From NCBI GenBank assembly GCA_001783805.1, contig MFNS01000005.1, positions 1,636 through 65,635 of the forward strand: DNA of 64,000 bases. The letters run 5' to 3'. The notes below the pieces were generated by a model, which was not told the origin of the DNA, searched no databases, and saw only the letters and a list, made by a program, of their open reading frames with translations. Positions 1 to 64,000 of this stretch are shown here, piece by piece. This stretch comes from Candidatus Levybacteria bacterium RIFCSPHIGHO2_01_FULL_40_16 (lineage in GTDB: Bacteria; Patescibacteriota; Microgenomatia; Levybacterales; UBA12049). Positions within the stretch are counted from its first letter, which is position 1. Every line of letters begins with the position of its first letter. The position numbers and the translations under genes were made by a program.

Positions 1-86
1 GGTTGATAGGCAGGCAGTGGAAGAACCGTAAGGTTTTAAGCTTACCTGTACTAATGGTTGAACGAGTAGATTTAAAAATTAACCTT
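1..86 (+). rRNA. rrl: 23S rRNA, 3' terminal fragment (window starts inside the gene)
   Basis: GGTTGATAGGC...GTACTAATG...AACCTT matches the conserved 3'-terminal helices of bacterial 23S rRNA. The E. coli end is ...GGTTGATAGGCCGGG...GGTACTAATGAACCGTGAGGCTTAACCTT. The 3' boundary is approximate. Confidence 0.7.
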
Positions 87-153
87 CTCTTCACTTTCAA
101 GGAGCTAAAAATGCAATGTCATTTTGACATTTTGACAATTTGAAGAAAGGAAT

Positions 154-272
154 TCTCTGGTAATTAGAGCGGTGTGGAACCACCTTTTCCCATTCCGAAC
201 AGAGAAGTGAAACGCGCCAGCGCTCACGATACTTTAGGTGTATGCCTAAGGGACAATAGGTCATTGCCAGGG
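154..272 (+). rRNA. rrf: 5S rRNA
   Basis: About 119 nt carrying the 5S hallmark CCCATTCCGAACAGAGAAGT...; the 5' TCTGGTAA...and the 3' ...GGTCATTGCCAGG ends pair. It lies directly downstream of the 23S end. Confidence 0.8.
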
Positions 273-326
273 GATTTCTTTCTTCAAAGCAAGTCTTATT
301 CCTCACTTTCTTGATATACTACAGAC

Positions 327-911
327 GTGGATAATACAAAAACTATTTTTAGCATCGTTGCCATTCTTCTAACTTTTATTGGTTATATTCCTTATATTCG
401 CGATACCCTACAAAGAAAAACAACGCCTCATATTTATACATGGTTTATATGGGGATTGGTTACTGCAATTGCATATGGGTTGCAAGTTGGCGCTGGAGCA
501 GGAGTTGGTTCTTGGGTGACATTAGCAGTTGTTATTGTCTGTTTTTTTATATTTTTCCTAGGACTTCGTAATGGAAAAAAAGATATTACCAAATCCGATA
601 CTATATTTTTTCTATTATCCCTTGTTGCTTTATTTTTATGGTTAGTTGCTAAGCAACCTGTATGGTCAGTAATTCTTGTTTCTTCTATTGATATGCTAGG
701 TTTTATTCCAACAATCAGAAAATCTTGGAATAAGCCCTACTCGGAAACACTATTCTCATATGAATTAAATTCCTTTAGGCATGGATTAAGTATTCTGGCT
801 TTGCAGCAATATAGCATTATTACTTGGCTCTATCCAGCTACTTGGGTGATAGCAAATGGCTTGTTTAGTATCATGTTAATAATCCGCCGCAAGCAAATTG
901 GGAAAAATTGA
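327..911 (+). CDS. Six-TM membrane protein with an internal 3-TM duplication (PQ-loop/SWEET-like transporter fold?)
   Basis: Hydrophobic 194-aa ORF. GYIPYIRDT in the first half is repeated as GFIPTIRKS in the second half, suggesting a duplicated 3-helix unit. The family assignment is weak. Confidence 0.45.
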   Translation: MDNTKTIFSIVAILLTFIGYIPYIRDTLQRKTTPHIYTWFIWGLVTAIAYGLQVGAGAGVGSWVTLAVVIVCFFIFFLGLRNGKKDITKSDTIFFLLSLVALFLWLVAKQPVWSVILVSSIDMLGFIPTIRKSWNKPYSETLFSYELNSFRHGLSILALQQYSIITWLYPATWVIANGLFSIMLIIRRKQIGKN

Positions 912-942
912 ATTTGACAAGCAGTAACTTATAAGTTACTAT

Positions 943-1260
943 ATGAAGAAGAATATATTTGTAGATAAGAATGCCGAAAGGGAACTGCGGGAGTTTGGTG
1001 AGGAAATACAGTTAGAATTTGAAGCGTATATTAAAATTCTAGGGCTTGAAGGAAAACTGGATTTTCCCCATGCGAAGAAGATTACGAGAGATTTATTTGA
1101 AATTAGAATTAAATTAAAAGGAGAATATCGCTCTCTTTATGCTTATATAGGAAAATTAGATATTGTCGTTTTACATTTTTTTAGAAAGAAAACACATAAA
1201 ACACCGATAAAAAATCTGGAATTAGCTCAAAAGAGGCTTAAATTATATGAATTCCATTAA
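943..1260 (+). CDS. Type II toxin, HigB/RelE-like (Gp49/DUF891-type)
   Basis: 105 aa with a ...LDFPHAKKITRDLFEIRIKLKGEYRSLYAY... motif typical of Gp49-like HigB toxins. It overlaps the downstream HTH gene by 14 nt. A paralogue sits at 45227..45580. Confidence 0.7.
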   Translation: MKKNIFVDKNAERELREFGEEIQLEFEAYIKILGLEGKLDFPHAKKITRDLFEIRIKLKGEYRSLYAYIGKLDIVVLHFFRKKTHKTPIKNLELAQKRLKLYEFH

Positions 1261-1549
1261 TCAAGCTGTTAAAAAAGGAAACCTTATCGCTTATAGCGAT
1301 CTTTTTGCCGGTTATTCTAAGAAACATCAGCAGGAGATTTTAAAGAGAGCAAGATATCTAAAAGCTGCAATGGAACTCAAAAAACTAAGAAAAGAATTGA
1401 AGATTTCTCAAGGAGAATTGGCTCATAAAATGAAGGTGAAAAGGGAATTTATCACCAGGATCGAAAGCGGAGAGCAGAATGTAACCATTGAAACGTTGAA
1501 TCGGGTAGCTGAAGCTACGGGCAAAGAGTTTGAGTTCCATTTCAGATAA
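1247..1549 (+). CDS. HTH XRE-family antitoxin (HigA-like)
   Basis: LKKLRKELKISQGELAHKMKVKREFITRIESGEQNVTIETL is a classic Cro/C1-type helix-turn-helix. It is translationally coupled to the upstream toxin. Confidence 0.75.
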   Translation: MNSINQAVKKGNLIAYSDLFAGYSKKHQQEILKRARYLKAAMELKKLRKELKISQGELAHKMKVKREFITRIESGEQNVTIETLNRVAEATGKEFEFHFR

Positions 1550-1868
1550 TTTTTGAATATGATATTTTCTAAATCTACTTGCGGTCTTTGCAAACCAACG
1601 AAAAGATATAAAAGAAATAATACAAAATTAAAAAACGTAATTAAACGTGCCATGCTGGAAGATGAGCTTACAGTAAATCTGATTAGAAGTTTCTCGAAAT
1701 CTTAATTTCTGCTTAGTCTGAGAAAAATCCTCAAGAAACGGGGGATTTCTTTCTTCAAATTCAAACTTAACTCCTCTTTGTCATCCTGAAATTGCGCCAC
1801 CTCCACAGAGGGAAGTCCTTTTGGAGGAGCTCAGGATCTCCCAAAAGTAGTTTTTTTATATGTTTTCT

Positions 1869-2035
1869 TTGTACTTTTGGCCGCAAAAGTACCAAAAACT
1901 CGCGAGCCGTGAAAGGTCGCTAAAATTGCTCAGTCGTTAATCGGGTGATTTGCACCCCCTCCTCAACAGGTTTGTGAGGAATCCCCCTGATAACTCCTTC
2001 GCAATTTTTCAACGCGCTGCTTTCAATGCTCGCAC
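1869..2035 (+). repeat. Structured dispersed repeat, copy A (candidate ncRNA or MITE)
   Basis: Shares conserved blocks with copies at 18438-18660, 37085-37282 and 44910-45077. The blocks are TTGTACTTTTGACCGCAAAAGTAC; CTCTGCGAGCGGTAAAGTCGCGC; TCGGGTGATTTGCACCCCCTCCTCGA, then a variable loop, then GAGGAATCCCCCTGA; and CGCTTTGTTTAATGCTCGCAC. Confidence 0.7.
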
Positions 2036-2080
2036 GTTATGTTTTGAATTGGGCTGGGGGGGGTGGGGCGCCCGGGATTT

Positions 2081-2521
2081 TCATTTGGCGAGAACTTTTT
2101 TATTTTTCCGTGCGGTTCTTACTTCCTGAAGTTTCTGAATTCTGCGGAGCTCTTCACGAAATTCTTTTCCCGCACCTTCCATTCCCATTTTCAAGATCCT
2201 TTTTGCTTCTTCAGGATAAATCTTAAAATTTTCAATTAGCGGGCGTTCATAAATAAATATTATGTCTTCACGCCTCTTTCTGGGAATTGCTCTTCCTTGA
2301 GAATCGGTTAATTGTTCTTTGGAGGTGATTATTGCAGCCCCAATTAATGCTCTAATCTGCAATTTTTTTAATTCTTCTTGCGATAAGCCGGGATTAACAA
2401 ATTGTCCAATTTTGTCCAATGCATCATGCGAATGCATTCCGCTCCCGATGTCTACAGTCAATTTATAAGCCAACTCTTTATCCAAAAGATGTTCGGATGC
2501 TTTACTAACTTGTTCACTCAT
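2081..2521 (-). CDS. Hypothetical protein (146 aa, basic C-terminus)
   Basis: Clean ORF with an ATG start; no motif I can name confidently. Confidence 0.45.
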   Translation of the reverse strand: MSEQVSKASEHLLDKELAYKLTVDIGSGMHSHDALDKIGQFVNPGLSQEELKKLQIRALIGAAIITSKEQLTDSQGRAIPRKRREDIIFIYERPLIENFKIYPEEAKRILKMGMEGAGKEFREELRRIQKLQEVRTARKNKKVLAK

Positions 2522-2616
2522 ATGCGTATTTTAGCATATTCGGATATTTGGTATTGTTAGGGAGGGAATTTTGTGGTAGAATACTAGAATTGTCAAAAGA
2601 AAGGTGAATTTAATGA

Positions 2617-3780
2617 ATGCAAACATCAACTTCAACTAAAAAAGCAACCTCAATGGCTGATCTGATGAAGAAGGTTGCAGCTGCGAAGACTCCATTTGTT
2701 TCTCCTCACAAAGGCGATATGCTCACGGGAACAATTACCAAATTAACGAGCGGCGAAATTTTGGTGGACATTAATGCCAAAACCGAAGCTGTAGTTTTGG
2801 AAAAAGAAAGGCAGATCATGAACAAAATCCTTACCTCCTACAAAGTGGGGGACAAAGTAGCTGTTCAGGTTCTCAATCCCGAGTCAGACTTTGGTTATCC
2901 GGTTGTTTCTTTGAGACGATCGGTCGGCGATATTACTTGGGACCGTTTGGCAAAATTGCAGAAGAGTCAAGAGCCTGTTGAAGTTAACTTGGATATGGCA
3001 ACCAAAGGCGGATTTTTAGGCACAACTAATGATGGGATTTCCGGATTTTTGCCAAACTCCCATACTTCGAGTCTGGAAAATCCAAATAATCTAATCGGCA
3101 AGAAAATTAAAGTCGTGGTTTTGGAATTAAACAGAGAGCTGAATAAAATTATTTTTTCCCAGAAACAAGTTATGGGTCCGGCGGACTTCCAGAAGTTAAT
3201 TGGTAATTTAAAGGTTGGACAAAAAATTGACGCAGTTGTGTCAAATGTGGCTCCCTTTGGAGTCTTTCTTTCTATCCCGGTTGACCCCGAAGGATCTTCC
3301 CGTTCGGCTTCGGGTACTATTCGTACACGCCTCACGGAGCGATCTGACGGGGCAGGTGACGGCAAATTGGCAGAAGGGTTCATTCATATCTCCGAAATCT
3401 CTTGGGAAAATGTAGAGAATGTTGCCGACCTTTTCAAGCTCGGCGACAAAATTACCGGCGTAGTTACCGGATTTGACAAAGAAAGCAGACGCGTAAACCT
3501 TTCCGTAAAAAGATTATTATCCGATCCGTTTGAGAAAAAATTAGATGAATTCACAATAGATAAAAAAATCAAAGCAAAAGTGATAAGAATTATTGCCACC
3601 GGCGTACTTTTAGACCTTGGAGACAACATTACCGGATTGATCAAGAAAGAAAAAATTCCGGTTAAAACCATTTACAAAGAAGGACAAGGAGTTGACGTTA
3701 CCGTTTCTTCGGTTGATAAAAAAAGACACCGAGTTGAAGTTGCGCCTGTCCTTACCGCAAAACCCATAGGATATAGATAA
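2617..3780 (+). CDS. rpsA: 30S ribosomal protein S1 (short form, 4 S1 domains)
   Basis: Repeated S1 OB-fold signatures (GDMLTGTITKL..., KVGDKVAVQVL..., GKKIKVVVLELN..., KVGQKIDAVVSNVAPFGVFL..., GDKITGVVTGFDKESRRVNLSVK..., KIKAKVIRIIATGVLLDLG...). An AAAGGTG Shine-Dalgarno lies upstream. Confidence 0.8.
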   Translation: MQTSTSTKKATSMADLMKKVAAAKTPFVSPHKGDMLTGTITKLTSGEILVDINAKTEAVVLEKERQIMNKILTSYKVGDKVAVQVLNPESDFGYPVVSLRRSVGDITWDRLAKLQKSQEPVEVNLDMATKGGFLGTTNDGISGFLPNSHTSSLENPNNLIGKKIKVVVLELNRELNKIIFSQKQVMGPADFQKLIGNLKVGQKIDAVVSNVAPFGVFLSIPVDPEGSSRSASGTIRTRLTERSDGAGDGKLAEGFIHISEISWENVENVADLFKLGDKITGVVTGFDKESRRVNLSVKRLLSDPFEKKLDEFTIDKKIKAKVIRIIATGVLLDLGDNITGLIKKEKIPVKTIYKEGQGVDVTVSSVDKKRHRVEVAPVLTAKPIGYR

Positions 3781-3925
3781 AACTCAAAACGCAAAAGTCA
3801 AAGGTCAAAACTACAACTCAAAACTCAAATCTTTAAAGAAAAAGTTTTTAGCTTTGAACTGGGTTTTGAGATTTGCACTTTGAGCTTTGCGCTTATTTAA
3901 TTTCCCGCTTCAATTTTGAGCTTCA
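3781..3925. repeat. Long imperfect (CAAA)n/(TTTG)n palindrome, intergenic (terminator-like)
   Basis: Left arm AACTCAAAACGCAAAAGTCAAAGGTCAAAAC...; right arm GAGATTTGCACTTTGAGCTTTGCGC..., roughly its reverse complement. It is homologous to elements at 47955-48050, 49370-49480, 50510-50640, 29735-29790 and 16295-16400. Confidence 0.55.
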
Positions 3926-3945
3926 TAGGGGTATAATCAGGGGGT

Positions 3946-5268
3946 ATGAAAAAGACTACGACAAGTTTTGTTTGTCAGGAATGCGGTTATGATTCTCCGC
4001 AGTGGCTGGGAAAGTGTCCCGAATGCGGCAATTGGAACTCCTTAAGGGAAATCCGGGTTGCGGAGTTCAAACCTCAAAATTCATTGGTTGCACAAAAAGT
4101 AAATATTGAACCAAAAAGACTTGATCAGATAAAATTCCAAAAAAAGCAGAGATTGCTAACCGGATTTTCGGAATTAGATACGGTTTTGGGCGGCGGAATT
4201 GTCAAGGGTAGTGCTATTCTTCTGGCAGGAGATCCGGGAATCGGAAAGTCGACACTGCTTCTACAAATCGGACTGAAAATGGCAACTGCAAAAGAAAAAG
4301 TTTTATATATTTCCGCGGAAGAATCGGAAGAGCAAATAAAACTCCGGGCCGACAGAATTTCTTCAAAGAAGAATTCCAATCTTTTCATCGTTTCTAGTAC
4401 TAATACCGATTTGGTCTGTGAAGCAATCCAAAAGCTTAATCCGGCATTGGTCATTGTCGATTCAATTCAGACAATGGAATCGGAAAATGTCAGCGGTCTT
4501 TCCGGGTCTGTCGGGCAGGTCAGATATGGAGCTTTTCAATTTATCAAACTGGCCAAAACATTAGGAATTCCTGTGGTAATGGTAGGCCATGTCACCAAAG
4601 AGGGAATGGTTGCCGGACCGATGGTTTTATCCCACATGGTTGATACGCTATTATTTTTGGAGGGGGAAAAATTTACCTCAACCAGAATTCTAAGAAGTTT
4701 GAAAAACCGGTTTGGTCCGGTGGATGAAATTGGGCTTTTTGCGATGGAAGATGCCGGAATAAAAGAATTAACCAGCCCCGAACAACTTTTTTTATCAAAA
4801 GAAAGCGTTGGGGCAGTGTCGGGGAGCGTTCTCTCGGTGACCATGGAAGGCACCAGACCGTTCTTGATTGAAATTCAAGCCCTGGTAGTTAACTCAAAAA
4901 TTCCCATTCCCAGAAGGGTCGCGTCGGGAATTGATTATAAACGGTTGGAGCTATTGCTGGCAGTTTTGCAAAAACATTGCAATATTCCTTTAAGCGGAAT
5001 GGATGTTTTTGTCAATGTTGCTGGTGGAATAAAACTTTCAGATCCGGGAACAGATTTAAGTATTTGCCTGGCAATCATTTCCAGTTTTCAAAACATTAAA
5101 ATTTCCAATAAAGTTGGAATCGGGGAAGTCGGTCTTTTGGGAGAAGTGCGCCGCGCAAATTCCCTGGAAAAGCGCATTAAAGAAGCCCAAAAGCTCGGGT
5201 TTAAAGACATTCTAAGCTCCAACAAATTTAAGACATTAAGGGATGTTCTAGCTAGTCTAAGCAAATGA
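3946..5268 (+). CDS. radA: DNA repair protein RadA/Sms
   Basis: N-terminal C4 zinc finger (CQECGY...CPECGNW), Walker A GDPGIGKST, the RadA KNRFG motif (LKNRFGP) and a C-terminal Lon-like domain. Confidence 0.95.
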   Translation: MKKTTTSFVCQECGYDSPQWLGKCPECGNWNSLREIRVAEFKPQNSLVAQKVNIEPKRLDQIKFQKKQRLLTGFSELDTVLGGGIVKGSAILLAGDPGIGKSTLLLQIGLKMATAKEKVLYISAEESEEQIKLRADRISSKKNSNLFIVSSTNTDLVCEAIQKLNPALVIVDSIQTMESENVSGLSGSVGQVRYGAFQFIKLAKTLGIPVVMVGHVTKEGMVAGPMVLSHMVDTLLFLEGEKFTSTRILRSLKNRFGPVDEIGLFAMEDAGIKELTSPEQLFLSKESVGAVSGSVLSVTMEGTRPFLIEIQALVVNSKIPIPRRVASGIDYKRLELLLAVLQKHCNIPLSGMDVFVNVAGGIKLSDPGTDLSICLAIISSFQNIKISNKVGIGEVGLLGEVRRANSLEKRIKEAQKLGFKDILSSNKFKTLRDVLASLSK

Positions 5269-6056
5269 AAAATACAAAAGGAAATCCGCCCGCTTCGCCG
5301 CGAGGCGAGCCGGCCGGCGGAAAAAAAGAAGGCAAAAAAGAATCGCAAGGATTTCCGCAAGGATTCGTCAGTATTCTTGCAGACGAAGTGGCAAAAACAC
5401 TTGCCAAAATGCCCAGATTTAAGCATTCGAAAAGAAAATCCAACTCCCCAAAAAAGAAAATAGAAAATCCGATATTTCTGGATACCTCGGCAATTATCGA
5501 CGGAAGAATCTTTGAAGTGATCGCTCTGGGCGTATTTACGGGCACATTTGTGGTTTTGGAAAGTATTCTTTTAGAATTAAAACATATTGCGGATTCTCAA
5601 GATATGGTTAAGCGAGTCAGGGGAAGAAAGGGACTTGATTTCCTGGAAAAATTAAAAAAAGGAAAAAGAAATAAATTTATGATTCTTCAAGATTCGGAAG
5701 ATTCCAAAAATAAAGAAGTCGATGAAAAATTAATTATCGCTTCCAAAAACAATAAAGGGAGAATTATAACCTGCGATTATAATCTGGAGAAAAAAGCCAC
5801 AATTAGCGGAATTTTGGCTATCAATGTGAATACTTTGGCAAATCATCTCAAAATAACTGCTGTTCCGGGAGAGACTTTGCATATCAGCATTTTGCATAAA
5901 GGCAAAGAAATAACCCAGGGGGTCGGGTACCTGGATGATGGCACTATGCTGGTTGTAGAGAGCGCTTCCGAGGATTTGGGTCACATGGTGGATGTAGTTG
6001 TCTCTCGGGTAATTCAAACGACTGCAGGACGTATCCTTTTCGCGAAAAAGATATAA
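5265..6056 (+). CDS. PIN + TRAM domain protein (YacL-like)
   Basis: The FLDTSAIIDGRI PIN acidic core is followed by a C-terminal TRAM-like beta segment (GETLHISILHKGKEITQGVGYLDDGTMLVVE). It overlaps radA by 4 nt (ATGA). The radA-yacL linkage is conserved in Firmicutes-like genomes. Confidence 0.8.
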   Translation: MKNTKGNPPASPRGEPAGGKKEGKKESQGFPQGFVSILADEVAKTLAKMPRFKHSKRKSNSPKKKIENPIFLDTSAIIDGRIFEVIALGVFTGTFVVLESILLELKHIADSQDMVKRVRGRKGLDFLEKLKKGKRNKFMILQDSEDSKNKEVDEKLIIASKNNKGRIITCDYNLEKKATISGILAINVNTLANHLKITAVPGETLHISILHKGKEITQGVGYLDDGTMLVVESASEDLGHMVDVVVSRVIQTTAGRILFAKKI

Positions 6057-6438
6057 GTTTTTCTTAAACTAAGAAGAGGTAGGAATCTTTACCACGTAAA
6101 AACTTTTCTAGAAAAACATTTATGCGCTTAAAAGAGGTAAGAATCCCTGCCCAAGACTCTTACCTCATTAAAAAACGTAAAAGTTCTTGTCTAGCCAAGT
6201 CTGACTTGGTCTAAAAATATCTTTCTTTGTCAAGATAAACGATTAAGTTTAGCCTCGCTTTTTTTTCTTGACAACAATAATTAATTTTGCTATTAACAAG
6301 ACATTGACATTTAGTTTTATCCTGCCTGAAAAACTAACTGTCGAATTCACAAGGGCATTGCTTATCGTACCTGAACTTATATTTTGAGTAACGAAAGCGA
6401 TGCTCTTTTTTATTTTTTGGACTTTGCCAACCGACGAA

Positions 6439-6621
6439 TTACAAAAGTGCTACCGGGACACTTATTCCTTTTTCAATTAATTTTTTAAATTGATCCCGCC
6501 CCTGTTTTACAAGCATTTCCATTTTATAGTCGGAGATTGTTTTGCCGGATGCTTTTTTTTGCTTCTTAAATCTAAAGGTCATACCTAAAGGGATTTTATC
6601 ATACGTTGTCAAGTATGTCAA
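6439..6621 (-). CDS. Small hypothetical ORF (60 aa)
   Basis: Basic 60-aa ORF in an otherwise non-coding 800-bp interval. It may be spurious or a gene remnant. Confidence 0.25.
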   Translation of the reverse strand: MTYLTTYDKIPLGMTFRFKKQKKASGKTISDYKMEMLVKQGRDQFKKLIEKGISVPVALL

Positions 6622-6854
6622 ACCTATAGCATTCTGCAGGGCAGAATAGTCATGACCTAGAGTAAAAAGTGCTTAATTTAGCCCGTCAAATCAGCATAAT
6701 TATTTTAGGTAAAAAAATGTGGATAAGTAGGGGAAACATCTGCTCGGGGTCCTGTCGCTCGATTCATCTCCGCCAGTGCTCCCTTGCAGTCCGCGCTGTC
6801 GGCCGCCTCCTCTCTCGCGCCACCCCTCGCAATTAATAATTAATAATTTGTAAT

Positions 6855-7616
6855 TTATCCTTGTTTAATGAGGGGGGTGAAGAAGGATTTGATGGACAAT
6901 TGATAATCATAATTGGCAATCGATTTTATCCAAAGTTTAATCAGGGAAATAAGATGTACTCTTAGATCTCCAAAATATTCTTTCGGATCATTCCTGTGAT
7001 AATGCAGATATTTTGGCAGATTGGCAAATTTCCCGTAGGGGAGAAGTTTTAAGAGCACATCGGAATAGATGAAATAATCGGAATTTGCCTGAAATTTGAG
7101 AAGGTCTTTGGGAATAAGAGTTTTATTAATCAAAACCGTTTCGAATTGCAGAGATATTCCGTGCAGGGGTGACTGATAAATAAACTGATTTTCCTTGGGG
7201 AAGTCTGACTTCCCAATAAGAGTTCCTTTATCATTCATAAACCGGCACTGACTTCCAACTGCCACTACCCCCGGATTTCCCAGAAGGAATTCAATTTGTT
7301 TTTTAATTTTTGAGCGGGAGGCCACATCTTTTGCCGACATGAAAGCAATATAATCTCCTTTGGCGCGGCGTAACAGGCGGTTTAAAGTCATGACAATGCC
7401 GTATCTTTTGATATTTCGGAAAACTCTGACTTTTTTGTACCTTTTGGCGAAGCTCTTTAGAATTTTGAGGGAGTTATCGGAAGATTTGTCATCGATGGCA
7501 ATTATTTCAATTTGCCGGTAATTTTGCTTGACAAGACTGGTCAGACAATCGGCAAGGAATAATTCGCAATTGTGAACAGGCAATAAAACAGAAACTAAAG
7601 GTTTTTGATTATTCAT
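6855..7616 (-). CDS. Family 2 glycosyltransferase
   Basis: N-terminal LVSVLLPVHNCELFLADCLTSLVKQNYRQIEIIAIDDKSSDNS is the GT-A/GT2 signature with a DXD-type motif (IDD). Confidence 0.85.
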   Translation of the reverse strand: MNNQKPLVSVLLPVHNCELFLADCLTSLVKQNYRQIEIIAIDDKSSDNSLKILKSFAKRYKKVRVFRNIKRYGIVMTLNRLLRRAKGDYIAFMSAKDVASRSKIKKQIEFLLGNPGVVAVGSQCRFMNDKGTLIGKSDFPKENQFIYQSPLHGISLQFETVLINKTLIPKDLLKFQANSDYFIYSDVLLKLLPYGKFANLPKYLHYHRNDPKEYFGDLRVHLISLIKLWIKSIANYDYQLSIKSFFTPLIKQG

Positions 7617-7750
7617 AGACTATAAAAAGCTGCGGGGCAGTAACAGAAATGGAAATTACATAAGGAGCAAACATTGTAGCACGATTTTTACCCGAGAGTC
7701 AAGTTCGCAGGAGCATTGACAAAAACACAGGAATATGACCTAATAGATAT

Positions 7751-8941
7751 ATGACTGACGGAAATCAGGATTCAAATTCTCCGGATATGTCACCAGACGC
7801 TCAAATGGGCAGATTTAATGCTGGAACGTGGCGCGGAAAACCCAATCAGGATACGGTTCAAAATGAGGTAATTCAGTCGCCAGCGAGTCCTCTTGCTGCC
7901 GAACCAAAGCCCCCAACGGATAAAGAACAATTTGCACAACAGTTTGAAGAAAAGGTTCCGGGGGGTTCGATTTCCAGAGAACCAACGCAGGAAGAGATAC
8001 AATTAGCAGCTTATCTTGATTGGGTAAATGACGGGAAGCCGCCCGGCAATGACGGCAAAAGCTATTATTACAATGCGCAAAATCGTTTAAGGGCAGAGCG
8101 AAACCTCACTAAAATGGAAGAGAAAATAAAACCGGAAGCGACTACAGCCATAAACCCGCAAGAAATAATCGAAAAAGCAGCCGGAGAAATAAATTCAGCG
8201 GAGAATAAGCCCGCAGCAGGAACAGCTCCGGCGGACAAGACAGCCAAAGACGAAACAAAAAAGACAGCGGAAGAGTTAAGGGAAAAGGATCTAAAACTTT
8301 GGATAGATAAAGCCGGAGACCTTTTACTTAAAGCAGCTGATTCGTTGGGGGGAAATCCTCCGAGACCCGGAGAGGGGCATCAGTATAACCTCAATGATGA
8401 AGATATTGCTTATAAAGCCTTCGATAAAATTGGAGATTATATAGAAAAAGGAGCAATGAATACAGAAAAAACAATAAGAAAACTTGCTGGCCTGATTAAA
8501 GGGATAGGTAAGCGTCACGTGGTTTGGACTGAAGAAATTTTAAAGCAGACAGAAACTCTCGCAGAAACACCGGAAACAGCACCAGCTCCTGTGTCGACAG
8601 AGCCACTTAATAACATAATTCAAGCAGAAGCTGCCGCAGAAACTCAACAGCCGGTAGTAGAAAAAACCGTTACTCCCCCTGCATCCGCAGAAGAGCAAGA
8701 AAAGAGAAGAAAAGAAAACTCTCTTAATTTCGTCAAGGCACAGTTAAAGATGAAAGATGATGAGGGGGGAAAAGTTCACCTTTTTAGAGATGTAGGAGTA
8801 GAGGAATTTCTGAAGGACAATGGTGTTCTGCAAGAAGAAATTACCAAAATGACGGACGATCAAGCGTGGGCCAAGGCTAGAGAATTCGTAGGGACTATGT
8901 CAACTCAAACAAAGAAAGAAGAAGGATTACCTACGCCTTAA
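7751..8941 (+). CDS. Acidic low-complexity protein with a DUF2934-like motif
   Basis: EEIQLAAYLDWVNDGKPPGNDGKSYYYNAQNRLRAERNL matches my recollection of the DUF2934 core (I.ERAY..W...G.P.G.D...W..AE.EL). It is rich in E/K/P/A/T. A paralogue is at 12621..13883. Confidence 0.6.
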   Translation: MTDGNQDSNSPDMSPDAQMGRFNAGTWRGKPNQDTVQNEVIQSPASPLAAEPKPPTDKEQFAQQFEEKVPGGSISREPTQEEIQLAAYLDWVNDGKPPGNDGKSYYYNAQNRLRAERNLTKMEEKIKPEATTAINPQEIIEKAAGEINSAENKPAAGTAPADKTAKDETKKTAEELREKDLKLWIDKAGDLLLKAADSLGGNPPRPGEGHQYNLNDEDIAYKAFDKIGDYIEKGAMNTEKTIRKLAGLIKGIGKRHVVWTEEILKQTETLAETPETAPAPVSTEPLNNIIQAEAAAETQQPVVEKTVTPPASAEEQEKRRKENSLNFVKAQLKMKDDEGGKVHLFRDVGVEEFLKDNGVLQEEITKMTDDQAWAKAREFVGTMSTQTKKEEGLPTP

Positions 8942-11710
8942 GTGGAAGCCAATAACTGCGAAAGTTCCTCCGAGCATTAATAGTCCCAGATATTCCAGAT
9001 ACTGCGGCCAGAAGATGATGATAATTTTTTGATTGTTAAATTGTTGAATTGTTAAATTGCTATCAAGGATCCAGCCGTTAGCCCAATTATTTACCAGAAC
9101 ATGCTCTTTTAATTCGTTACCAAACAAAAAAGGGAGTGCATTACTTAGCCAGTTTATGTTTTTAACCTCATAAGCTTTCCACCCTGAATCAAAGGATTGG
9201 GAATAAACAAGAACATTTATATCTTCATTTGAAGCTTTGGAGGAGTAGGTTTCTATCTGTGAAAGTTTAGCGTAATCAAAAGGGTAGACTTCAATTGCCT
9301 TGATGTCGTTTACGCTTGGATTGTTTTTAACGGAGAAATTATTAATATTAATATCAAATCCCACACTCTGATCAATGGGAGGAAGTAAAAAGAGATTTTG
9401 CTTGAATTCTTTTGAGCCGGAAAGATGAGTAAAAAGATCACAACGTTTGGAAATATAGTTGTAGACACACAATCTCAACGGAAGTCCCTGAACATTCCTT
9501 GCATTAATTGAAATAAGATATCCCTGGTTTCTGGGGAAAGAGGTATAGGAAAAATGTTCGCAAAAAGACCCGCCCAGAGAAGAATATTCAATAAATCCGT
9601 CTGATTTTTCCAGAATAATGGTTTTCTGAAAGTTTGTTTTTTCTTGAGAATTTATTGGCGGACAATCATTGTTGGCGTTTGAGGTGATTTTCTGATCCAA
9701 AGTAACGGGGGTGGGGAATGAAGCTAAAATATCTTTGGAAATGATTCTATTTTGATTATCAAGAATATTTCTAAAAGGATAAAAAACTGTGTTTTCTTCA
9801 GAATTGAGATAAGTAATATAGTCATGATATTTTGCGTAAGCAAAATCATCATAAAAAACAGCGGAGGGACCGACCGAAATAGGGTTTTTGATAACACGCA
9901 CTTGCGGATTTTTAAATTCGGTCTCATAAACTAAAAGGTCTCCAAAATGAGCAATTTGCTTGAGCGATGCATCATTATTTAAAAGTTTTTCTGTTTCACC
10001 CTGAAAAAGAACTTCATTATTTTCTCCTTGTTCGGGAGCAATAATGCTTTGATCCCAAAGAATATAGGAAATATCATACTTTTGCAGCACGTTGTTTAGT
10101 TTTTTTTGATCCTGTGAATAGATAGCTTGGGACATTTCCCGGTAATATTGTTCATTTGCCGGGTTCCACCTGTCAAATTCCCGTTCCATTACAGGATCTT
10201 TAAGACCAAACCATAAGAATCCTGCGCCTTGATAGCCCCCGCCTGCAACGCTTGCGCTAGCATTGCGGGCAGGCCAAGAATAATAATTCCAACCCCAAAA
10301 ATTATGAATCGGCAAAGTTGCTACCCGACCGTAAGGCTGATTATTAAGCAGGTTAAAAACAGAGAAATAACCGGAAGGAATATTAACTTTCATCAGGGGA
10401 CTAATGAGATTGCCTTGGAAAGCAGGCAGCATATAATACAGAAAAGCCAAAAAGATTAAAATGAAAGAATACGTATTCAACTTTCTAATTAAAAGTTTTA
10501 TACCGAAAGCAAAATAGCAACTCAGGGCAAGCATCAAAAGGATAGAAAATTTAGTGAAGGGAAAACGTATTGCTTCTTTAAAAAGTGGAATTGTATTTTG
10601 GAGAAAGCTAAACAAGAGCCCAAAAGGAGGATTATCAGTCAGAAGGAAAAAAGTTGCCAGTCCGAAAATTGCCAGCAGACAAAAAGAAATTATATTTTTC
10701 TTAATAACAGAATAAGCCAGTCCCAGAAGAGCGATTAAAAATAATCCATATCCGATAATTAACACAATAGGTTGCTGTAGATGGCTAATCCAGACTTTCA
10801 GGAGGGGTCCGAATTCACCATTACCAACATAAGCGTTCCAGTTAAAAAGGAAATTTTTAAAAATTAAAATATCGGGAATTGTCCCGTAAAGCTTATTATT
10901 CGCAAAAGCCTCTTCGGTGAAAAGAGATTCAATTTTGGAACTGCCGATTTGCCCCCCCTGACTTAGGATGAAATATAAATTAGGCAAAAGCCAAAATGCA
11001 TTGATTAAAAATGTAATTAAAATAATTTTAAGAGAGCTTATCTTAATTTCTTTTTTTCGATGGATAAGATTATAGGCAAAAAGGAATAACAGAAGCGAAA
11101 GGAAATAAGCAAACCAGAGGGTGGAGGTGTGGGCGATTGAGGCAGAGAAAAAAGTGAAAATTGCAAATAGCAAAAGATATCTCTTTAAGCTAGATTGGAG
11201 AAATTGAACAACAAATAAGAACAGCCAGGGAAGTGTGGCGAAATGAGTTGCGAACATTTCCAAGGGTACAAAATAGTGCTGAACTGTTCCTAAATTAAAT
11301 AAATAAAAAAGAGCTCCGCCAAACGAGGAAATTTTATTTTGAAGAGAATCTTCTTTCAAGATACCCCTTTTTATAAAATAATACATTCCCAAAGGTCCTA
11401 AAATTAAAGTAAGAAAAAAATAAGAGTAGCGGAGAAAAGAGAGCGGTAAGATAAACGAAAGGGGATAATAAAGAAGCATTCTGGGAAATTCCGAAGGATG
11501 AGCTTGAGAAGAAAGAGCGCCAAGCCCCTGATGCGATTCCCAAACTCCAAATAGAATTCTCTTAAAATATTCCGGGAAATTAAATTCGGGATGAAGAGTG
11601 TCCCAGCCGGAAAGGATTGTGCCACCTTTATAATTTGCCATCGCCAGAATTAGAGATAGCAAGATTAAAATAAAGACAAAAATATTATTTTTTAATATTC
11701 TTTTCATCAC
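8927..11710 (-). CDS. Large polytopic membrane protein with a C-terminal extracytoplasmic domain (GT-C/YfhO-like glycosyltransferase candidate)
   Basis: 927 aa: about 13 predicted TM helices in the N-terminal 520 aa (first loop GWDTLHPEFNF...WESHQGLG), then a 400-aa soluble domain and a final TM. Its neighbour is a GT2, as in CsbB/YfhO-type pairs. The family call is inference. Confidence 0.55.
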   Translation of the reverse strand: MMKRILKNNIFVFILILLSLILAMANYKGGTILSGWDTLHPEFNFPEYFKRILFGVWESHQGLGALSSQAHPSEFPRMLLYYPLSFILPLSFLRYSYFFLTLILGPLGMYYFIKRGILKEDSLQNKISSFGGALFYLFNLGTVQHYFVPLEMFATHFATLPWLFLFVVQFLQSSLKRYLLLFAIFTFFSASIAHTSTLWFAYFLSLLLFLFAYNLIHRKKEIKISSLKIILITFLINAFWLLPNLYFILSQGGQIGSSKIESLFTEEAFANNKLYGTIPDILIFKNFLFNWNAYVGNGEFGPLLKVWISHLQQPIVLIIGYGLFLIALLGLAYSVIKKNIISFCLLAIFGLATFFLLTDNPPFGLLFSFLQNTIPLFKEAIRFPFTKFSILLMLALSCYFAFGIKLLIRKLNTYSFILIFLAFLYYMLPAFQGNLISPLMKVNIPSGYFSVFNLLNNQPYGRVATLPIHNFWGWNYYSWPARNASASVAGGGYQGAGFLWFGLKDPVMEREFDRWNPANEQYYREMSQAIYSQDQKKLNNVLQKYDISYILWDQSIIAPEQGENNEVLFQGETEKLLNNDASLKQIAHFGDLLVYETEFKNPQVRVIKNPISVGPSAVFYDDFAYAKYHDYITYLNSEENTVFYPFRNILDNQNRIISKDILASFPTPVTLDQKITSNANNDCPPINSQEKTNFQKTIILEKSDGFIEYSSLGGSFCEHFSYTSFPRNQGYLISINARNVQGLPLRLCVYNYISKRCDLFTHLSGSKEFKQNLFLLPPIDQSVGFDININNFSVKNNPSVNDIKAIEVYPFDYAKLSQIETYSSKASNEDINVLVYSQSFDSGWKAYEVKNINWLSNALPFLFGNELKEHVLVNNWANGWILDSNLTIQQFNNQKIIIIFWPQYLEYLGLLMLGGTFAVIGFHLRRR

Positions 11711-11796
11711 AGTAAACCCTAGAGATTATTATAGAATCTCTAGGGTTATTTGCAGACCTACAATTAAACCACTACTGTATAGAGGTGTAATTATAA

Positions 11797-12600
11797 TTAT
11801 CTCTCTCCTCGAACGTTAGTTCGAGCCCAATTATTATCAACAGCCCTATTTAAAGCGTCAGCTTCATGCGCTGCCGCGTTTGCAATCGGGACTATCGTTA
11901 CTGCGCCATCAGTTATAGTGGGATTAAACCATGCTGGATAATTATTTCCAGTAGATCTATTCATCCGAATTTGAAATAATCCAGGACCTTCTCCATTGAC
12001 AAAATAACCCTGTTCTATAGCTGCTTGGCCAGGATTAAGAGAATAAGGGACCTGCATGGTATTTCCCACGCCGGTTAATAAATTACTTATTGGCTGAACC
12101 ATATGCGCGGCTATATTTACGGATTTTTTTGTCCGAACATCTATCAGATCATAACGTCCGGTAGATTGATTAAATCTGACACTATAAAAATCTCCGTATG
12201 CTGCTGCTGATTCAGGCCTCGGTGTATATATCTCATAGCCTGGTGCTGGAAATATCTCACTTGGCCTTGGAGTAACAGGCACATAGACCGGCACCTCTTT
12301 TATTATTGTTTTTGGCGGCTTTTTTGCTGCAGCCTCTTCAACCGCTTTATCAAATTTTGCCTTTTCTGCTTCTCTCCTCGCCAATTCTTTATTTACTGCT
12401 TGTTCTAAAGTCTCTGTTGGCGTAGGTGTTCCCGTTGCTGGACTTGCAATTGGAGGAACAGTAATATTTACAGTTTTTCCCTCACAACCTGCTGCAGCGA
12501 CACCTAATGAAGCAAGAAGTGTCAATGCCGTTAAGGTACCTACTAATCTCTTAGTTACTTGTTTCATTTTGCTTCTTGGCTTTTCTATTTCATGTTTCAT
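11797..12600 (-). CDS. Secreted protein / putative lipoprotein
   Basis: Signal peptide with a lipobox-like LASLGVAAAGC and a Pro/Thr-rich linker. Noticeably more GC-rich than its neighbours. Confidence 0.55.
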   Translation of the reverse strand: MKHEIEKPRSKMKQVTKRLVGTLTALTLLASLGVAAAGCEGKTVNITVPPIASPATGTPTPTETLEQAVNKELARREAEKAKFDKAVEEAAAKKPPKTIIKEVPVYVPVTPRPSEIFPAPGYEIYTPRPESAAAYGDFYSVRFNQSTGRYDLIDVRTKKSVNIAAHMVQPISNLLTGVGNTMQVPYSLNPGQAAIEQGYFVNGEGPGLFQIRMNRSTGNNYPAWFNPTITDGAVTIVPIANAAAHEADALNRAVDNNWARTNVRGER

Positions 12601-12620
12601 ATTTTCACCCCCCTCCTTGA

Positions 12621-13883
12621 TTATTTAGGAAAAATTTTAGTTCCATTTAGGAATATTTCTTTTACTGGGATTCGGAATGGGAGAAAATAACCAAAATATT
12701 GCATTGTTGCCCAAGTTGCGAGCACAACTGCGGCTCCGGCTATAATAACCTTTTTATGACGTTTTATAAAGTTTCCGAATCTTCTAAAGACATTTTTATT
12801 CTTCTTTTCTTCAATTTCATGCAATAGTTTTTCTTTTCCTGCTTTTTCACCATTCTCTTTGGCTTTTTTAGCTTCTGACTTGGTTGCTTCTACTTCTTTT
12901 TTTGCCGCTTCTGCATCTTTTCTCGCCGCTTCTGCCCTGTCGTTTGCTTCTTTTATTACCTTATTTGCTTCATCTATTATTTTTTGCTCTCTTTCAGTTG
13001 GTGTTGGCTGAGTTGCCTCTGTTTCTTTGGTTTCGGTTTTCTTTTTTGCTTCTTCGGGTTTTGTTTCAGAGGCTGCAGCTAGTTTAGCTGGCGTTTGTTC
13101 TGCGGGAGCAATTTTTATTTCTGGCTGTTGTTTTGCATCCTCGATTGGTTTTATTTCCTTAACTGCTACCGATTTTTCTTCCTGTTTATCTTCAGCCGGA
13201 GCGGCGTTCATTAATTTTCTCAAGCGGTTTTGCGCAGCGTAATAATAGCTTTTGCCATCATTCCCTTGCGGTTTTCCGTCGCCTGACCAGTCAAGGTAAG
13301 CTGCCAATTTTATTTCTTCTTCCGTTGGCTCTTTTATGGATTGCCCTTCTTTTACTGGAGATTGTGAATCCGCAACTGGGGATTCTGCTGATTGATTCTT
13401 TCCGCGCCATATTCCGGCATTGTAACTAGCCTCCTGTTCGGCATTTGAGAGGCCTATCGAATCCTGTGCCGAAACCTCTTGAGGTTTTTCTTCCTGCGTG
13501 ACTTCTTGTTTTTTCGCATTATCTTCAGCTATTTTTTTGGCTTCATCAGTAGCTTTTTGTATCGTAATAAGTGTATCATTGAGGTTCTGAATTCGTTGAT
13601 CAGCTTCATCCAAAACTTCAGGCAAAGATATCTTAAAAAATAGATCTGTTCCCAACAATTTGCCGCTTTTATTGTATTCATCTGCTGTGTCTGTCTGCTT
13701 CTTTTTTCTAGATTGGTTTCTTTGTTTTAATATATTTTCCGCAGCAAACCAATCTCTCCAATCATTGCCGTCCTTTTTTCCATTTCTTTCAAAAATACCG
13801 TAGGCAATTTTTTGTGTTTGCTCAAATTTATTTAGTCTTTTTTTTGACTCCTGTCCATTTAGTGGTTTTCTTTCGAGTGTCAT
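12621..13883 (-). CDS. DUF2934-like x2 protein with a C-terminal TM anchor (paralogue of 7751..8941)
   Basis: N-terminal KIAYGIFERNGKKDGNDWRDWFAAENIL and internal EEEIKLAAYLDWSGDGKPQGNDGKSYYYAAQNRLRKL motifs. It shares a near-identical 40-aa block with 7751..8941. C-terminal hydrophobic helix VIIAGAAVVLATWATMQYFGYFLPF. Confidence 0.6.
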   Translation of the reverse strand: MTLERKPLNGQESKKRLNKFEQTQKIAYGIFERNGKKDGNDWRDWFAAENILKQRNQSRKKKQTDTADEYNKSGKLLGTDLFFKISLPEVLDEADQRIQNLNDTLITIQKATDEAKKIAEDNAKKQEVTQEEKPQEVSAQDSIGLSNAEQEASYNAGIWRGKNQSAESPVADSQSPVKEGQSIKEPTEEEIKLAAYLDWSGDGKPQGNDGKSYYYAAQNRLRKLMNAAPAEDKQEEKSVAVKEIKPIEDAKQQPEIKIAPAEQTPAKLAAASETKPEEAKKKTETKETEATQPTPTEREQKIIDEANKVIKEANDRAEAARKDAEAAKKEVEATKSEAKKAKENGEKAGKEKLLHEIEEKKNKNVFRRFGNFIKRHKKVIIAGAAVVLATWATMQYFGYFLPFRIPVKEIFLNGTKIFPK

Positions 13884-13884
13884 A

Positions 13885-14640
13885 TTAGTTCAAACCCTCC
13901 TTTTTGATTGCTTGTTTTCTCAAAAACCATCCGGCGAGACCGGTGGGGATCATCGCGATTAAGCCAAAAGCTTCCGGGCCGGTTTTAGGAGAGGTAGCTA
14001 CAGATACAGGAGAGTAGACCGGAAATCCGCCCTTGGTAGTTACAGTAGTTATACTCGGCGCGGCTTTTTCAATGCAGAATTGCGCGTTATCCTGGCTGAC
14101 ATTCGCGCTGTCAATCGTAGCAATTGCCTGATTTACTACACATACCACGGATCCCTGGGCAACAGGAATTTGATCCGCGTTGAGAATTCTGCCGACAATA
14201 GAATACTTACGTGTTTCATTTGGCGCGAGATTGGTAAGACTGAAAGAAAGAGTATTAGTATTGATATCAAAAGTTCCTGCTCCGGAGCCAAAACTGACGT
14301 ATTGAGGAAAAATATCTTTGACGTCAATCCTGGCAACATTATTATTGCCGGTGTTGGTTATAGATATTTGAAAAGTGGCAATGAATCCCGGTTGGTACTT
14401 GGAATCATTAATACTTAAGTTATCAATGAATTGATTTGTCTGGGGATTGAGTACGGTTTTATTGACTACGATATTATTAGTAGTAACACAGCTTTGTCCG
14501 CCGCCGTAAATTGGCTGGCACGAAGTGTCGGCAAAAGCAGTTTTTGAAAATTGAGAATTGAAAATTGAAAATTGAAAAACGGACAATATAATTAAGGCCG
14601 TTTTTAATATCCTGCCCATAAGTAGTGGTAAGATTATCAC
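13885..14640 (-). CDS. Surface protein with a DUF11-type repeat domain and a C-terminal sortase sorting signal (SPKTG)
   Basis: Signal peptide, then a DUF11-like segment (FQISITNTGNNNVARIDVKDIFPQYVSF...). The C-terminus carries SPKTGPE, a hydrophobic stretch (AFGLIAMIPTGLAGWFL) and a basic tail (RKQAIKKEG), which is LPXTG-like architecture. Confidence 0.65.
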   Translation of the reverse strand: MIILPLLMGRILKTALIILSVFQFSIFNSQFSKTAFADTSCQPIYGGGQSCVTTNNIVVNKTVLNPQTNQFIDNLSINDSKYQPGFIATFQISITNTGNNNVARIDVKDIFPQYVSFGSGAGTFDINTNTLSFSLTNLAPNETRKYSIVGRILNADQIPVAQGSVVCVVNQAIATIDSANVSQDNAQFCIEKAAPSITTVTTKGGFPVYSPVSVATSPKTGPEAFGLIAMIPTGLAGWFLRKQAIKKEGLN

Positions 14641-14770
14641 AAAGCTATAGGCTAAGTCAAGTTACTCCTTGACCCCCCCGCTACGTCGCTTACTTGCTCC
14701 CTGGGGCAACAACAATCTCGCATCGCAAGAGCGCGCGTACGGGGTCTGCGTCGCAAATTTCATTTGCTCC

Positions 14771-14799
14771 TTGACAAGGCGGGGAAGTTATGGTGTAAT
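14771..14799 (+). promoter_or_regulatory. Sigma70-like promoter upstream of rho (TTGACA-17-TGTAAT)
   Basis: TTGACA at 14771-14776, a 17-nt spacer, TGTAAT at 14794-14799. It would give a leader of about 145 nt before rho. Confidence 0.4.
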
Positions 14800-14949
14800 A
14801 CGGATGGTTCTGCATTGCAGAATAGTCCCTTCGGAGAAAAGTTCCACAAGATGTGAATAATAATTTCTAATTGACCCAATAATTAAAGTATAATTTATCA
14901 TTTAACAGGTATCGTTTAACACTTATTTTTCACTGCCAAATTTTCAAAT

Positions 14950-16293
14950 ATGCCTTATAAAAAAACTACGCCTCAAAAAGATTCAGTTAAGGTACAAGTA
15001 GATAAAATAATCGGTTCTCCTTCCATTGCTTCCGCCTCCGCCAAGGCTTCGGCGGACAAGAAAACATTGGAGGGCAAACCTTCTGCGGCAGTTCTTGCTA
15101 TAAAGCCTATTTCTGTAACACCAGCGGCTTCACCAGCTCAAGCTCAAGCCCAGCCAATCAACAATTTTGCCTATCGGCAAGAGCCCTCGATTACGGTTGA
15201 GGTTTCGGGAATTTTAGATATTCAGCCGGAAGGACACGGATTTTTAAGACCTAAATTTATTCCTTCTCAACGTGATGTTTATATTTCCCAATCTCAGATA
15301 CGCCGTTTCATGCTTCGTCCCGGAGATTTGATCAAGGGAGTCGGGCGTCCTCCCAAAGATACGGAACGTTACTTTGGATTATTAAAGGTAGAAACCGTTA
15401 ATAGCATACCGGCGGATGATTCTTTGCGGCGGCCTTATTTTGATGATCTGACTCCTGTTTATCCCAAAAAACAAATCATCCTATCAACCGGCAAGCTTCC
15501 TTTGTCAACCCGCATAATTGATCTGGTTTCTCCGATTGGATTTGGGCAAAGAGGAATGATTGTCTCGCCTCCCAAAGCCGGGAAAACGACAATTCTCAAA
15601 GAAATTGCCGCCGGAGTTGCTCAAAATTATCCCAAAGCACATTTAATGGCAGCTTTAATCGGGGAGCGCCCTGAAGAGGTAACGGACATTGCCCAATCTG
15701 TCAAAGGAGATGTAGTTGCTTCGCATTTCGATGAGCCGCCGGATAATCAAACCAGAGTTGCAGAAATAACTCTGGAGCGGGCAAAAAGACTGGTGGAAAC
15801 GGGAATAGACGTGATCATTCTCTTAGATTCAATTACCCGTTTAGCCCGCGCCTACAATCTGTCTGTCGCGCCATCCGGCCGTACCCTATCCGGAGGTTTC
15901 GACCCTGCAGCCTTATGGCCGGCCAAAAAATTCTTCGGAGCAGCCAGAAATTGCCAGGAGGGCGGATCTCTAACGATTATTGGAACCGCTTTGGTTGACA
16001 CTGGATCCCGCATGGATGATTTAATTTACGAAGAATTTAAAGGCACTGGAAATTTGGAATTGCATTTAGATAGGAGACTGGCTGACCGTAGGATCTTCCC
16101 TGCAATTGACATTACCCGTTCTGGAACAAGGCAGGAAGAGCTATTGTTATCTGAAAAAGATCTTAAAAAAGTCTCGACAATGCGCCGGATGATTGATATG
16201 CTCGGACCGGAAGAGCGGACCAGCATTTTTGTGGAAAGATTGTCCAAAACTACCACCAACGAAGAATTCCTCGAAACTCTCGGAAAAGGCTAG
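14950..16293 (+). CDS. rho: Transcription termination factor Rho
   Basis: Walker A GQRGMIVSPPKAGKTT, the Q/R loops and C-terminal RecA-like core motifs. The N-terminus is a low-complexity Ser/Ala/Pro-rich segment rather than the usual helical Rho_N subdomain. Confidence 0.95.
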   Translation: MPYKKTTPQKDSVKVQVDKIIGSPSIASASAKASADKKTLEGKPSAAVLAIKPISVTPAASPAQAQAQPINNFAYRQEPSITVEVSGILDIQPEGHGFLRPKFIPSQRDVYISQSQIRRFMLRPGDLIKGVGRPPKDTERYFGLLKVETVNSIPADDSLRRPYFDDLTPVYPKKQIILSTGKLPLSTRIIDLVSPIGFGQRGMIVSPPKAGKTTILKEIAAGVAQNYPKAHLMAALIGERPEEVTDIAQSVKGDVVASHFDEPPDNQTRVAEITLERAKRLVETGIDVIILLDSITRLARAYNLSVAPSGRTLSGGFDPAALWPAKKFFGAARNCQEGGSLTIIGTALVDTGSRMDDLIYEEFKGTGNLELHLDRRLADRRIFPAIDITRSGTRQEELLLSEKDLKKVSTMRRMIDMLGPEERTSIFVERLSKTTTNEEFLETLGKG

Positions 16294-16437
16294 TCCAATT
16301 TTCAATTTGCAATTTTCAATCAATTTTCAATGATTAAATGTTTAAAAATTAAAACATTTAGATTTCATTCAAGATTTCGAATTTAAAATTTAAAATTTGA
16401 CTCTGTCATCCATTTTTGTTACCATTTCTTCTCAACC

Positions 16438-17544
16438 ATGATTAAGCCCTCCCTTAATTCTTTTGTCGCAGGCGTTTCGGATTTCGCTAAATTTTGTCAG
16501 TTCCTCTTTTCCTATTTCAAGAAAAAAATTGTCACCATGTCAGTTATTTTTGAGGCTAATAAAAATAGTCTTGTAAAATTGTTTACGATGAAAAGAGGGC
16601 GTTATAACAGGCCGTTTATGCATGTTGCAGCAATGGGATTTTTGGGAATCGGAGTAATTATTTCTCCATTTCTGGCAGACACCTATCCGATATTTGAGAA
16701 TCAAGCAAGTAATCTCCCGATTAGCTCTTCGAATTCCAAAGAGTCAATTAGTGTAAGTTCGGATGTTTTCCAAACCGTTAACTCCGTGAAGCCCCGGGAT
16801 AGAATTCTTGATTATACTGTTGAAAGGGGAGATACTCTTTCGACGATTGCCGAGAAATTTGGCATCTCCACGGAAACTATCCGTTGGGCGAACGATTTAT
16901 CTAACGATAATATAGCAGTTGGAGACAGTCTTAAGATATTGCCGGTGACGGGAATTGCCTACAAAGTCGCCAAAGGTGATTCCGTATATTCAATTGCGAA
17001 AAAATTAGATACGGAAGCTCAAAAAATAGTTGATTTTCCCTTTAATGATTTTGCCAATCCGGAGACATTTACCTTGGTTGAAGGCCAAATGCTCATAGTT
17101 CCGGATGGAGTCAGGCCTGCAGAGCAGCCAACGTTTAGACGTCAAATCTATATAGCTTCAGGCCCGGTTACAATTTCCGGCTTAGGCTTTACTTGGCCGG
17201 TTCGTGGAGTTATCAGTCAATTTGCGTCTTGGTATCATATGGCAATTGATATTGCCACAGCTTACGGTACGCCGGTTGCTGCAGCGCAAAATGGAGTAGT
17301 GAGCAGCGTAAGTGTGGGAACATGGGATGGCGGTTATGGAACAAATGTTCGGGTTAGAAATGGTGATGTCGAAACTCTTTATTCACATCTTTCAGGCGTA
17401 AATGTCTCTGCCGGACAGACTGTAGTCGCCGGATCAACAGTTCTAGGCTGGATTGGTCTGACCGGAAGAACCACTGGTTCCCATGTCCACTTTGAAGTCC
17501 GCAAGGGAGGAACTCTGGTCAACCCGCTTCCATATCTGCAATAA
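16438..17544 (+). CDS. LysM x2 + M23 (LytM-type) peptidoglycan endopeptidase
   Basis: Two LysM motifs (GDTLSTIAEKFGIS, VAKGDSVYSIAKKL) and a C-terminal M23 motif (HLSGVNVSAGQTV...TGSHVHFEV). An N-terminal TM lies near residue 60, so the true start may be an internal Met (e.g. MKRGRYN). Confidence 0.85.
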   Translation: MIKPSLNSFVAGVSDFAKFCQFLFSYFKKKIVTMSVIFEANKNSLVKLFTMKRGRYNRPFMHVAAMGFLGIGVIISPFLADTYPIFENQASNLPISSSNSKESISVSSDVFQTVNSVKPRDRILDYTVERGDTLSTIAEKFGISTETIRWANDLSNDNIAVGDSLKILPVTGIAYKVAKGDSVYSIAKKLDTEAQKIVDFPFNDFANPETFTLVEGQMLIVPDGVRPAEQPTFRRQIYIASGPVTISGLGFTWPVRGVISQFASWYHMAIDIATAYGTPVAAAQNGVVSSVSVGTWDGGYGTNVRVRNGDVETLYSHLSGVNVSAGQTVVAGSTVLGWIGLTGRTTGSHVHFEVRKGGTLVNPLPYLQ

Positions 17545-17566
17545 TTATAGTATCATTATTGTTCAA

Positions 17567-17639
17567 GGGCCTGTAGCACAGTTGGTAATGCGCTGCATTC
17601 GCATTGCAGAGATCAGCGGTTCGAATCCGCTCAGGTCCA
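17567..17639 (+). tRNA. tRNA-Ala (anticodon CGC)
   Basis: Cloverleaf with acceptor GGGCCTG/CAGGTCC including the G3:U70 Ala identity pair. Anticodon loop TTCGCAT, T-loop GGTTCGAATCC. No encoded CCA. Confidence 0.8.
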
Positions 17640-17641
17640 CT

Positions 17642-17712
17642 GGGCCTGTAGTACACCGGTAGTATAACTCCATGGCATGGAGTAGAAAGGGGTTCAATTC
17701 CCCTCAGGTCCA
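17642..17712 (+). tRNA. tRNA-Ala (anticodon GGC)
   Basis: Same acceptor stem with G3:U70. Anticodon loop ATGGCAT, T-arm AGGGGTTCAATTCCCCT. It starts 2 nt after the first tRNA. Confidence 0.8.
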
Positions 17713-17923
17713 CTAAAAATTTTGGTGCTTGCTATTTTGTTTTGGGTTGCTGTATAATATGCAATATATTAATCCATCCTCCTTTCTCTAAATTCGAGAA
17801 ATAGGTAGGCGGAGTTTAGAGAAATTTTAATGATAAGCAAAATCCCAACAACATTATTACAGTTAAGCTATATTTTTTATGTTAAGCGAAGCCCGACTTC
17901 GCTAAAGCTTCGTCGGGTGAAAG

Positions 17924-18238
17924 GTGGTGAAATATAGAATGGCAAATTTTCAAGATCAAAACTTAACTTGTCGCGATTGCAGCAAACCTTTTACTTGGAC
18001 AGCTTCTGAACAAGAATTTTACCAACAGAAAGGTTTCCAAAACGCACCGGTTAGATGTCCGGCCTGCCGCGCCTTAAAAAAGGCCCGTATGGAAGGAGAT
18101 CGGGGAATGTCCTCTGGACAATCCTTTCCGATAACTTGCGCAACCTGCGGCAAGTCAGATACTGTACCTTTCGAACCGAAAGGAAATAGACCAGTCCTTT
18201 GTAAGGATTGTTTTAGAAAACAAAGACAATCTGCATAA
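17924..18238 (+). CDS. Zinc-ribbon protein (two CxxC...CxxC pairs)
   Basis: CRDCSKPF...CPACRAL and CATCGKSD...CKDCFRK; 104 aa, basic. Confidence 0.6.
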   Translation: MVKYRMANFQDQNLTCRDCSKPFTWTASEQEFYQQKGFQNAPVRCPACRALKKARMEGDRGMSSGQSFPITCATCGKSDTVPFEPKGNRPVLCKDCFRKQRQSA

Positions 18239-18295
18239 GAGCGGATGTTATTTGGCCCCCTTCGCCCGTTGGGCTTCGGAGGGCTAAATGTATCG

Positions 18296-18420
18296 AAAGT
18301 ATCACGGCTTTTTAGATTTTCTATTTAGATTTATCCAGCACCTTTTGGGTGTTGGATGAAATCCAAGCAGTTTTAATTAATTTTAGAAAGGTGCTGGATT
18401 AATTCTTATCGTGATACTTT
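18296..18420. repeat. Long hairpin (nested inverted repeats) abutting repeat copy B
   Basis: The arms GTATCACGGC...CCAGCACCTTT and AAAGGTGCTGG...CGTGATAC pair, with an 11-bp perfect inner stem. Confidence 0.4.
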
Positions 18421-18437
18421 TGGTATAAAGTATATTC

Positions 18438-18660
18438 TTGTACTTTTTTCCGCAAAAAGTACCAAAAGCTCTTTGCGAGTGAAAGTCGCGCCCCAAGGGC
18501 ACTAGCTTCTTCGAAGCGGCGGCTATTTTGCTCGCTCACTTATCGGGTAATTTCACCCCCTCCTCAATCTCGCTTTGCCAAGTCTGACTTGGCTTTGCTC
18601 GCTGAGGAATTCCCCTGACGCGTTCGCTCACAAAAACTTAACGCTCTTTGTTTCAGTCGC
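18438..18660 (+). repeat. Structured dispersed repeat, copy B (most diverged; carries insertions)
   Basis: GTACTTTTTTCCGCAAAAAGTAC hairpin with a compensated 1-bp insertion. GGGTAATTTCACCC and CCTCA...TGAGG stems co-vary with the other copies. The internal loop contains CCAAGTCTGACTTGG. Confidence 0.65.
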
Positions 18661-18680
18661 AAAATTAAGACAGAAGAGGT

Positions 18681-20795
18681 TTACTTGGAAGATTGGGTGG
18701 CGGTAGGAGGAGCGGGGATTTTAACCGGCGGATTTTGTGCAGGAAGTTGTGCTTCCGGTTTATTTACGTTAAGGGTTTGATTCTCATTGGTTGAAGGACT
18801 GACTGCCGCTTGGGCTTTGCCTTGGAGAACGGCAATCTCTTTGTCGATTTGATCTAAGGAAGTTTTGTCGTTAGCAACTAGAGTTCTTACCGCTTGGTAT
18901 TGTACTAAGGCATTTTGCAAATCTCCTTTTTGCTCCAGAGCATGACCTAAGTTATAATGTGAGTTTGCATAATCAGGCTTAAGAGAGACTGCGATTTGGA
19001 ACTGGCTTTGAGCATTGTCCCATTGCCCCATTTGATAATAAATACCTCCTAAGGCGATGTATTCCTGCGGGTTATTAGGATCAAGAGCGATTGCCTGCTG
19101 AGCAGTGGCAATCGCGAAACTCTCTGCATTTTGACCAAATCCGATCAAGCCTCGATATACGGAAGACAAATTTTGCCAGTTAAGATAGGTTTGAGGAGCG
19201 ACTGTCACTGCTCCTCGGGCGGCATTAATAGATTGCTGGATAAGTGTTGTGATATTTTGTTGGGTAGTTTGGCTTGGAGTAGAACCTGCCGACTGTTGAG
19301 ACGCAAGAGTATTAGCCAAAGCCAGATTTGTTTGAGAAAAAACCCGATAAAACCCATCCCGATACTGGAAATTTGAAATTGCCTGTGCTTGCAGCTGATA
19401 CGTCAAGGATCCATTATTTTGAGCTGCTGCCAGAAGAGATTTTTGGAAAGTCAGATCGGAAGTTACATAGGGGATACTAAAATAGCCTATAATTCCTACA
19501 ATTGCCAAGATGATCACGCCGGTAATTACGGGGAGAATTAGACTTTTCTCATTTTTTGCTGCAGGCGCTTCCATTGCGATAAGCCCTTTTCTAAGGGCGA
19601 CGATCCGAAGTTCAATGTCAAAAAATCTGTTTTGAGCTTTGTTGATTAAGCCTTGATTAGCGGCAAATAGTCCCAAGATTATGAAGAACAAGGTTTGCGA
19701 CGTAAAGCTTAAAGGCAAAAAAAGCGAAATCAGAAGCAGTACGATTACAGAAACAAGCATTTTATTTTGAGGACTGATGCGTACCTCCTTAAACACTCTA
19801 ATTAAGAGGAAGATGAAAGCGCATAAGCCCAATACCCCGGTTGTGGCTAAGAGTTCAAGTGCAAAATTTGAAGATTGGAAAAAAGTTAAATTCCAAAGAT
19901 CCGAATTTTGATTGAATGAAGCTTGTTTCCATTTTGAAAAATCAGTAGCATATGTTCCAAATCCGCTTCCCAGAAAAAAGCTCTGCGCTACGCGTCCCGT
20001 ATCCAGAGAAATTTCGGAAAAAGCCGTTTGAAATCCTGTTTCAATTGGCAGAAGAAGGGGTTTATTGAGCTTGAAGAGTGCATAAGTTGTAACAACAATG
20101 CCCATTAGAATCACCAAAGATGCTATTCCAAAGCTCACGGCTTTCGTCAATTCCCGACTGGACATGGAGGGATTAGCCGCATTTACAAAAGCGGCATCTG
20201 TTTGCGTCTTTGCTTTAAATTTAAGAAATCTGTAGATGTAATAAAAAGAGATGGCGAATACCAAAACCAGATAAATTTCCTGTTCGAGCATTGATCCGAG
20301 CGGCGTAAATGTCTGGACATGAGTTCCCGGGAAAGGCAGGATATAAATTTTAAAAAAAGACAAGGTTGCGGAGATAGATAATAAAACTGCGCCTATAATC
20401 AGAGAGGACATAAGGAAAAGAAGTGAGTTTTTGTCTTTAACTATATTAACAATTAGGAAAAATCCCAAGATCGCAAGGAAATAAGGGATAAAGGCTGTCA
20501 ATGCGTCTGCCCTATTGATTGCAAATAGGCTTGATAAAAAAGCGACCAGCGCCAGTGAAAGAACCGGAATGTCAAAAGCTGTTCTGTGTAACTTTACTGA
20601 TCTTTCAGCGAACATTCTTACGGCTTGAAGAACCAAAAGAACGAGAGCTACTCCTCCCAGCAACACCTGCTTGGGCAAAACAATAGGATTAGTAGTAATG
20701 GTCGTAAAAATAACCGGGAAGGCCATGAAGAGAATTCCCAAAAGGAATAAAGAAATATTCTGAACATATAAATTCAGTTCGTTTTTTTGTTCCAT
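18681..20795 (-). CDS. O-antigen ligase/polymerase (Wzy_C) family membrane protein with C-terminal TPR repeats
   Basis: About 11 TM helices in the N-terminal 440 aa. The C-terminal periplasmic region has TPR-like repeats (...ANSHYNLGHALEQKGDLQNALVQYQAV...). Confidence 0.7.
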   Translation of the reverse strand: MEQKNELNLYVQNISLFLLGILFMAFPVIFTTITTNPIVLPKQVLLGGVALVLLVLQAVRMFAERSVKLHRTAFDIPVLSLALVAFLSSLFAINRADALTAFIPYFLAILGFFLIVNIVKDKNSLLFLMSSLIIGAVLLSISATLSFFKIYILPFPGTHVQTFTPLGSMLEQEIYLVLVFAISFYYIYRFLKFKAKTQTDAAFVNAANPSMSSRELTKAVSFGIASLVILMGIVVTTYALFKLNKPLLLPIETGFQTAFSEISLDTGRVAQSFFLGSGFGTYATDFSKWKQASFNQNSDLWNLTFFQSSNFALELLATTGVLGLCAFIFLLIRVFKEVRISPQNKMLVSVIVLLLISLFLPLSFTSQTLFFIILGLFAANQGLINKAQNRFFDIELRIVALRKGLIAMEAPAAKNEKSLILPVITGVIILAIVGIIGYFSIPYVTSDLTFQKSLLAAAQNNGSLTYQLQAQAISNFQYRDGFYRVFSQTNLALANTLASQQSAGSTPSQTTQQNITTLIQQSINAARGAVTVAPQTYLNWQNLSSVYRGLIGFGQNAESFAIATAQQAIALDPNNPQEYIALGGIYYQMGQWDNAQSQFQIAVSLKPDYANSHYNLGHALEQKGDLQNALVQYQAVRTLVANDKTSLDQIDKEIAVLQGKAQAAVSPSTNENQTLNVNKPEAQLPAQNPPVKIPAPPTATQSSK

Positions 20796-20868
20796 TAGCT
20801 TAGGTTAACAAGGACTTTAGGCAATGTCAAGAGGGGATATCCTGCAGAGAAATTTTCCGTCTGCCAAC

Positions 20869-23800
20869 TTAATTAACGATTAGCCAATTAAAGTCAATCG
20901 GGTGATTGGTGGGTGACTGCACTCCGACAGTAAATGACCCTTCGGCTCCGCTCGGGGCAGGTCCACGGGAAATTTGACGCATCAAGAATGGAGTTTGAGC
21001 GCTAGGTGTTCCAGCAGGAGTTATATAAATTACAGATTTGCTTGTTACCAAAGCGTTTCTAATCGTAATTTCCGATTGATAAGGGGCAATATTGGCAATT
21101 CCCGCAGAAGAACTGGCAATCACTTCTGTCGCAGAAACAGCCAAAACCGGTGCAACAAGGCTGAAATTAAGCTTGGCAAAAGTGCCTGATCCTGAAGCTG
21201 CTAAATCTCCGGCTTGATTTACAGACAAAACACTTGAACCGCTGGCATTATTCACAAGTAAGTCGGACGAAGGATGCGGAGAAAGAATATTTACAGCCAA
21301 CTTTCCGGTTACGGATAGATCTCCCTGAACCCTGATATTGCCTTGTGTATCAATGTAAATTAATCCGCCCATGATTGAAAGTCCTCCTTGTTTCAGACTT
21401 TGGAGGGATAAATCCGTGCCCAAAACTTCTAGGGAATTTTCTGTAATGTACATTATTCCTCCGATTGAAAGTCTGCCTGCAAGCGCCAGATCGGAAAGAC
21501 TGGTCGGACCAAAGACCATCAATCCTTGACTGAATTGAGCTCGCTCTGCGGTCAGATCGGGAATGTTGGAAAATTGAGCGGAGTAAGACGCAATATCCAT
21601 ATATGCAGAAACTTTCGCCTCAAGGCCGTCGATAGAGTCGGCAAGAATATTTTCTGCCCACAGGGTACCGCTGATGCTTGCATTACCTGTTGTTAAATTA
21701 CTACTATTAATAGTGCCGGAGAAAGAAGCATTACCCTGATCATCAATTTTGGCAATCGCAGACCCGCTTGAATTTTGGATTATGAATGATGAATCATGAA
21801 TCTCCGCAGAAGGCGTTGCCAGTTTCACTATTAACGATTTACCTAAAGGTGAAATAATATTGGTAGATAGCTGATCTATTCTCGCGACTGATGAGATTAT
21901 TCTCGGTTCTTGATTCATAATTCCTGATTCATTCACAACTCGAACAATATAATCTTTCAGACTCTGCCCACTAACTATTAGAGAATCGGAAGATACAATA
22001 AGAGTGTTCGTAATCACTTCAGAAGCGTTAATTAAACCTGCTACGGTCAGTGCTTGCGCATGAACGTAGCCTGCCTTAATATTTGCAGCTACGATTTCAA
22101 AAAATCCCCCGCTGTTGGTTAGAACTTCATTTTTAGAATTAGAAATAGAGTATCCGTTGGCGTTGGTACTGTTAATAATCAGGTCTCCGTTTTGGGCAAG
22201 ATAAGCTCCCGGGTCATACCAGGAGACATTAATTAAGATTGAGATTTTAACAACGCGAACAATATTTGATTTCAGAGGAATGTCCGGGAAACTGGTTTTG
22301 CTTCTATACTCCTTGCTTTCGGGATCATAATAGCCAACAACTTTTGATTCATCTATAATGCTTAAATTCTCCAAAGTCTTTCCTATAATTTGTCCTGCTT
22401 TTGTGGCTTTTATTGTAACTCCCGGGATATCCGATGACGTCAGCATATCTCCTGCTTTTATTTCTCCGTTGATGGTTGCAGCAAATGCTTCAACTTGTCC
22501 CGTAAGACCAACTGCTATGGAACCATTGCCTAGATTCTGTCCTCCCAGGAATGCAGGGCGCTCGGAAGCAACCCCAATAATTTTATTGTTATCGTTGCTG
22601 CATTTAACAATCAATCCGTTGTCTTTTAAACAGACAGCAGAGCCATATTCTATTACTTGGTTATTATCTTTTTTGAAATACTCGGCGAAATCTGCGGTTC
22701 CGCTGGTTGCATAAGTTACACCTGTTCCCGTGCTCCCTTGAATAGATCCGACAATACCGATTCCGGCCGTTTCAAAACTAATAAAGTGATTTGAAGCGGC
22801 AACGGCACTCGTTAAAGCATTGCCAAGCTTAACTATCAATCCATCCGCATCCGTCCCCGTATCGGTATTAAATATTTGAGCCGCAGCAGTTGCCAATTGA
22901 GAATCTTGAACATCAAGTTTAAATAAGGGCGTTGTTGTCCCGATTCCAACATTGCCTGCATTGAACCAAGAATTATTTGATCCCGCAATGTTTGTTCCGG
23001 TTAATTTGATTAAAGCTGAAGATGTTGAGGTTGCTCCTAATAATAAATCGAGCGTTGTGTTGCCGGGATAAATTGCCCCATTAGCTTGATTAAAAATGCT
23101 GGTGACGGAGCAGGAAGTAAAAAATGGAGTAGTTCCTCCCATCAGACAATCGGAGCTTGAGCCGGCGGACGCCTGATAGATCTTTCCCGAAGCATTTGTA
23201 TATAGAATACCACCGTTTGATGTTAAAGAAGAAAGAATTAGATTAGATTTTACTGTCGTATTTCCGCCTGAAATACCTAAATTAACGGTTGTGGCTGCGC
23301 CTCCCAAATTCAGGGTTGTAACAGTTGAATTTAGAAAATTGAAAGTGGTGGCTGCGCTCGTCAGGTCCCCGCCATTTACTACCAGGTCGCCGGTGAATTT
23401 GCCGGTTCCATCGTTCTCTACGACGAATTTGGCAGCCCCGGAGGTACTGGCGCTAATCAATGTCCCCGTTGAGTTTTGATTGATATACAGGGCTGCTTGC
23501 GCACTGGTGGTTGCCAATATTGCGACCGTATCATCAAACTCTACCGATCCCACGGCGGACACTAAATTGTTATTGTTTGTGCTATTCTGTATGGGTCTTG
23601 AGAGATCAATTTTTCCTAATCCATCAGGCGCGATTACGATATTGCTATTGCTTCCCGGAACAGTAGTCAAAGATAAAACTTTTCCCGAAAGCACAAGGCT
23701 TCCTCCAATTACCTGAAAGGTATGCGCTTGAGCGCCTGCGATACTTAAATTGCCGGAAGAATCCAAAGCTAAAACTACATTACTTACTTTGGCAGAATTG

Positions 23801-25314
23801 GTAATCGGTTCAAGGCCCTGCAGAGTTTCTGCGTTGCTGGCGAAAGGAACAGTTGCCAGTTCCTGACGAGGACGCAGCTCCGGACTATTTCCGACAGTAA
23901 TTCCTAAGAATAGCTTTGAATTTTGGCTAAAAACAGTGTCGGAAATAGGAGTTTTCTTTCCCAGAAGTACTGAAAAGATTCCATCCGAATCAGGCTTGAC
24001 AGCGTTGTTTTCCTGCCAGATGGCGGCTCCCGAGGATGCATTTTCATCATCATAAAGAGAAAAGAGAATGGCTGTTTCCTTAACAATTGGAGTTTCGGAT
24101 AAATCGGTAAGTTTTCCCTGGAAAGACAAGATTCGAGGCGGAGCGCTGGTAGAAGCTCCCAAGATAGCATTTTTTGCCTGGGTATTTGCAAAAAAACTGC
24201 TGTATATTCCAAAGCCAATTGCAGTAGCCAGTATCGTCAGTATTGCAAAGTGTAAATAATGTGTAAATGAGTATGAATGATATCTTTTGTACCAGTTTGG
24301 TCTGACGTGACGGATGTAATGCCAAATTCTTTGATGAACCGGTAGATAGCGGGTAGAAACATTCAGGGGAGCATAAAAATCCTTTTTGATGTTTGATATC
24401 TCCTCAGGCTGAGCTATTTGAAACGTCTTCGGGGCAGTCTTTTTAAATACCTTTTTTCCGGTGAGCTTCCAGAATAGATACCGTGTTGTTTCAAGTGTCT
24501 GAGCGAATGGCAAGATAAACAGATTATCAAAAAGAGAATTAACTCCTTTTATGCTTTTCTGCATTAGTCTTTCCGGTGGGAAAGAGGAATAAGCCGCCTT
24601 GTCATCCTGAGTACCCTTCGGGGTATCTTCGTCTTGTTTCGGGATTTCCTTAAGATTAGATGCTGGGATAAATTCAGCCTGACTTGAAGTCTGACCCGAA
24701 GGAATTAGCCTCTGGGTTTTGGCCCAGCCTATATAGCTTCTTAAGGAGGAAAGTTTTCTGTTAATAGTTGCGGGAGAGAATTTGGCTGCAGTTAGTCTTT
24801 GTTTATACTCTTCAATAATAGGAAAATTAATTTTGTTCAGCAAATTTCTGTCTGCTAGATTCCAGCTATACTTTACTAAAGCTACCTCCTCAAGCCAAGC
24901 AAAAAAACTTTTTACATCATTGATATAGTTTTTTATAGTAAGGTTAGTTTTTTTGGATTCCTTAAGAAAATTCTTGAAGCTTCTAATCATCCATGGATCA
25001 GCTTCAATTTTTTCTTTGTAGTCCGGAACAGGAAATAAATCAAAGATAATTATTCCCTGTGCCTTCAAGAAGTTAAAGAACTTGCGTAGGGAAGAAGTAT
25101 GTCTTTCCATTGAGCTTTCGGACAACCCCCTTTCCTGCTTATATTTTTGGAATATTTGTAAGGTAACTTTTGTCGGGTCAAAAGGAAATTTACATTCTTT
25201 CTCAAACCAGCTGATGAATTGTCCTATATCTGCCTTATAATTTTTCACGGTCAGCAAAGACCGTTTGGGTTTTTGATTTAAGAGAAATTCAACGAATTGC
25301 TGCGATAAATTCAT
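20869..25314 (-). CDS. Giant single-pass membrane protein: two cytoplasmic integrase-type SAM-like (core-binding) domains, one TM, and an ~1100-aa Thr/Ser/Gly/Asn-rich ectodomain
   Basis: Residues 1-200 hold two full copies of the Xer/phage-integrase N-terminal DNA-binding domain (LLTVKNYKADIGQFISWF...SLRKFFNFL and LTIKNYINDVKSFFAWL...SLRSYIGWA). No catalytic RHRY domain is present. A TM helix lies near aa 345-367 (FTHYLHFAILTILATAIGFGIYS). The rest has repetitive beta-rich adhesin-like composition. Confidence 0.75.
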   Translation of the reverse strand: MNLSQQFVEFLLNQKPKRSLLTVKNYKADIGQFISWFEKECKFPFDPTKVTLQIFQKYKQERGLSESSMERHTSSLRKFFNFLKAQGIIIFDLFPVPDYKEKIEADPWMIRSFKNFLKESKKTNLTIKNYINDVKSFFAWLEEVALVKYSWNLADRNLLNKINFPIIEEYKQRLTAAKFSPATINRKLSSLRSYIGWAKTQRLIPSGQTSSQAEFIPASNLKEIPKQDEDTPKGTQDDKAAYSSFPPERLMQKSIKGVNSLFDNLFILPFAQTLETTRYLFWKLTGKKVFKKTAPKTFQIAQPEEISNIKKDFYAPLNVSTRYLPVHQRIWHYIRHVRPNWYKRYHSYSFTHYLHFAILTILATAIGFGIYSSFFANTQAKNAILGASTSAPPRILSFQGKLTDLSETPIVKETAILFSLYDDENASSGAAIWQENNAVKPDSDGIFSVLLGKKTPISDTVFSQNSKLFLGITVGNSPELRPRQELATVPFASNAETLQGLEPITNSAKVSNVVLALDSSGNLSIAGAQAHTFQVIGGSLVLSGKVLSLTTVPGSNSNIVIAPDGLGKIDLSRPIQNSTNNNNLVSAVGSVEFDDTVAILATTSAQAALYINQNSTGTLISASTSGAAKFVVENDGTGKFTGDLVVNGGDLTSAATTFNFLNSTVTTLNLGGAATTVNLGISGGNTTVKSNLILSSLTSNGGILYTNASGKIYQASAGSSSDCLMGGTTPFFTSCSVTSIFNQANGAIYPGNTTLDLLLGATSTSSALIKLTGTNIAGSNNSWFNAGNVGIGTTTPLFKLDVQDSQLATAAAQIFNTDTGTDADGLIVKLGNALTSAVAASNHFISFETAGIGIVGSIQGSTGTGVTYATSGTADFAEYFKKDNNQVIEYGSAVCLKDNGLIVKCSNDNNKIIGVASERPAFLGGQNLGNGSIAVGLTGQVEAFAATINGEIKAGDMLTSSDIPGVTIKATKAGQIIGKTLENLSIIDESKVVGYYDPESKEYRSKTSFPDIPLKSNIVRVVKISILINVSWYDPGAYLAQNGDLIINSTNANGYSISNSKNEVLTNSGGFFEIVAANIKAGYVHAQALTVAGLINASEVITNTLIVSSDSLIVSGQSLKDYIVRVVNESGIMNQEPRIISSVARIDQLSTNIISPLGKSLIVKLATPSAEIHDSSFIIQNSSGSAIAKIDDQGNASFSGTINSSNLTTGNASISGTLWAENILADSIDGLEAKVSAYMDIASYSAQFSNIPDLTAERAQFSQGLMVFGPTSLSDLALAGRLSIGGIMYITENSLEVLGTDLSLQSLKQGGLSIMGGLIYIDTQGNIRVQGDLSVTGKLAVNILSPHPSSDLLVNNASGSSVLSVNQAGDLAASGSGTFAKLNFSLVAPVLAVSATEVIASSSAGIANIAPYQSEITIRNALVTSKSVIYITPAGTPSAQTPFLMRQISRGPAPSGAEGSFTVGVQSPTNHPIDFNWLIVN

Positions 25315-25965
25315 ATGATCCTTCGACTTTGCTCAGGATGACATGTCAGCTACGAAATTATACACATTATACTGATTATTTGATTATCTGAAAATAAATC
25401 TATACAACTAGAATAAATAATTTTAAGGAACTTGTCAATAGCCTAAATGAAGGAAAAGCTGATATATTGTGATATGTTCCGATATGTCTGTTGTTTAATC
25501 AAAGTCTTGTGAAAACTCGGTGAAAACTGATAAGTGTTAATCGGGGATGTATATTCGAAAAATATTCGTATATTTGAATATTCCCTGAAAATTAGGTATA
25601 TATCAGAATATGTCAATCTACATTATTTGTTGGTTGTGTTTTGGATCTTTTTCTTCCAGATTTCACGCTCACTCTTATTGTACTAATAAGCATATTTAGC
25701 AGTTATAAGTAGAAAGTGATAGGGGAAGTTTTGTTTCATTTTGGATTGTAGGGATAAGATTAATTTTATGCTAAATATAGATTATTAATTATCCAGTCGG
25801 ATTTTTGGTAAAAATTCAGCCCGTTAGTTCATTTAGCCATATTTAGTTTTTCTACTCCAAAATTGAGTATAAGTAATAATAATCGCTAAATTTGTCTTTT
25901 CACGGCTTAAAAATCCTAAAGGCTGAGATAAAGCAAGTCGCTTGAGTGCATGATTATCTTTAAAA

Positions 25966-26973
25966 TTATACTTGCATTCGATCTTTATTCGCATACAGCT
26001 TAAGTCTATTTCTAATCACGATTACTGCGATTACCACAATCACGATTACGATTAAGATTAAAAGAGGAAAAGCAAAGAAGTGAATGGTTCTTGTGAAAGT
26101 AGGGCCCTCATTAGACATGGAGATATTTAGAGTTGCCGTATAGAGTCCCAAAAGAAAGCTCTCGTTCCATAAGGCAATTGGGTGTTTAAAATCAAAAGCG
26201 TTTTTTGTTTTCGTATTTGAATTATCTTTTAACCTCAGACTCTGCATATAAACGCCATTGGGAATCGCCCGGGTTGAACCCGATAAAACATTTATAAGAG
26301 TTAAATCAAGCTTACCAATGCTCTGACCAAACATATTCTTTATGGTAATTTCACCCTTCGGTTCTATGAAATGAGCTCCTTTATTATTGACTCTGATCGT
26401 AAAGGGCACCGGACCTTTTTCAAAGAAGATATTGGATGAAAATTCCTCAATAGTTGCTTTGGGAATTTCCAAAGCGCCAACAGATAACAAAACATTGGCC
26501 GCAATTCCAAGCTGATTTACGGAAAAATTTGATTCAACCGGAAAGGAATTGACGGATACAAATACAACTGAAAAATAATAGTCTGATATATTTGTATCTT
26601 GCGGTATGTTTATATCTAAATTCAAGCTTTTCTGCTGCTGTGGTCCTAGCGTGATACTTCCGACTGGCACATTAGCATCCAAAATTTGGATGCTCTTAAA
26701 AATTTCTGAGGTTTCTTTGGAATATTCAAGTTCCCCATTTTCCCCTTTAGCCTTAAAGGGTTTGAGTTGAATCTGAAGCGTAATTGGTGTATCACCCTTG
26801 TTTTGAATATTTAGTGCGCTGGTTATATTCGCCGGAGGAATAACTTTGATTACGATTATCGGCGGGTCAATAGATAAACTCAAAGGCGCTGCGGCTGCCG
26901 TTTGAGTAATAAACAAATAACCCAATAAGCAAATAAGCAAATAGGAAATCTTAAATCTTAAATCATTAATCAT
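25966..26973 (-). CDS. Secreted protein with a C-terminal TM anchor (DUF916/CscA-like architecture)
   Basis: Signal peptide, then an Ig-like beta-rich region (PLSLSIDPPIIVIKVIPPANITSALNIQNKGDTPITLQIQLKPF), then a C-terminal hydrophobic helix and basic tail (LLILIVIVIVVIAVIVIRNRLK). Confidence 0.5.
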   Translation of the reverse strand: MINDLRFKISYLLICLLGYLFITQTAAAAPLSLSIDPPIIVIKVIPPANITSALNIQNKGDTPITLQIQLKPFKAKGENGELEYSKETSEIFKSIQILDANVPVGSITLGPQQQKSLNLDINIPQDTNISDYYFSVVFVSVNSFPVESNFSVNQLGIAANVLLSVGALEIPKATIEEFSSNIFFEKGPVPFTIRVNNKGAHFIEPKGEITIKNMFGQSIGKLDLTLINVLSGSTRAIPNGVYMQSLRLKDNSNTKTKNAFDFKHPIALWNESFLLGLYTATLNISMSNEGPTFTRTIHFFAFPLLILIVIVIVVIAVIVIRNRLKLYANKDRMQV

Positions 26974-26980
26974 AAATCTT

Positions 26981-27760
26981 TTAGAAGTTTGGTACTGCGA
27001 TATAGGTAATGATATTGCTGTAATTGCCTTGAGTTTGAGTTCCCGAAATATTTACTTTATAGGAGATACGGACAGCTTTATCATTCGAACCAATGCCTGC
27101 CATAATTGAGGTAGGATCGTCATTACTGGCAAGGTCGGGAAAATGTTTGTAAGAATTAGTTTTGGCAAATGAACTGTCGCAGTCAGTGCCGGTGACATTG
27201 TCACAGCGATATCCGAAACCATAGGTAAGCGCATTGATCCATTCGGATGCATTTTCAGTCCCGCACTGTCCGTTGTCGCAAGTTGTATCGGGAATAAAGG
27301 TTTTACTGACCGAAGCCGAGTTTAACTCGGTCGGGGGAATAATCGTTAAGGGATCATTCTCAAATACCAATACCGAGTACCCATAAACTGTCAGGCTATG
27401 CGTAGTTAAATCAACCGTACGGATTATGGGATTGGTCGGACTAAGAGCCCCAAAGTCAATGAGGCCAGAAGAAAGCAGAATGGAAAAAGGAATAGTAGCG
27501 GCAAGGTTTTCAAAGCCTGTTCTGACTTTAAAATTCACGCCTTCTGAAGTTATGGGATTAAGATCGCCGACCGTGGATCTCAAGCCGTAGTCTTTCCCGG
27601 CAGTCACACCGGAAAGCGTATTAAAGCCCTGCATTTTTATGATGTAACTGTCATTAGACATGGTTTGTGCGCCTACAGGCGCAGCGGTAGTATGTATGAT
27701 GAACGCAATAATAAAGAATATTTTTAAATTTCGATACATAATACTGAATACATAATACAT
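26981..27760 (-). CDS. Secreted beta-rich protein with a Cys-rich segment (possibly WxL-like)
   Basis: Signal peptide and a cysteine cluster (CDNGQCGTEN...YRCDNVTGTDCDSS). The C-terminus ends ...ITYIAVPNF. Co-operonic with the pilin-LamG genes. Confidence 0.5.
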   Translation of the reverse strand: MYYVFSIMYRNLKIFFIIAFIIHTTAAPVGAQTMSNDSYIIKMQGFNTLSGVTAGKDYGLRSTVGDLNPITSEGVNFKVRTGFENLAATIPFSILLSSGLIDFGALSPTNPIIRTVDLTTHSLTVYGYSVLVFENDPLTIIPPTELNSASVSKTFIPDTTCDNGQCGTENASEWINALTYGFGYRCDNVTGTDCDSSFAKTNSYKHFPDLASNDDPTSIMAGIGSNDKAVRISYKVNISGTQTQGNYSNIITYIAVPNF

Positions 27761-27841
27761 GATACCAAATCATTCCAATCGTAGGGAATCTTGGCTAAAA
27801 TTGCAACCGCTTTTCCTGCAGGCTGAACGTGCAAAGCCTTT

Positions 27842-28786
27842 TTAATATTGTCTGATTGCCAACCGGTGCTCTTTTAAGCCTTGGGCATAAAGCTGTTGGA
27901 TTTGAGAAAGCGAAAAAGCTTGTTTGTAAATGCGCACATCATCAATAAAACCATTGAAGGAGCGATTGCTTGGGCCATACGGATATGAACCGATCCCCAC
28001 TAGTGCATTGTTGCTGTCCATAGTTAACCCAAGCACATCAGTGCGGTTTTGAACCAACTTTCCATCCAGCCAGAGTTCCATGCCCCTTTTTTTAGTGTCG
28101 AAAACCCCCACTACATGGTGCCATTCATTTGTGGTAGGAATTACCTTACCGACCCCATAGTAATTTCCACCGTTATTGAAAGAAGCAGTAAAAGCAAGCC
28201 CGGGGCCGCCTTCATCATTTGTTCTTTCGTCATTTCTTAATATATAATTTGCCGTTGAAAGCTCTTTCGTTAAAATATGGTAACGACCAGTTGCGCCAAA
28301 ATCTCTTTTAGTGTAAAACCAAGCTTCAACGGTAATTTCGTTAGTGGCATCCAAGGCATTGGAATCAGCTATTTGCACATAATCATCCACTCCGTCAAAA
28401 CTGTATGCCCTGTTTGCTCGCCCCCTTCTATCTGCGTCTAGGATAGGACCATTTACCGTACCGTTATTCCCGTATCCCGAAGTATCCTTAGCAGAGCCCT
28501 GAATCTCCTCATCAAATGTCCATTCTCCCACCAGATTAATAGCCAGAGAATTTTGTACGCTGGCTGCAAATGTTTCCGCCTTAGCCAGATTGGCAGAATT
28601 AATTTTCGCTACAGGATTAATAGCCGCGATAACTCCGGCTGCGAGAATTCCTAAGACTGCGATAACGATGAGAAGTTCAATAAGAGTAAAACCAGGTGCA
28701 GTCCTGTACCTGGTGAAACCTTTTTGTTTCTTTATGCAATCAATCATTAATTTAAGTTTAAGCGTAAATAAAAAGGAAGTCAACAA
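27842..28786 (-). CDS. Type IV pilin-like protein (prepilin N-terminal methylation motif) fused to a LamG/concanavalin-like domain
   Basis: GFTLIELLIVIAVLGILAAG prepilin motif, then a LamG-like jelly roll (GEWTFDEE...GYGNNGTV...AYSFDGVDDYVQI...). The C-terminal FIDDVRIYKQAFSLSQIQQLYAQGL is shared with the paralogue. Confidence 0.8.
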   Translation of the reverse strand: MLTSFLFTLKLKLMIDCIKKQKGFTRYRTAPGFTLIELLIVIAVLGILAAGVIAAINPVAKINSANLAKAETFAASVQNSLAINLVGEWTFDEEIQGSAKDTSGYGNNGTVNGPILDADRRGRANRAYSFDGVDDYVQIADSNALDATNEITVEAWFYTKRDFGATGRYHILTKELSTANYILRNDERTNDEGGPGLAFTASFNNGGNYYGVGKVIPTTNEWHHVVGVFDTKKRGMELWLDGKLVQNRTDVLGLTMDSNNALVGIGSYPYGPSNRSFNGFIDDVRIYKQAFSLSQIQQLYAQGLKEHRLAIRQY

Positions 28787-28788
28787 AG

Positions 28789-29706
28789 CTAGAAATGAAA
28801 AATATTTGAGGTTAACAAATGGCTGGGTAATCCTTGAGCGTAAAGCTGCTGGGCTTGGGAAAGCGAAAAAGCTTGTTTATAAATACGCACATCATCAATT
28901 GAACCATTGAAATCATAATTAGTAGGATCGATACCGTAATAGCGGCCTATATAGCTATCGTATGTACCAGAATTAAAATCTCTCCCCGAATAAGTCCTTA
29001 TATTTATCAGCGCACCGTTTCTGTAATGCTTTATCTGCTTAATGTCGTTATTTAAAGTTACCGCAACAAAATACCATTTGCCCAATACCCATGGAACAGC
29101 AGTAGAATTATATTGTATCCAGCCACTTGAGTCTCCTACTTCGAGCCATAAAGTATCGTTACTTTGTATGCCCCACCAGAAATGTTGAGCTGCGGCTTCA
29201 GGTCCTTTATTTATTATTGTTGGAATATACTTCCTATCGTTCATCTTTATCCATGCAGTAAGGGTGAACCGTGAAAGACTATTCAAGCTTGTGCGATTTC
29301 CAATGCTCACATAGTCACCATTTCCATCAAAACCAAGCGCCTTATTACTCCTTTCCCTTCTGTCTGTTGTTGTGATTACACCACTTCCCGCTATTGAACC
29401 GTTATTTCCATAGCCTGACGTATCTGTTACGGGACTAAGAGAACCATCATCAAATGTCCATTCTCCCACCAGATCAAAAGCGAGATTGTTTTGCATGCTT
29501 GCCGAGAATGTCTCTGCTACGGCCAGATTGGCAGAGCTAATCTTTCCTGCAGGATCTATAGCTATGAGCACTCCTCCTCCCAAAACTCCCACCACTGCTA
29601 TGACTATTAAAAGCTCGATGAGGGTAAAACCACGTTCATGAAAACTGAATGTGGCAAACCCTTTTGCGCGCAGGATCAATTTCATGGAATAAGTTAAGTT
29701 AAGCAC
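28789..29706 (-). CDS. Type IV pilin-like protein with a LamG-like domain (paralogue)
   Basis: GFTLIELLIVIAVVGVLGGG prepilin motif, GEWTFDDGSLSPVTDTSGYGNNGSI..., and the same C-terminal SIDDVRIYKQAFSLSQAQQLYAQGL block. A 2-nt gap separates it from the downstream paralogue. Confidence 0.8.
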   Translation of the reverse strand: MLNLTYSMKLILRAKGFATFSFHERGFTLIELLIVIAVVGVLGGGVLIAIDPAGKISSANLAVAETFSASMQNNLAFDLVGEWTFDDGSLSPVTDTSGYGNNGSIAGSGVITTTDRRERSNKALGFDGNGDYVSIGNRTSLNSLSRFTLTAWIKMNDRKYIPTIINKGPEAAAQHFWWGIQSNDTLWLEVGDSSGWIQYNSTAVPWVLGKWYFVAVTLNNDIKQIKHYRNGALINIRTYSGRDFNSGTYDSYIGRYYGIDPTNYDFNGSIDDVRIYKQAFSLSQAQQLYAQGLPSHLLTSNIFHF

Positions 29707-29792
29707 ATCTATTAAATAAATTCAAACAAATTCAATTTCACGCTTAGTTAAAGAAGTCAGTATGATATACTTAAAACAAATTCAAAACTCAA

Positions 29793-32318
29793 ATGCCAAA
29801 ACTCAAAAGTATTACCGCAGATGCGGGATCCCGACTGAAAACTATCAGCGGGATAAACGAAAAGCATAATCCTTCAGAAATTGAACTTAAGTGGCAGAAG
29901 AGGTGGGAAGAAGCCAAAATTTATTCCCCAAATCTGGATAAAGCTCAAAAGCCTTTTTACAACCTCATGATGTTTCCGTATCCTTCGGCAGAGGGAATGC
30001 ATGTTGGCAACATGTATGCTTTCACAGGTGCAGATGTTTACGGCCGGTTTCAGCGAATGCAGGGAAAAGCGGTTTTTGAGCCGATTGGCCTGGACGGATT
30101 TGGAATTCACAGTGAAAATTACGCTATCAAAGCAAACAAGCATCCGGTCGAACAAGCCAGAACCTCTGAGAAAAATTTTTACAGACAGTTGAAAAGCATT
30201 GGTAACGGTTTTGATTGGACGCGGACTGTAGAGACCTACAAGCCTGAGTACTACAAATGGACGCAGTGGCTGTTTATCCAATTATTTAAGGCGGGTTTAG
30301 CCTACCGCAAAAAAGCTCCGGTTAATTTTTGCCCGTCCTGCAAGACTGTCTTAGCAGACGAACAAGTTGAGGATGGTTTGTGTGAGCGCTGTAATTCGAT
30401 AGCTGAGAAAAGAGATCTGGACCAGTGGTTTTTCAAGATTACGAAGTATGCTGATCGATTACTAGCTGGTTTGAGCCAGATTGATTGGGCGGAAAAAGTT
30501 AAAACCGCCCAAAAACAATGGATAGGGAAAAGCGAAGGGGTCAATCTTCGCTTCAAAATTAAAGATATGGATATTCATTTTGAAATGTTTGATTCTGTAC
30601 CCCAAACGTTTATGGCACAAACATTTACAGTTATTGCTCCCGAGCACAAAATGGTTTATGAATTAGTTAAGGGTACAGAACATGAAAAACCTGTCATGGA
30701 ATTTATAAAAACGATCAAAAAGAAAAAGTCGATTAATAAGTTTGATTTGGAGAAAAAACCTGAGGGTATATTTACCGGAAGATATCTGGAATATACGCCA
30801 ACAGGCAAGTCAATCCCAATTTGGGTTGCTTCATACGCTATTTACGGATATGGAACTGGCGTTGTTAACTGTAGTGCTCATGATGAGCGAGATTTTATCT
30901 TTGCTAAAAGATATGGCATATCTTTGCACCCAGTTATGTTTCCCAAGGATCCTGTGGAGGCTAAAAAAGTAAAAAATCTTGAATATTGCTATCATCATGC
31001 CGAAGATGGAATCTTACAGGAGCCAGTAGAATTCAAAGGGAGAAAATGGGAAGAGGTAAGAGGGGATATTGTACACTATATAGAAAAACAGGGCTATGGC
31101 AAAGCGCAAGCGCAATATCATCTGCGGGATTGGTTGATTTCAAGACAGAGGTATTGGGGTCCGCCAATCCCGATGATTTATTGCCAGACTTGCAGTTGGC
31201 AGCCGGTTCAGGAGAAAGATTTGCCGGTTAAGCTGCCATTCATAGAGGATTACAAGCCTTTGGGTACGGGGCAGGCGCCTTTGGCGAGCCATCCTGAATT
31301 TTACAAAACAAAATGCCCGAAATGCAAAGGAGACGCCAAAAGAGAAACTGATGTCTCAGATACTTTTCTGGACAGCGCCTGGTATTTCTTAAGATACGTC
31401 TCAACTGATATAGAAACTATGGCTTTTGATACAGAAAGGGTAAAAAAATGGTTGCCGGTCAATATGTATGTTGGCGGAGCAGAGCATTCGGTGCTGCACC
31501 TTTTGTATTCGCGGTTTATCACGATGTGTCTTCACGATTTGGGGCTGATTAGCTTCGAAGAGCCGTTTACGAAGTTCCGCGCGCATGGACTGATAGTCAA
31601 GGATGGCGCGAAAATGAGCAAAAGCAAAGGGAATATAGTGGTGCCTGATGCTTATATCAAGAAATTTGGCGCAGACAGCCTGCGCTGTTATCTTATGTTC
31701 ACCGGACCATTTGATATGGGCGGAAATTTCAGAGATTCTGGAATTGAAGGTATGAGTAGGTTTTTGAAGCGAGTCTGGGCTTTAGTCCACCGGAAAAAGG
31801 ACTCTATGAACAATAAAAGCGGCTCCAAGAAAAGTTTATTAGGATCTAATGAGGCTCTTGTTTTTATGAATAAAACAATTAAAAAAGTAACAGGAGACAT
31901 AGGGAATCTAAAATACAATACTGCTATAGCAGGTCTAATGGAATATTATAATTTTTTGTCTTCGCAAAAATATATTGCGATCGAAGAATTCAGAGTTTTA
32001 TTAAAACTTCTAGCACCTTTGGCTCCTCATATTGCTGAAGAATTGTGGGAGTATATTGGCGAAAAATTTTCTATCCATCAACAATTTCTCCCGGATTTTA
32101 ACGAAAGTATTCTAAAAGCTTCTTATCTGACAATAGCGATTCAGATTAATGGAAAACTTCGAGGTGTCTTAACAGTAACCAGCCAATTCTCAAAAGATAA
32201 AGACAGGGTTGAGCAGTTGGCAAAGGAGAGTGATAAAATAAAAAAATATTTGAAGGCCAAAGAGATTAAAAAAATTATTTATATTGAAGGTAAGGTAATC
32301 AATTTTGTGGTCACATAA
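29793..32318 (+). CDS. leuS: Leucyl-tRNA synthetase
   Basis: HIGH-type motif (P..AEGMHVGNMYAFTGADV), KMSKS (KMSKSKGN), and editing and anticodon-binding regions. The N-terminal ~25 aa are encoded by a (CAAA)n repeat. Confidence 0.95.
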   Translation: MPKLKSITADAGSRLKTISGINEKHNPSEIELKWQKRWEEAKIYSPNLDKAQKPFYNLMMFPYPSAEGMHVGNMYAFTGADVYGRFQRMQGKAVFEPIGLDGFGIHSENYAIKANKHPVEQARTSEKNFYRQLKSIGNGFDWTRTVETYKPEYYKWTQWLFIQLFKAGLAYRKKAPVNFCPSCKTVLADEQVEDGLCERCNSIAEKRDLDQWFFKITKYADRLLAGLSQIDWAEKVKTAQKQWIGKSEGVNLRFKIKDMDIHFEMFDSVPQTFMAQTFTVIAPEHKMVYELVKGTEHEKPVMEFIKTIKKKKSINKFDLEKKPEGIFTGRYLEYTPTGKSIPIWVASYAIYGYGTGVVNCSAHDERDFIFAKRYGISLHPVMFPKDPVEAKKVKNLEYCYHHAEDGILQEPVEFKGRKWEEVRGDIVHYIEKQGYGKAQAQYHLRDWLISRQRYWGPPIPMIYCQTCSWQPVQEKDLPVKLPFIEDYKPLGTGQAPLASHPEFYKTKCPKCKGDAKRETDVSDTFLDSAWYFLRYVSTDIETMAFDTERVKKWLPVNMYVGGAEHSVLHLLYSRFITMCLHDLGLISFEEPFTKFRAHGLIVKDGAKMSKSKGNIVVPDAYIKKFGADSLRCYLMFTGPFDMGGNFRDSGIEGMSRFLKRVWALVHRKKDSMNNKSGSKKSLLGSNEALVFMNKTIKKVTGDIGNLKYNTAIAGLMEYYNFLSSQKYIAIEEFRVLLKLLAPLAPHIAEELWEYIGEKFSIHQQFLPDFNESILKASYLTIAIQINGKLRGVLTVTSQFSKDKDRVEQLAKESDKIKKYLKAKEIKKIIYIEGKVINFVVT

Positions 32319-32943
32319 GATGGATGTTCGAGAGCTGGTTTCGAGGTATTTTCCTCTAATAAAAAAGAATTGGCTTCCCCTGAGCCTGGGGATCCTAGGA
32401 GTGATATTCTTTACATATGGTTTGATGGGGTTATTCGCGGCCAATAAGGCAAGTTCGGAAGATATCGTTTTCGAGGCTTCTTCAGAGAAGAATGCAGCTG
32501 AAGCTAAAACTATTTCGGTGGACATAGAAGGAGCAGTGGTAAAGCCGGGATTGTATAAATTACCACAGGAATCAAGAATTCAGGATGGTCTGGTTGCCGC
32601 AGGCGGGTTATCAGCTCAAGCGGATAGAGAATATATTGCCAGGAATCTGAACTTGGCAACGAAGCTAATTGATGGGGCAAAGGTATATGTTCCGATTATT
32701 GGGGAAGCAGTCGGTAAGGCGGAAGCGCTAAGCGTATCTTCGGAAGGAATAGCAGTTGGCGCTTTGCTAAATATAAATACAGCTTCGCAATCTCAGCTTG
32801 ATAGCTTACCCGGAATTGGTCCGGTGACAGCTCAGAAAATCATCACAGGAAGGCCGTATAGCTCTATAAATGAGTTATTAGATAAGAAAATAGTAGGTGC
32901 TAAAGTCTTTGATCAGATCAAAGGGAAAATTTCAGTTTATTAA
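32305..32943 (+). CDS. comEA: Competence protein ComEA (membrane-anchored, SLBB + helix-hairpin-helix DNA binding)
   Basis: N-terminal TM, an SLBB-like segment (AVVKPGLYKLPQESRIQDGL), and a C-terminal HhH pair (LNINTASQSQLDSLPGIGPVTAQKIITGRPYSSINELLD). Confidence 0.85.
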   Translation: MWSHKMDVRELVSRYFPLIKKNWLPLSLGILGVIFFTYGLMGLFAANKASSEDIVFEASSEKNAAEAKTISVDIEGAVVKPGLYKLPQESRIQDGLVAAGGLSAQADREYIARNLNLATKLIDGAKVYVPIIGEAVGKAEALSVSSEGIAVGALLNINTASQSQLDSLPGIGPVTAQKIITGRPYSSINELLDKKIVGAKVFDQIKGKISVY

Positions 32944-34170
32944 TTGTTAATGAATTCAAAGCTGCTCGTATTCCTTTTGATAATTCTTAGCTTCAGATTC
33001 TATTATTTTTATCGCAACCAACCGCAATTAATGGATGGACAGATGCTTAGTTTTGAGGCGGCAATTCTATCTCAACCGCAGGCGGTTAACAGTCAACAGA
33101 TAATTGTTGCTAATTATCAGAATCAATCCTTCGGCGGGCTCAGGATCAGAATCGCAACCGGCCGTTTTCCGGAATTTAGTTATGGAGATTTCGTGCGTAT
33201 TTCAGGTTCCATAAGCAGTAAGAATGGTCGAGTGCTAATGTATTTTCCCAAAATTGAAGCAATTAATAATTCTTCCAATATCTTGCAGTCAAGCTTGAAA
33301 AACATAAATATACTCCGGCAAAAACTGATTATCTTATTTTCCAAAACACTTCCATCGCCGTCTTCAAGTCTTCTTCTGGGAATAATTTTTGGAATAAAAG
33401 AGCAAATGCCCAAAGATTTTTCTGACAACTTAAGAACCTCGGGAGTTTTTCATGTGATTGCCGCATCCGGAATGAACGTTACTTTAATCGGGGGATTTAT
33501 CAGTACGTTTTTTGCCTTTTTCGTTAAAAGGCAAATTGCAATTGGCTTAAGTATTTTAGGAATTTTATTTTACGCAGTTTTGGCAGGGCTTGAACCGTCA
33601 ATTATCAGAGCATCAATCATGGGAATTCTGGTTTTTTCTGCTCAAATTATGGGCAGGCAAACTCTGGCCATAAATGGTTTGACTTTGGCAGGGTTTGGAA
33701 TGCTTTTTATTGATCCAATGCTCCTGTCGGATGTGGGTTTTCAGCTTTCCTTTGCGGCAACACTCGGACTTATTCTTATTCCAAAAATTAGGGCGATTGG
33801 GAGAATTTGGGTGATTGGCAATGACATAAATACTACAATTGCTGCACAAGTTGCCACTTTGCCGATTCTTCTGGCGAATTTTGGAACTTATTCAATCTAT
33901 TCTATCCTAGTCAATGGATTGGTGCTTTGGACAGTGCCGATATTAATGATGATCGGAGGAATCGGAGCTGTCCTAGGGCTGATTTTAGAGCCTTTTGGGC
34001 AATTATTAATCTATTTATCCTTCCCGCTTTTGCTTTATTTTGAAACAATAGTAAATTTCTTCGGAGAAATTGGCGGAATAATGGCACTTAAAAATTTTCC
34101 TTGGCAATTTACTGTCGGATATTATTGCTTGTTAATTTCGGTATTGCTTATTTTTAAAAGAGGAAAATGA
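32944..34170 (+). CDS. comEC: ComEC/Rec2 DNA-uptake channel (DUF4131 + Competence domain)
   Basis: Multi-TM with LRTSGVFHVIAASGMNVTLIGG, the ComEC competence-domain signature. Confidence 0.85.
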   Translation: MLMNSKLLVFLLIILSFRFYYFYRNQPQLMDGQMLSFEAAILSQPQAVNSQQIIVANYQNQSFGGLRIRIATGRFPEFSYGDFVRISGSISSKNGRVLMYFPKIEAINNSSNILQSSLKNINILRQKLIILFSKTLPSPSSSLLLGIIFGIKEQMPKDFSDNLRTSGVFHVIAASGMNVTLIGGFISTFFAFFVKRQIAIGLSILGILFYAVLAGLEPSIIRASIMGILVFSAQIMGRQTLAINGLTLAGFGMLFIDPMLLSDVGFQLSFAATLGLILIPKIRAIGRIWVIGNDINTTIAAQVATLPILLANFGTYSIYSILVNGLVLWTVPILMMIGGIGAVLGLILEPFGQLLIYLSFPLLLYFETIVNFFGEIGGIMALKNFPWQFTVGYYCLLISVLLIFKRGK

Positions 34171-34201
34171 CCCTTCGGTAAGCTCAGGGTAAAATTAAAG
34201 T

Positions 34202-35080
34202 ATGAGAAAGTTTTTGTTAATTTCAAGTGTTCTTCTCTTTTTGTTGGGCTGCATCTTTGTATATCAAAACATAATCTATAATGACAAAAAATTGCATGTG
34301 GTGATTTGCAATGTCGGACAGGGGGATGCGATTTTCGTCAGAACGCCAAGCGGATCGGATATTCTAATTGACGGCGGGCCGGACGATTCGGTTTTAAATT
34401 GTTTGGGAAAACATATGCCTTTCTGGGACAGGACTTTGGAACTTGTGATGCTTTCCCATCCGCACACATATCATTTTATGGGTCTCTTTTCGGTTTTACA
34501 AAATTATAAAGTCACAGCATTTGCGTCAGAGAATTTAAGCAACAAAACTACAGGATTTAGCAATCTGATGGATAAAATTAAAACGCAAAACATTCCGATA
34601 AAATTTCTTTTTGCAGGAGACAGATTCGTTTTGAAAGACGGAATTATGCTGAAAATTGTCGGACCGACACAAGAGTTTCTTAATCGGACAAGTCCCGGAG
34701 GCACAATCGGGGAGAGCAGTGAATTTGCATCTTTGGAAACCCTAGTTAAATATAAAAAGTTTTCTGTATTGTTGACGGGGGACAGTCAGGTAGCGGAACT
34801 TGGAGATATCCTTCCCCCGACGCTTCGGGGTCAGGATGACATCCCTTTATCGGTTCTTCAAGTGCCGCATCATGGATCAAGATTCGGCTTAACCGCAGAC
34901 ATTCTGGATGTTTTAAGCCCAAAACTCGCGGTGATTTCTGTCGGTAAAAACAACAAATACGGTCATCCAACGCCATTCATTTTAGACTTATTAAAATCCG
35001 CAAACATCAAAACCCTGCGGACGGACCAAATCGGGGATATTGAGATAGTTTCGGATGGGGCGAGTTGGAAGACAAGATAA
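34202..35080 (+). CDS. ComEC metallo-beta-lactamase domain protein (separate ORF with its own TM)
   Basis: N-terminal TM, then VVICNVGQGDAIFVRTPSGSDILIDGGP...VMLSHPHTYH, the MBL HxHxDH region. It begins 31 nt after the ComEC membrane ORF with its own ATG. Confidence 0.8.
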   Translation: MRKFLLISSVLLFLLGCIFVYQNIIYNDKKLHVVICNVGQGDAIFVRTPSGSDILIDGGPDDSVLNCLGKHMPFWDRTLELVMLSHPHTYHFMGLFSVLQNYKVTAFASENLSNKTTGFSNLMDKIKTQNIPIKFLFAGDRFVLKDGIMLKIVGPTQEFLNRTSPGGTIGESSEFASLETLVKYKKFSVLLTGDSQVAELGDILPPTLRGQDDIPLSVLQVPHHGSRFGLTADILDVLSPKLAVISVGKNNKYGHPTPFILDLLKSANIKTLRTDQIGDIEIVSDGASWKTR

Positions 35081-35109
35081 ACTCCTTGATGTTTCAGATC
35101 TTAACTTTT

Positions 35110-35472
35110 TTATGCCGTTAAAGGATTTTCTCCTTTGGTAATTTTTCCAATTCCTCCCGCAATAGCGGCAGTTAAACCGCCTATGGTCAAGAGCTGATCT
35201 AATCTGTTTCTGGGTAATTGGACAAACTGTTGATATTGCTCGGACTCCTGCCCTCCTTGTATTTGGCTGACCATATATCCGCTGTCTAAGTATCCCGCGG
35301 TCAAGGATAGAATGCCTATTATTCCTACTGTTAAACAAATATCTTCTTTGGACATTTTAGGTAATACGATTTCCATCTGTCTGGGAGCTTTTGTTCTATC
35401 GATATTTCTGATTAACCAGTCGCCAGCGCCGTCAACAGTTTTCGTAAATGAATTCGGGTGTCTTTCTGTCAT
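35110..35472 (-). CDS. Hypothetical glycine-zipper membrane protein
   Basis: GIIGILSLTAGY and TIGGLTAAIAGGIG small-xxx-small motifs. Confidence 0.4.
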   Translation of the reverse strand: MTERHPNSFTKTVDGAGDWLIRNIDRTKAPRQMEIVLPKMSKEDICLTVGIIGILSLTAGYLDSGYMVSQIQGGQESEQYQQFVQLPRNRLDQLLTIGGLTAAIAGGIGKITKGENPLTA

Positions 35473-35522
35473 TTGTATTTTAAGAACATTATAAACATAA
35501 AATTTGTTTTGTCAAAGAGATT

Positions 35523-35720
35523 TTAATTAACAGTTTGGGAGAGTTTGGAAAGAGGCGACGAAATTATTCCCGACGGAAAAACGTGGAAAGCAAAAAACTT
35601 CTTCTTATCAGACTTGCAGGGTATCTCCTTGCAAGGCGGAGCTTAAATCAGTCAAATATTACATTTTGCGACGTGAAAAGCAGGCGGGGAGAGTTTGCCA
35701 AGAGGCGCAATATTTTTGCT
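35523..35720. repeat. Short repeat family R (TTAATTAAC-GTTTGGGAGAGTTTGG...), copy R1 plus a partial tandem copy
   Basis: TTAATTAACAGTTTGGGAGAGTTTGGAAAGAGGCGACGAAATTATTCC at 35523; a partial copy GGGGAGAGTTTGCCAAGAGGCGCAATATTTTTGC at 35686-35715. Homologous to 36273-36348 and 37294-37350. Confidence 0.55.
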
Positions 35721-35855
35721 TAACCTGTTTTTTAGTAGGTTTGCAAGGCCTGGCCTCTTCGAGCCTGAGCGACGGCCTCAAAGCCGAAGGCTTGCGAAGC
35801 TAATAATTGCATTTGACAAGATTTTAATAATGGAATAAAGTATTAGAAAGCTAAG

Positions 35856-36215
35856 ATGAAATTTTTTGAAGCTCGTGAAGGTCGTTTAAAATTTGAAAAT
35901 AAAGTAAATGGAGAGGGGTGCGCGTCAGTTACGAGAGTCTATGAACTTAAGGGCGAAGTTCAGGGCGTGGGCTTTAGAGACTTTTGCGATATGCGAGTTA
36001 GCGATCCTCGAGTCAACTGTTTTCCCATGAATATGAAAGATAGAAGCACTGTCAGAGTGGTTCTTCAGGGACAGTCAGACATTCTCGATGAATATATGAC
36101 TAATCTTTGTCAAGAGGCAACAAAAAAATTGCATATCTCTTTGCCGATGGTAAGTTTGAAAAAGGAAGGTCCGATAGTGACTGGAAGGAAGTTTAAAAAC
36201 CTTTTTAAGGAGTAA
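35856..36215 (+). CDS. Acylphosphatase-like domain protein
   Basis: The VQGVGFRDF acylphosphatase signature is present. Confidence 0.55.
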   Translation: MKFFEAREGRLKFENKVNGEGCASVTRVYELKGEVQGVGFRDFCDMRVSDPRVNCFPMNMKDRSTVRVVLQGQSDILDEYMTNLCQEATKKLHISLPMVSLKKEGPIVTGRKFKNLFKE

Positions 36216-36272
36216 ACTATAACCTCTTTATTTTCTGTTACTTTATCTTTCCGTGATTCTTAAATGAAGAAC

Positions 36273-36348
36273 TAATTCACAGTTTGGGAGAGTTTTGTTA
36301 GGGGACATCGAAATTATTTCAGGCGGAAGGACTTGGAGAATTAATTAA
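36273..36348. repeat. Repeat family R, copy R2
   Basis: CTAATTCACAGTTTGGGAGAGTTTTGTTAGGGGACATCGAAATTATTTCAGGCGGAAGGACTTGGAGAATTAATTAAA. It overlaps the 3' end of the convergent ORF 36319..36750. Confidence 0.5.
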
Positions 36349-36750
36349 ATCTTTTTTTAGCTTTAAATAGACTACCGTAAATATATGGGTGGGGTGATTA
36401 ATAAACCATTCCAACATTTTTTCTTTGGTAACCCTTCTTACAGGAGCATCACACATTTCCCTGTCAATTACAAATTTTCTGTCACTTTTATCAATGATTG
36501 CAAGATGTTCCAAAAGCGGTTCTTTTGAGCTTTTTATTTTTGTAGTTAGGCCAATTACATCCGCTTCTTCTTCGGTAACAATAAAAAACTTTTCCATGAG
36601 AGATTGATAGCTTGGTCTATCTATCCATTTGTCTTCTTTTTGCAATCCAAACGTATAAAAAGCGAAGCCAAAGCAATTGAACTTCTGTTTTGTGCGAAAT
36701 TTAGTTTCTTGTTCCACTGGGGCGGATTTTAACATAACAAAAATACACAT
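36319..36750 (-). CDS. Hypothetical protein (possible papain/transglutaminase-like Cys...His...Asp arrangement)
   Basis: FNCFGFAFYTFG resembles the G.C..FA active-site context of transglutaminase-like cysteine peptidases, with His and Asp further downstream. This is weak. Confidence 0.35.
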   Translation of the reverse strand: MCIFVMLKSAPVEQETKFRTKQKFNCFGFAFYTFGLQKEDKWIDRPSYQSLMEKFFIVTEEEADVIGLTTKIKSSKEPLLEHLAIIDKSDRKFVIDREMCDAPVRRVTKEKMLEWFINHPTHIFTVVYLKLKKDLINSPSPSA

Positions 36751-37084
36751 GCAATGATTATTTTAAATTTGACATGAGACTTATAGCGTGGCATAAGCTG
36801 TTCATGGGAAAAGCAGAAATCTTAGAAAGAATTAATAGGCTAGGGCAGAATCTATTCCAGAGAGCAAGATCTAAGGAAAAAACGCTCCCAAAGAAAATCC
36901 CTACGAAAGGATAAAGGTAATATATGAATAGTTGCCCAAAAATTCAGATTCGATTGTAAGTACAAAAACTTTATTGATTAAGAACAAATCAGGCCGAAAA
37001 TCAAAGATTTACTTTTATCCATCTATTTGTTCGGATTCGATGTATGCTCAGACGGGCTGAGTTGGAAAGTTAACTAATTTTTTT

Positions 37085-37282
37085 ACTTACTTTTGACCGC
37101 AAAAGTAACAAAACTCTGCGAGCGGTAAAGTCGCGCTACATTTTTTCGCTCGTTTTGTCGGGTGATTTGCACCCCCTCCTCGATTCCGATCGAATCGGAA
37201 CGAGGAATCCCCCTGACAACTCGCTCAAAAATGCCTCCTGCCTGCCGGCAGGCAGGTAACGCGCTTTGTTTAATGCTCGCAC
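37085..37282 (+). repeat. Structured dispersed repeat, copy C
   Basis: First hairpin TTACTTTTGACCGCAAAAGTAA (G-C to T-A covariation relative to other copies). GGGTGATTTGCACCC and CCTCG...CGAGG stems enclose an internal hairpin TTCCGATCGAATCGGAA. Ends CGCTTTGTTTAATGCTCGCAC, followed immediately by R-family copy R3. Confidence 0.7.
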
Positions 37283-37293
37283 TTATTTTTAAT

Positions 37294-39033
37294 TTAATTA
37301 ACCGTTTGGGAGAGTTTGGAGAGCGGCGTTGCGGTGGGCCTTGGGGCATCATAAGATGGTTTAACTGCATCTGTAGCCGGAAGCGAAAAAGAAAAGGTCG
37401 TGCCTTGTCCCGGAACGGATTTTACCCATATCCTTCCCTCGTGTGATTCAATGATCCCCTTGACCAGATAAAGTCCCAGTCCCGTACCCATGGTAGTAAT
37501 TTCTTCGGACGTATTTTTGGCCTGCGTATACTTGGAGAAAAGCAATTTTTGCTGTTCGGGCGAGAGTCCGACTCCGTTGTCCGAGACGGAAACCACAATA
37601 TATTTGTCCAGACTTAAAAACTCTCCCATCGGCGATATGCCGTCCAAAACCGGAGGAATAGTTTTGTAGTCTATTTCAACCTTTATTTTTCCTCCCTCCG
37701 GGGTGAATTTGAGGCTGTTTGACAATAAATTATCAATTACCTGGCTGATTCTTATTTCATCAAAAGAAATTTCCGGCAGAGATTTCGTAGCAACATTGAA
37801 GCTCAAGGAAATATTTTTCCGCTCTGCCTGAGGCGTAAAAGTTTGAATTTCATCTTTAATTAATTTGGCAATATCGCCTTTGGTTTTTTGCAGAACTAAT
37901 TTTCCCGCATCAAGCTTGGCAGTATCCAAAATCGAACCGATTTGTCCCAGAACTTTTTTTGCCTGCTGATGGATAATTTCCAAGAATTTTAATTTTTTGT
38001 CTTCCTCAAGAGTATCTTTGGACGTAACAATCAATTCTGCCGAATCTTTGATGGTTGTAACCGGCGCGCGTAATTCATGAACCATAATGTGGATCAAGTC
38101 TTCTTTCAGCAACTCTTTCTTTTTGTAGTCCGTCATGTCATGCAGGATAACCGATATCCGATCGTTTGGCATTGGATTTATAAAGATATTTAAGATATTG
38201 TTATTAACTTGAATTTCTTTGGCAAACTGTGGCTTTTTACTAATTAAAACTTCATTGATTTTGTTTCCCAAGTTGAAATTTTGCCCAAAAACATTTAAGA
38301 CATCAAAAAAATCAGCATTTAAGTTCACTCCCAAGATTTTTTTTGCGGAATCATTAATTATCAATAAGTTATTTTTACTGTCAGCCATAATGATTCCGTC
38401 ATTTATGCTCATAATTAATGAAGAGAATTTTTCTGTTTCCGAATCAACGGCCCGGCTAAAATGCGTTAAGGCCGATTGAGCCGTATCGATTAGCTCATGC
38501 AGATCTCCCATATCGGAGTAAGCATTTTCCGCAGTTGAGGATAGATAGATGAGAGCCAAGACTTTGTTGTTGGCAATAAGGGGTAGATGAAAAGATGATG
38601 AGTAGATTGATTTAACGGTATTATCTATAGGTATCCCGTACATCTGTCTGTCGATTTTCAAGGGCAGTTTGCCAACGAGTTTTTCAAATGAAGACAGCAT
38701 GTCTTCCTCAAGTTTTTTTACGTATTCCGGTCCAACCTGATCTTCGCAATAAATTTTAAAAACAATCCGTGCATCTTTTACCACCATGGATGCTGTTGCG
38801 GAATAACTAAAAAAATTCCGCAAGGAAACAATGATAATGTCAACTACTTTTTCGGGATCGGTTGAGTAAGCTATTTTTTCTTGAATCTCTTTAATTACGG
38901 ACAGCTTGTAAATCCTATCTTCTTCCTTCTTCCTTGTCCCAAGAGAAGCTTTCTGTAGCTTGTCATTTTCCAAAGATAGAAGAACAGCAATTAACCACCC
39001 TATTAGGAGGGTGATAAAAAAAGCAATTTCCAT
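37294..39033 (-). CDS. Sensor histidine kinase (N-terminal TM, PAS-like, HisKA, HATPase_c)
   Basis: H-box HELRAPVTTIKDSAELI; N/G boxes DNGVGLSPEQQ...GTGLGLYLVKGIIESHEGRIWVKSVPGQGTTFSF. The last ~18 codons and the stop codon are encoded by R-family repeat R3. Confidence 0.9.
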   Translation of the reverse strand: MEIAFFITLLIGWLIAVLLSLENDKLQKASLGTRKKEEDRIYKLSVIKEIQEKIAYSTDPEKVVDIIIVSLRNFFSYSATASMVVKDARIVFKIYCEDQVGPEYVKKLEEDMLSSFEKLVGKLPLKIDRQMYGIPIDNTVKSIYSSSFHLPLIANNKVLALIYLSSTAENAYSDMGDLHELIDTAQSALTHFSRAVDSETEKFSSLIMSINDGIIMADSKNNLLIINDSAKKILGVNLNADFFDVLNVFGQNFNLGNKINEVLISKKPQFAKEIQVNNNILNIFINPMPNDRISVILHDMTDYKKKELLKEDLIHIMVHELRAPVTTIKDSAELIVTSKDTLEEDKKLKFLEIIHQQAKKVLGQIGSILDTAKLDAGKLVLQKTKGDIAKLIKDEIQTFTPQAERKNISLSFNVATKSLPEISFDEIRISQVIDNLLSNSLKFTPEGGKIKVEIDYKTIPPVLDGISPMGEFLSLDKYIVVSVSDNGVGLSPEQQKLLFSKYTQAKNTSEEITTMGTGLGLYLVKGIIESHEGRIWVKSVPGQGTTFSFSLPATDAVKPSYDAPRPTATPLSKLSQTVN

Positions 39034-39167
39034 AGACGTTTAGTTTCAATCCGCCTTCGTTCTAACGAACTTCGGCGAGATTTAAGCTCGATATATAAAA
39101 GTTTCGCAAATACCAAGAGAGATTGCAAGGGCTTTGCCGAGTCTAACTCGGCTTTGCCCTTGGAGCT

Positions 39168-39515
39168 TCAAGCGGATTTATGTTTTGACAGAGTTTCAAG
39201 TTTATCTCCCATATTTTTACTTCCGATGACAATAATGTAAGCCCCAAGCACAAAGAAGACTTGCCGGACGATTAATAAAAGACTAAGCGATGAGGGATTG
39301 TTTGAGGCTTGAACATATATTTCAATAGCATCGATGATGATTCCTAAAGCTAAAACGAATACTCCGATTCCGATTGTTCTAAATCCCATTGACAGAATTC
39401 CTGTGACAAAACGCCTGATGAAACGGGCCATGATTACTGCGGCGGCAATTGCTGCAAAAGCAGAGATAAAAGAAGCTGCTTCAATTAGAATTGGCAACAG
39501 TTTGGCGTAATTCAT
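39168..39515 (-). CDS. Small 3-TM membrane protein located between the kinase and the response regulator
   Basis: Three hydrophobic helices, 115 aa. Confidence 0.45.
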   Translation of the reverse strand: MNYAKLLPILIEAASFISAFAAIAAAVIMARFIRRFVTGILSMGFRTIGIGVFVLALGIIIDAIEIYVQASNNPSSLSLLLIVRQVFFVLGAYIIVIGSKNMGDKLETLSKHKSA

Positions 39516-39526
39516 TTATAATATAA

Positions 39527-39928
39527 TTACATTTTAAGAGCTTGTTTTACTTTGTTAACCAGATCCTGGGGTTCAACTTGATATTTAAAGATATAGTCCA
39601 TAGCTCCGTTATTGATTGCTTCTTTGACCAATTCTTCCTGTGAAAAATTTGAGAGTATAAGAACCGGAATATTTTGTGTATCTGAGTCCATTTTTAGAGT
39701 CCGCAAGACTTCATTACCGGAGATGTCCGGAAGAACTTGATCCAAGAGTATCAGATCGGGTTTCTCCGAACGGGCCTTGTCAAGACCACTTTTTCCGTTC
39801 AAAGCAAAAATAGTTTCAAAACCGGCTTTTTGCAGCGCAGTTTCAAAAACCGCGCTTAGATTTTCATCATCATCAATAATCAAAACCTTCACTACCATCA
39901 GGCTATCAGTTACGCCAAGTCTTGTCAA
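39527..39928 (-). CDS. Response regulator, receiver domain only (CheY-like)
   Basis: VLIIDDDENL...KPDLILLDQVLPDISG...with conserved Asp, Thr and Lys positions. No output domain. Confidence 0.9.
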   Translation of the reverse strand: MTRLGVTDSLMVVKVLIIDDDENLSAVFETALQKAGFETIFALNGKSGLDKARSEKPDLILLDQVLPDISGNEVLRTLKMDSDTQNIPVLILSNFSQEELVKEAINNGAMDYIFKYQVEPQDLVNKVKQALKM

Positions 39929-40025
39929 TCCCTCTTCGTCGCTCCGCCGCTGAAGCTTTGAAGCGCAAGCGGCAAGACTTCGGATAGGGATTGATGCCTC
40001 CGTAGCCTCTGGCGAAGGGGTATCA

Positions 40026-41879
40026 ATGGGTTTTTACTATGTTTGTGATAAAATAAATATTGCGATGGATATAAAAGCGGAAATCATTTCGGTTATTAAG
40101 CAGTCTTTGGGGGAATTTACAAAGGAAAGAATCGAATTTTTGGTTGAAGAGCCGGAAAATGAAAGTTTTGGCGACTACTCGTCGAACATCGCACTTGCTC
40201 TGTTCTCAAAATCAAAAATCAAAAATCAAAAATCAAAAACACAGTTCAAAATTCAAAAGTTAAGAAGTCCCCCGGAGTTGGCACAAGAAATTATAGATAA
40301 ATTCATAATTCATGATTCGCAATTCATGATTCATTTTGACCGAGTTGAAGCAGTGAAGCCGGGATTTATCAATTTCTATCTCTCGCAAGATTATTTATTT
40401 TCACAACTGACAAGAATTTTGGAAGAAAAAGAAAAATTTGGTTCTAAAAGTGAAAATCCGAACAAGAAAGTTGTTGTTGAGTATTCCTCGCCAAATATAG
40501 CTAAACCCTTTACTGTTGGTCATCTTCGGTCAACAATTATCGGAGACGCCATCGCCAATTTGTTGCAAGCAAACGGGTGGAAAGTTTACCGGGATAATCA
40601 TCTGGGAGACTGGGGAACACAATTCGGAAAACAAATTTATGCCATCAAAACTTGGGGAGATGAAAACGAAATTAACAAAGTTGAGAATCCGGTCAGGGAA
40701 TTGGTGGCTTTATATGTCAAGTTTCACGAGGAAGCGGAAAGGAATCCGAAATTAGAAGAAAAAGCGCGGGAATGGTTTAAAAAGCTTGAAGACGGAGATG
40801 TAGAAGCGAGAAGACTTTGGAAAAAATGCGTTGAATGGTCGCTTGTGGAATTTAAAAAGATTTATGAAAAACTGAGAGTTGAATTTACGGAAAACAATGG
40901 ACTGGGTTATGGGGAAGCCTTTTTCGAAGATAGAATGACAGGAGTAATTAGGGAGCTTAAAGAAAAAAAATTACTCAAAAAAGGAGAACGGGGAGCGGAA
41001 TTGGTTTTCTTTGAAAAAGATAAATATCCGCCTCTAATGATTCTAAAGCAGGATGGAGCAACTTTGTATGCAACCCGGGACTTGGCAACGGACAAATTTA
41101 GGCTAGATAAATATGGAAAAGATATTGTCATAATCAACGAAGTTGGAGTAGAGCAGGCTTTATATTTCCGGCAGCTTTTTAAGGTTGAAAAAATGCTGGG
41201 GTGGGTTAAGGAAGGGCAGAGAATTCACAAAAGACATGGCTTGTATAGATTCAAAGACCAAAAAATGTCCACGCGCAAGGGGAATACAATTTGGCTTGAA
41301 GAAGTTTTGCAAGAAGCGGTTAAAAGAGCGGAAAAACTTGGTTCGGAAAATAAGGAAATAGCGGAAGAAGTTGGAATTGGGGCAATTAAGTGGAATGATT
41401 TGAAAAGAACTTCGGAACAAGATATTGTTTTTGACTGGGACGAAATTCTCAATATGCAGGGAGATTCCGGACCGTATTTGCAGTATGCGTTCGCAAGAAC
41501 GCAGAGCGTTCTTTTGAAAGCAACAAGTGATAAGAAAAAAGAAGCAAGTAGCAAAAATAAAATTAAAAATGAGATTGGCCTTGCAAGGATAATGCTTGCA
41601 AGGCCTCTCCTTGCAAGACTAGAGACGGAAGAGATTTCATTATTGCGGGCGTTGAATAGATTTCCGGAAGCGGTTAGTCAGGCGGGGGAGAAGTTTGCGC
41701 CGAATATTTTGTGCAATTATTTGTTTGGTCTGGCTCAAAAGTTTAATTTGTTTTACCAAAAACATAAGATCATTGGCTCGGAAAATCAGGATTTTCGCCT
41801 TAAACTAACTGCCGGAGTCGGGCAAATCATCAGAACAGGTCTCAACCTTTTGGGGATTGCTGCGCCGGAGAAGATATAG
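40026..41879 (+). CDS. argS: Arginyl-tRNA synthetase
   Basis: The Arg_tRNA_synt_N region, class I core (SSPNIAKPFTVGHLRSTIIGD) and C-terminal DALR anticodon-binding domain are present. It carries in-frame insertions derived from the (AAATCAA)n microsatellite and from a CCTTGCAAGG palindrome. Confidence 0.95.
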   Translation: MGFYYVCDKINIAMDIKAEIISVIKQSLGEFTKERIEFLVEEPENESFGDYSSNIALALFSKSKIKNQKSKTQFKIQKLRSPPELAQEIIDKFIIHDSQFMIHFDRVEAVKPGFINFYLSQDYLFSQLTRILEEKEKFGSKSENPNKKVVVEYSSPNIAKPFTVGHLRSTIIGDAIANLLQANGWKVYRDNHLGDWGTQFGKQIYAIKTWGDENEINKVENPVRELVALYVKFHEEAERNPKLEEKAREWFKKLEDGDVEARRLWKKCVEWSLVEFKKIYEKLRVEFTENNGLGYGEAFFEDRMTGVIRELKEKKLLKKGERGAELVFFEKDKYPPLMILKQDGATLYATRDLATDKFRLDKYGKDIVIINEVGVEQALYFRQLFKVEKMLGWVKEGQRIHKRHGLYRFKDQKMSTRKGNTIWLEEVLQEAVKRAEKLGSENKEIAEEVGIGAIKWNDLKRTSEQDIVFDWDEILNMQGDSGPYLQYAFARTQSVLLKATSDKKKEASSKNKIKNEIGLARIMLARPLLARLETEEISLLRALNRFPEAVSQAGEKFAPNILCNYLFGLAQKFNLFYQKHKIIGSENQDFRLKLTAGVGQIIRTGLNLLGIAAPEKI

Positions 41880-42201
41880 GGGTTTTTATCAAATCAAGAT
41901 ATTTTTCAGGTCTGCCTTCCTCTGTCATTCTGGTCGGGAAAATAATTGCAAAACCTTTATGTCTTAACCAGCCATTAACGCGGGAAACTGTTCCTCGCGC
42001 ATTACAATGTCCAACGCACATGTCTTTTTCATTAAGCGCATTAAATTTTTTCTCAAAAATTGCAAACGCTGTTTTTGCTGTTGCCATTTCTAGGCACATT
42101 TTTGCCTTTGGGTTTTTTGCGATATAGCATTGACCGTCTGGAAGAACAATTTTCTCTTCTATATAATTTTCTTTAGCTTGAGTTGCTCTTTCTTGGCTCA
42201 T
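41842..42201 (-). CDS. Hypothetical Cys-containing protein (119 aa)
   Basis: ORF with four Cys, including a DMCVGHCNARG segment. It is preceded by the same promoter element as the next gene. Confidence 0.5.
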   Translation of the reverse strand: MSQERATQAKENYIEEKIVLPDGQCYIAKNPKAKMCLEMATAKTAFAIFEKKFNALNEKDMCVGHCNARGTVSRVNGWLRHKGFAIIFPTRMTEEGRPEKYLDLIKTPISSPAQQSPKG

Positions 42202-42212
42202 ATTACCAATAT

Positions 42213-42252
42213 GGATTATACCAAAGAGTACTCCTGATTGTCATTTTTTGGA
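42213..42252 (-). promoter_or_regulatory. Conserved promoter element (ATGACA-18-TATAAT on the minus strand), copy 1
   Basis: GGATTATACCAAAGAGTACTCCTGATTGTCATTTTTTGG; its reverse complement gives -35 ATGACA, an 18-nt spacer and -10 TATAAT, ending 11 nt before the ATG of 41842..42201. Near-identical to 43011..43050. Confidence 0.5.
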
Positions 42253-42258
42253 GAAAAG

Positions 42259-42999
42259 TTATTGAAAATGGTTTGAGGTATTTCTTATTCGAATGAAGTG
42301 CTCACCTTGACCGTTAGGCTCTTTGTCTACGAAAATTTCCACATCTATAATCCTTAGGCCGGTATTAACAGTGGCAGTTCGCTGTTCTATCACATTACGC
42401 GGTAATAATGAACCCGGATTTTGCCTAATAAGTTCTTGCAGCCAAGCTTCCCTTGTGTGGCCTTCTTTGGAGGTAACCTTTTCTAATAATATTCTTGTTT
42501 TGGGATTGCTGGGAGTATACAATCTGCCGTTTACAAGGATACCTGAATTTTTTGGATAAACCATTTTTCTCCCCCTTTTAACGGGTTGTTTATTTTCTTG
42601 TTTGTTTAAGTGGTAAGCGCGGTCAACCGCTTTTGGTTTTCCTTCCGGAGAGTTTTGGTAAACAGTTTCCCATTTATAGTCCCATTTGGTATTGTTCCTC
42701 AAGGTTCCGCTTAGCGTGTCAACGATCATCATTGCTTTTCTTCTTAACTTTTCTCCGGCTAACTTTGAATTATCTTTTGTATTAGCATTATAAATTTCTC
42801 CTATTTGGGACAGAAAAATTTTATGTTCGGGAACACCTAATGATTGCCGAAAAACTTTTGCGCCTGTGCTTCCCCGTCTTAGCGTAAATTTCTCTCCGTC
42901 CGGTAAAGTAAAAGTATCAAGTGGGGGTCCTGATTTACCTTTTTCTCTGTGCGGATTTACCTCCTCCACGCCAATTATTTTTATTTGCTCTGCAGCCAT
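42259..42999 (-). CDS. Hypothetical protein (246 aa)
   Basis: Clean ORF with no family I can name. It has its own copy of the conserved promoter. Confidence 0.5.
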   Translation of the reverse strand: MAAEQIKIIGVEEVNPHREKGKSGPPLDTFTLPDGEKFTLRRGSTGAKVFRQSLGVPEHKIFLSQIGEIYNANTKDNSKLAGEKLRRKAMMIVDTLSGTLRNNTKWDYKWETVYQNSPEGKPKAVDRAYHLNKQENKQPVKRGRKMVYPKNSGILVNGRLYTPSNPKTRILLEKVTSKEGHTREAWLQELIRQNPGSLLPRNVIEQRTATVNTGLRIIDVEIFVDKEPNGQGEHFIRIRNTSNHFQ

Positions 43000-43010
43000 A
43001 TTGTAGATAC

Positions 43011-43050
43011 GGATTATAGCAGAAAATACTCCCGATTGTCATTTTTTGGG
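43011..43050. promoter_or_regulatory. Conserved promoter element, copy 2; apparent face-to-face divergent promoters sharing the -35 hexamer
   Basis: GGATTATAGCAGAAAATACTCCCGATTGTCATTTTTTGGGG. The minus strand reads ATGACA-18-TATAAT. The plus strand reads TTGTCA-16-TAGAAT, ending 9 nt before the ATG of the M16 peptidase, which would give a near-leaderless mRNA. Confidence 0.45.
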
Positions 43051-43069
43051 GATTTGGTAGAATGAGAAC

Positions 43070-44344
43070 ATGAATTTTCATAGGAAGGTTTTGGCTAATG
43101 GCTTGCGCGTCTTGACTATTCCCATGCCCTCATTTGAGTCTGCTACAGTGATGGTCATGGTTGGGGCAGGGAGCCGTTATGAAACCCGGCTTAACAGTGG
43201 GATATCTCATTTTCTAGAACACATGGCTTTTAAGGGGACAGAGAAGCGTCCAACAGCCATGGAAATCTCCAGTCTGATCGACGGAATGGGAGGAGAATTC
43301 AATGCCTCAACCGGCAAGGAAGCGACTGCTTTTTACATCAAATCCGAAGCAAGCAAAGCAGAACTTTCCTTAGATGTGCTATCGGACATGCTGAAAAATT
43401 CCAAACTTGATTCCGGCGAAATTGAAAAAGAAAAAGGCGTGATTATTGAAGAGATCAACATGTGCGAAGACAATCCCATGAGAGATATCGGTGATGTTTA
43501 TGAGCGCTTGGTATATGGAGATACGCCGTTGGGGTGGAATATTGCCGGAGAAAAAGAGATTGTCAAAAAAGTGACTCGGGAAGATTTCATTAGCTACATT
43601 AAAAGCCTATATAGTCCGCATAACATAACAGTGGTCATTGCAGGCGGAATTGAGAGTAAAAAAGCCGTGGAATTAGTAGAAAAATATCTGGGAGATATGA
43701 AGAAGTTTGATACATTACGATATGATGAGTATGCAGAATTACAAATAAAACCGGAAATTTTTGTCAAGACCAAGAAAACCGAGCAAGTGCATATCGCAAT
43801 TGGCTTTAAAACCGTAAAAAATGAACATCCTGATAAATATCCTCTGGAGGTTTTGGCCGCAATCTTGGGCGGAGGAATGAGTTCCAGGCTTTTTCATGAA
43901 GTCAGAGAGAAAAGGGGAATGGGGTATTATATTGGAACCGGTTCCGAAGCTTATCAGGATGCGGGAAGTTTAATCACCACAGCCGGAATTGATCCTAAAA
44001 GAGTCAAGGAAGCGCTTAAAATTATTCTTGAAGAACACCAAAAAATCTCAAATCTCAAATCTCAAATCTCAAAAAGCGAGTTGAAAAAGGCAAAGGAATA
44101 CTTGAAGGGACATATGGTTTTGGGGCTTGAGAACAGCCGGTCGGTGGCGTATTACTACGCCGTACAGGAGCTTTTGGAGAAAAAAATTGACAATCCTGAC
44201 AAAATAATGAAAAAAATAGATGCCGTAACTGTTGAGCAAATTAAAAATGTAGCGAAAAAATATTTTGTTGAGAAAAATTTAAACATAGCCATCATCGGAA
44301 ATTTTACTTCTGGACAAGAGTTTCAAAACTTGCTAAAGTTATAA
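43070..44344 (+). CDS. M16-family zinc peptidase (insulinase-like)
   Basis: Inverted zinc motif HFLEHMAFKGT (HxxEH). It contains a KISNLKSQISKSELKK insertion encoded by the (TCTCAAA)n repeat. Confidence 0.9.
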   Translation: MNFHRKVLANGLRVLTIPMPSFESATVMVMVGAGSRYETRLNSGISHFLEHMAFKGTEKRPTAMEISSLIDGMGGEFNASTGKEATAFYIKSEASKAELSLDVLSDMLKNSKLDSGEIEKEKGVIIEEINMCEDNPMRDIGDVYERLVYGDTPLGWNIAGEKEIVKKVTREDFISYIKSLYSPHNITVVIAGGIESKKAVELVEKYLGDMKKFDTLRYDEYAELQIKPEIFVKTKKTEQVHIAIGFKTVKNEHPDKYPLEVLAAILGGGMSSRLFHEVREKRGMGYYIGTGSEAYQDAGSLITTAGIDPKRVKEALKIILEEHQKISNLKSQISKSELKKAKEYLKGHMVLGLENSRSVAYYYAVQELLEKKIDNPDKIMKKIDAVTVEQIKNVAKKYFVEKNLNIAIIGNFTSGQEFQNLLKL

Positions 44345-44416
44345 TTAGACTACAGTCTACAGGCTACGGGCTGCAGCTTGATGCGGTGGACCGTAGGCGG
44401 TAGTCAGTAGACGAGT

Positions 44417-44884
44417 ATGGAGCGTTCTGTTGTTTTGGTCAAACCTGATGGCGTGCAAAGAGGGCTAATCGGAGAGGTAATCCATCGGTTTGAAAGAAAA
44501 GGTCTGAAATTGATCGGTCTGAAAATGATCTGCTTAAACGATGCTGTTCTGGATGAATGGTACGTTCATCACAAAGATAAGCCTTTCTTCGGGGGATTGA
44601 AGTCTTACATGAAATCATATCCGGTAATTGCCATGCTTCTGGAGGGGAAAGATGTAGTTGCGACAGTCAGAAAAATGATTGGGATTACCCGCGCACGTGA
44701 TGCGGAGCCTGGGACTATCAGAGGGGATTTTGCCATGAGCCAGCAATACAATCTCATTCATGCTTCGGAAAGCATTGAAATTGCCAAAAAAGAGCAGGGT
44801 TTAATTTTTGATAAAGAAGAAATCTTTGAGTGGGATAAAAAAGATCTCAAAAACATCTACCTAGAGGACGAATTAAAAGGATAG
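44417..44884 (+). CDS. ndk: Nucleoside diphosphate kinase
   Basis: ERSVVLVKPDGVQRGLIGEVIHRFERKGLKLIGLKM... plus an active-site His region (NLIHASES). Confidence 0.9.
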   Translation: MERSVVLVKPDGVQRGLIGEVIHRFERKGLKLIGLKMICLNDAVLDEWYVHHKDKPFFGGLKSYMKSYPVIAMLLEGKDVVATVRKMIGITRARDAEPGTIRGDFAMSQQYNLIHASESIEIAKKEQGLIFDKEEIFEWDKKDLKNIYLEDELKG

Positions 44885-44909
44885 CTTTGTTATCTGATCT
44901 TTATTTTTC

Positions 44910-45077
44910 TTGTACTTTTGACCGCAAAAGTACCAAAACTCTGCGAGCGGTAAAGTCGCGCTAAAATTATCTCGTTCGCTAGTCGGGTGATTTGCACCCC
45001 CTCCTCGACAAGTTTGCGAGGAATCCCCCTGACAGCTCACTTGACAATTTCTTGACGCGCTTTGTTTAATACTCGCA
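44910..45077 (+). repeat. Structured dispersed repeat, copy D
   Basis: TTGTACTTTTGACCGCAAAAGTACC...TCGGGTGATTTGCACCCCCTCCTCGACAAGTTTGCGAGGAATCCCCCTGACAGCTCAC...CGCGCTTTGTTTAATACTCGCA. Confidence 0.7.
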
Positions 45078-45226
45078 TTTTTAAATTATTCATGCATTCA
45101 ACTGCGAACGACGGTCAATTTTTTTTGAGACGAGGAAAATTGCAAAGAGTATTAATTCAACCAAAACGCAGCATTGACCAAAGGCGTGCAGGTCTTGATC
45201 TCAAAATTTTCTGCTAGAATAAGTTC

Positions 45227-45580
45227 ATGGATCAGAAGTGGAAAATCTTATACTACAAAACTTCACAGGGAACTGATCCTGTTCATGATTTTATCGATAG
45301 CCTAGATGAAAAGATAAAAGCAAAGATTATAGATGCGCTAGATTTGCTCGAAGAATTTGGGGTAAGGCTAGGATTACCTCATGCCAAAAAACTAACAGGA
45401 ACTCCTTTATGGGAACTTCGGGTCGTTGGAAGCGGCAACATTAGAATTTTCTACGTTGCTGTCGTTAGTAAAACTTTTCTTCTGCTTCATGGTTTCCAAA
45501 AGAAAAAACAGAAAACAAACAGGAAAGAAATCAAAATAGCCATTTTTAGATTAAAAGAACATGTTGAGCGGTCAAAATAG
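45227..45580 (+). CDS. Type II toxin, HigB/RelE-like (Gp49/DUF891-type), paralogue
   Basis: LGLPHAKKLTGTPLWELRVVGSGNIRIFYV shares its motif with 943..1260. Confidence 0.7.
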   Translation: MDQKWKILYYKTSQGTDPVHDFIDSLDEKIKAKIIDALDLLEEFGVRLGLPHAKKLTGTPLWELRVVGSGNIRIFYVAVVSKTFLLLHGFQKKKQKTNRKEIKIAIFRLKEHVERSK

Positions 45581-45622
45581 GTTCTTGCAATTATTACAAT
45601 ATTGTGATAATGTTATATTATT

Positions 45623-45892
45623 ATGGATTGGAAAACACATAGAGCAGAATTATTAAAAGATCCGAAAGTAAAAAAAACTTGGGAAGAAAATAGGCTGGAA
45701 TACGAAATTGCCAGAAGTATTATCCGCGCAAGAATAGGGCAGGATTTAACGCAGGAGCAATTGGCTCATAAGCTTAAAACCAGACAATCGGTTATCTCCA
45801 GAGTCGAAAATGCAAAAACAGTCCCCTCATTATCATTTCTAAAAAGGTTGGCAGCAGCGCTGAACACCTCACTCTCTGTCCAATTCCGCTAG
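45623..45892 (+). CDS. HTH XRE-family antitoxin (HigA-like), paralogue
   Basis: RIGQDLTQEQLAHKLKTRQSVISRVENAKTVPSLSFLKRLAAAL is a helix-turn-helix. Confidence 0.75.
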   Translation: MDWKTHRAELLKDPKVKKTWEENRLEYEIARSIIRARIGQDLTQEQLAHKLKTRQSVISRVENAKTVPSLSFLKRLAAALNTSLSVQFR

Positions 45893-45934
45893 CCATCCCT
45901 AAAATCTGATCTCGCAAGGCCTGGCCTTGCGAAG

Positions 45935-46324
45935 CTAAAAAGGCTCTTTTTGTTTGAAGCTTACGATAAATATTGTAAAGATGATTGCTTCCACGAGAAG
46001 GCAGTATTGGCAGAAGGCGTGTAGGACAAAGGCTTGAATGTACAGAAGGACAATTGAGACCGCAACTCCGGCTAAAGTGAGCCATTTAAAATATTTAATC
46101 CAGCCCAAAAGCAAAAGAAAAATAAGCACGAGGAAAAACAGGCTTCCGAAAAGAGAAATAGGAACACCGAAAATCGTGGCGAATTGACTTGTCAGGACTT
46201 TTTCGCAGCCATGGGTTATGCTACAGGGCGGAATAATGTTTTTGTAATGAACAATGGTTAAATAACTGCTGTCGAAAAATCCTGCAAGGGAGAGAATTAA
46301 GAGGACAATTTTTTTAAGAGTCAT
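45935..46324 (-). CDS. Vitamin K epoxide reductase (VKOR) family membrane protein
   Basis: Four TM helices with a loop Cys pair (PPCSITHGCEKV) and a TM CxxC (FCQYCLL), as in bacterial VKOR homologues. Confidence 0.7.
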   Translation of the reverse strand: MTLKKIVLLILSLAGFFDSSYLTIVHYKNIIPPCSITHGCEKVLTSQFATIFGVPISLFGSLFFLVLIFLLLLGWIKYFKWLTLAGVAVSIVLLYIQAFVLHAFCQYCLLVEAIIFTIFIVSFKQKEPF

Positions 46325-46362
46325 TTTTGTTAATCCGCCTTCGCTAGGGCTTCGGCAGGATT

Positions 46363-47013
46363 TCAGCGCGCTTCAATTTCATCTTGGATAACTTTTTTAA
46401 ACGCTTCGTAATCTGCCGGGCTTTGAATAAATTTTCCATTAATAAAAAAACTGGGAGTAAAATTAATTCCAATTGAGATTGCCTCATTTGCAGATTTGCT
46501 TATAAATTGTTTGGTCGAATTCGCATCTAAATCTTTGGCAAATTTATCCATACCCAGCTTTAAGTCCTTTGCGTAGCCAATAAATATGTCACGGGCCTCC
46601 CTATCAGACCAATCGTTTTGGTTTTCAAAAAGAAGATCGTGCATTTCCCAGAATTTACCCTGTAGACTTGCGGCATAAGCGGCTTGAGCTGAAAGCATGG
46701 CGTTTTGATGAATATTTGTTAAGGGGAAAAATCGATAAATCATCCTTAAATCCTTGTTAAAATCAGCTGAAAGCTTTGTTACCAAAGGAGCGTAGGTTTT
46801 GCATGCGGGACATTGAAAATCCGAATACTCAACCAAAGTCACGCGGGCGCTCGGACTTCCTATTGCGATATCCTGATTCGAAACCTCGGGAATTTTAATT
46901 GAGAGAGGAGTTGAAACTGATGGAGAGCTATTAACTGCGTTGATCAAAAGCCACATCCCACCGATCAAAACCGCAATTATTGCTGCCCAAATTCCCAATT
47001 CCTTAACTTTCAT
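46363..47013 (-). CDS. DsbA-family thiol:disulfide oxidoreductase (membrane-anchored)
   Basis: N-terminal TM and a thioredoxin-fold CxxC (YSDFQCPACKTYAP). Adjacent to VKOR. Confidence 0.85.
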   Translation of the reverse strand: MKVKELGIWAAIIAVLIGGMWLLINAVNSSPSVSTPLSIKIPEVSNQDIAIGSPSARVTLVEYSDFQCPACKTYAPLVTKLSADFNKDLRMIYRFFPLTNIHQNAMLSAQAAYAASLQGKFWEMHDLLFENQNDWSDREARDIFIGYAKDLKLGMDKFAKDLDANSTKQFISKSANEAISIGINFTPSFFINGKFIQSPADYEAFKKVIQDEIEAR

Positions 47014-47041
47014 ACGCTATATCTTAACACAAAACAATCAG

Positions 47042-47112
47042 TCGGGGTGCTGGGAATTGAACCCAGTCTATACGCACCCGAAGCGTACGTACTACCGTCA
47101 TACTCCACCCCG
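47042..47112 (-). tRNA. tRNA-Pro (anticodon CGG)
   Basis: The reverse complement folds as a cloverleaf: acceptor CGGGGTG/CACCCCG, anticodon stem TACGC/GCGTA with loop TTCGGGT, T-arm CTGGGTTCAATTCCCAG. Confidence 0.75.
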
Positions 47113-47116
47113 ATTG

Positions 47117-47191
47117 TGTCCCTGGGGGGAATCGAACCTCCGACAACCCCCTTAGGACGGGGGTGCTCTAATCCAACTGAGCTACAGGGAC
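47117..47191 (-). tRNA. tRNA-Arg (anticodon CCT)
   Basis: Reverse complement GTCCCTGTAGCTCAGTTGGATTAGAGCACCCCCGTCCTAAGGGGG...: D-arm GCTC/GAGC, anticodon loop GTCCTAA. The T-stem has one A.C mismatch. Confidence 0.7.
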
Positions 47192-47255
47192 TTTTCGGCA
47201 AGCTCAAGGCAAGCCTTGTTTGTATTTTAGCACAAAAAAACTTAAAATAGGTTAA

Positions 47256-47951
47256 ATGACAACTAAGGAAAAAATACGGTTTTTGGTTATCCGCAGTGTT
47301 GGAAATTTTTTGGTGCTTTTTGCCATCTTCGGAGTTCTGGCAACTTTTGGTCCTGCTTTATATTACGAAGCTCAATACCGGATTATTCAAATTAGAGGAA
47401 TCCACTTTTCTGTCGGCAGTACTCAAACTTCAATAAAAAATCAAACACAAATTACCAAACCATCGATGAGTTTTGCAGATGTTCTGTCGGGTCCCAAAGA
47501 ACAAATTCTGACACCAATTGATCCGGTGTTTAATATTTTGATACCCAAAATTGGGGCAAATGCGAGAGTTTTTCCCAATGTCGACCCGTCCAGACCGGAT
47601 CTTTTTTTGCCAGTTTTGCAGCAGGGAGTCGCGCATGCTGCCGGGACATTTTTCCCCGGACAACCGGGAAACATTTATTTATTTGCGCACTCAACTGACA
47701 ATTTTTGGAATGTCGGAAGATATAATGCAGTGTTTTATTTACTGAAAGATTTGAAGCCGGGGGATGACGTGGTGATTTTCTCTCAGAACGTCAGATATAA
47801 TTACAAAGTCACGAAAGTAGAAATTGTCGGACCTTCGGAAGGTTCATTTATAACGCGTGCGCAGACCGGAAAAGAACTTTTAATCTTGCAAACCTGCTGG
47901 CCCCCGGGCACCACCTGGCAACGCTTGTTAGTATTCGCAGAACCTAAGTAG
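47256..47951 (+). CDS. Sortase (transpeptidase)
   Basis: N-terminal TM, a catalytic His region (LFAHSTDNF), the active-site TLxTC-type motif (LILQTCWPPG), and a conserved Arg downstream. Confidence 0.8.
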   Translation: MTTKEKIRFLVIRSVGNFLVLFAIFGVLATFGPALYYEAQYRIIQIRGIHFSVGSTQTSIKNQTQITKPSMSFADVLSGPKEQILTPIDPVFNILIPKIGANARVFPNVDPSRPDLFLPVLQQGVAHAAGTFFPGQPGNIYLFAHSTDNFWNVGRYNAVFYLLKDLKPGDDVVIFSQNVRYNYKVTKVEIVGPSEGSFITRAQTGKELLILQTCWPPGTTWQRLLVFAEPK

Positions 47952-48051
47952 TACAACCTCAAAAATCAAATATCAAAGATCAAAAACAAGTTAAAAGTTT
48001 AAAACTTTAAGCTTTGAATTAAGCTTTGAAGTTTGATTTCTAAACTTTGAG

Positions 48052-49242
48052 CTATTTCAACCCAATGGTGTACAGGTTGGGGGAGATGGCGGGGTTGCCA
48101 AGGTCAGTTAGTATCAAAATCTTTGATCCATCAGGCCAGGCAAAAGCATAGCCATCAATAAATGGCCCCGCGTAAATAGTAGTTTTGTTTTGTCCATCAT
48201 AGTCCATGATTTGAATTTTTTGGTCGGCGATATAGGTCAAATGTTTTGAGTCGGTGAACCAATTTAAGGGGTAGGCATCGGAGTCCAGAATCTTAAAATT
48301 TTTATCTTCCCGGATATCATAAACATAGACCGCTCCAATACTAATTTCTCGTGTTTCGGGCGTTGAATTCGTGCCTATTAACGGAGGATCAATGATTAAA
48401 GGCAAAGTAGCCGATCGACTGGCTATATAAAGAATTTTTGTTTCGTCTTCAGACCAAGATAAGATTGTAAAATCGTCTTTAATTAAATTTTGCAATTTTG
48501 TTTTTAATCCCAACAGTTGGGATTTGTCCTGATTTGCCCTTTGCTCGGTCCAGGTTGAATTAAGAGTGGCTAAGGTTGCCGTAACGTCTTGTGGATTTTC
48601 ATTGAAGGTAGTTTTTAAAAGATAAGTTGTAAAAGCGGGTCCTGCCGAGATTGTTGCAACCAGCTCTTTGGCATCAGGGGACCAGGAAAGTTGAGCTGTC
48701 GAAAAGTTATCAATCGTATCGTCCGCGATCTGCGTTGATGAGCTTTGCAAAGTTAGAATTGGGCGCAGTCCCATATCCAAAATGTAAATTCCATTTTTGC
48801 GGGGATTATCCAAAGAGGATACGGTATAGGCTATTTTGGTGCGGGTTGGATCCAAAACCGGATTGCTTACCCCTGCCTGGGTAACATTGTCAAGTTTTGG
48901 AGCAGTCGGAATTAAAAGCCCATAAGCACTTGACACAACTTCCTTTTCAATTTTTATTTTTTTCTGCCATAGTGAATAGCCCGATTTGGAAATCTTTACA
49001 TCATATTCGCCGGGGGGTAAACTAATTGTATTGTTGGTAGCGGATGTCAAATGGTCGTTGATATATATTCCGGCACCATCAGGCTGACTTGTAGCCACAA
49101 GCAATCCTGTTCCGGAAATTCCTATTTTACCGTCGCCAAAATTGAAATTATAGCCTCTGCCATACAAAATAACGGCTGTTGTCGCGACAATCAGAAACAC
49201 AACCGTAGCAGCATAAAAAACGAGCTTTCTCATCAAAGACAT
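48052..49242 (-). CDS. Membrane-anchored PEGA-domain protein with a TolB-like beta-propeller
   Basis: N-terminal TM, a PEGA-like segment (GIYINDHLTSATNNTISLPPGEYDVKISKSGYSLWQKKIKI), and a C-terminal WD40/TolB-like repeat composition. Confidence 0.55.
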   Translation of the reverse strand: MSLMRKLVFYAATVVFLIVATTAVILYGRGYNFNFGDGKIGISGTGLLVATSQPDGAGIYINDHLTSATNNTISLPPGEYDVKISKSGYSLWQKKIKIEKEVVSSAYGLLIPTAPKLDNVTQAGVSNPVLDPTRTKIAYTVSSLDNPRKNGIYILDMGLRPILTLQSSSTQIADDTIDNFSTAQLSWSPDAKELVATISAGPAFTTYLLKTTFNENPQDVTATLATLNSTWTEQRANQDKSQLLGLKTKLQNLIKDDFTILSWSEDETKILYIASRSATLPLIIDPPLIGTNSTPETREISIGAVYVYDIREDKNFKILDSDAYPLNWFTDSKHLTYIADQKIQIMDYDGQNKTTIYAGPFIDGYAFAWPDGSKILILTDLGNPAISPNLYTIGLK

Positions 49243-49486
49243 TATATATCAAAAGCTTCTAAAAACAAAGCCATTTTGTACTCTTGCATTGTTGAAGAAA
49301 TAGAGTATATAATGACTCTACTCGCTAAGGCTTGCGGTTTTTTTGACATAGTTTGTAGATAGATTGATATGGTTATAAAGCTCAAAACGCAAAGCTCAAA
49401 GTTCAAAATTTAAGCGCAAAGTTAAAAGCTTTTAAGTTTGAGATGCAGATTTGAGTTTTGACATTTGAGTTTTGAGTTTTTAAATT

Positions 49487-50509
49487 ATGTTTTCATTCTC
49501 AGGTAAGCGAATTGGGATTGACCTTGGTACCGCTAATACGTTGGTTTATTTGGTGGGACAGGGAATAGTTCTCAATGAGCCCACAGTCGTGGCCGTAACT
49601 GCCGAAGAAAATAGGGTAGTTGCGGTAGGACGCGAAGCAAGGGAAATGTTAGGCAGAACTCCGGGAAATATAGTAGCGCTTAGACCTCTTAGGGATGGAG
49701 TTATCGCAGATTATACGATAACAGAGGCAATGCTTTCTTATTTTATAGATAAGGCAGCAGGAAAATCCCGATTCTTCAAACCGGAAGTAATGGTTTGTAT
49801 CCCATCAGGTGTAACTCAAGTTGAAAGACGCGCGGTTTTAGACGCGACCATGGCAGCCGGGGCAAAAATTGCTTATCTAATCGAAGAGCCCTTAGCTGCG
49901 GCAATCGGAGCAAAAATCCCTATCGCTCAGGCTGCGGGACACATGATTATTGATACCGGCGGAGGGTCAACCGAGTGCGCGGTTATTTCTCTAGGTGGTG
50001 TTGTGGTCCACAATTCGGTTCGCGTTGCGGGCAATAAAGTTGATGAGGCAATAGCAAATTACACTAGGAAAAAATTTAATCTTCTGGTTGGAGAACGGAC
50101 GGCAGAAGAAATAAAAATTACAATCGGAAATGCTTTTATTGAAGAAGAAGCTCGCGAGCTGGCAAAAATGGAAATAAGAGGCCGCGACACAATCACGGGT
50201 TTGCCAAGGACGATCGAACTGACGGAAGCGCAGATAAACGAAGCTATTCATCCTGTTCTGCTGCACATTGTGGGCGCAGTCAAGAGCGTCCTGGAGCAAA
50301 CCCCGCCCGAATTGGCGGCAGACATCATTGATAAAGGTGTCGTGATGAGTGGGGGAACATCACTGATTAAAAATTTTGACAAGCTAATGACGAAGCTAAC
50401 CGGCGTACCCTGTCATGTTGCCGAGGATGCTCTTTTATGTGTTGCCAAGGGAACAGGAGTAGCGCTGGAGAATATTGAACTTTATAAAAGAAGTATTTCC
50501 AAGAAATAA
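49487..50509 (+). CDS. mreB: Rod-shape-determining protein MreB
   Basis: GIDLGTANTLVY phosphate-1 motif and actin-fold motifs throughout. Confidence 0.95.
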   Translation: MFSFSGKRIGIDLGTANTLVYLVGQGIVLNEPTVVAVTAEENRVVAVGREAREMLGRTPGNIVALRPLRDGVIADYTITEAMLSYFIDKAAGKSRFFKPEVMVCIPSGVTQVERRAVLDATMAAGAKIAYLIEEPLAAAIGAKIPIAQAAGHMIIDTGGGSTECAVISLGGVVVHNSVRVAGNKVDEAIANYTRKKFNLLVGERTAEEIKITIGNAFIEEEARELAKMEIRGRDTITGLPRTIELTEAQINEAIHPVLLHIVGAVKSVLEQTPPELAADIIDKGVVMSGGTSLIKNFDKLMTKLTGVPCHVAEDALLCVAKGTGVALENIELYKRSISKK

Positions 50510-50880
50510 ATTCTAAATACAAAATTACAAGTTCCAAATAATATCAAAATCACAATCATCAAAATTCAAAACGATTTGGAGCTTAGAATTTGGAAATTTG
50601 AATTTATTTGGGATTTGAGATTTTGAAGTTGTAATTTAAATAATTTAGGCTTATAATATTTCATGCTGACGTTTTCAGGGTTGTGAAAATTTTCAAAAGT
50701 CAAGACTTTTCACGGGACAATAGAATTATAGTATTTTGCAAAGTAAGACAATTAGAACCAATGGTTTTATGACCACGGAAGCACGAAGTTTGGAAGCAAA
50801 AAATGAGTATATTAAGTATTCAAAATGACTATTAATGCAAATATCTGGAGAAGTGCGATAAAACTTATAGTAGTAAAATT

Positions 50881-51822
50881 ATGATAGGTAAGAAAAATAT
50901 ACTTGGCGTCGGCATAACAGATGCTACCAAAGAAGAAATCCTAGAGTATATTGTCAAAAATCTTGAAAATTTCCATAAAAAGCTCTATTTTGTGACCCCA
51001 AACCCGGAATTTCTAGTCCTTGCAAGTAAAAATCCTGCCTTCAAAAACATCCTAAATAAAGCTGATTTAGCCTCGGCTGACGGCATTGGGGTAATAATTG
51101 CCGCTAAAATCTTGGGTAAGCCACTGAAAGAGCGTTTTGCCGGTGTAGATCTTGTGAAAAGCCTCTGTGAAAGGATAGCAGAAAAGCCTATAACAGTGGG
51201 CTTTCTGGGAGGGAGGAGTGGAGTAGCAAAGAAGACTGCCGAGTGCTTACTAAAAATGCATCCAAAATTGAAAGTTACTTTTGCCGGGGAAGAATGGCCA
51301 AAGAACGTTAAGGCTCGGCAACCACGCGTTTCAGATGACGCTCAGCCTGGTTTTCGGGGTCCTGTCAAAAGTAATCCTTCCGCCCACCTTCGTCAAGACT
51401 ACGGCGGGCAAGCCAGTGCAAGCGCTGCTTTACCCCTCGAAGCTTTTAAGCGAAGTGGGGTCGGAAGCCCTTCCTCTTTTGCCACCCCTCAAGATGCAAG
51501 TTTTAATAATTTAACAATAGAACAATTTAACAATAGAACAATTGATATCCTGTTCGTTGCTTTTGGTGCGCCCAAACAGGAATTTTGGATTAATGAAAAT
51601 CTTAATAAAATTCCTGTAAAAATTGCCATCGGAGTTGGCGGTGCATTTGATTATCTTAGCGGAAAAATACCAAGAGCACCGGGTTTCGTCAGAAATGTCG
51701 GACTGGAATGGTTGTTCCGTTTACTAGTCCAACCCTGGCGTCTCAAACGCCAACTTGCGCTGATAGAGTTTATCTGGTTAGTTATTAAAGAAAAATTAAG
51801 TAAATCCCATAGCACGACTTAA
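50881..51822 (+). CDS. WecB/TagA/CpsF-family glycosyltransferase (GT26) with a ~75-aa internal insertion
   Basis: N-terminal ILGVGITDATKEEILEYIV...VTPNPEF and C-terminal FVAFGAPKQEFWI...LEWLFRL are the conserved TagA blocks. The GC-rich insertion between them contains a 16-mer tandem repeat (TTAACAATAGAACAAT x2). Confidence 0.8.
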   Translation: MIGKKNILGVGITDATKEEILEYIVKNLENFHKKLYFVTPNPEFLVLASKNPAFKNILNKADLASADGIGVIIAAKILGKPLKERFAGVDLVKSLCERIAEKPITVGFLGGRSGVAKKTAECLLKMHPKLKVTFAGEEWPKNVKARQPRVSDDAQPGFRGPVKSNPSAHLRQDYGGQASASAALPLEAFKRSGVGSPSSFATPQDASFNNLTIEQFNNRTIDILFVAFGAPKQEFWINENLNKIPVKIAIGVGGAFDYLSGKIPRAPGFVRNVGLEWLFRLLVQPWRLKRQLALIEFIWLVIKEKLSKSHSTT

Positions 51823-51995
51823 TGATTGTGATATTGAAAAAGTGGTATGACGTGAAATAAAATCCGATAGGTTTCGTAATCTTTAGATATATTGTGATAC
51901 TAAATGCAATATTGTTAAAATCAAATTTTTTCCTGCAATTTTCAAGATAATAATTCCCAATTTTGACTTAATGCGAATTATGTTATAATGCTGAA

Positions 51996-53261
51996 ATGAG
52001 AATAATGTTTCTTTACATGTTTCCTTTGTGGGGAAACGGAAGCGGGGCTTATCTTAGGGCACTGGCTCTAAAACTGGCCAAAAAAGGACACAATATTGCC
52101 ATTGTTGCTCCGGATAAAAGAACGCTTCCCGGAATAAAACATTATGTCGTAAATCCGCCCCAAATAGGTGTATTTGTCGGCCATCCGGAATTACCTAAAT
52201 CTAAAAAATTTGCAGACATGAACGGAAAAGAACTGGGCGCAATTTACACAAGTTATCTGAAGACAACCATAGATGCCGTAGCTGATTTTAATCCCGAAAT
52301 TATCCATGTTTTCCATACCGCATTCTTGCCCGGAATTGCCCGCGTGATTAAAATTTTATTTGGAATAAAGTTTATTATTACAACCCATGGAAGCGACTTA
52401 AATTATCTGGTAAAAGACAGAAGATTTATAGGACTTATAAATGATGCGAACAAAGTCGCCAGATTCATTACCGCCAATAGTGAATTCACCAAAAAGTGGT
52501 ATTTGGATATGTTTGGGCAATACTTAAGACATAAAAGTACTGTAATCATGGGCGGAGTAAATCTTGAGGACTTCAGGAAAGAACCTAAATACATAGACAT
52601 TATCAATGAAAAATATAATCTCTCCGGCAAAAAAGTAGTTTTATTTACCGGAAGATTGACTAAGCACAAAGGAGTAAATTATCTTGTAAAGGCGGCACCT
52701 TTTATTAAGGGAAATGTAGTGATCGCCGGTGATGGGCCGGAAAGAAAAAATATTGAAGAGCAAATTAAGAAAAACAAAGTAAAAAATATTGTGATGGCAG
52801 GATATATCACTACTGAAAATCAAAAGCTTTTCCATGCATTCTACGAAAGAGCGGACGTCTATATCGCGCCGAGCGTTTGGAGCGAGCCCTTGGGATTAAC
52901 AATACTTGAAGCTATGGCAGCGCATAAACCTGTAATTGCCACCAAAAAAGGCGGAATACTCTCAATAATAAAAGATAAGGAGAATGGTTTTCTAATAAAC
53001 TCAAGAAATTCTCAACAAATAGTCGAGGTTGTGAATATGCTTTTAGACGATGACGAATTGAGGAGAAAAATAGGAGACAACGCATATAAATCAATAGTGG
53101 AAAACTTTACTTGGGATAAGATAGCCAGTCAGTTCGAAAATATCTATAAAAAATTTAAATATTCTACCTCGGAGTATGTGGCAAGAGTTAAAGGTATGAA
53201 TCCTGAGCTTTCTAATTTTATAAAATCAATTAAAAAACTTGGGATACCGATAGGAATTTAA
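51996..53261 (+). CDS. GT4-family glycosyltransferase (glycosyl transferase group 1)
   Basis: The C-terminal EX7E-type motif ...SVWSEPLGLTILEAMAAHKPVIATKKGGI is present. Confidence 0.85.
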   Translation: MRIMFLYMFPLWGNGSGAYLRALALKLAKKGHNIAIVAPDKRTLPGIKHYVVNPPQIGVFVGHPELPKSKKFADMNGKELGAIYTSYLKTTIDAVADFNPEIIHVFHTAFLPGIARVIKILFGIKFIITTHGSDLNYLVKDRRFIGLINDANKVARFITANSEFTKKWYLDMFGQYLRHKSTVIMGGVNLEDFRKEPKYIDIINEKYNLSGKKVVLFTGRLTKHKGVNYLVKAAPFIKGNVVIAGDGPERKNIEEQIKKNKVKNIVMAGYITTENQKLFHAFYERADVYIAPSVWSEPLGLTILEAMAAHKPVIATKKGGILSIIKDKENGFLINSRNSQQIVEVVNMLLDDDELRRKIGDNAYKSIVENFTWDKIASQFENIYKKFKYSTSEYVARVKGMNPELSNFIKSIKKLGIPIGI

Positions 53262-53267
53262 CTCATT

Positions 53268-54410
53268 ATGGCCAAATTAAAAATTGCCCTTTTGGCTCCG
53301 TTGAAAAGGCCGATAAATCCCCAGACGACTGTCAGCAGGAATAGAATTGTTGCCGATTTGGCGCTCGGACTGACACAGAAAGACCATAGCGTAACAATTT
53401 TTGGCACAGCTGATTCATATTTACCCGGAGTTGAAATAATAGGAGTTGTTAATAAGGGTTTGGTAGAGCTTCCGCCAACAGAAAATCCGTTTTATACGGA
53501 CACGGCTTATATTACTCACGATATTATGCAGGTTTTGACAGTACAAGATAAGTTTGATGTGATTCATAATCACATGTATCCGGAATTTTTACCTCTGATT
53601 GCGCAAAAACTATTTAGAAAGCCTCTGATTACAACTGTACATTCGCAGGCAACGAAAGAACTTGCAATGGCGATTTCCGATACAAAGGGGACAAGCCGGC
53701 TGATATCTATTTCGGAAAGCGCAAAAAAAGCGCTCGGTCTGGAAGCAGCTGTAATTTACAACGGTATTGACACAAATTTATACGTTCCGAATGAAGCGTC
53801 TGCAAAAACCTATTTATTCTTTATCGGCAGGATGAGTAAAGCCAAAGCAAACGGAAAATTCCTTGATCCTAAAGGCGCAGGCAATGCTTTGGAAGTTGCC
53901 AAGGCAATGGGTGAAGATCTTAAAATTGTCGGAAATGTTGAAGATAGAAAATTTTATGATGAAATTATCGCCCCAAATTTATCGGACAAAATTCAATTTG
54001 TCGGAGATGTATCAAGTGAACAAACGTTAAGCAGGGAACAGATGATAAGCCTTCATCAAAATGCGAAAGCCTTTCTTTTTCCAATAAATTGGGAAGAGCC
54101 ATTTGGTCTGGTAATGACAGAGGCAATGGCCTGCGGAACTCCGGTTATTGCCTACAATCGAGGAAGCGTTTCTGAGTTGGTGCGAGATGGTCTTACCGGG
54201 TTTGTTATAGAGCCGGAAGAATCTGAAAGCGAATCAAGATTTGTGATTAAGAAAAAAGGGATGGAAGGCTTAATCGAAGCGGTTAAAAGAATAGGGGAGA
54301 TAGACAGAAAAGCTTGCCGGGAGCACGTTTTGCAAAAATTCAGCATGGAAAAAATGGTTGATAATTACGAAAAACTCTATTACGAGATAATAGATAATAA
54401 GAATGAGTGA
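53268..54410 (+). CDS. GT4-family glycosyltransferase
   Basis: ...INWEEPFGLVMTEAMACGTPVIAYNRGSVSELV motif. Confidence 0.85.
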   Translation: MAKLKIALLAPLKRPINPQTTVSRNRIVADLALGLTQKDHSVTIFGTADSYLPGVEIIGVVNKGLVELPPTENPFYTDTAYITHDIMQVLTVQDKFDVIHNHMYPEFLPLIAQKLFRKPLITTVHSQATKELAMAISDTKGTSRLISISESAKKALGLEAAVIYNGIDTNLYVPNEASAKTYLFFIGRMSKAKANGKFLDPKGAGNALEVAKAMGEDLKIVGNVEDRKFYDEIIAPNLSDKIQFVGDVSSEQTLSREQMISLHQNAKAFLFPINWEEPFGLVMTEAMACGTPVIAYNRGSVSELVRDGLTGFVIEPEESESESRFVIKKKGMEGLIEAVKRIGEIDRKACREHVLQKFSMEKMVDNYEKLYYEIIDNKNE

Positions 54411-55266
54411 AGCAGGAGATTCTTTAGAAATTAGACCTGAGTCAAAACAAACGACAGGATCCGCAGATACGCCAAAAACTGCAGAAATTCAAAAAACTTC
54501 TTTAGACGCGATTCTCGTTTTTGGCCAGGGACCGGTAATTGAAAAAGACACAAGACTGAAAGCAGGGGAAACTCCTAAGGGAAAAGGATCAGAAGATATA
54601 AATTTCTGGGGAAAGACCTTGGCGGAGGCGGCAGCTCAGCTTTACAAGCGGGGACAAACAAGAGAGATTATTATAATGGGTGGGAGGACAGGCGGAGCAG
54701 AATACGATTCGGAGGCGGATTTGATTGCACAGGCGCTTGTTGCTCATGGCGTTCCGGCGCATGCAATTAAGAAAGAAGACATGTCCACAAATACCTTGGA
54801 GAATCTCGTTAATGTTCTTAATGAACAGCTTGATAAACAGCCACGTTATAATAATCTTGGAATTTTGACAGCTAACTATCATCTTCCCCGAACGCAAATG
54901 CTCATGGAGCTGTTTGATATTCCTTATAAGTCAGCTTTTTCCGCAGAAGAAGTCTTAAGATATGTGGCACGTGAAAGGGAGAATTGGGATAATGACAAAC
55001 TATTAGAGATTGAGAGAAGATTAAATATGGGAGAAGCTTCTAAAGCTCCCGCTTCCTCTAAGGATAAGGTGGATACTTTTTATCAGGAAAAACAGGGCAC
55101 GGAAAAAAAGAATATCGTAAGGCGTGGGCAGGAAGAGGATGTTTGGAGCAAGGCACTTCTGGACATGCCGGAATATTGGATAAGCTATGTAGGGCGTCTT
55201 CAGAGCGGAGAGGATAAGGCGGATTTTGGCTGTTCAAGATCAGAAAATGCTTGCAGAAAAGTTTGA
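54403..55266 (+). CDS. DUF218 (YdcF/ElyC-like) domain protein
   Basis: AILVFGQGPV...IIIMGGRTGGAEYDSEADLIAQAL...STNTLENL matches the DUF218 pattern. It overlaps the upstream GT4 by 8 nt. Confidence 0.65.
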   Translation: MSEAGDSLEIRPESKQTTGSADTPKTAEIQKTSLDAILVFGQGPVIEKDTRLKAGETPKGKGSEDINFWGKTLAEAAAQLYKRGQTREIIIMGGRTGGAEYDSEADLIAQALVAHGVPAHAIKKEDMSTNTLENLVNVLNEQLDKQPRYNNLGILTANYHLPRTQMLMELFDIPYKSAFSAEEVLRYVARERENWDNDKLLEIERRLNMGEASKAPASSKDKVDTFYQEKQGTEKKNIVRRGQEEDVWSKALLDMPEYWISYVGRLQSGEDKADFGCSRSENACRKV

Positions 55267-55423
55267 TATTGATTTGACGGTTGATGTGGATGAAGTTATT
55301 AAGCAAAAATTATTGTTAATTACAAGGACACTGCCTGATCTCGAAAAAGAGATTGGGAAAGATTGGTCACCCGAAGTAAAGGCAAAACTTGATAAGATTA
55401 TAGAACAAAGGCAAAAATAAATT

Positions 55424-56860
55424 ATGCAGCTTAAAATTTTAATTACGGGTTACGAGGGAGCGCCATTTTATAAAAAGGGAGGACTTGGGGATGTAATGGA
55501 ATCTTTGCCCAAAGCTCTTGCCAAAATCGGAATAGATGTTAAGGCGGTTATTCCTTATTATTATTGCATAAAAGAAAAATATCATTTGGAAAAAGAGGGA
55601 GAATTTACGGTGACATTTGGATCGGAAACAGAGCATCTGGGAATATACTCTACCCTGCTTCCAAACACCAAAGTCCCTTTTTATTTTTTGGAGAACAGAA
55701 AATATCTTTTTTCAAGCAATGCCGGAGGTAAAAACAAAAGAATAGAGCAGTTTGCTTTTTTTAATCTTGCAGTTGCGCATTTTGTCAATTGGGTCTCTGA
55801 ACATCATCATTGGTCGCCGGCCTTGATTCACTGCAATGATTGGCATACCGCACTTATTCCTTTAATTCTGAAGAAGAAAATAAAATCTTCAATCCCTACG
55901 CTTTTAACCATTCACAATCTTCTTTATCAGGGAGTTGGGTCACTGCGGGTTTTAGATCTTTTGAATATGAAAAATGAAGAGACAAAAGAGCTGAAAAAGG
56001 GAAAACCGGCAACAGAAATGAATATTTTGGGGGAAGGAATTATCTATGCGACCCGGGTTTCTACGGTTTCCGTTTCTTACGCGAAAGAAATTGCCAGCGA
56101 TTATGACAGAAGTCCGATAGGACCCTTTCTTAAGAAAAGGGAAGAGGAGTGCTGCAATAAAGACGGGAAAATATTGGGCATTCACAATGGCATAGATTAT
56201 GATATTTGGAATCCGGCAGTAGATGAACTTCTATATCATAAATTCGATATGAATACTTGGGAAGCCTGCAAGAAAGACAACAAGAAAGATTTGTTGGAAA
56301 GTCTGGGATTGCCGGATAAACCGACTTTTTGTTTTGTGGGTAGAATGGTCAAGCAGAAAGGTCTAGACGTCTTGATAAAAGCAATTAATCGAATTTCTCG
56401 CCTTGATGTTAATGTAATAATTTTAGGCTCCGGAAATTTGAAAATACAAAAAAACGTTTCGAAGATAGCCAACAAATTTCCTTGGGTTAAAGCGGAATTT
56501 GTTTATAGCGAAGAGCTAGCCCATAAGCTTTATGCCGGATCTGATTTTATTATCATTCCCTCGCGTTACGAACCTTGCGGGTTGATACAGATGATCGCAA
56601 TGAGATATGGAACGATACCTATAGCATCGCGGACAGGCGGATTGCAAGACTCAATTATGCATGGGAAAAATGGTTTTCTTTTTGCTAAAGGTAGGTCAAT
56701 CAGGCTGAAAAAAGCCATTGAGCACGCCCTAAATGTTTACAAAAATAAAGAACAGTATAGAAAAATGGTGGAGCGGGCAATGAAAACTGATTTTTCCTGG
56801 GATAAGAGCGCTTTATTGTATAAAAAACTGTACGAGGAAATGCTGACAATTGACAAGTAA
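55424..56860 (+). CDS. glgA: GT5-family glycosyltransferase (glycogen/starch-synthase-like)
   Basis: N-terminal KKGGLGDVMESLPKAL is the GlgA-type K-x-GGL signature; C-terminal GT-B Rossmann fold. The substrate (glycogen versus another alpha-glucan) is unresolved. Confidence 0.75.
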   Translation: MQLKILITGYEGAPFYKKGGLGDVMESLPKALAKIGIDVKAVIPYYYCIKEKYHLEKEGEFTVTFGSETEHLGIYSTLLPNTKVPFYFLENRKYLFSSNAGGKNKRIEQFAFFNLAVAHFVNWVSEHHHWSPALIHCNDWHTALIPLILKKKIKSSIPTLLTIHNLLYQGVGSLRVLDLLNMKNEETKELKKGKPATEMNILGEGIIYATRVSTVSVSYAKEIASDYDRSPIGPFLKKREEECCNKDGKILGIHNGIDYDIWNPAVDELLYHKFDMNTWEACKKDNKKDLLESLGLPDKPTFCFVGRMVKQKGLDVLIKAINRISRLDVNVIILGSGNLKIQKNVSKIANKFPWVKAEFVYSEELAHKLYAGSDFIIIPSRYEPCGLIQMIAMRYGTIPIASRTGGLQDSIMHGKNGFLFAKGRSIRLKKAIEHALNVYKNKEQYRKMVERAMKTDFSWDKSALLYKKLYEEMLTIDK

Positions 56861-56884
56861 CAATTAACAGGTGACAATTAAACT

Positions 56885-57793
56885 ATGGATTTTCAATTTT
56901 TACAAAATCCGCTAAGTAAAAAATGGGTGATTTTGGCGCCTCGGAGGGCAAAACGTCCGGATATAGCAAAAGGAATGGAGCCGGTTTGCCCCTTTTGTCC
57001 GGGAAAAGAGGGTCAAGAGAAAGAAGTTTATCGGATTGGCGGCAGGGATACGGACAGCAAATGGCAAATCCGTGTATTAAATAATAAATTTCCTTTCGCA
57101 CCCATTCATGAAATCGTCATTCTTTCTCCGGATCATCACAAAAGCTTTGGCGAATTATCTCTATCGCAAGTCGAATTGATTTTAAAAACTTACCGCCAGC
57201 GTTACAATACCCACAAAGAAAAAGGACAAGTGTATATTTTTCATAATCATGGGGCGGCGGGAGGAGAGAGTTTACCTCATCCGCACACGCAACTTGCAGT
57301 AATACCCTCGGAAATAACTTTGGATATTCCCCGTCTGGCAACTCCAATGGAAATGGAAATTGCGGCAAAAGACCAGATCTTCAAGGAAACCAAGTATTTT
57401 GCGATCTTTTGCCCTAAAACTTCACAGTGGCCTGATGAGGTTTGGATCGCACCAAAGGAGCGGGGGAATCTTTTCAGTTCAATCAAAGATCCACAGATTT
57501 CGGATTTGGCATTTGCGCTTTCACGGTTAATCCAAATTTTTGACCTTCGCCACGGCTTGGAATTTCCATTTAATTTTTATATTTATCCGGGAGGGGATTG
57601 GTACTTAAGGATTCTTCCCAGAGTTAAGGTTTTGGGCGGATTTGAAGTTGGAACCGGAATCATGGTCAATACCCAAGATCCTAGAGAAACTATTGAATTT
57701 ATCAAAGAACATTTTGATCAGCCAGCAGGCGGAGCGGATGAGGAAAAAATCAGAACAATCCACCGCGCTAATTACCACAAAGAGGGGGTTTAG
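56885..57793 (+). CDS. GalT-like HIT-superfamily nucleotidyltransferase (galactose-1-phosphate uridylyltransferase or ADP-glucose phosphorylase type)
   Basis: Zinc-site CPFCPGKE, the active HPH motif (LPHPHTQL), and a duplicated half-barrel length. Confidence 0.7.
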   Translation: MDFQFLQNPLSKKWVILAPRRAKRPDIAKGMEPVCPFCPGKEGQEKEVYRIGGRDTDSKWQIRVLNNKFPFAPIHEIVILSPDHHKSFGELSLSQVELILKTYRQRYNTHKEKGQVYIFHNHGAAGGESLPHPHTQLAVIPSEITLDIPRLATPMEMEIAAKDQIFKETKYFAIFCPKTSQWPDEVWIAPKERGNLFSSIKDPQISDLAFALSRLIQIFDLRHGLEFPFNFYIYPGGDWYLRILPRVKVLGGFEVGTGIMVNTQDPRETIEFIKEHFDQPAGGADEEKIRTIHRANYHKEGV

Positions 57794-58050
57794 GACCTGG
57801 GGTTGACGTAGATGTGGACTTCGTCTTTATAGACCCTGACAATACCGTTTCCGATTTGAATTTCCCGACTTTCTTTTGGGGTGAGGTGGATGATTACTTT
57901 GTCTTTGATAAGGCTAATGAAGTTTTCATGCTGGCCCAAAATATCGAAAACCCCTTTGTCATTAACAGCGGTTACCGCATAAACCTGTCCGCTATACAAA
58001 ACTCTGTCTCGGTTTTTGATAATAACAGTGAGAATAGAATCTTTAAGCAT
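57790..58050 (-). CDS. atpC: F-type ATP synthase epsilon subunit, beta-sandwich domain only
   Basis: 86 aa matching the epsilon N-terminal pattern (ILTVIIKN...VYAVTAVNDKGVFDILGQHENFISLIKDKVI). No C-terminal helical hairpin. Last gene of the operon. Confidence 0.55.
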   Translation of the reverse strand: MLKDSILTVIIKNRDRVLYSGQVYAVTAVNDKGVFDILGQHENFISLIKDKVIIHLTPKESREIQIGNGIVRVYKDEVHIYVNPRS

Positions 58051-58252
58051 GTTTTCGCCTTCTGCATCTCCATTTCATGTTTGGCTCCGGAAACAGAAAT
58101 TTTCTTGTCGACGGCTCACTTTCTTTTTTGGTTGCGCTTGCGTTATTAATATCTCTTAACAACCTTGATTGCGCAGCCTGATTCTTATCGACTTGCGAAA
58201 ATTTGTTTCCTTCGCCAAATCAGACTTGGTCTCGGCAGACCTAGACTGACAA

Positions 58253-59653
<1,401 letters not shown>

Positions 59654-60520
59654 TCACTTCCAGAGCTGTATGCTGGCGAACTTCTCTGCTTGCCTTTTGT
59701 TTTTTTCCTGGTGTTTAATCCTGTTTTTCGCAAGAATTGCCTGTTTTAATCTGGTTTTTGCATTTTCCGTAGCAGCATCCAAAGAAACCATGCGGGCTGC
59801 AAATTTGGCAAGTTCCGACTCGAAGATTGTCTGGACGAAAATAGACGCAAAGATTTCCTTTTCAAAAAATTCCATGATTTTTTCAAGAGAAGGTTCGAAA
59901 AAGTATCTTGCTTGCGGTCCGCCTTTTTCCCAAGGCAAAGGATCTCCGGAGATATTGGTCACAATCGGAGATTGATTAATTACATTATTAAACTGTTCAT
60001 AAAAAACCAGCACTTTTTCGTATTGAATAAGGTGCTCAACGATTTTCCGGACGACATCGTTATCCATTCGATTGTCGGGGAATTCAAAATAAGTCAGGGG
60101 AAAGCTGATTTTGTCCTCCTTGAAGAATTCAAGCCCAAGACGCCCCAGGATAGCAACATCGCCCGGCTCTTTTTTGAGATTTTCGATAAATACATCATAG
60201 GTTTTGCGGATGACCTCTCCATACAGACCCGTATTAGCAGAGATAAGCAGATAGAGAGTCTTGCCATTCCTTTTTATAAAGGTGAGCTTGGACGGATCTT
60301 TTATTTTCTTGGTTCTCATCAAAAGCTCGATTTGAGTCTTGTAGGATATTTTGACTTGCTGAAAAATTGCATTTATTTCCAGCAAAAAATCCCGGCTTCC
60401 CAAGACGCTACTCCGGATACGGGCCATCCTGGTTGCGGCAATCTCTTCGTACGTTTCCAGTATTGTCTGAAGAGTCGTCAGAAATTCTGTTTCCCGTGTC
60501 AGTTCTCTTTTAGTAACCAT
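59654..60520 (-). CDS. atpG: F-type ATP synthase gamma subunit
   Basis: 288 aa of coiled-coil composition, sitting between alpha and beta as in canonical atp operons. Confidence 0.75.
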   Translation of the reverse strand: MVTKRELTRETEFLTTLQTILETYEEIAATRMARIRSSVLGSRDFLLEINAIFQQVKISYKTQIELLMRTKKIKDPSKLTFIKRNGKTLYLLISANTGLYGEVIRKTYDVFIENLKKEPGDVAILGRLGLEFFKEDKISFPLTYFEFPDNRMDNDVVRKIVEHLIQYEKVLVFYEQFNNVINQSPIVTNISGDPLPWEKGGPQARYFFEPSLEKIMEFFEKEIFASIFVQTIFESELAKFAARMVSLDAATENAKTRLKQAILAKNRIKHQEKNKRQAEKFASIQLWK

Positions 60521-60539
60521 AATGGTTTTTTGTCTTTCT

Positions 60540-62012
60540 TCAGCTTTTTAGACTGGATAAGAGTTGTTCTCCTTTTTCTCTCATAGTTTTTAGCATATCG
60601 TTGAAAGTTTTTGCCTCGGCTATAACCCCATCAATCACTTTGCTAACGTTTGGTTTGGTTTTATATGTTTCGATCATTTTGTTAATGTCTGTTCCGACCG
60701 GCTCAACATTTCTGTTTTGTAAAATATTATCCCAAAGCATGGAAAATAAAAGTATTTGTAAATTAATAGGCATAGTCGTGAAAGGTCCCTGATCCAAAAA
60801 CCTGATCACTCTTTCGCCAACCGCCAAAGTTACCTTGCTGGCTTCGGTGAGCTCTGCTCCAAAATGAGAAAAATTTTGCATTTTTTCGGAAATCGTCAGG
60901 AAAGAAAGAATCTCGCGATTGATGTCTCTTTTCAAGGGAGACTGGGTTTGTCTGCCAACCCTGGTTACGGACAGGAAGGGGTTGATAGCCGGTCTTCTTC
61001 CTTTGGCAAAAAAATCGGAATCAAAATATAAATGGCCGTCTGTCATGGACATAATATTGGTTTGGATATAGCCGGACAAATCCCCCTGTACGGTTTCAGC
61101 TACGGGCAAACAAGTAATTGCCTTTTCGCCTTTAGATGTTTGGAAATTTCCTGCCCGCTCTAAGAGCTTGGCGTGGGTGTAGAAAGTATCTCCGGGGTAG
61201 GAGTTGCGTCCCGGAAATTTTTTGCCCAAGAGCGAAATTTCTCTATAGAATTTGGCATGCGTAGTTAAATCATCAAGTATCAGCAGTACATCGTATCCTT
61301 CGTCTCTAAAATACTCTGCTACAGTCATAGCGGAGAAGGGAACAAGAAAAGAAAGCCCGATGGGATCATCAAAGCCTGTTGCGACAATAATTACCTGATC
61401 GGAAATTCCGTGTTTTATTAAAAAATTTTCAGCATCTTTAATGTCAAGTCTTCTTTTGCCAATCGCAGCGTAGATGCAAATGTGTTTTTGCTTGGCCTGG
61501 GTTAAAATCGTCTGCATCAGAAAATTTGTTTTGCCTGTTTTTCTGTCCCCGATAACCAGTTCTTTTTGGCCGAATCCTAAAGGCATAACCAAGTCGACAA
61601 CCGGTATGCCTGTTTCAAGCTGCTTATTGATGGTTTTTCGGGACAAAATGCCTGCAGGCAAAACATTTATTCCCCGGGTAACAGAGGGTTTTTTATAGGC
61701 AGCCATTGCGGTTAGGGAATTTCCGAGGGGATCAATTGTTCTTCCGAAAAGCTCTTTTCCAACCGGCACTTTGAGGAATTCATTGGTTCTGACTACTTTT
61801 GTGCCATGACTGATGGATTCTTTGAAAAAAACCAACACTACTACGGTATCAGAAGTAAATGACAGCACGATTCCTGTTTTGCCTGTCTCAAAAATGACTA
61901 TTTCATCAGTTTTGACTTTCGGAAGACCGCTGACGTAAACAATTGCATTGGAGGTTTTTTCCACAAAGCCAATTTCCGATATGGAATCTAAGTAAAATTT
62001 AAAATCCTTCAT
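60540..62012 (-). CDS. atpA: F-type ATP synthase alpha subunit
   Basis: ...PLGFGQKELVIGDRKTGKT matches F1-alpha P-loop.IGRGQRELIIGDRQTGKT. An N-terminal beta-barrel is present. Confidence 0.95.
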   Translation of the reverse strand: MKDFKFYLDSISEIGFVEKTSNAIVYVSGLPKVKTDEIVIFETGKTGIVLSFTSDTVVVLVFFKESISHGTKVVRTNEFLKVPVGKELFGRTIDPLGNSLTAMAAYKKPSVTRGINVLPAGILSRKTINKQLETGIPVVDLVMPLGFGQKELVIGDRKTGKTNFLMQTILTQAKQKHICIYAAIGKRRLDIKDAENFLIKHGISDQVIIVATGFDDPIGLSFLVPFSAMTVAEYFRDEGYDVLLILDDLTTHAKFYREISLLGKKFPGRNSYPGDTFYTHAKLLERAGNFQTSKGEKAITCLPVAETVQGDLSGYIQTNIMSMTDGHLYFDSDFFAKGRRPAINPFLSVTRVGRQTQSPLKRDINREILSFLTISEKMQNFSHFGAELTEASKVTLAVGERVIRFLDQGPFTTMPINLQILLFSMLWDNILQNRNVEPVGTDINKMIETYKTKPNVSKVIDGVIAEAKTFNDMLKTMREKGEQLLSSLKS

Positions 62013-62080
62013 ATCGCGAATGCGATTTACACTGATTAGAAACAGATTCTCGCTGATCTCTATCTGCGTCTATCCGCTTT

Positions 62081-62566
62081 TTATCGGCGAGAATCAGGCT
62101 GTATGAGTTTTAGCACGGCATTTTTATTTGCAAAGGTGTCTTCAATGCCCTTTTTAAGAGTAAAGTCAGAATATTTTCCATTAAAGATTACAACCGCGCC
62201 TCCCAGCAAATCTTGCGAAATTTCAATGTCCAGAATATAGCCAATACCCAAAGTTTCCTTGACGAAATTATGGATATTCTCAATTGTTTTGCGGGTCGGA
62301 TCAAAAGCCAGAACAAGCTTAATAACCTTAAATTTTTTTAAAAGCCCCTTCAGAGTTTCAAGAAATCCGGCAACTGTATCCCTGTCATTAATGTCAAGAT
62401 TATTTTTTGAAAAAACCTCCTTTATTTTTTGGGCGGAATTTGAGCTGATTGAGTCGAGCGTCTTTCCCAGCATAAGCGTATCGATTTCGGAAGCAAAACT
62501 GGCTACTTCCTGTACGGTTTTTAAAGAGGTGATCAAGTCAAAATAAATTAAAACGTCCTTCTTCAT
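62081..62566 (-). CDS. atpH: F-type ATP synthase delta (OSCP) subunit
   Basis: 161 aa with a C-terminal LLGGAVVIFNGKYSDFTLKKGIE OSCP-like motif. Positioned between b and alpha. Confidence 0.6.
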   Translation of the reverse strand: MKKDVLIYFDLITSLKTVQEVASFASEIDTLMLGKTLDSISSNSAQKIKEVFSKNNLDINDRDTVAGFLETLKGLLKKFKVIKLVLAFDPTRKTIENIHNFVKETLGIGYILDIEISQDLLGGAVVIFNGKYSDFTLKKGIEDTFANKNAVLKLIQPDSRR

Positions 62567-62571
62567 TTCAA

Positions 62572-63273
62572 CTACTTAAACACGCCTCCTTTCTTAGCTT
62601 TTTCCAGAGATTTCTCGATTAAGTCTTCATGGTCAGCAAGGCTAAGCGCTTTTCCCAAGACCTCCTTGGTTATTTTTTCCAAAAGTTCATAAATTCCTGA
62701 ATCTATTTTTTGCAACTCTTCCTTTTTATAATCTTCCAGTTCTTTTTTTGAAGCTAGGTAATCGGTATTTATTTTTTCCCTGACTTCCTTTTGGGAAAAG
62801 AGAGTTAATTTTTGCATCGACTCTTTAAAATTTTTCACCTCTGCCATGGTGTTTTCCTCGATGTCCTTTGATACGTTCTGAAATACTTCGATGTTGTTTG
62901 TTTTTAGATCTTTAAGGACTTGAGAATAAATATTGGCAAAATCGGAAGTTGCTTTTTCAAACTCTTTAATTTGGATGGAGGAGATGCGCGCCAAATTCTC
63001 CTTAAAGTTCTCAGAAGCAATGTCGGTTGACAGCGTAACCTTATTGATGATATCCAAAGCCTGATTATTGGCGTCATCGATGATTTTTATTGCTTTTGCT
63101 CTGGCTATATCGAGTAAGTCCGCATTCTTTTTATAAGCTTCATCTTTCAGGTTCAGGTTGGCATGGAGGGTTTTTGTAATGCGTGATAAATAAAAAACAA
63201 TCGCTACCAGAGTTAGGGTTAGGATCAGTATGCTGACTGCCATATCGAAAAATATTATGGGCGTAATATTCAT
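62572..63273 (-). CDS. atpF: F-type ATP synthase b subunit (long form)
   Basis: Single N-terminal TM, then a long charged coiled coil. Positioned upstream of delta. Confidence 0.6.
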   Translation of the reverse strand: MNITPIIFFDMAVSILILTLTLVAIVFYLSRITKTLHANLNLKDEAYKKNADLLDIARAKAIKIIDDANNQALDIINKVTLSTDIASENFKENLARISSIQIKEFEKATSDFANIYSQVLKDLKTNNIEVFQNVSKDIEENTMAEVKNFKESMQKLTLFSQKEVREKINTDYLASKKELEDYKKEELQKIDSGIYELLEKITKEVLGKALSLADHEDLIEKSLEKAKKGGVFK

Positions 63274-63280
63274 ATTTTTT

Positions 63281-64000
63281 CTAGAGAATAAGAATCAGAT
63301 AGCCAATTCCAAGTCCGACAAGTATAATCACAATCATAAAGGCAAGATTAAGAGCCAGATTTAGCTGAATTGTCCGGCTGGCTAAGGGGTTTCTTCCCAA
63401 AGCTTCAACTCCGCGCGTGGTAACTCGGCCGAAGTAAACAAAACCGATAGTAAACGAAATTAAAACTATACCCACTGCCAAAACGTATCTAAGCGAGGTT
63501 GCCTGAGTTAAAGTGCTAGGGTCTGATGCGTTTCTTAGGATCTCCAAAATGTTAGTTTTGGCGTCTACAAAAGAGGCGTTGAAGTGGGGGGCAACAGCCA
63601 CCAGGATTTTTCCGGTCGCCTTCTGATTTGAATTGCTGTAATCTTCTAAGGCAGTTCCCAAAACCATGCCGTTTCTGGTTGCTTTTTGACCGATACCCGC
63701 AATGGTTGAGGTAGTAATAAAGTCGTTTTTCTTGATATCTCCATTGATTGAGGAAACTAACACATTGGCCTTGCCCATCGTTGTGACCGGTTTTGTTTGC
63801 GGATCACTGGTATTTTGCAGAAAAATAGAGGGCGACTGTGTGTAGATGCCGTACATATTTGAGTCATAGGCTGTGGCTGTCAGTCCATAACCTTTGGGTG
63901 TTGAGGCAATGATGCTGCCGTCTGCAACGTCATTATCGATAATGGGAATGGAGATTGCGGTACCGACAGATTTACTTTGGGCATAAGCTAAGATTGGCAA
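63281..64000 (-). CDS. Secreted-domain protein ending in a c-subunit-like 2-TM hairpin that lacks the ion-binding carboxylate; 5' end beyond the window
   Basis: The C-terminal 70 aa align to ATP synthase subunit c (VGIVLISFTIGFVYFG...EALGRNPLASRTIQ...LAFMIVIILVGLGIGYLIL). Helix 2 has no Asp/Glu at the proton-binding position. About 170 aa of Ser/Thr-rich non-membrane sequence precede it with no internal ATG. The ORF continues past nt 64000. Confidence 0.4.
   Translation of the reverse strand: MPILAYAQSKSVGTAISIPIIDNDVADGSIIASTPKGYGLTATAYDSNMYGIYTQSPSIFLQNTSDPQTKPVTTMGKANVLVSSINGDIKKNDFITTSTIAGIGQKATRNGMVLGTALEDYSNSNQKATGKILVAVAPHFNASFVDAKTNILEILRNASDPSTLTQATSLRYVLAVGIVLISFTIGFVYFGRVTTRGVEALGRNPLASRTIQLNLALNLAFMIVIILVGLGIGYLILIL

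What the first reader, a model, noticed from the sequence alone, without database searches (positions are those of the whole stretch)
1869..2035. Four co-oriented copies of a ~170-220 nt structured element with compensatory base changes (candidate novel ncRNA family or IS200/605-like MITE)
Copies lie at 1869-2035, 18438-18660, 37085-37282 and 44910-45077. All are on the plus strand regardless of neighbouring gene orientation, and all are intergenic. Shared architecture runs 5' to 3'. First, a hairpin GTACTTTTG-ACCG-CAAAAGTAC: copy C has TTACTTTTG/CAAAAGTAA, and copy B has a compensated T/A insertion. Second, CTCTGCGAGCGGTAAAGTCGCGC. Third, a GGGTGATTTGCACCC hairpin (GGGTAATTTCACCC in copy B). 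Fourth, a helix CCTCG/CGAGG that becomes CCTCA/TGAGG in copies A and B, a double compensatory change. This helix encloses a loop that varies freely among copies and is itself a hairpin in copies B and C. Fifth, GAGGAATCCCCCTGACA. Sixth, a 3' block CGCTTTGTTTAATGCTCGCAC whose GCTCGCA pairs with the 5' TGCGAGC, closing the whole element. Sequence conserved only in stems, variable loops and paired substitutions are the signature of a functional folded RNA, or a folded single-stranded transposition intermediate. It is not a by-product of nearby coding. There are no terminal inverted repeats and no associated transposase or RT ORF. Two copies sit next to the two HigBA-like modules; copy C abuts an R-family repeat.
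Basis: seen in the sequence. Interest (0 to 1): 0.8.

Follow-up and report, generated by a model that had tools for sequence, protein, structure and literature searches.

The report
Structured mobile repeat behind Patescibacteria genes
The four copies are real members of an undescribed family of about 175-230-base non-coding elements that fold into a hairpin plus a long stem capped by an invariant three-way junction; the family is scattered behind genes in Levybacteria and other Patescibacteria, comes and goes between related genomes, and is most likely a small mobile element, possibly also used as RNA.

Summary
The window has exactly four copies, all on the + strand: 1867-2039, 18436-18668, 37083-37286 and 44908-45082.

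- **Family:** a covariance model built here finds 71 copies in the window plus 90 fetched loci, nearly all in Levybacteria or other Patescibacteria MAGs.
- **Fold:** 93.5% of pair cells are paired, against 70% shuffled and 38-50% slid. 37 of 46 pairs change on both sides.
- **Not catalogued:** Rfam 15 has no match, and literature searches found nothing.
- **Anatomy:** T-rich leader, 5' hairpin, CAAAA linker, then a long stem closed by the two ends. The stem is capped by a junction, GGGUG/CACCC hairpin, CC, UCC…GGA hairpin, single-stranded AAUCCCCCU, that is invariant in all pattern-selected copies.
- **Turnover:** copies are present or absent at syntenic junctions. Six ndk relatives and syntenic L030 lack copy D. 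Near-identical paralogues have sharp ends, and remnants and chimeras occur.
- **Location:** mostly gene 3' ends, with 21 convergent junctions plus 7 tail-to-tail pairs against 6 divergent.
- **Pairing chemistry:** helices are almost purely Watson-Crick, with no G·U excess. No promoter, sense terminator or partner gene is conserved.

Best reading (0.5): a non-autonomous mobile element that folds as a single strand. Main rival (0.3): a functional 3'-end RNA.

The parts
1867..2039 (+). Copy A (type 1). P1 hairpin 1871-1892. P2 strands 1902-1907 and 2028-2033. Junction core 1940-1992: Pa 1943-1957, Pb 1960-1980, single strand ATCCCCCTG 1981-1989.
   Evidence: R1 scores 165 bits. Fold z = -4.6. The nearest relative is L030:2121-2299, 86% identical, at a non-orthologous locus.
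18436..18668 (+). Copy B (type 1, expanded). P1 18440-18462. P2 18472-18478 and 18657-18663. Core 18542-18620. It has an extra 31-nt insert in the 5' arm and a long Pb extension.
   Evidence: R1 scores 115 bits. It is 89% identical to the copy at the same junction in L076, whereas the flanking genes are 67-74% identical. It is absent at that junction in the closer relative L042.
37083..37286 (+). Copy C (type 1). P1 37087-37108 (TTAC…GTAA). P2 37117-37124 and 37274-37281. Core 37157-37218. It lies antisense to both neighbouring genes.
   Evidence: R1 scores 144 bits. Fold z = -6.3. Its first 52 nt are almost identical to copy D, but the inner arms differ, so it is a mosaic.
37237..37256 (-). 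GC-rich hairpin CCTGCCTGCCGGCAGGCAGG inserted in the 3' arm of copy C. On the minus strand it is followed by AGGCATTTTT. It is a likely intrinsic terminator of the histidine kinase gene 37294-39033(-).
   Evidence: The terminator scan found it. GC-rich hairpins sit at the same alignment position in L002, L072 and L024.
44908..45082 (+). Copy D (type 1). P1 44912-44933. P2 44942-44947 and 45072-45077. Core 44982-45034. It starts 23 nt after the ndk stop codon.
   Evidence: R1 scores 167 bits. It is absent downstream of ndk in six ndk relatives, L097-L102, and in syntenic L030.
45090..45118 (+). Remnant of the 3' end of a type-2 family member (TCATGCATTCAACTGCGAACGACGGTCAA), directly after copy D.
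   Evidence: By eye, it matches the type-2 3' arms seen (for example L042 and L044). L042 and L040/L055 show the same layout, a full copy followed by the 3' end of another subtype.

Best explanation
The four copies belong to a Patescibacteria-wide family of non-coding, non-autonomous mobile repeats.

**The unit.** It runs from a perfect 9-10 bp hairpin (P1) to the 3' strand of a closing helix (P2). In between is a rod of about 60 bp, with conserved tandem UC/UC mismatches, that ends in an invariant three-way junction.

**Proposed mechanism (inferred).** The element is copied as a folded single strand, DNA or a nucleic-acid intermediate. A factor encoded elsewhere in the genome recognises the junction. 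The arms only have to pair, so they drift with compensatory changes.

**Where copies land (inferred).** New copies land in T-rich tracts just after a stem-loop. Such tracts occur after gene-end terminators, after the P1 of a resident copy, and at the T/A-rich point in a resident 3' arm. This would place them behind stop codons in the sense orientation, give tail-to-tail pairs between convergent genes, and leave solo P1s. Recombination between adjacent copies would then give chimeras and 3' remnants.

**Shown:** the family, the fold, the location bias, the gain and loss of copies, the sharp unit ends and the remnants.

**Inferred:** the single-stranded intermediate, the trans-acting factor and the target rule.
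For: **Fold**
- 93.5% of pair cells are paired, against 70% in shuffles and 38-50% when partners are slid. 37 of 46 pairs change on both sides.
- RNAalifold independently recovers P1, P2, Pa and Pb.
- Pa covaries in copies not chosen by the search pattern: GGGUG/CACCC becomes GGGAG/CUCCC or GGGGG/CCCCC.

**Turnover**
- Copy B is absent at its junction in L042.
- L041 and L042 carry a copy at window junction 16293|16438, which is empty in the window.
- L030 has copies at two junctions that are empty in the window.
- None of six ndk relatives has copy D. L097, whose NDK is 95% identical, has a 41-nt ndk-higB spacer where the window has 342 nt.

**Duplication**
- L012/L062 (96.6% identical) and L058/L060 (97.2%) lie in the same MAGs. 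Their identity starts at P1 and ends at P2'.
- Copy A is 86% identical to a copy at a different locus in a genome whose genes are about 70% identical.

**Decay and nesting**
- L071 has a 5'-truncated copy.
- Solo P1s lie upstream of at least 8 copies, and 3' remnants follow window D, L042 and L040/L055.

**Safe-site bias**
- There are 21 convergent junctions against 6 divergent (p = 0.006). With the 7 pairs this becomes 28 against 6 (p = 0.0002).

**Pairing and transcription signals**
- G·U pairs (35-52) are no commoner than A·C mismatches (47-67). P1 has 452 Watson-Crick cells, 0 G·U and 3 A·C.
- No promoter or sense U-tract is conserved.
- Some copies follow canonical terminators, for example L032, L065 and L022.
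Against: - No enzyme was found. No protein family recurs next to copies beyond synteny, and the Pfam hits near copies are unrelated housekeeping or toxin-antitoxin genes.
- There are no terminal inverted repeats or target-site duplications, so no known transposition chemistry is indicated.
- Copies within one genome are mostly old, 65-82% identical in the window, unlike a recent MITE burst.
- The junction is invariant in all pattern-selected copies, from MAGs labelled Levybacteria, Saccharimonadales and other Patescibacteria. The stem tips vary in length. Both features are also typical of functional RNAs.
- Orientation follows the upstream gene: 7 of 7 pairs are tail-to-tail, and tandem contexts are 14 sense against 6 antisense. 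Selection on a transcript would explain this as well as a target rule does.
- The invariance of the core is partly built in, because the search pattern required it.
- No clean, recent filled-versus-empty site pair was recovered.
Confidence: 0.5

Rival explanations
1. A functional cis-acting RNA module at mRNA 3' ends. It would be co-transcribed with the upstream gene. The rod and junction would act as a processing site, a barrier to exonucleases, or a factor-loading site (for example Rho, on the C-rich single strands), insulating convergent genes. Its spread would be secondary.
For: - Orientation is sense to the upstream gene: 7 of 7 pairs are tail-to-tail, and tandem contexts are 14 against 6. 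In 14 of 46 copies the stop codon lies 2-7 nt before the model start.
- No own promoter is conserved, which fits co-transcription.
- The junction is invariant, with exposed C-rich strands and variable stem tips.
- The sense strand is C-rich (46-66 C against 34-45 G), against the window's positive GC skew.
- Covariation is strong.
Against: - There is no G·U preference, and none at all in P1.
- Several copies lie behind canonical terminators.
- By my reading of the ORF list, only about 2 of 10 convergent junctions in the window carry one.
- Close relatives do without it at the same genes.
- There is no U-tract after any sense hairpin.
- Copy C is antisense to both neighbours.
Confidence: 0.3
2. 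An independently transcribed, trans-acting small RNA family. Its invariant C-rich loops (CACCCCCUCC, AAUCCCCCU) would pair with G-rich ribosome-binding sites, as the C-rich motifs of RsaE/RoxS do (comparison from general knowledge).
For: - Two unpaired C-rich segments are invariant.
- The family is multi-copy, like some sRNA families.
- The unit has discrete structural ends.
Against: - There is no positional -10 or -35 signal upstream in 65 copies. Near-identical paralogues diverge immediately upstream of P1.
- No intrinsic terminator follows P2'.
- Many copies begin about 10 nt after a stop codon.
Confidence: 0.07
3. A new self-cleaving ribozyme or ligand-binding RNA whose catalytic or binding core is the junction.
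For: The pattern of a highly conserved junction, variable peripheral helices and multi-copy dispersal resembles twister or hammerhead distributions (general knowledge). There is no Rfam match.
Against: - No sequence resembles a known catalytic core.
- The same problems with G·U pairs and with transcription apply as for the other RNA readings.
- Nothing here could test this reading.
Confidence: 0.05
4. A MITE derived from IS200/IS605 (a PATE) or an orphan omega-RNA, mobilised by TnpA or used by TnpB.
For: - There are no inverted repeats and no target duplication.
- It has a 5' subterminal hairpin.
- A T-rich sequence always lies to its left.
Against: - There is no local hairpin at the 3' end.
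- Tail-to-tail pairs show that orientation is not set by replication direction.
- No tnpA or tnpB lies next to any of 71 copies.
- The Rfam omega-RNA/HEARO models do not match.
Confidence: 0.05

Closest known systems
REP/REPIN elements with RAYT transposases (BIMEs of enterobacteria and pseudomonads)
   Same: - Non-coding, intergenic and multi-copy, mostly at gene 3' ends and between convergent genes.
- They fold as long imperfect hairpins, have no adjacent transposase, often occur as inverted pairs, and persist for long periods.
- P1 is a palindrome of REP size.
   Different: - A REPIN is two inverted REPs without a conserved asymmetric three-way junction.
- REP sequences are near-identical within a genome and carry a conserved 5' tetranucleotide.
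- No RAYT gene was found or could be searched for genome-wide here.
Transcribed MITE-like repeats: Neisseria Correia, enterobacterial ERIC/IRU, Bacillus cereus bcr1, Rickettsia RPE
   Same: - They are 100-200 bp dispersed repeats with a predicted stable fold.
- They show presence/absence between relatives and are often co-transcribed at gene ends.
   Different: - Those have terminal inverted repeats and target-site duplications (TA, TTTAT and others). Neither is seen here.
- They are confined to a genus or family, whereas this junction is shared across distant Patescibacteria lineages and across subtypes with unrelated arms.
Folded single-stranded DNA sites: integron attC, CTX-phage attP, single-strand origins (ssoA) of rolling-circle plasmids
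   Same: - The structure, not the sequence, of the arms is conserved.
- A few unpaired nucleotides are invariant and the sites are orientation-dependent.
- attC sites sit at the 3' end of cassette genes.
   Different: - There are no R''/R' core sites.
- There is no integrase and no co-oriented array, since tail-to-tail pairs occur.
- The context is neither a plasmid nor a phage: only 1 chance hit in 2.9 million viral contigs.
IS200/IS605 MITEs (PATEs) and TnpB/IscB omega-RNAs
   Same: - No inverted repeats and no target duplication.
- Hairpin-based ends.
- A structured non-coding region of about 150-250 nt.
   Different: - There is no 3' end hairpin.
- There is no link to tnpA, tnpB or iscB.
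- Orientation is not tied to replication.
- There is no variable guide-like segment next to the 3' end.
RNase III processing hairpins of phage T7 early mRNAs and REP mRNA stabilisers
   Same: If the element is transcribed, an irregular long hairpin with symmetric internal loops placed right after a coding region would work like these 3'-end-forming or protecting structures.
   Different: - This is a functional analogy only.
- No transcript or cleavage evidence exists.
- Those elements have no conserved three-way junction.

Membership tests
Any Rfam 15 family (including 6S, retron msr, HEARO/omega-RNA, OLE, raiA, ROOL) | Covariance-model score at or above the family's gathering score. | tested here: not met
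   No copy gets a hit at the gathering threshold or at E<=10 on the whole window. On copy D alone with lax filters, only a 13.6-bit miRNA artefact on the hairpin appears.
Classical MITE | Terminal inverted repeats and a target-site duplication. | tested here: not met
   I compared the ends and flanks of the four copies by eye, and those of the near-identical pairs L058/L060, L012/L062 and L022/L076. The two termini are unrelated and no consistent direct repeat flanks the unit.
IS200/IS605-derived MITE (PATE) | Related subterminal hairpins at both the left and right ends. | tested here: not met
   There is a 5' hairpin (P1). The 3' end is one strand of the long-range helix P2, not a local hairpin.
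IS200/IS605-derived MITE (PATE) | Orientation coupled to replication direction (insertion into the lagging-strand template). | tested here: not met
   Seven adjacent pairs are tail-to-tail, so both orientations occur at one place. The 4/4 + strand copies in the window and the 46/62 positive skew are explained by gene orientation.
IS200/IS605-derived MITE (PATE) | Insertion 3' of a fixed tetra- or pentanucleotide. | tested here: inconclusive
   The 8 nt around the model start are 72-86% T, but no fixed word is shared.
IS200/IS605-derived MITE (PATE) / REPIN | A cognate HUH transposase (TnpA or RAYT) in the same genome. | not testable with these tools
   Only 64 kb of this genome and pieces of up to 8 kb of the others were available. 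None was seen among neighbours.
REPIN | Two inverted REP palindromes of 20-40 nt forming the hairpin, with near-identical copies clustered around a master sequence. | tested here: not met
   The architecture is P1 plus a rod plus an asymmetric junction. Window copies are 65-82% identical, and only 2 near-identical pairs occur among 71 copies.
Intrinsic (Rho-independent) terminator | A GC-rich hairpin directly followed by a U-tract on the transcribed strand. | tested here: not met
   The scan reports no strong terminator-like site on the sense strand. Its only hits inside a copy are a weak 5-bp + strand site in copy C (37122-37134) and the minus-strand hairpin inserted in copy C. After P2' the sequence is A-rich, then only mildly T-rich.
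Retron msr/msd or omega-RNA | An adjacent RT, TnpB or IscB gene. | tested here: not met
   The neighbours of the four copies are Gp49/HTH, NDK, HisKA, TPR/Wzy and zf_Tbcl. No neighbour family recurs in 58 loci.
Integron attC | R''(RYYYAAC)…R'(GTTRRRY) core sites, with arrays of co-oriented sites near an integrase. | tested here: not met
   I saw no R' at the 3' end. Tail-to-tail pairs and dispersed single copies occur.
Structured functional RNA (generic) | Covariation that preserves helices. | tested here: met
   Searches show it. The caveat is that alignment A3 is fitted to the model. Covariation in Pa comes from copies not selected by the search pattern.
Structured functional RNA (generic) | Strand-specific tolerance of G·U over A·C. 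| tested here: not met
   There are 35-52 G·U against 47-67 A·C, leaving out one constant G·U column. P1 has 0 G·U in 458 cells.
Structured functional RNA (generic) | Evidence of transcription with defined ends. | not testable with these tools
   No expression data were available, and no conserved promoter was found.

The most novel reading that the evidence does not exclude
The element is a new class of large structured RNA specific to Patescibacteria. Its invariant three-way junction would be a catalytic or factor-binding core, for example a self-processing or Rho/RNase-recruiting 3'-end module. The RNA itself would be the copied unit, which would explain why the duplicated unit coincides exactly with the folded domain. 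That would make it an RNA-defined mobile element with no known counterpart in bacteria.
Probability: 0.15. Interest if true: 0.85.

Novelty: new variant of a known kind. Interest (0 to 1): 0.55.

Why it matters
- **Gap in knowledge.** Patescibacteria have genomes of about 1 Mb with very little known mobile DNA or regulatory RNA. Yet this window carries four copies of a 175-230 nt element in 64 kb.
- **An unknown partner.** The element's core is shared by MAGs labelled Levybacteria, Saccharimonadales and other Patescibacteria. That implies a conserved, unidentified partner, either an enzyme or an RNA-binding factor, in these reduced genomes.
- **Practical value.** The family gives a ready marker for genome rearrangement and strain typing. 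The model also prevents spurious gene calls, such as ORFs 37083-37370(-) and 37162-37446(+) that overlap copy C.
- **A cautionary test case.** It is a clean example of how compensatory changes can arise without proof of RNA function, because the helices are purely Watson-Crick.
- **If it is an RNA.** It would add a large structured RNA class that Rfam lacks.

Tried and rejected
- **Rfam.** I searched three ways and found nothing.
- **Phage origin.** A viral-contig scan gave one GC-rich chance match that does not fold like the element.
- **Partner gene in cis.** All-against-all clustering of 283 neighbouring ORFs gave only syntenic groups of 3-4 loci. Pfam found nothing relevant in window neighbours, nor in the small ORF flanked by two copies in L040.
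- **Own promoter or terminator.** There is no positional -10/-35 enrichment and no sense U-tract.
- **Replication-strand bias.** The window copies are all on the G-rich + strand, but tail-to-tail pairs rule this out as the determinant.
- **Alternative core pairing AUCGGG/CCUGAU.** This scored well by column counts. I rejected it in favour of the Pa hairpin, because Pa covaries in the variant-core copies.
- **Coding potential.** An AUG after GAGGAA in some copies gives a 7-codon ORF that the window copies lack.
- **Hammerhead-like CUGAUGA, 16S 3'-end mimicry and group II domain V.** These were resemblances seen by eye only, and they are not consistent across copies.
- **Strain variation in copy D.** The contigs carrying the identical NDK are the same strain, with 0-1 differences.
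- **Literature.** Five searches returned nothing on such an element.
- **tRNA control for the G·U/A·C ratio.** I abandoned this as too small.

Full report
**1. The observation**

The four stretches are present as described and align over their whole length.

- The 12-mer CACCCCCTCCTC occurs exactly four times, all on the + strand.
- GAGGAATCCCCCTGA occurs in all four copies with at most one mismatch.
- The 20-nt hairpin occurs three times at up to 3 mismatches, against none in shuffles. Copy B has a one-pair-longer version.
- A covariance model built later (R1) gives the limits 1867-2039, 18436-18668, 37083-37286 and 44908-45082.
- With all filters off, R1 finds no further copy in the 64 kb. 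The next hits, at 20 bits or less, are the palindromic hairpin read on the other strand.
- Each copy folds better than dinucleotide shuffles (z -3.6 to -6.3), and about equally well on either strand.

**2. A large family, not a local curiosity**

One scan of 185,579 species genomes for GGGTNATTT(N)CACCCCCTCC returned 90 loci. About 60 matches in these loci also carry the second motif and the hairpin.

- These come from MAGs named Levybacteria/Levyibacteriota, 'Patescibacteria group' and Saccharimonadales.
- Others are labelled 'uncultured Gammaproteobacteria' but are syntenic with the window and with Levybacteria contigs, so those labels look wrong.
- The window itself is 78-85% identical over several genes to a Levybacteria contig, L042.
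- Rfam 15 has no match at any threshold.
- Only one chance match exists in 2.9 million viral contigs.
- Five literature searches found no description.

**3. Anatomy**

Single-sequence folds of many members agree, as do RNAalifold runs on the two arm subtypes. The order from 5' to 3' is:

- a T-rich leader;
- P1, a 9-10 bp hairpin;
- a CAAAA(G)CUC linker;
- a rod of helices, P2 to P7, formed by the 5' and 3' halves;
- a three-way junction made of Pa (GGGUG-AUUU(G)-CACCC), the dinucleotide CC, Pb (UCC NNN … NNN GGA, with a free tip), the single strand A-AUCCCCCU, and then GAN pairing with NUC.

The arms carry conserved UC/UC tandem mismatches (…GCUCAC… facing …GUUCGC…).

I built R1 from 24 type-1 copies (A2). 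It finds 71 copies in the window plus 90 loci, including type-2 copies whose arms share no sequence with type 1.

On that alignment 93.5% of pair cells are standard pairs, against 70.3% after shuffling and 38-50% with partners slid. 37 of 46 pairs show changes on both sides. The alignment is fitted to the model, which inflates pairing. RNAalifold's own prediction on it still keeps P1, P2, Pa and Pb.

The core's invariance is partly built in by my search pattern. Seven copies found only by the model have different cores, and these covary in Pa: GGGAG/CUCCC and GGGGG/CCCCC. They keep the CCCCCUG strand. This also decides between Pa and an alternative AUCGGG/CCUGAU pairing.

**4. Where copies sit**

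No protein family recurs beside them. The window neighbours are two Gp49/HTH (HigBA-like) pairs, NDK, a histidine kinase, a TPR/Wzy protein and a zinc-finger protein.

| Context | Copies |
|---|---|
| Between convergent genes | 21 |
| Tail-to-tail pairs between convergent genes | 14 (7 pairs) |
| Between divergent genes | 6 |
| Tandem genes, sense | 14 |
| Tandem genes, antisense | 6 |

- Convergent against divergent gives p = 0.006 without the pairs and p = 0.0002 with them.
- Seven pairs all tail-to-tail has a chance probability of about 6e-5. Some of the pairs may be orthologous, so they may not be fully independent.
- The tandem split of 14 to 6 is not significant (p = 0.12).
- In 14 of 46 cases the upstream stop codon lies 2-7 nt before the model start.
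- There is no positional -10/-35 signal upstream and no U-tract after any sense hairpin. The 8 nt around the start are 72-86% T.
- Some copies follow a canonical terminator or another hairpin, for example L032, L065, L022, L086 and L042. Overall, 31 of 65 copies have an upstream hairpin, against 17 of 57 control windows.

**5. Turnover**

- Copy B is at the same junction in L076 but absent in the closer relative L042.
- L041 and L042 carry a copy at window junction 16293|16438, which is empty in the window.
- L030 has copies at two junctions that are empty in the window, and it lacks copy D.
- I fetched six loci encoding NDK proteins 87-95% identical to the window's. None has an element after ndk. 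L097 has ndk, a 41-nt spacer and then higBA, where the window has 342 nt.
- L012/L062 and L058/L060 are 96.6% and 97.2% identical pairs within single MAGs. Their identity begins at P1 and ends at P2'.
- Copy A is 86% identical to a copy at a different locus in L030, and copy B is 89% identical to L076. The surrounding genes are only 67-74% identical.
- Decayed and nested forms are common:
  - L071 keeps only the 3' two-thirds of the copy A homologue.
  - Solo P1 hairpins precede at least 8 copies.
  - Full copies are followed by the last 20-30 nt of another subtype in window D (45090-45118), L042 and L040/L055.
  - L055 differs from L040 by one extra P1 module.
- Copies C and D share a nearly identical first 52 nt but differ in their inner arms, so they are mosaics.

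**6. RNA or DNA?**

The helices are almost purely Watson-Crick. Leaving out one constant G·U column, there are 35-52 G·U cells against 47-67 A·C cells. P1 has 452 Watson-Crick cells, 0 G·U and 3 A·C.

From general knowledge of RNA families, G·U pairs are tolerated far better than A·C. So selection here does not look like selection on one transcript. It fits better with a fold needed on DNA or on both strands, or with template-directed correction of inverted repeats.

Against that, orientation follows the upstream gene. The sense strand is also C-rich, against the local GC skew.

Four copies carry a GC-rich hairpin inserted at the same point of the 3' arm: window C (37237-37256), L002, L072 and L024. 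It reads as a terminator for the antisense strand. This suggests the element alone does not stop antisense transcription.

**7. Interpretation**

The best-supported reading is a non-autonomous mobile repeat.

- It would be copied as a folded single strand.
- A trans-encoded factor would recognise it through the invariant junction.
- It would preferentially land in T-rich tracts after stem-loops, such as gene-end terminators and resident copies.
- Recombination between neighbouring copies would then produce chimeras and remnants.

The family, fold, location, turnover and unit ends are shown. The intermediate, the factor and the target rule are inferred. I give this reading 0.5.

The main rival, at 0.3, is a functional 3'-end RNA module. 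It would be a processing or stabilising hairpin, or a loading site for a factor on the C-rich strands, and its spread would be secondary. The two readings are not exclusive.

Readings as a trans-acting sRNA, a ribozyme or an IS200/605 PATE each have specific evidence against them.

**8. Comparison and novelty**

The element behaves most like REP/REPIN, ERIC, Correia or bcr1-type structured intergenic repeats, and like folded-ssDNA sites such as attC. It fails the defining features of each family that could be tested:

- no terminal inverted repeats or target duplications;
- no paired REPs;
- no 3' hairpin;
- no attC core sites;
- no link to replication direction.

Its asymmetric junction, invariant in all pattern-selected copies and shared by arm subtypes with unrelated sequence and by distant Patescibacteria, has no counterpart that I could find. 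I class it as a new variant of a known kind.

There is a 0.15 chance that it is instead a new structured-RNA class in which the RNA domain itself is the mobile unit.

Noticed in passing
window 18290-18425: A long conserved stem (GTATCGAAAGTATCACGG … CGTGATACTTTTGGTAT) lies just 5' of copy B. It is kept in syntenic L042, where no element follows it. It may be a separate structured element or ncRNA. Rfam gives only a weak miRNA artefact (24 bits) there.
   Followed up: partly
window 1790-1850: A hairpin GTCATCCTGAA…CTCAGGATCTC lies upstream of copy A. Shorter versions (ATCCTGAAC-TTG-TTTCAGGAT followed by a T-run) sit 8-16 nt before copies in L022, L086 and L042. They look like intrinsic terminators of the upstream genes, or another small palindromic repeat family.
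   Followed up: partly
window 37237-37256 (-): A GC-rich hairpin is inserted in the 3' arm of copy C. It reads as a minus-strand terminator for the histidine kinase gene. CCCCGC…GCGGGG hairpins are inserted at the same alignment position in L002, L072 and L024.
   Followed up: partly
window 45090-45118: The last 29 nt of a type-2 family member lie directly after the type-1 copy D. This implies at least two successive insertion events behind ndk in this lineage.
   Followed up: yes
window 2040-2075: A G-rich tract (GGGCTGGGGGGGGTGGGGCGCCCGGG) lies right after copy A. It is conserved with the element's 3' part in L071, although all other flanks differ. It is complementary in composition to the element's C-rich loops.
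   Followed up: no
window 41577-41617 and 45912-45932: Palindromes are built on CTTGCAAGGCC/GGCCTTGCAAG.
   Followed up: no
window 16335-16360: A perfect AT-rich hairpin TAAATGTTT…AAACATTTA lies in the 145-nt spacer 16294-16437. This is the junction where L041 and L042 carry a family member.
   Followed up: no
window 943-1549 and 45227-45892: Two Gp49 (HigB-like) plus HTH (HigA-like) pairs are present. The second is kept in relative L097 without the element, so the proximity to copies A and D is incidental.
   Followed up: yes
L072 236-399 and 1454-1618: Two weak model hits keep P1, P2 and the arm motifs. An unrelated AU-rich apex replaces the three-way junction. They may be a sister family on the same chassis, or decayed copies.
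   Followed up: partly
L002, L014, L025, L027, L030, L034, L041, L047, L052, L055, L058, L060, L071, L078, L084-L087, L089: TPA MAGs titled 'uncultured Gammaproteobacteria' carry the element. Several are syntenic with the window and with Levybacteria contigs, so the organism labels appear to be wrong.
   Followed up: partly
L099 3633-4523: A DDE_Tnp_1 transposase gene lies two genes downstream of ndk in Levybacteria MAG JACPLF010000005.1. This shows the ndk-VKOR interval is a variable spot in these genomes. No family member is nearby.
   Followed up: no
window 37083-37370 (-) and 37162-37446 (+): Mechanical ORFs of 94-95 aa overlap copy C. They are not conserved in other copies and are likely to be spurious.
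   Followed up: partly

What the first reader, a model, noticed from the sequence alone, without database searches (positions are those of the whole stretch)
25966..29706. Four-gene surface operon: two LamG-fused type IV pilin-like proteins plus a secreted Cys-rich protein and a TM-anchored Ig-like protein (CscA/WxL-like module)
Two tandem paralogues have the prepilin cleavage/methylation motif (GFTLIELLIVIAV...) fused to a concanavalin/LamG-type jelly-roll lectin-like domain and share a conserved C-terminal block (IDDVRIYKQAFSLSQ.QQLYAQGL). After gaps of 2, ~80 and 7 nt come a secreted beta-rich protein with a cysteine cluster, then a protein with a signal peptide, an Ig-like region and a C-terminal TM anchor. 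That last architecture resembles DUF916/CscA proteins of Firmicutes WxL cell-surface complexes. Pilin-lectin fusions alongside a Csc-like pair suggest a dedicated host-attachment apparatus, relevant to an episymbiotic lifestyle.
Basis: partly seen in the sequence, partly recalled or inferred. Interest (0 to 1): 0.65.

Follow-up and report, generated by a model that had tools for sequence, protein, structure and literature searches.

The report
Two pilus systems side by side
The four genes are real but are not one machine: two lectin-tipped type IV pilin genes were inserted, in this species only, in front of a conserved pilin-plus-chaperone pair that is a distant, minimal relative of the 'Pam' pilus recently found in ultrasmall CPR bacteria.

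Summary
All four minus-strand ORFs exist as described in this Candidatus Levybacteria (CPR) genome.

- **Genes A and B** are type IV prepilins fused to a Laminin_G_3 domain (Pfam E about 1e-25). They are 44-50% identical to four LamG pilins in the same genome's type IV pilus cluster. None of 84 related loci carries them beside gene C.
- **Gene C** is a Sec-secreted protein with four invariant Cys. Its C-terminal domain matches the NCBIfam Pam-pilin models significantly but below their cutoffs. Its predicted fold resembles donor-strand-exchange pilins.
- **Gene D** has two Ig-like domains and a C-terminal membrane helix. Its model resembles RbmA, solved WxLIP and chaperone-usher chaperones.
- **Conserved unit:** LeuRS | C-D-(extra Pam-like pilins and a second D paralogue in half of the loci)-giant tail-fibre-like protein-Wzy/TPR protein. 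C keeps its own conserved promoter-like element.

There is no WxL partner, and the four genes are not a conserved operon. I read the locus as a new minimal variant of a known (2026) kind, next to ordinary modular pilins. Filament assembly was not tested.

The parts
28789..29706 (-). Gene A: modular type IV prepilin. It has a class III signal peptide (..HERG|FTLIE), an alpha-1 helix and a Laminin_G_3 module. The likely true start is the ATG at 29685 (298 aa).
   Evidence: Pfam N_methyl 31.5 bits and Laminin_G_3 89.7 bits. TIGR02532 29.3 bits. 44-50% identical to four LamG pilins of the type IV pilus cluster.
27842..28786 (-). Gene B: paralogue of A (43% identity) with the same architecture. The likely true start is the ATG at 28747 (301 aa, public locus tag A3B47_01770).
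   Evidence: P0241 is 100% identical.
27778..27806 (-). Promoter-like element TTGCAA-17 nt-TACGAT in the B-C spacer. The same element lies upstream of the C orthologues in relatives, where the divergent LeuRS gene is the neighbour.
   Evidence: Read directly from the sequence and compared with L001, L003, L005 and L006. It matches 8 of 12 consensus positions and is below the simple scan threshold. Function was not tested.
26981..27760 (-). Gene C: Sec-secreted single-domain Pam-type pilin-like protein. The signal peptide probably ends ..PVGA|QTMSN. Residues 33-88 form a partly conserved N-terminal segment that is disordered in the monomer model. Residues about 90-259 form a beta domain with four invariant Cys. 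The C-terminus ends in the conserved ..TYIAVPNF.
   Evidence: NCBIfam CPR_pilus_PamT E 9.7e-9 and CPR_Pam_pilin_C E 4.3e-6, both below cutoff. 46 of 46 family members match the domain model. hhalign to the C-terminal domain of two-domain pilins in related loci gives 87% probability, E 3.9e-6. AF2 model plus Foldseek hits to CfaB, CS17, CanA, TasA, Csu and FimA.
25966..26973 (-). Gene D: membrane-anchored protein with two Ig-like domains (signal peptide, domain 1 about 30-165, domain 2 about 170-301, TM helix 302-320). It is the putative strand-donating chaperone or anchor for C. The hairpin at 131-166 is the conservation hot spot.
   Evidence: AF2 pLDDT 85. Foldseek hits RbmA 1.3e-11, WxLIP 1.5e-11 and CsuC/CfaA/Caf1M/EcpB 1e-8 to 1e-7. 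PF06030 scores 25.6 bits, and 31 of 47 members match it. 8 of 25 invariant columns fall in 131-166, p = 0.002. D lies next to C in nearly all related loci that extend far enough.
25315..25965 (-). A 651-nt D-E spacer. Its 3' half carries conserved promoter-like and repeated motifs (TTGACA-17-TATTCT, tandem GTATAAT, TTTTCAC x2, ATATCA x3). This points to a separate transcription unit for the downstream gene.
   Evidence: Alignment with 11 related loci. Promoter-like matches at 25438-25410 and 25394-25366. No Rfam match.
20869..25314 (-). It has two cytoplasmic Phage_int_SAM-like domains, one TM helix (354-374) and about 1100 aa of extracellular tail-fibre-like region.
   Evidence: Pfam Phage_int_SAM_1 and Peptidase_G2 IMC. 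NCBIfam Bdello_MAT_N. Synteny. Topology.
18681..20795 (-). Gene F: polytopic O-antigen-ligase-like (Wzy_C, weak match) plus TPR protein, found downstream of E in the related loci that extend far enough.

Best explanation
The locus is a juxtaposition of parts from two different surface-filament systems.

**(1) A and B are modular type IV pilins.** Each has a class III signal peptide and an alpha-1 helix joined directly to a ConA/LamG jelly-roll. They are dispersed paralogues of four LamG pilins encoded in this organism's type IV pilus cluster. That cluster also encodes PilB, PilT, PilC, a major pilin, a prepilin peptidase, minor pilins and PilM. By inference, the prepilin peptidase cleaves A and B, and the type IV pilus then displays them as minor or tip subunits that bind a ligand, probably a glycan on a host cell. 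They were inserted between leuS and gene C in this species only.

**(2) C and D are the minimal core of a Levybacterial Pam-like pilus module.** This module is conserved at this chromosomal site.
- C is exported by Sec and forms a Cys-stabilised pilin-type beta domain homologous to the C-terminal domain of Pam pilins.
- D stays anchored in the cytoplasmic membrane by its C-terminal helix.
- By inference, D inserts its conserved 131-166 hairpin into C's incomplete sandwich (donor-strand complementation). It would either hold C at the surface or hand it to the next subunit's donor strand.
- In half of the related genomes the same module also encodes two-domain Pam-like shaft pilins and a second D paralogue. 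This genome has only C and D within the 64 kb.

C-D has its own conserved promoter-like element. The giant tail-fibre-like protein E and the Wzy/TPR protein F follow as a further conserved unit.

**Shown:** domain identities, homology, synteny, insertion and fold resemblance. **Inferred:** strand complementation, filament formation, ligand binding and transcription units.
For: **A and B**
- They pass the Pfam and TIGRFAM cutoffs.
- They are 44-50% identical to four tandem LamG pilins in L085. That contig also carries PilB, PilT, PilC, peptidase A24, minor pilins and PilM. It encodes a protein identical to A3B47_02775, which has the same locus-tag prefix as B (A3B47_01770).
- The family is widespread in CPR and is already annotated as prepilin/LamG.
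- A modular pilin with a ConA-like lectin module binds glycans in S. sanguinis PilC (PMC9934059).

**Insertion**
- No tblastn hit to A or B, and no prepilin motif, occurs in any of 84 related loci.
- In the closest other species the leuS-C gap is 87 nt (L005).
- The TTGCAx-17-TACGAT element is conserved upstream of C.

**C**
- It matches the Pam-pilin models in 46 of 46 (domain model) and 41 of 46 (PamT model) family members.
- hhalign links it to the C-terminal domain of the roughly 475-aa pilins in expanded loci. Those pilins themselves match the Pam_pilin_C model at up to 40.8 bits.
- Both C and those pilins end in ..TY[IV]A.P.F.
- Top Foldseek hits to the C model are donor-strand fibre subunits.
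- The four invariant Cys parallel the paired Cys of PamA and PamB.

**D**
- Its architecture (PapD-like fold plus C-terminal TM helix) is the one described for PamC, PamD and PamR.
- Conservation is enriched in the hairpin.

**Module**
- Of 64 loci with C, D and E, 32 are minimal and 32 expanded; 24 of the expanded ones have a second D paralogue.
- A tail-fibre-like neighbour is also reported for pam operons.
Against: - C scores far below the curated NCBIfam cutoffs (35 vs 240 bits; 26.9 vs 55 bits).
- The C model is only moderately confident (pLDDT 68), and its Foldseek hits are weak (E 3e-4, TM about 0.5).
- D's structural hits do not separate chaperone (PamC/D), anchor (PamR/RbmA) and WxLIP. 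No D-family member matches any Pam model in NCBIfam.
- No two-domain shaft pilin was found in the 64 kb. A pilus made here is therefore unproven, and PamT was described as lacking a donor strand.
- No terminator-like site lies between B and C, so read-through co-transcription of all four genes in this species is possible.
- No complex modelling could be run.
Confidence: 0.65

Rival explanations
1. One reading: all four genes form one operon that encodes a single dedicated attachment apparatus, in which LamG pilins work together with a Csc/WxL-type surface complex.
For: The genes share a strand and have short gaps of 2-81 nt. No terminator-like site occurs on the minus strand within the cluster. 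D resembles WxLIP. All four proteins are surface proteins.
Against: A and B are absent from all 84 related C-D loci. C has its own conserved promoter-like element. No WxL domain and no DUF3324 is detected. A and B belong to a six-member pilin family centred on the type IV pilus cluster. The two gene pairs use different export and assembly pathways.
Confidence: 0.1
2. C-D is a non-filamentous, WxL/WxLIP-like surface complex. The membrane-anchored D permanently holds one copy of C on the cell surface by strand insertion. C then acts as a displayed adhesin rather than a pilus subunit, at least in the minimal loci.
For: PF06030 similarity occurs in 31 of 47 D homologues. Solved WxLIP and WxLIP-WxL complexes are top structural hits. 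WxLIP is predicted to complete the WxL sandwich with a hairpin strand (PMC10599100). Half of the loci, including this one, lack two-domain shaft pilins. PamT-type proteins were described as lacking a linker strand.
Against: C is homologous to the Pam pilin C-terminal domain and not to WxL. Pfam WxL gives no match at E <= 1, and no WxL chain appears in C's top 50 Foldseek hits. C keeps conserved N-terminal islands (QTMSNxxY and VNFKVxTGF) that are disordered in the monomer, as expected for a donor strand. Sister genomes build the full multi-pilin locus around the same C-D pair.
Confidence: 0.2
3. C and D serve the neighbouring giant protein E. D would chaperone C onto the membrane-anchored tail-fibre-like protein as a cap, adaptor or base, so the functional unit would be C-D-E-F rather than a Pam-type pilus.
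For: C, D and E are syntenic wherever the contig extends far enough, and F follows E in many loci. A tail-fibre-like protein is central in pam neighbourhoods. F is a Wzy_C-like protein that could glycosylate surface proteins, and PamA carries an O-linked modification.
Against: E has its own conserved promoter region behind a 650-nt spacer. In expanded loci further pilin genes separate D from E. There is no sequence evidence for a donor strand or a Pam-type domain in E.
Confidence: 0.1

Closest known systems
Pam pilus of Ca. Mycosynbacter amalyticus (Troman et al., bioRxiv 10.64898/2026.03.03.709456): PamT, PamA/B/E pilins, PamC/D chaperones, PamR anchor
   Same: It is CPR-specific. The pilins are Sec-exported with a C-terminal truncated-Ig domain and paired Cys. 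The partner proteins have two Ig-like domains and a C-terminal TM helix. There is no usher. A tail-fibre-like gene lies nearby. C aligns end to end with the PamT model, and related loci carry two-domain pilins plus two D paralogues.
   Different: All matches fall well below the curated cutoffs. This locus holds only one single-domain pilin and one D protein. No PamA/B-like shaft pilin lies within 64 kb. ATP synthase is about 30 kb away rather than adjacent. The genomic anchor differs (leuS-comEA-comEC). The lineage (Levybacteria) is not named in the paper. D's N-terminal domain shows DUF916 similarity, which the paper does not mention.
WxL / Csc cell-surface clusters of Firmicutes (WxLIP = DUF916 + DUF3324 + TM helix; PMC10599100; PDB 9i1y, 9i25)
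   Same: D has the WxLIP architecture: signal peptide, two Ig-like domains and a C-terminal TM helix. It shows sub-threshold PF06030 similarity and a top structural match. The proposed mechanism is also the same, with a hairpin strand completing the partner's beta sandwich.
   Different: There are no WxL-domain proteins, although the cluster definition requires at least two. There is no DUF3324 sequence match and no LPXTG partner. The partner C is a Pam-type pilin domain. The organism is a CPR bacterium.
Chaperone-usher pili (archaic Csu, CFA/I class 5, Caf1, type 1/P pili)
   Same: C's model resembles CfaB, CS17, CsuA/B and FimA. D's model resembles CsuC, CfaA, Caf1M and EcpB. The conserved aromatic C-terminus of the pilin and the conserved hairpin at the end of D's domain 1 parallel subunit-chaperone donor-strand complementation.
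   Different: There is no usher and no outer membrane. The chaperone is membrane-anchored. There is no detectable sequence similarity.
Modular type IV pilins with a lectin module: S. sanguinis PilC (PMC9934059); jelly-roll PilX1 of Saccharibacteria TM7x (PMC12206443)
   Same: A and B have a class III signal peptide and a short pilin moiety fused to a ConA/LamG-type jelly-roll. They belong to a set of minor pilins linked to a type IV pilus machinery cluster.
   Different: There is no Ig-like linker module. The pilin moiety is reduced to essentially the alpha-1 helix. The genome holds six paralogues, two of them displaced from the type IV pilus cluster. The ligand is unknown.

Membership tests
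Type IV pilin (class III signal peptide) - genes A and B | G-1 / F+1 / E+5 cleavage-methylation motif followed by a hydrophobic alpha-1 helix | tested here: met
   RG|FTLIELLIVIAV and PG|FTLIELLIVIAV. PF07963 scores 31.5 bits (cutoff 21.2) and TIGR02532 scores 29 bits (cutoff 16.3). Hydrophobic segment found.
Type IV pilin (class III signal peptide) - genes A and B | Prepilin peptidase and type IV pilus assembly machinery in the same genome | tested here: met
   L085 encodes PilB, PilT, PilC, peptidase A24 and PilM around four LamG pilin paralogues. It carries a protein identical to A3B47_02775, which shares its locus-tag prefix with B. None of these genes lies in the 64-kb window itself.
Type IV pilin (class III signal peptide) - genes A and B | Cleavage by the peptidase and incorporation into a filament | not testable with these tools
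   Requires biochemistry or cryo-EM.
Laminin_G_3 / ConA-like lectin module (modular pilin) | LamG jelly-roll domain C-terminal to the pilin moiety | tested here: met
   PF13385 scores 89.7 and 91.6 bits (cutoff 27.6), covering profile positions 1-149 and 1-151 of 151.
Laminin_G_3 / ConA-like lectin module (modular pilin) | Carbohydrate or other ligand binding | not testable with these tools
   Inferred only by analogy with S. sanguinis PilC.
Pam pilus system (CPR) | Pilin with the Pam C-terminal truncated-Ig domain (NCBIfam NF058581) | tested here: inconclusive
   C scores E 4.3e-6 and 26.9 bits (cutoff 55) over profile positions 3-148 of 148. 46 of 46 family members match, best E 2e-10. The match is significant but below the curated cutoff.
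Pam pilus system (CPR) | Equivalence to PamT (NF058579, equivalog) | tested here: not met
   35 bits against a cutoff of 240, although the alignment is end to end (13-259 vs 6-241 of 241). C is a distant homologue, not an equivalog.
Pam pilus system (CPR) | Sec signal peptide and paired cysteines in the pilin | tested here: met
   N-terminal hydrophobic segment with ..PVGA|Q. Cys161, 166, 186 and 194 are invariant in 46 sequences.
Pam pilus system (CPR) | PapD/FimC-like two-domain chaperone with a C-terminal TM helix (PamC/D), or RbmA-like anchor (PamR) | tested here: inconclusive
   The D model (pLDDT 85) matches RbmA (1.3e-11) and chaperone-usher chaperones (1e-8) and has a TM helix. This fits the class, but the three roles cannot be told apart. 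No direct comparison with the PamC, PamD or PamR sequences was possible.
Pam pilus system (CPR) | Two-domain major pilins (PamA/B/E type) in the operon | tested here: not met
   An HMM of the roughly 475-aa pilins from related loci finds nothing in the window. Such pilins are present in related loci. The rest of this genome was not searchable.
Pam pilus system (CPR) | Assembly by donor-strand exchange into a filament | not testable with these tools
WxL / Csc cluster | WxLIP PGBD (DUF916, PF06030) | tested here: inconclusive
   25.6 bits against a cutoff of 27.3 for D. 31 of 47 homologues match at E < 0.01, best 1.1e-7. Foldseek to 9i1y gives E 1.5e-11.
WxL / Csc cluster | WxLIP HBD (DUF3324) | tested here: not met
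   No Pfam match in any of the 47 D-family members at E <= 0.01. The structural alignment to WxLIP does span both domains.
WxL / Csc cluster | At least two WxL-domain proteins adjacent to WxLIP (definition in PMC10599100) | tested here: not met
   No WxL match for A, B, C or E at E <= 1. No WxL chain appears among C's top 50 structural hits.
Chaperone-usher pilus | Outer-membrane usher | tested here: not met
   No usher domain was found in any ORF scanned in the window or the related loci.

The most novel reading that the evidence does not exclude
D-type proteins of CPR (including the Pam chaperones and anchor) and the Firmicutes WxLIP (DUF916) proteins may form one superfamily of membrane-anchored, usher-independent strand-donating chaperones of monoderm envelopes. 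The two-gene C-D pair found in half of the Levybacteria loci would then be the minimal core of that machine. It would either polymerise C into a one-pilin fibre or display C as a capped adhesin. If so, WxL clusters and Pam pili would share one mechanism, and possibly a common origin.
Probability: 0.3. Interest if true: 0.7.

Novelty: new variant of a known kind. Interest (0 to 1): 0.45.

Why it matters
How ultrasmall CPR bacteria attach to host cells is largely unknown. This locus suggests that Levybacteria carry, at a fixed chromosomal site, a very divergent and often minimal version of the newly described Pam pilus. Curated models and PamA/B-based surveys would miss it.

Its membrane-anchored assembly factor also links Pam pili to the WxL/WxLIP surface complexes of Firmicutes. 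If the C-D pair alone builds or displays a structure, it would be the simplest usher-free donor-strand system known and a tractable target for structural work.

The LamG pilins matter less. They are ordinary modular pilins, although six paralogues in a small (under 1 Mb) genome suggest a heavy investment in ligand-specific type IV pilus tips.

Tried and rejected
- **PDB sequence searches.** C, D, E and the C and D profiles found nothing useful. The Pam structures are not in that copy.
- **NCBIfam on the D family.** No Pam chaperone model matched.
- **Rfam on 20-30.5 kb.** No match.
- **Promoter/terminator scan.** Counts were no higher than in shuffled sequence. No minus-strand terminator lies within the cluster, so the scan neither proves nor excludes an operon.
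- **TafC hit of A and B.** This is only a shared LamG-type domain with a haloarchaeal Tat-fimbria protein, far below cutoff, so I rejected it as a classification.
- **Type II secretion pseudopilin reading of A and B.** The GspG/GspH hits cover only the N-terminal motif and fall below cutoff, and the paralogues sit in a type IV pilus cluster with PilT and PilM.
- **C as a WxL protein.** There is no sequence or structural support.
- **Shared 'M[IV]NDLR' signal peptide on C and D.** It is confined to a few close relatives, so I did not treat it as a general sorting signal.

Full report
**1. Observation**

The window carries four consecutive minus-strand ORFs:
- A, 29706-28789, 305 aa
- B, 28786-27842, 314 aa
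- C, 27760-26981, 259 aa
- D, 26973-25966, 335 aa

With the longest ORFs the gaps are 2, 81 and 7 nt. Public gene calls start A and B at internal ATGs, giving 298 and 301 aa.

A and B both contain G|FTLIELLIVIAV. They pass the curated cutoffs for the prepilin N-methylation motif and for Laminin_G_3 (E 2.8e-25 and 7e-26). They are 43% identical. All six LamG pilins of this organism share it.

C has a signal sequence, four Cys invariant across 46 homologues, and a beta-rich model. D has a signal sequence, two beta-sandwich domains and a C-terminal TM helix. The description is therefore correct.

**2. Source organism and context**

B is 100% identical to A3B47_01770 of Candidatus Levybacteria bacterium RIFCSPLOWO2_01_FULL_39. 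Homologues of C and D are almost all from Levybacteria, in the class Microgenomatia of the CPR.
- **Upstream,** on the other strand, lie leuS, comEA and a split comEC.
- **Downstream of D,** after a 651-nt spacer, lies gene E. It is a 1481-aa protein with two Phage_int_SAM-like domains, one TM helix and a tail-fibre-like ectodomain (Bdello_MAT_N and Peptidase_G2 IMC matches).
- **After E** comes gene F, a Wzy_C-like/TPR membrane protein.
- **No type IV pilus machinery gene** lies in the window among the ORFs scanned. A and B are the only prepilin-motif ORFs in the 64 kb.

**3. A and B are ordinary modular type IV pilins and a species-specific insertion**

A contig (L085) encodes a protein identical to A3B47_02775, from the same genome as B. 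It carries, in order: PilB, PilT, PilC, a 180-aa pilin, a PMT-type glycosyltransferase, four tandem LamG pilins, the A24 prepilin peptidase, three small minor pilins, a 662-aa N_methyl+LamG+SdrD_B protein, and PilM. A and B are 44-50% identical to those four LamG pilins over their whole length.

The architecture is common across CPR and is already annotated as prepilin/LamG. It corresponds to the 'modular pilins' defined in Streptococcus sanguinis. There, PilC carries a ConA-like lectin module that binds glycans and sits in a tip complex (PMC9934059). A jelly-roll minor pilin is also noted in Saccharibacteria TM7x (PMC12206443).

Neither A/B homologues (tblastn E <= 1e-5) nor any prepilin motif occurs within +/-10 kb of C in 84 related loci (about 80 species representatives plus four contigs). 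In the closest other species (L005, C 75% identical) only 87 nt separate leuS from C.

**4. C-D is the conserved unit and belongs with the Pam pilus**

*Matches to the Pam models.* NCBIfam release 20 contains models derived from a 2026 preprint that describes Pam pili of Ca. Mycosynbacter amalyticus (10.64898/2026.03.03.709456).
- C matches CPR_pilus_PamT end to end (E 9.7e-9).
- C also matches the Pam pilin C-terminal domain model (E 4.3e-6).
- Both matches are far below the curated cutoffs.
- All 46 sampled C homologues match the domain model, and 41 of 46 match PamT.

*Model of C.* The AF2 model is confident only for residues about 90-259. Its best PDB matches are almost exclusively donor-strand-exchange fibre subunits: CfaB, CS17, cannulae CanA, TasA, Csu, FimA and the PapG pilin domain. 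The scores are weak.

*Model of D.* The D model (pLDDT 85) matches RbmA, solved Enterococcus WxLIP and chaperone-usher chaperones (CsuC, CfaA, Caf1M, EcpB, YadV). The preprint describes PamC/D as PapD/FimC-like chaperones with a C-terminal TM helix, and PamR as an RbmA-like TM-anchored terminator. D fits that class, but I cannot assign it to one of these roles.

*Synteny.* The order leuS | C - D - ... - E - F holds throughout the 84 loci wherever the contig reaches. Of 64 loci with C, D and E, 32 are 'minimal' like the window and 32 are 'expanded'.
- In 24 expanded loci a second D paralogue follows a gene of about 475 aa.
- In the two expanded loci examined (L015, L058), these longer proteins, one to three per locus, end in a Pam_pilin_C match of up to 40.8 bits.
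- hhalign aligns their C-terminal domain to C (87% probability, E 3.9e-6). Both families end ..TY[IV]A.P.F at the stop codon.

Expanded loci thus reproduce the published pam operon logic: a single-domain pilin, two-domain pilins and two TM-anchored chaperone-like proteins. An HMM of the two-domain pilins finds nothing in the window. This genome region holds only the single-domain pilin and one D protein.

A profile of the C family finds 1,026 cluster representatives (E <= 1e-3) among 1.84 billion proteins. Most of the top 150 are 215-270 aa long.

**5. Transcription units (from sequence only)**

The 81-nt B-C spacer contains TTGCAA-17 nt-TACGAT (27806-27778). The same element, with the same spacing, precedes C in L001, L003, L005 and L006, where leuS is the upstream neighbour. 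This indicates that A-B was inserted upstream of an existing C promoter.

The simple scan did not call this element (8 of 12 consensus positions) and found no terminator between B and C. Read-through from A-B therefore cannot be excluded.

The D-E spacer keeps its length of about 650 nt in minimal loci. Its 3' half carries conserved promoter-like and repeated motifs. This argues that E is transcribed on its own.

**6. Proposed mechanism (inferred)**

- C is exported by Sec and probably cleaved after ..PVGA.
- Its Cys-stabilised domain would be an incomplete Ig-like sandwich.
- D remains in the membrane through helix 302-320.
- The most conserved part of D is the hairpin 131-166 at the end of domain 1. 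It consists of strand 131-140, a low-confidence loop and strand 156-165. It holds 8 of 25 invariant columns (p = 0.002).
- This is the position of the donated G1 strand in chaperone-usher chaperones (established knowledge). It also resembles the hairpin that AlphaFold inserts into WxL in WxLIP (PMC10599100).
- C's mature N-terminus has conserved islands (QTMSNxxYIIK and VNFKVxTGFENL) in a segment the monomer model leaves disordered. That is what a donor strand would look like.

D may chaperone a homopolymer of C, cap and display single C molecules, or hand C to another partner. This cannot be decided here.

**7.

The idea is partly right.
- D's N-terminal domain scores 25.6 bits on PF06030 (cutoff 27.3), and 31 of 47 homologues match.
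- Solved WxLIP is a top structural hit.
- DUF3324 is not detected by sequence.
- No WxL-domain protein is present, although the published cluster definition needs at least two.
- C is a Pam-type domain.

The Pam preprint does not mention WxL or DUF916. A link between Pam-type TM-anchored chaperones and WxLIP is therefore the most interesting lead from this work. It rests on sub-threshold sequence matches and fold similarity.

**8. Verdict**

A and B are known-type modular pilins. C-D is a divergent, minimal variant of a pilus system described only in 2026 and would escape curated annotation. The 'four-gene apparatus' is a species-specific juxtaposition. Interest is moderate.

Noticed in passing
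window 20869-25314 (-): A 1481-aa protein starts with two tyrosine-recombinase N-terminal SAM-like domains but has no catalytic domain. One TM helix and about 1100 aa of tail-fibre-like ectodomain follow (Bdello_MAT_N and Peptidase_G2 IMC matches). It is syntenic with C-D in related Levybacteria loci wherever the contig extends. A cytoplasmic DNA-binding-type domain on a surface fibre is odd.
   Followed up: partly
window 25315-25965 (-): The non-coding D-E spacer is unusually long (651 nt) for a compact CPR genome. Its length is conserved in minimal loci. The 3' half holds conserved TTGACA-17-TATTCT, tandem GTATAAT, two TTTTCAC and three ATATCA repeats, which could be regulator sites. There is no Rfam match.
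   Followed up: partly
L009-L083 (63 of the 84 related loci), directly upstream of C; absent from the window: A conserved polytopic membrane protein of about 210 aa (MKxLxQSxxLxxSF...FFLLYFL...) precedes C on the same strand in most Levybacteria. It is missing in this genome's clade. No Pfam or NCBIfam family matches it, and it may be a further component of the module.
   Followed up: partly
window 13885-14640 (-): A 251-aa DUF11-repeat protein ends in SPKTG, then a hydrophobic stretch, then RKQAIKK. This looks like a sortase-type sorting signal, so it is probably a sortase-anchored surface protein.
   Followed up: no
window 12621-13883 (-) and 7751-8941 (+): Two DUF2934-containing, Lys/Glu/Ala-rich proteins share the block EPT[EQ]EEI[KQ]LAAYLDW..DGKP.GNDGKSYYY.AQNRLR. 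The 12-14 kb region has a strong AT skew of -0.34. Only the first of the two has a C-terminal hydrophobic anchor.
   Followed up: no
window 26973-26880 (-); L003, L006, L010 upstream ends of C: D in the window carries the signal peptide MINDLRFKISYLLICLLGYLFIT. Nearly the same signal peptide sits on C, not D, in L003 and L006, and on both C and D in L010. This suggests exchange of 5' ends between the two genes within this clade.
   Followed up: partly
window 18681-20795 (-): A 704-aa protein has about 10 TM segments, a weak Wzy_C (O-antigen ligase) match and C-terminal TPR repeats. It is syntenic after E. Given the O-linked modification reported on PamA, it might glycosylate surface proteins, but this is speculative.
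   Followed up: no
window 32944-34170 and 34202-35080 (+): ComEC is split into separate Competence-domain and metallo-beta-lactamase ORFs. The same split is seen in related loci (L001, L003).
   Followed up: no
L085 6937-8217 and 15258-17246: The type IV pilus cluster of the same organism contains a PMT-family glycosyltransferase between the major pilin and the LamG pilins. It also holds a 662-aa N_methyl+LamG+SdrD_B protein that could be the tip adhesin.
   Followed up: no
window 58253-62012 (-): The F1 ATP synthase alpha, gamma and beta genes lie about 30 kb from the C-D pair. The Pam preprint reports ATP synthase genes as conserved neighbours of pam operons, but here they are not adjacent.
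   Followed up: no

What the first reader, a model, noticed from the sequence alone, without database searches (positions are those of the whole stretch)
40190..40262. Repeat elements inserted in-frame into conserved genes (argS, an M16 peptidase, tagA), comparable to Rickettsia palindromic elements
ArgS carries SKSKIKNQKSKTQFKIQKL encoded by (AAATCAA)n at 40190-40262, inside the N-terminal add-on domain. It also carries GLARIMLARPLLARLETEE encoded by GGCCTTGCAAGG...CTTGCAAGGCC...CCTTGCAAG at 41571-41625, just before the DALR-domain FPE motif. The M16 peptidase carries KISNLKSQISKSELKK encoded by (TCTCAAA)n at 44040-44090. The TagA-like GT26 has an ~75-aa GC-rich insertion at 51290-51545. It contains AAGCGAAG-type palindrome pieces and a TTAACAATAGAACAAT x2 tandem, and it sits between the two conserved TagA blocks. 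Related palindromes also occur intergenically (see the GC-rich palindrome and (CAAA)n findings). The picture is of mobile or expanding repeats tolerated as peptide insertions in essential enzymes.
Basis: partly seen in the sequence, partly recalled or inferred. Interest (0 to 1): 0.65.

Follow-up and report, generated by a model that had tools for sequence, protein, structure and literature searches.

The report
Heptamer repeats and palindromes inside genes
In this Levybacteria (CPR) genome, runs of 7-base tandem repeats and GC-rich palindromes sit in-frame inside housekeeping genes: the 7-base runs grow and shrink in place by slippage, and only one palindrome looks like a dispersed, Rickettsia-style element.

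Summary
The sequences exist as described, a few bases off the stated coordinates. They are two different things.

(1) Heptanucleotide tandem arrays. These are in argS (two sites) and the M16 peptidase. Period-7 arrays occur 17-25 times per 100 kb in Levybacteria, against 0.1 in non-CPR loci. Most are intergenic, as inverted pairs that form long hairpins. At one M16 site, seven species carry seven different units at the same length, which indicates concerted evolution. An independent assembly of the same species differs over 4.9 kb only by one lost unit (-7 nt), which frameshifts M16. These are resident slippage-driven repeats, not mobile elements. The M16 array is not an insertion.

(2) GC-rich palindromes.
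- The argS DALR-linker hairpin is conserved at the orthologous site, with compensatory changes.
- The tagA insert (net +64 aa, predicted disordered) contains a 139-nt palindrome. An 84-86%-identical in-frame copy lies in a Mur-ligase-like gene of another Patescibacteria MAG. This element does behave like a Rickettsia palindromic element.

It is a new variant of known kinds (long SSRs and in-frame palindromic repeats), of moderate interest.

The parts
40206..40262 (+). argS heptamer array 1, (TCAAAAA)n. It encodes SKSKIKNQKSKTQFKIQKL in the N-terminal add-on domain.
   Evidence: TRF gives period 7, 7.4 copies. Orthologues carry other units at the same site (GAATCAR, GAATTAA, AAATCCG, AATGATA, AGTATAA) or none. 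AF2 pLDDT is below 50 at residues 56-59, and the 51-60 block averages 54.
40297..40336 (+). argS heptamer array 2, (AATTCAT)n. It encodes KFIIHDSQFMIHF.
   Evidence: TRF gives period 7, 5 copies. The array is shared with L083, L084 and L001. L081 has (AATACTT)n and L086 has a GC palindrome plus (AGTTCAR)n. A perfect array would contain TAA in one frame, and the imperfect GATTCGC unit removes it. The segment is modelled with high confidence (pLDDT block 81-90 = 89).
41577..41617 (+). argS GC-rich hairpins in the DALR linker: GGCCTTGCAAG/CTTGCAAGGCC and CTTGCAAGG/CCTTGCAAG. They encode GLARIMLARPLLAR.
   Evidence: These are the longest perfect GC hairpins in the window, with fold z = -3.6. Orthologous hairpins are AGCTTCGCAAGG/CCTTGCGAAGCT in L081 and CTCGCAAGG/CCTTGCGAG in L084, and both arms change together. 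The site is +17 aa against E. coli ArgRS. Residues 497-516 have pLDDT below 50.
44041..44075 (+). M16 peptidase heptamer array, (AAATCTC)n. It encodes KISNLKSQISK. It covers a native segment and is not an insertion.
   Evidence: TRF gives 4.4 copies at 100%. Seven species have seven units at equal length. The same-species assembly L087 lacks exactly one unit and is otherwise identical over 4873 nt; this frameshifts the gene. The segment aligns to 3HDI with only +2 aa.
51313..51353 (+). tagA insert, older left part, encoding ARQPRVSDDAQPGF. It is the left arm of a larger palindrome seen in many Levybacteria TagA orthologues.
   Evidence: The RQPRVSDDA / RLPHVADDA motif occurs in many orthologues, with FNSSESGLPR as the right-arm counterpart. 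In L081 the arms are GCATTTCAGATGA ... TCATCTGAAAGC.
51354..51492 (+). tagA 139-nt imperfect palindromic element, encoding RGPVKSNPSAHLRQDYGGQASASAALPLEAFKRSGVGSPSSFATPQ.
   Evidence: It matches itself in reverse (nhmmer E = 0.0018). The arms are conserved in L088 and L089, and the centre is 48 nt longer in the window and L088. A second in-frame copy lies in the Mur-ligase-like protein P0260 / locus L090 (86% aa identity, 83.8% over 37 aa by tblastn; DNA alignment). Only 2 of 6 frames are open. TagA residues 138-215 have pLDDT below 50.
51508..51543 (+). tagA octamer / 16-mer tandem, (TTAACAAT/AGAACAAT)n. It encodes NNLTIEQFNN, which is native TagA helix and not insert.
   Evidence: TRF gives period 16, 2.2 copies, 100%. 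The peptide aligns with ENKIIEEINN of 7MPK.
9032..9059 (-). The same octamer array, (TTAACAAT)n, in-frame near the C-terminus of an unrelated 927-aa ORF. It encodes NLTIQQFNN.
   Evidence: TRF gives period 8, 3.5 copies. It is an inverted match to 51508-51555 (I4). The ORF has no Pfam family.
3779..3898 (.). Intergenic heptamer palindrome, (AAAACTC)n ... (TTTGAGN)n, at the 3' end of gene 2617-3780.
   Evidence: Fold z = -3.7.
44350..44412 (.). Intergenic heptamer palindrome, (CTACAGN)n with its inverse, directly after the M16 stop.
   Evidence: Fold z = -2.8.
47954..48051 (.). Intergenic heptamer palindrome between the convergent sortase and PEGA genes. L081 has a palindrome with different units at the same place.
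   Evidence: Fold z = -4.4.
49377..49480 (.). Heptamer palindrome in the mreB 5' leader, (AAAGCTC)n / (TTTGAGN)n. It is absent from L081, L088, L001 and L002.
   Evidence: I3. Intergenic comparison. Fold z = -3.6.
50520..50626 (.). Heptamer palindrome after the mreB stop. L081 has a GC-rich palindrome at this position; L088 and L089 have nothing.
   Evidence: (I6). Fold z = -3.9.
15014..15062 (+). Weak partial match to the left arm of the tagA element, read in a different frame (SASAKASADK) in the N-terminal region of a rho-like gene.
   Evidence: nhmmer with the element HMM gives E = 0.01. Alignment, translation. This is tentative.
39901..40030 (.). Unique GC-rich imperfect palindrome in the divergent promoter region upstream of argS.
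   Evidence: GC island. It matches itself in reverse (E = 0.001) and has no other copy.

Best explanation
Two DNA-level processes act across this Levybacteria genome. Wherever a protein tolerates it, their products are simply translated.

Process 1: heptanucleotide arrays.
- Simple-sequence arrays with a 7-nt unit arise and persist by slipped-strand mispairing. The bias towards 7-nt units is very strong and lineage-specific.
- Most arrays are intergenic, as inverted pairs that form long AT-rich hairpins. Many of these lie at gene ends.
- Inside ORFs, only arrays that are stop-free in all three phases of the sense strand survive.
- Repeated gain and loss of units homogenises each array. The unit sequence therefore turns over between species while the position (and in M16 the length) stays fixed.
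- A change of one unit shifts the reading frame. In an essential gene such as argS, only net changes that keep the frame can be fixed.

Process 2: GC-rich palindromes.
- These sit at the same permissive loops.
- The 139-nt tagA element is a dispersed repeat that can lie in-frame in unrelated genes, like a Rickettsia palindromic element.
- The small argS hairpin is a resident structure whose two arms co-evolve.

Shown directly: the repeats, their enrichment, unit turnover at orthologous sites, the -7-nt variant, the second copy of the tagA element, and loop or disordered placement in the models.

Inferred: slippage as the mechanism, a terminator-like role for the intergenic hairpins, and mobility of the tagA element.
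For: Enrichment of period 7:
- The window has 11 period-7 arrays, against 0-2 for other periods and about 0 in shuffles.
- Per 100 kb: window 17.2, Levybacteria relatives 24.9, other CPR 2.3, non-CPR 0.1.

In-place evolution:
- argS sites 1, 2 and 3 carry different heptamer units, or none, in nine orthologues.
- The M16 site has 7 species, 7 units and equal length. L001 and L002, whose M16 proteins are 88% identical, still have unrelated units.

Slippage:
- L087, an independent assembly of the same species, has 0 mismatches over 4873 nt and a single 7-nt gap in the M16 array. The product ends KISNLKSQKAS*.

ORF filter:
- The coding arrays are stop-free on the sense strand but not on the antisense strand. 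The AATTCAT array is interrupted exactly where TAA would otherwise arise.

Intergenic arrays:
- They are hairpins, with z from -2.8 to -4.4.

Protein placement:
- ArgS residues 56-59 and 497-516, and TagA residues 138-215, are the only segments with pLDDT below 50.

tagA element:
- Self-complementary.
- Conserved in L088 and L089.
- Second copy in a Mur-ligase-like gene: P0260 / L090, a Patescibacteria MAG.

argS hairpin:
- The arms change together: TTCGCAAGG/CCTTGCGAA, CTCGCAAGG/CCTTGCGAG, CTTGCAAGG/CCTTGCAAG.

Literature:
- Over-representation of heptanucleotide SSRs in bacteria, and the polymerase-slippage proposal (Mrazek et al. 2007), as cited in PMC4692102 and PMC4679880.
Against: - Only one copy-number variant was seen, in one metagenome assembly. 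ArgS and TagA cluster members show no repeat polymorphism.
- Slippage does not explain why the unit is 7 nt, or why arrays persist at the same site across proteins only 62-79% identical.
- Homogenising an array inside an essential ORF needs frame-preserving steps, which should be rare.
- The relatives' loci were chosen around argS, so their array density is partly ascertained.
- For the tagA element, only one extra copy was found, in another organism. There was no other copy in the window or in related loci, and the metagenome scan added nothing new.
- The whole tagA insert does not fold better than shuffles (z = -0.3).
Confidence: 0.7

Rival explanations
1. All the segments, heptamer arrays included, are copies of mobile palindromic elements of the RPE or MITE type that transposed into the genes.
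For: - The tagA element has a second in-frame copy in an unrelated gene.
- The heptamer palindrome in the mreB leader is specific to the window's lineage.
- Different lineages carry either a heptamer palindrome or a GC palindrome at the same intergenic spot after mreB.
- GTCATTCTGG...CCAGAATGAC elements (peptide SGQARMT) recur at the argS hot spots of other species.
Against: - The heptamer arrays in genes are single direct arrays, not palindromes.
- Units differ between species at the same codons, and between loci within the window.
- The window's unit is present once in the short allele.
- The observed change is exactly one unit.
- The M16 array replaces native sequence without adding length.
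Confidence: 0.12
2. The intragenic heptamer arrays are maintained because they are useful. One possibility is contingency loci that switch genes such as M16 off and on by changes of one unit. Another is arrays of sites for a protein that binds heptamers on single-stranded nucleic acid.
For: - The unit length is not a multiple of 3 and lies inside an ORF.
- A natural -1-unit frameshift allele splits M16 into 328 aa plus 87 aa.
- An array has been kept at one M16 site in seven species even though the unit sequence turns over completely. This is hard to explain by neutral SSR decay.
- OB-fold cold-shock proteins are reported to bind heptamer repeats (PMC4679880).
Against: - argS is essential, so switching it off would be lethal.
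- Only one variant was seen, and there is no evidence of reversibility.
- The gene classes are not those typical of phase variation.
- The units are too diverse for a sequence-specific binder.
Confidence: 0.12
3. The segments are merely ancestral low-complexity, lysine/serine-rich linkers maintained at the protein level, with no special DNA process behind them.
For: The peptides are hydrophilic and lie in loops. The M16 segment is native in length.
Against: - Exact DNA periodicity of 7 is kept while the peptides change completely: KISNLKSQISK, KIADRKSQIAK, KIKDKGLRIKD, KVQRSKFKVQS.
- The same periodicity dominates non-coding DNA.
- Distant orthologues lack the argS and tagA segments.
Confidence: 0.03
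4. The heptamer arrays are footprints of repeated insertion and excision of a transposon that makes 7-bp target duplications.
For: The unit length is fixed at 7, and the one observed change is exactly 7 nt.
Against: - Arrays reach 5-7 units and come as inverted pairs.
- No transposase-related sequence was seen next to any array.
- Hundreds of independent hits at the same sites would be needed.
Confidence: 0.03

Closest known systems
Rickettsia palindromic elements (RPE; Ogata et al. 2000, Claverie and Ogata 2003; from my own knowledge, and discussed in PMC10969869 and PMC1779305)
   Same: - Palindromic DNA of about 100-150 nt, read through in-frame inside conserved enzymes.
- Present or absent among orthologues.
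- Placed in surface loops.
- The same element occurs in unrelated genes in the same reading frame (the tagA element and the Mur-ligase copy).
   Different: - Only two host genes are known here, against dozens of copies per Rickettsia genome.
- No consensus family has been demonstrated within one genome.
- There is no reason to expect sequence relatedness to RPEs.
- The heptamer arrays, which form the headline of the finding, are not palindromic elements at all.
Long simple-sequence repeats with heptanucleotide units in bacteria: Mrazek, Guo and Shah 2007; cyanobacterial STRR (Calothrix/Nostoc); GGGAATC in Xanthomonas (PMC4692102); TAACTGA in Beggiatoaceae (PMC4679880)
   Same: - Tandem 7-nt units, strongly over-represented relative to other unit lengths.
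- Mostly intergenic, and often arranged as inverted pairs.
- Length and sequence vary between close relatives.
- Polymerase slippage is the proposed cause.
   Different: - Here there is no single favoured heptamer; many A/T-rich units occur.
- Arrays lie inside ORFs of housekeeping genes (argS, M16).
- They stay at orthologous codon positions across species while the unit turns over.
- The lineage is a CPR phylum, for which my literature searches found no such report.
Phase-variable contingency loci (SSRs in ORFs of Haemophilus, Neisseria, Helicobacter)
   Same: The unit length is not divisible by 3 and lies inside an ORF. Loss of one unit frameshifts and truncates the product, as in the M16 variant.
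   Different: The host genes are housekeeping enzymes, not surface or restriction-modification genes. Reversible switching and any benefit are not shown.
Tandem repeats in Borg elements that create disordered protein regions (PMC9879509)
   Same: DNA tandem repeats arise locally, evolve quickly and add disordered segments to proteins.
   Different: According to that work, Borg intragenic repeats have unit lengths divisible by 3. Here the unit is 7 nt, so three units make one 7-aa peptide period and single-unit changes are frameshifts.
REP/BIME elements and MITEs found within genes (PMC3733652, PMC10969869)
   Same: Short GC-rich hairpins lie at gene ends, with occasional in-frame intragenic copies.
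   Different: The argS hairpin and the argS-upstream palindrome are unique sequences in the DNA examined. No REP-associated transposase (RAYT) gene was noticed, but none was specifically searched for.

Membership tests
RPE-like in-frame palindromic repeat | The element is an imperfect palindrome of about 100-150 nt. | tested here: met
   tagA 51354-51492 (139 nt) matches its own reverse complement (nhmmer E = 0.0018), and a nested stem appears in the folds of the window, L088 and L089. This is not met by the heptamer arrays in argS and M16, which are direct tandem arrays.
RPE-like in-frame palindromic repeat | Many homologous copies are dispersed in one genome. | tested here: inconclusive
   There is no second copy in the 64-kb window or in about 125 kb of related loci. 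HMM hits are only weak and partial (window 15014-15062 at E = 0.01; L085 12520-12598 at E = 0.029). One clear copy lies in another organism's Mur-ligase-like gene. The rest of the genome could not be searched.
RPE-like in-frame palindromic repeat | Copies lie in-frame inside unrelated protein-coding genes without disrupting them. | tested here: met
   TagA (the Pfam WecG match is split in two) and P0260 (Mur_ligase_C / FOL3_C) carry the same 37-38-aa peptide at 84-86% identity in the same frame.
RPE-like in-frame palindromic repeat | The insertion is lineage-specific and absent from distant orthologues. | tested here: met
   T. italicus TagA has 11 residues where the window has 75. Levybacteria TagA orthologues range from 235 to 318 aa at this site.
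RPE-like in-frame palindromic repeat | The inserted peptide lies on the protein surface, away from the fold. | tested here: met
   In the AF2 model, TagA residues 138-215 have pLDDT below 50 and no secondary structure, between confident flanks. This is a prediction only.
Simple-sequence repeat (microsatellite-like) locus | Head-to-tail copies of a short unit, more frequent than chance. | tested here: met
   TRF arrays. Period-7 excess over other periods and over shuffles.
Simple-sequence repeat (microsatellite-like) locus | Copy number changes in whole units between close relatives. | tested here: met
   L087 differs from the window by a single 7-nt gap in 4873 otherwise identical bases. This is one case only.
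Simple-sequence repeat (microsatellite-like) locus | Concerted evolution: units within an array resemble each other more than they resemble orthologous units. | tested here: met
   M16 site: AAATCTC, about AATTTCT, AAAGTTC, AGAATTC, AAAATTC, ARATCGC and AAGGATT in seven species. argS sites.
Phase-variable contingency locus | An SSR in an ORF or promoter whose unit changes switch expression. | tested here: inconclusive
   The -7-nt allele truncates M16. No second allele, no frequency estimate and no evidence of reversion are available.
Phase-variable contingency locus | The host genes are dispensable and usually surface- or defence-related. | tested here: not met
   argS is an essential housekeeping gene. 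M16 is a soluble peptidase homologue.

The most novel reading that the evidence does not exclude
Levybacteria may have a lineage-specific mechanism that creates or maintains heptanucleotide arrays genome-wide. Candidates are a property of the replicase or repair system, or a protein that reads 7-nt units. Under this reading, the arrays kept for long periods at fixed codon positions in housekeeping genes are functional. Examples would be population-level on/off switches such as the M16 -7 allele, or nucleic-acid binding sites. They would not be mere mutational debris.
Probability: 0.15. Interest if true: 0.75.

Novelty: new variant of a known kind. Interest (0 to 1): 0.55.

Why it matters
CPR bacteria have small genomes and few repair functions, and how their proteins acquire lineage-specific insertions is poorly understood.

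This locus shows, at single-base resolution, two DNA-level sources of such insertions:
- Heptamer slippage arrays. Three 7-nt units make one 7-aa peptide period.
- In-frame palindromes.

The locus also offers a clean natural system for a long-standing open question: why 7-nt units dominate long bacterial simple-sequence repeats. In Levybacteria the arrays are roughly 100 times denser than in the non-CPR loci sampled here. They sit at orthologous sites that can be compared across many metagenome-assembled genomes, and one unit-loss allele was already found in an independent assembly of the same species.

There are practical consequences. These arrays cause frameshifted gene calls and contig breaks in metagenome assemblies, and they add spurious low-complexity peptides to protein family alignments.

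Tried and rejected
- Cluster members (at least 90% identity) of ArgS, TagA and M16 were aligned to look for repeat-number polymorphism. The 417 vs 424 aa M16 lengths are only alternative start codons. ArgS and TagA show none. Only P0257 is a true unit-loss allele.
Relatives had to be fetched one by one instead. One look-up returned no DNA.
- The last word-indexed protein search, with the 46-aa tagA element peptide, returned nothing. It did not even return TagA itself, so it is uninformative.
- The single metagenome DNA scan, with a 28-base core of the element, found only the already known Mur-ligase contig and one tagA orthologue.
- Two long hits of the representative search (P0258, P0259) are repetitive proteins matched through biased composition, and I discarded them.
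- Folding the whole tagA insert gave z = -0.3, so the insert as a whole is not unusually structured. Only the inner 139 nt are palindromic.
- A systematic scan of 34 indel regions of at least 5 aa, between window proteins and their orthologues, showed that most indels are not repeat-derived (for example the 47-aa LeuRS insert). Heptamer-type indels were confined to argS. The idea that all Levybacteria indels come from repeats is therefore rejected.
- CTTCGG is only about 2-fold enriched (50 against 26.5 expected). This is a minor feature of the GC-rich islands.
- Assembly artefact is rejected. The same ArgS sequence occurs under three NCBI accessions and on many contigs.
Full report
**What the window is.** ArgS and TagA homologues identify the source as a Candidatus Levybacteria genome (CPR/Microgenomates; Rifle MAG RIFCSPLOWO2_01_FULL_39_24).
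- argS most likely starts at 40065 and ends at 41879. The upstream in-frame stretch overlaps what looks like an extended -10 box.
- The M16 peptidase is 43070-44344.
- The WecG/TagA glycosyltransferase is 50881-51822.

**Checking the observation.** All four sequences are there.
- argS array 1: TRF reports (AAAATCA) x7.4 at 40208-40258.
- argS array 2: (AATTCAT) x5 at 40300-40334.
- M16 array: (AAATCTC) x4.4 at 44043-44073.
- tagA tandem: a perfect 16-nt x2.2 repeat at 51508-51543.
- argS hairpins: 41577-41617 holds the two longest perfect GC-rich hairpins of the whole window, with arms of 11 and 9 nt. The RNA fold z-score is -3.6.
- tagA 51283-51500 has GC 0.56, against 0.40 for the window.

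**Are they insertions?**
- ArgS site 3 is 17 aa longer than in E. coli ArgRS.
- The ArgS N-domain is about 17 aa longer than the Pfam model.
- TagA has 75 residues where T. italicus TagA has 11.
- The M16 peptide KISNLKSQISKSELKK aligns with native sequence of B. halodurans 3HDI with only 2 extra residues. It is not an insertion.
- The tagA tandem encodes NNLTIEQFNN, which aligns with the native helix ENKIIEEINN. It is not an insertion either.

**The heptamer arrays are a genome-wide, lineage-specific feature.**
- With one fixed criterion, the window has 11 period-7 arrays and three period-8 loci. Other periods from 4 to 16 give 0-2, apart from period 14 (three hits), which is a multiple of 7. 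Shuffles give about 0.
- Per 100 kb the density is 17.2 in the window, 24.9 in ten loci of Levybacteria relatives, 2.3 in 16 other CPR loci, and 0.1 in 1.14 Mb of non-CPR loci. The relatives' loci were chosen around argS, so their figure is partly ascertained.
- Coding sequence covers 88% of the window, yet most arrays are intergenic or at gene edges.
- The intergenic arrays come as inverted pairs that fold into 30-45-bp hairpins, with z from -2.8 to -4.4.
- These hairpins lie after gene 2617-3780, after M16, between the convergent sortase and PEGA genes, after mreB, and in the mreB leader. The one in the mreB leader is absent from four relatives.

**The intragenic arrays evolve in place.** Codon alignments of argS from nine Levybacteria give the following.
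- Site 1 (after NIALALF) carries TCAAAAA in the window. It carries GAATCAR, GAATCAG, GAATTAA, AAATCCG, AATGATA and AGTATAA in L083, L084, L001, L086, L082 and L081, and no array in L085 and L002.
- That short allele, A(S/A)KILKK followed by N or S, recurs in seven of the 31 aligned orthologues.
- Its DNA, gctTCAAAAAttttg, already contains one copy of the window's unit.
- Site 2 behaves in the same way.
- At the M16 site, seven species have arrays of the same length with seven different units. L001 and L002, whose M16 proteins are 88% identical, still have unrelated units.
- This is concerted evolution of a resident array, not repeated arrival of one mobile sequence.

**Direct evidence for unit-wise change.** An independent ENA assembly of the same species (L087) is identical to the window over 4873 nt except for one missing heptamer in the M16 array. 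This shifts the frame (KISNLKSQKAS*) and splits the gene into 328 and 87 codons.

**Selection on the reading frame is visible.**
- The coding arrays are stop-free in all three phases on the sense strand only.
- A perfect AATTCAT array would create TAA. The one deviant unit, GATTCGC, removes it.

**Published background.** Heptanucleotide units are known to be the most over-represented class of long bacterial SSRs, with polymerase slippage proposed as the cause. The published cases (Xanthomonas GGGAATC, Nostoc, Calothrix STRR, Beggiatoaceae TAACTGA) are intergenic and use one favoured unit.

**The GC-rich palindromes are a separate class.**

*The argS hairpin.*
- It is orthologous in L081 (AGCTTCGCAAGG/CCTTGCGAAGCT), L084 (CTCGCAAGG/CCTTGCGAG) and the window (CTTGCAAGG/CCTTGCAAG).
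- Both arms change together, and all are read as (F/L)AR..LA(K/R)LE.
- The window has one extra 15-nt arm copy.
- The right arm encodes residues that align with native E. coli sequence. The left arm may therefore have arisen as an inverted copy of it; this is inference.
- Other species carry heptamer arrays or GTCATTCTGG...CCAGAATGAC elements (peptide SGQARMT) at the same hot spot.

*The tagA insert is composite.*
- It has an older arm, RQPRVSDDA, which is shared by many orthologues. The counterpart, FNSSESGLPR, is seen in others.
- It also has a 139-nt imperfect palindrome at 51354-51492. This is conserved in L088 and L089, with a centre 48 nt longer in the window and L088.
- A search of 1.84 billion representative proteins with the 75-aa insert peptide gave one meaningful hit. 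It is the partial C-terminal Mur-ligase/FolC-like protein P0260 from a Patescibacteria MAG.
- P0260 carries PPAHLRQDYGGQASAALLLEALKRSGVGSPSSGATR immediately before LIILDGAHNP. Identity is 86% and 83.8% over 37 aa by tblastn.
- By eye, the DNA alignment is roughly 90% identical over about 105 nt. That is closer than the orthologous tagA copy of L088.
- The Mur-ligase contig begins inside the element.
- Only two of the element's six frames are open, and both copies use the same one.
- This is the behaviour that defined Rickettsia palindromic elements.
- However, no further copy was found in the window, the related loci or the metagenome scan. There were only weak partial matches, including one in the rho-like gene that is read in another frame.

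**Placement in the proteins.**
- The ArgS AlphaFold2 model has mean pLDDT 84.7. Its only segments below 50 are residues 56-59 (inside array 1) and 497-516 (the hairpin peptide).
- The peptide from array 2 is modelled confidently.
- TagA residues 138-215 are below 50 with no secondary structure, between well-modelled flanks.

**Not every indel is repeat-derived.** Of 34 indel regions of at least 5 aa between window proteins and their orthologues, heptamer-type ones were confined to argS.

**Conclusion.**
- The headline feature is a slippage-driven heptanucleotide array. It is part of a striking Levybacteria-wide excess of 7-nt repeats, and it is not RPE-like.
- The RPE analogy holds, provisionally, for the tagA palindrome.
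- Why the unit is 7 nt remains unexplained. So does the persistence of arrays at fixed codon positions while their sequence turns over.

Noticed in passing
window 1863-2040, 18435-18640, 37079-37290, 44904-45085 (all + strand, intergenic): Four copies of a conserved element of about 215 nt that looks structured. It has a GTACTTTTG/CAAAAGTAC hairpin, a long-range closing stem, and a variable-length hairpin flanked by CCTCCTCRAC/YGAGGAAT. RNAalifold predicts 35 pairs, 8 with compensatory changes. There is no Rfam match at gathering score, and none at E<=1 for the one copy tested. It could be a new ncRNA or a MITE-like repeat.
   Followed up: partly
window 9032-9059 (- strand ORF 8927-11710) and 51508-51543; L090 425-452: The octamer array (TTAACAAT)n gives almost the same peptide in unrelated proteins: NLTIQQFNN in a 927-aa ORF and NLTIEQFNN in TagA. 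A related CAATACAGCAATT run lies in the Mur-ligase-like gene of L090. In each case it sits just before a hydrophobic beta-strand-like segment.
   Followed up: partly
L081 18889-18975 (after mreB): L081 carries a GC-richer palindrome (GTCATGCTGAATTTATCTCAGCATC ... GATCCTGAAACAAGTTCAGGATGA) exactly where the window has a heptamer palindrome and where L088 and L089 have nothing. The two kinds of hairpin seem to occupy the same post-gene niche.
   Followed up: no
L084 M16 array (locus L084, about 7240-7300): A 21-nt GC-rich piece (ccacttcgcagcgaggcgagc, peptide HFAARRA) is inserted in-frame in the middle of the (AGAATTC)n array of the M16 orthologue. This is a GC element nested inside a heptamer array.
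   Followed up: no
window 29793-32318 (LeuRS), residues about 447-494 of the alignment: A window-specific, non-repetitive 47-aa insertion (EAKKVKNLEYCYHHAEDGILQEPVEFKGRKWEEVRGDIVHYIEKQGY) is absent from four Levybacteria orthologues. It is not repeat-derived, and its origin is unknown.
   Followed up: no
window 20869-25314 (- strand, 1481-aa ORF): This large ORF combines an N-terminal phage-integrase SAM-like domain with a Peptidase_G2 autoproteolytic domain. It also contains GC-rich islands (for example 20899-20994 and 24573-24623) and short heptamer runs. L081 has an orthologous ORF.
   Followed up: no
window, whole: CTTCGG (a UUCG-type tetraloop core) occurs 50 times against 26.5 +/- 5 expected. 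Many copies lie in the GC-rich islands inside genes.
   Followed up: partly
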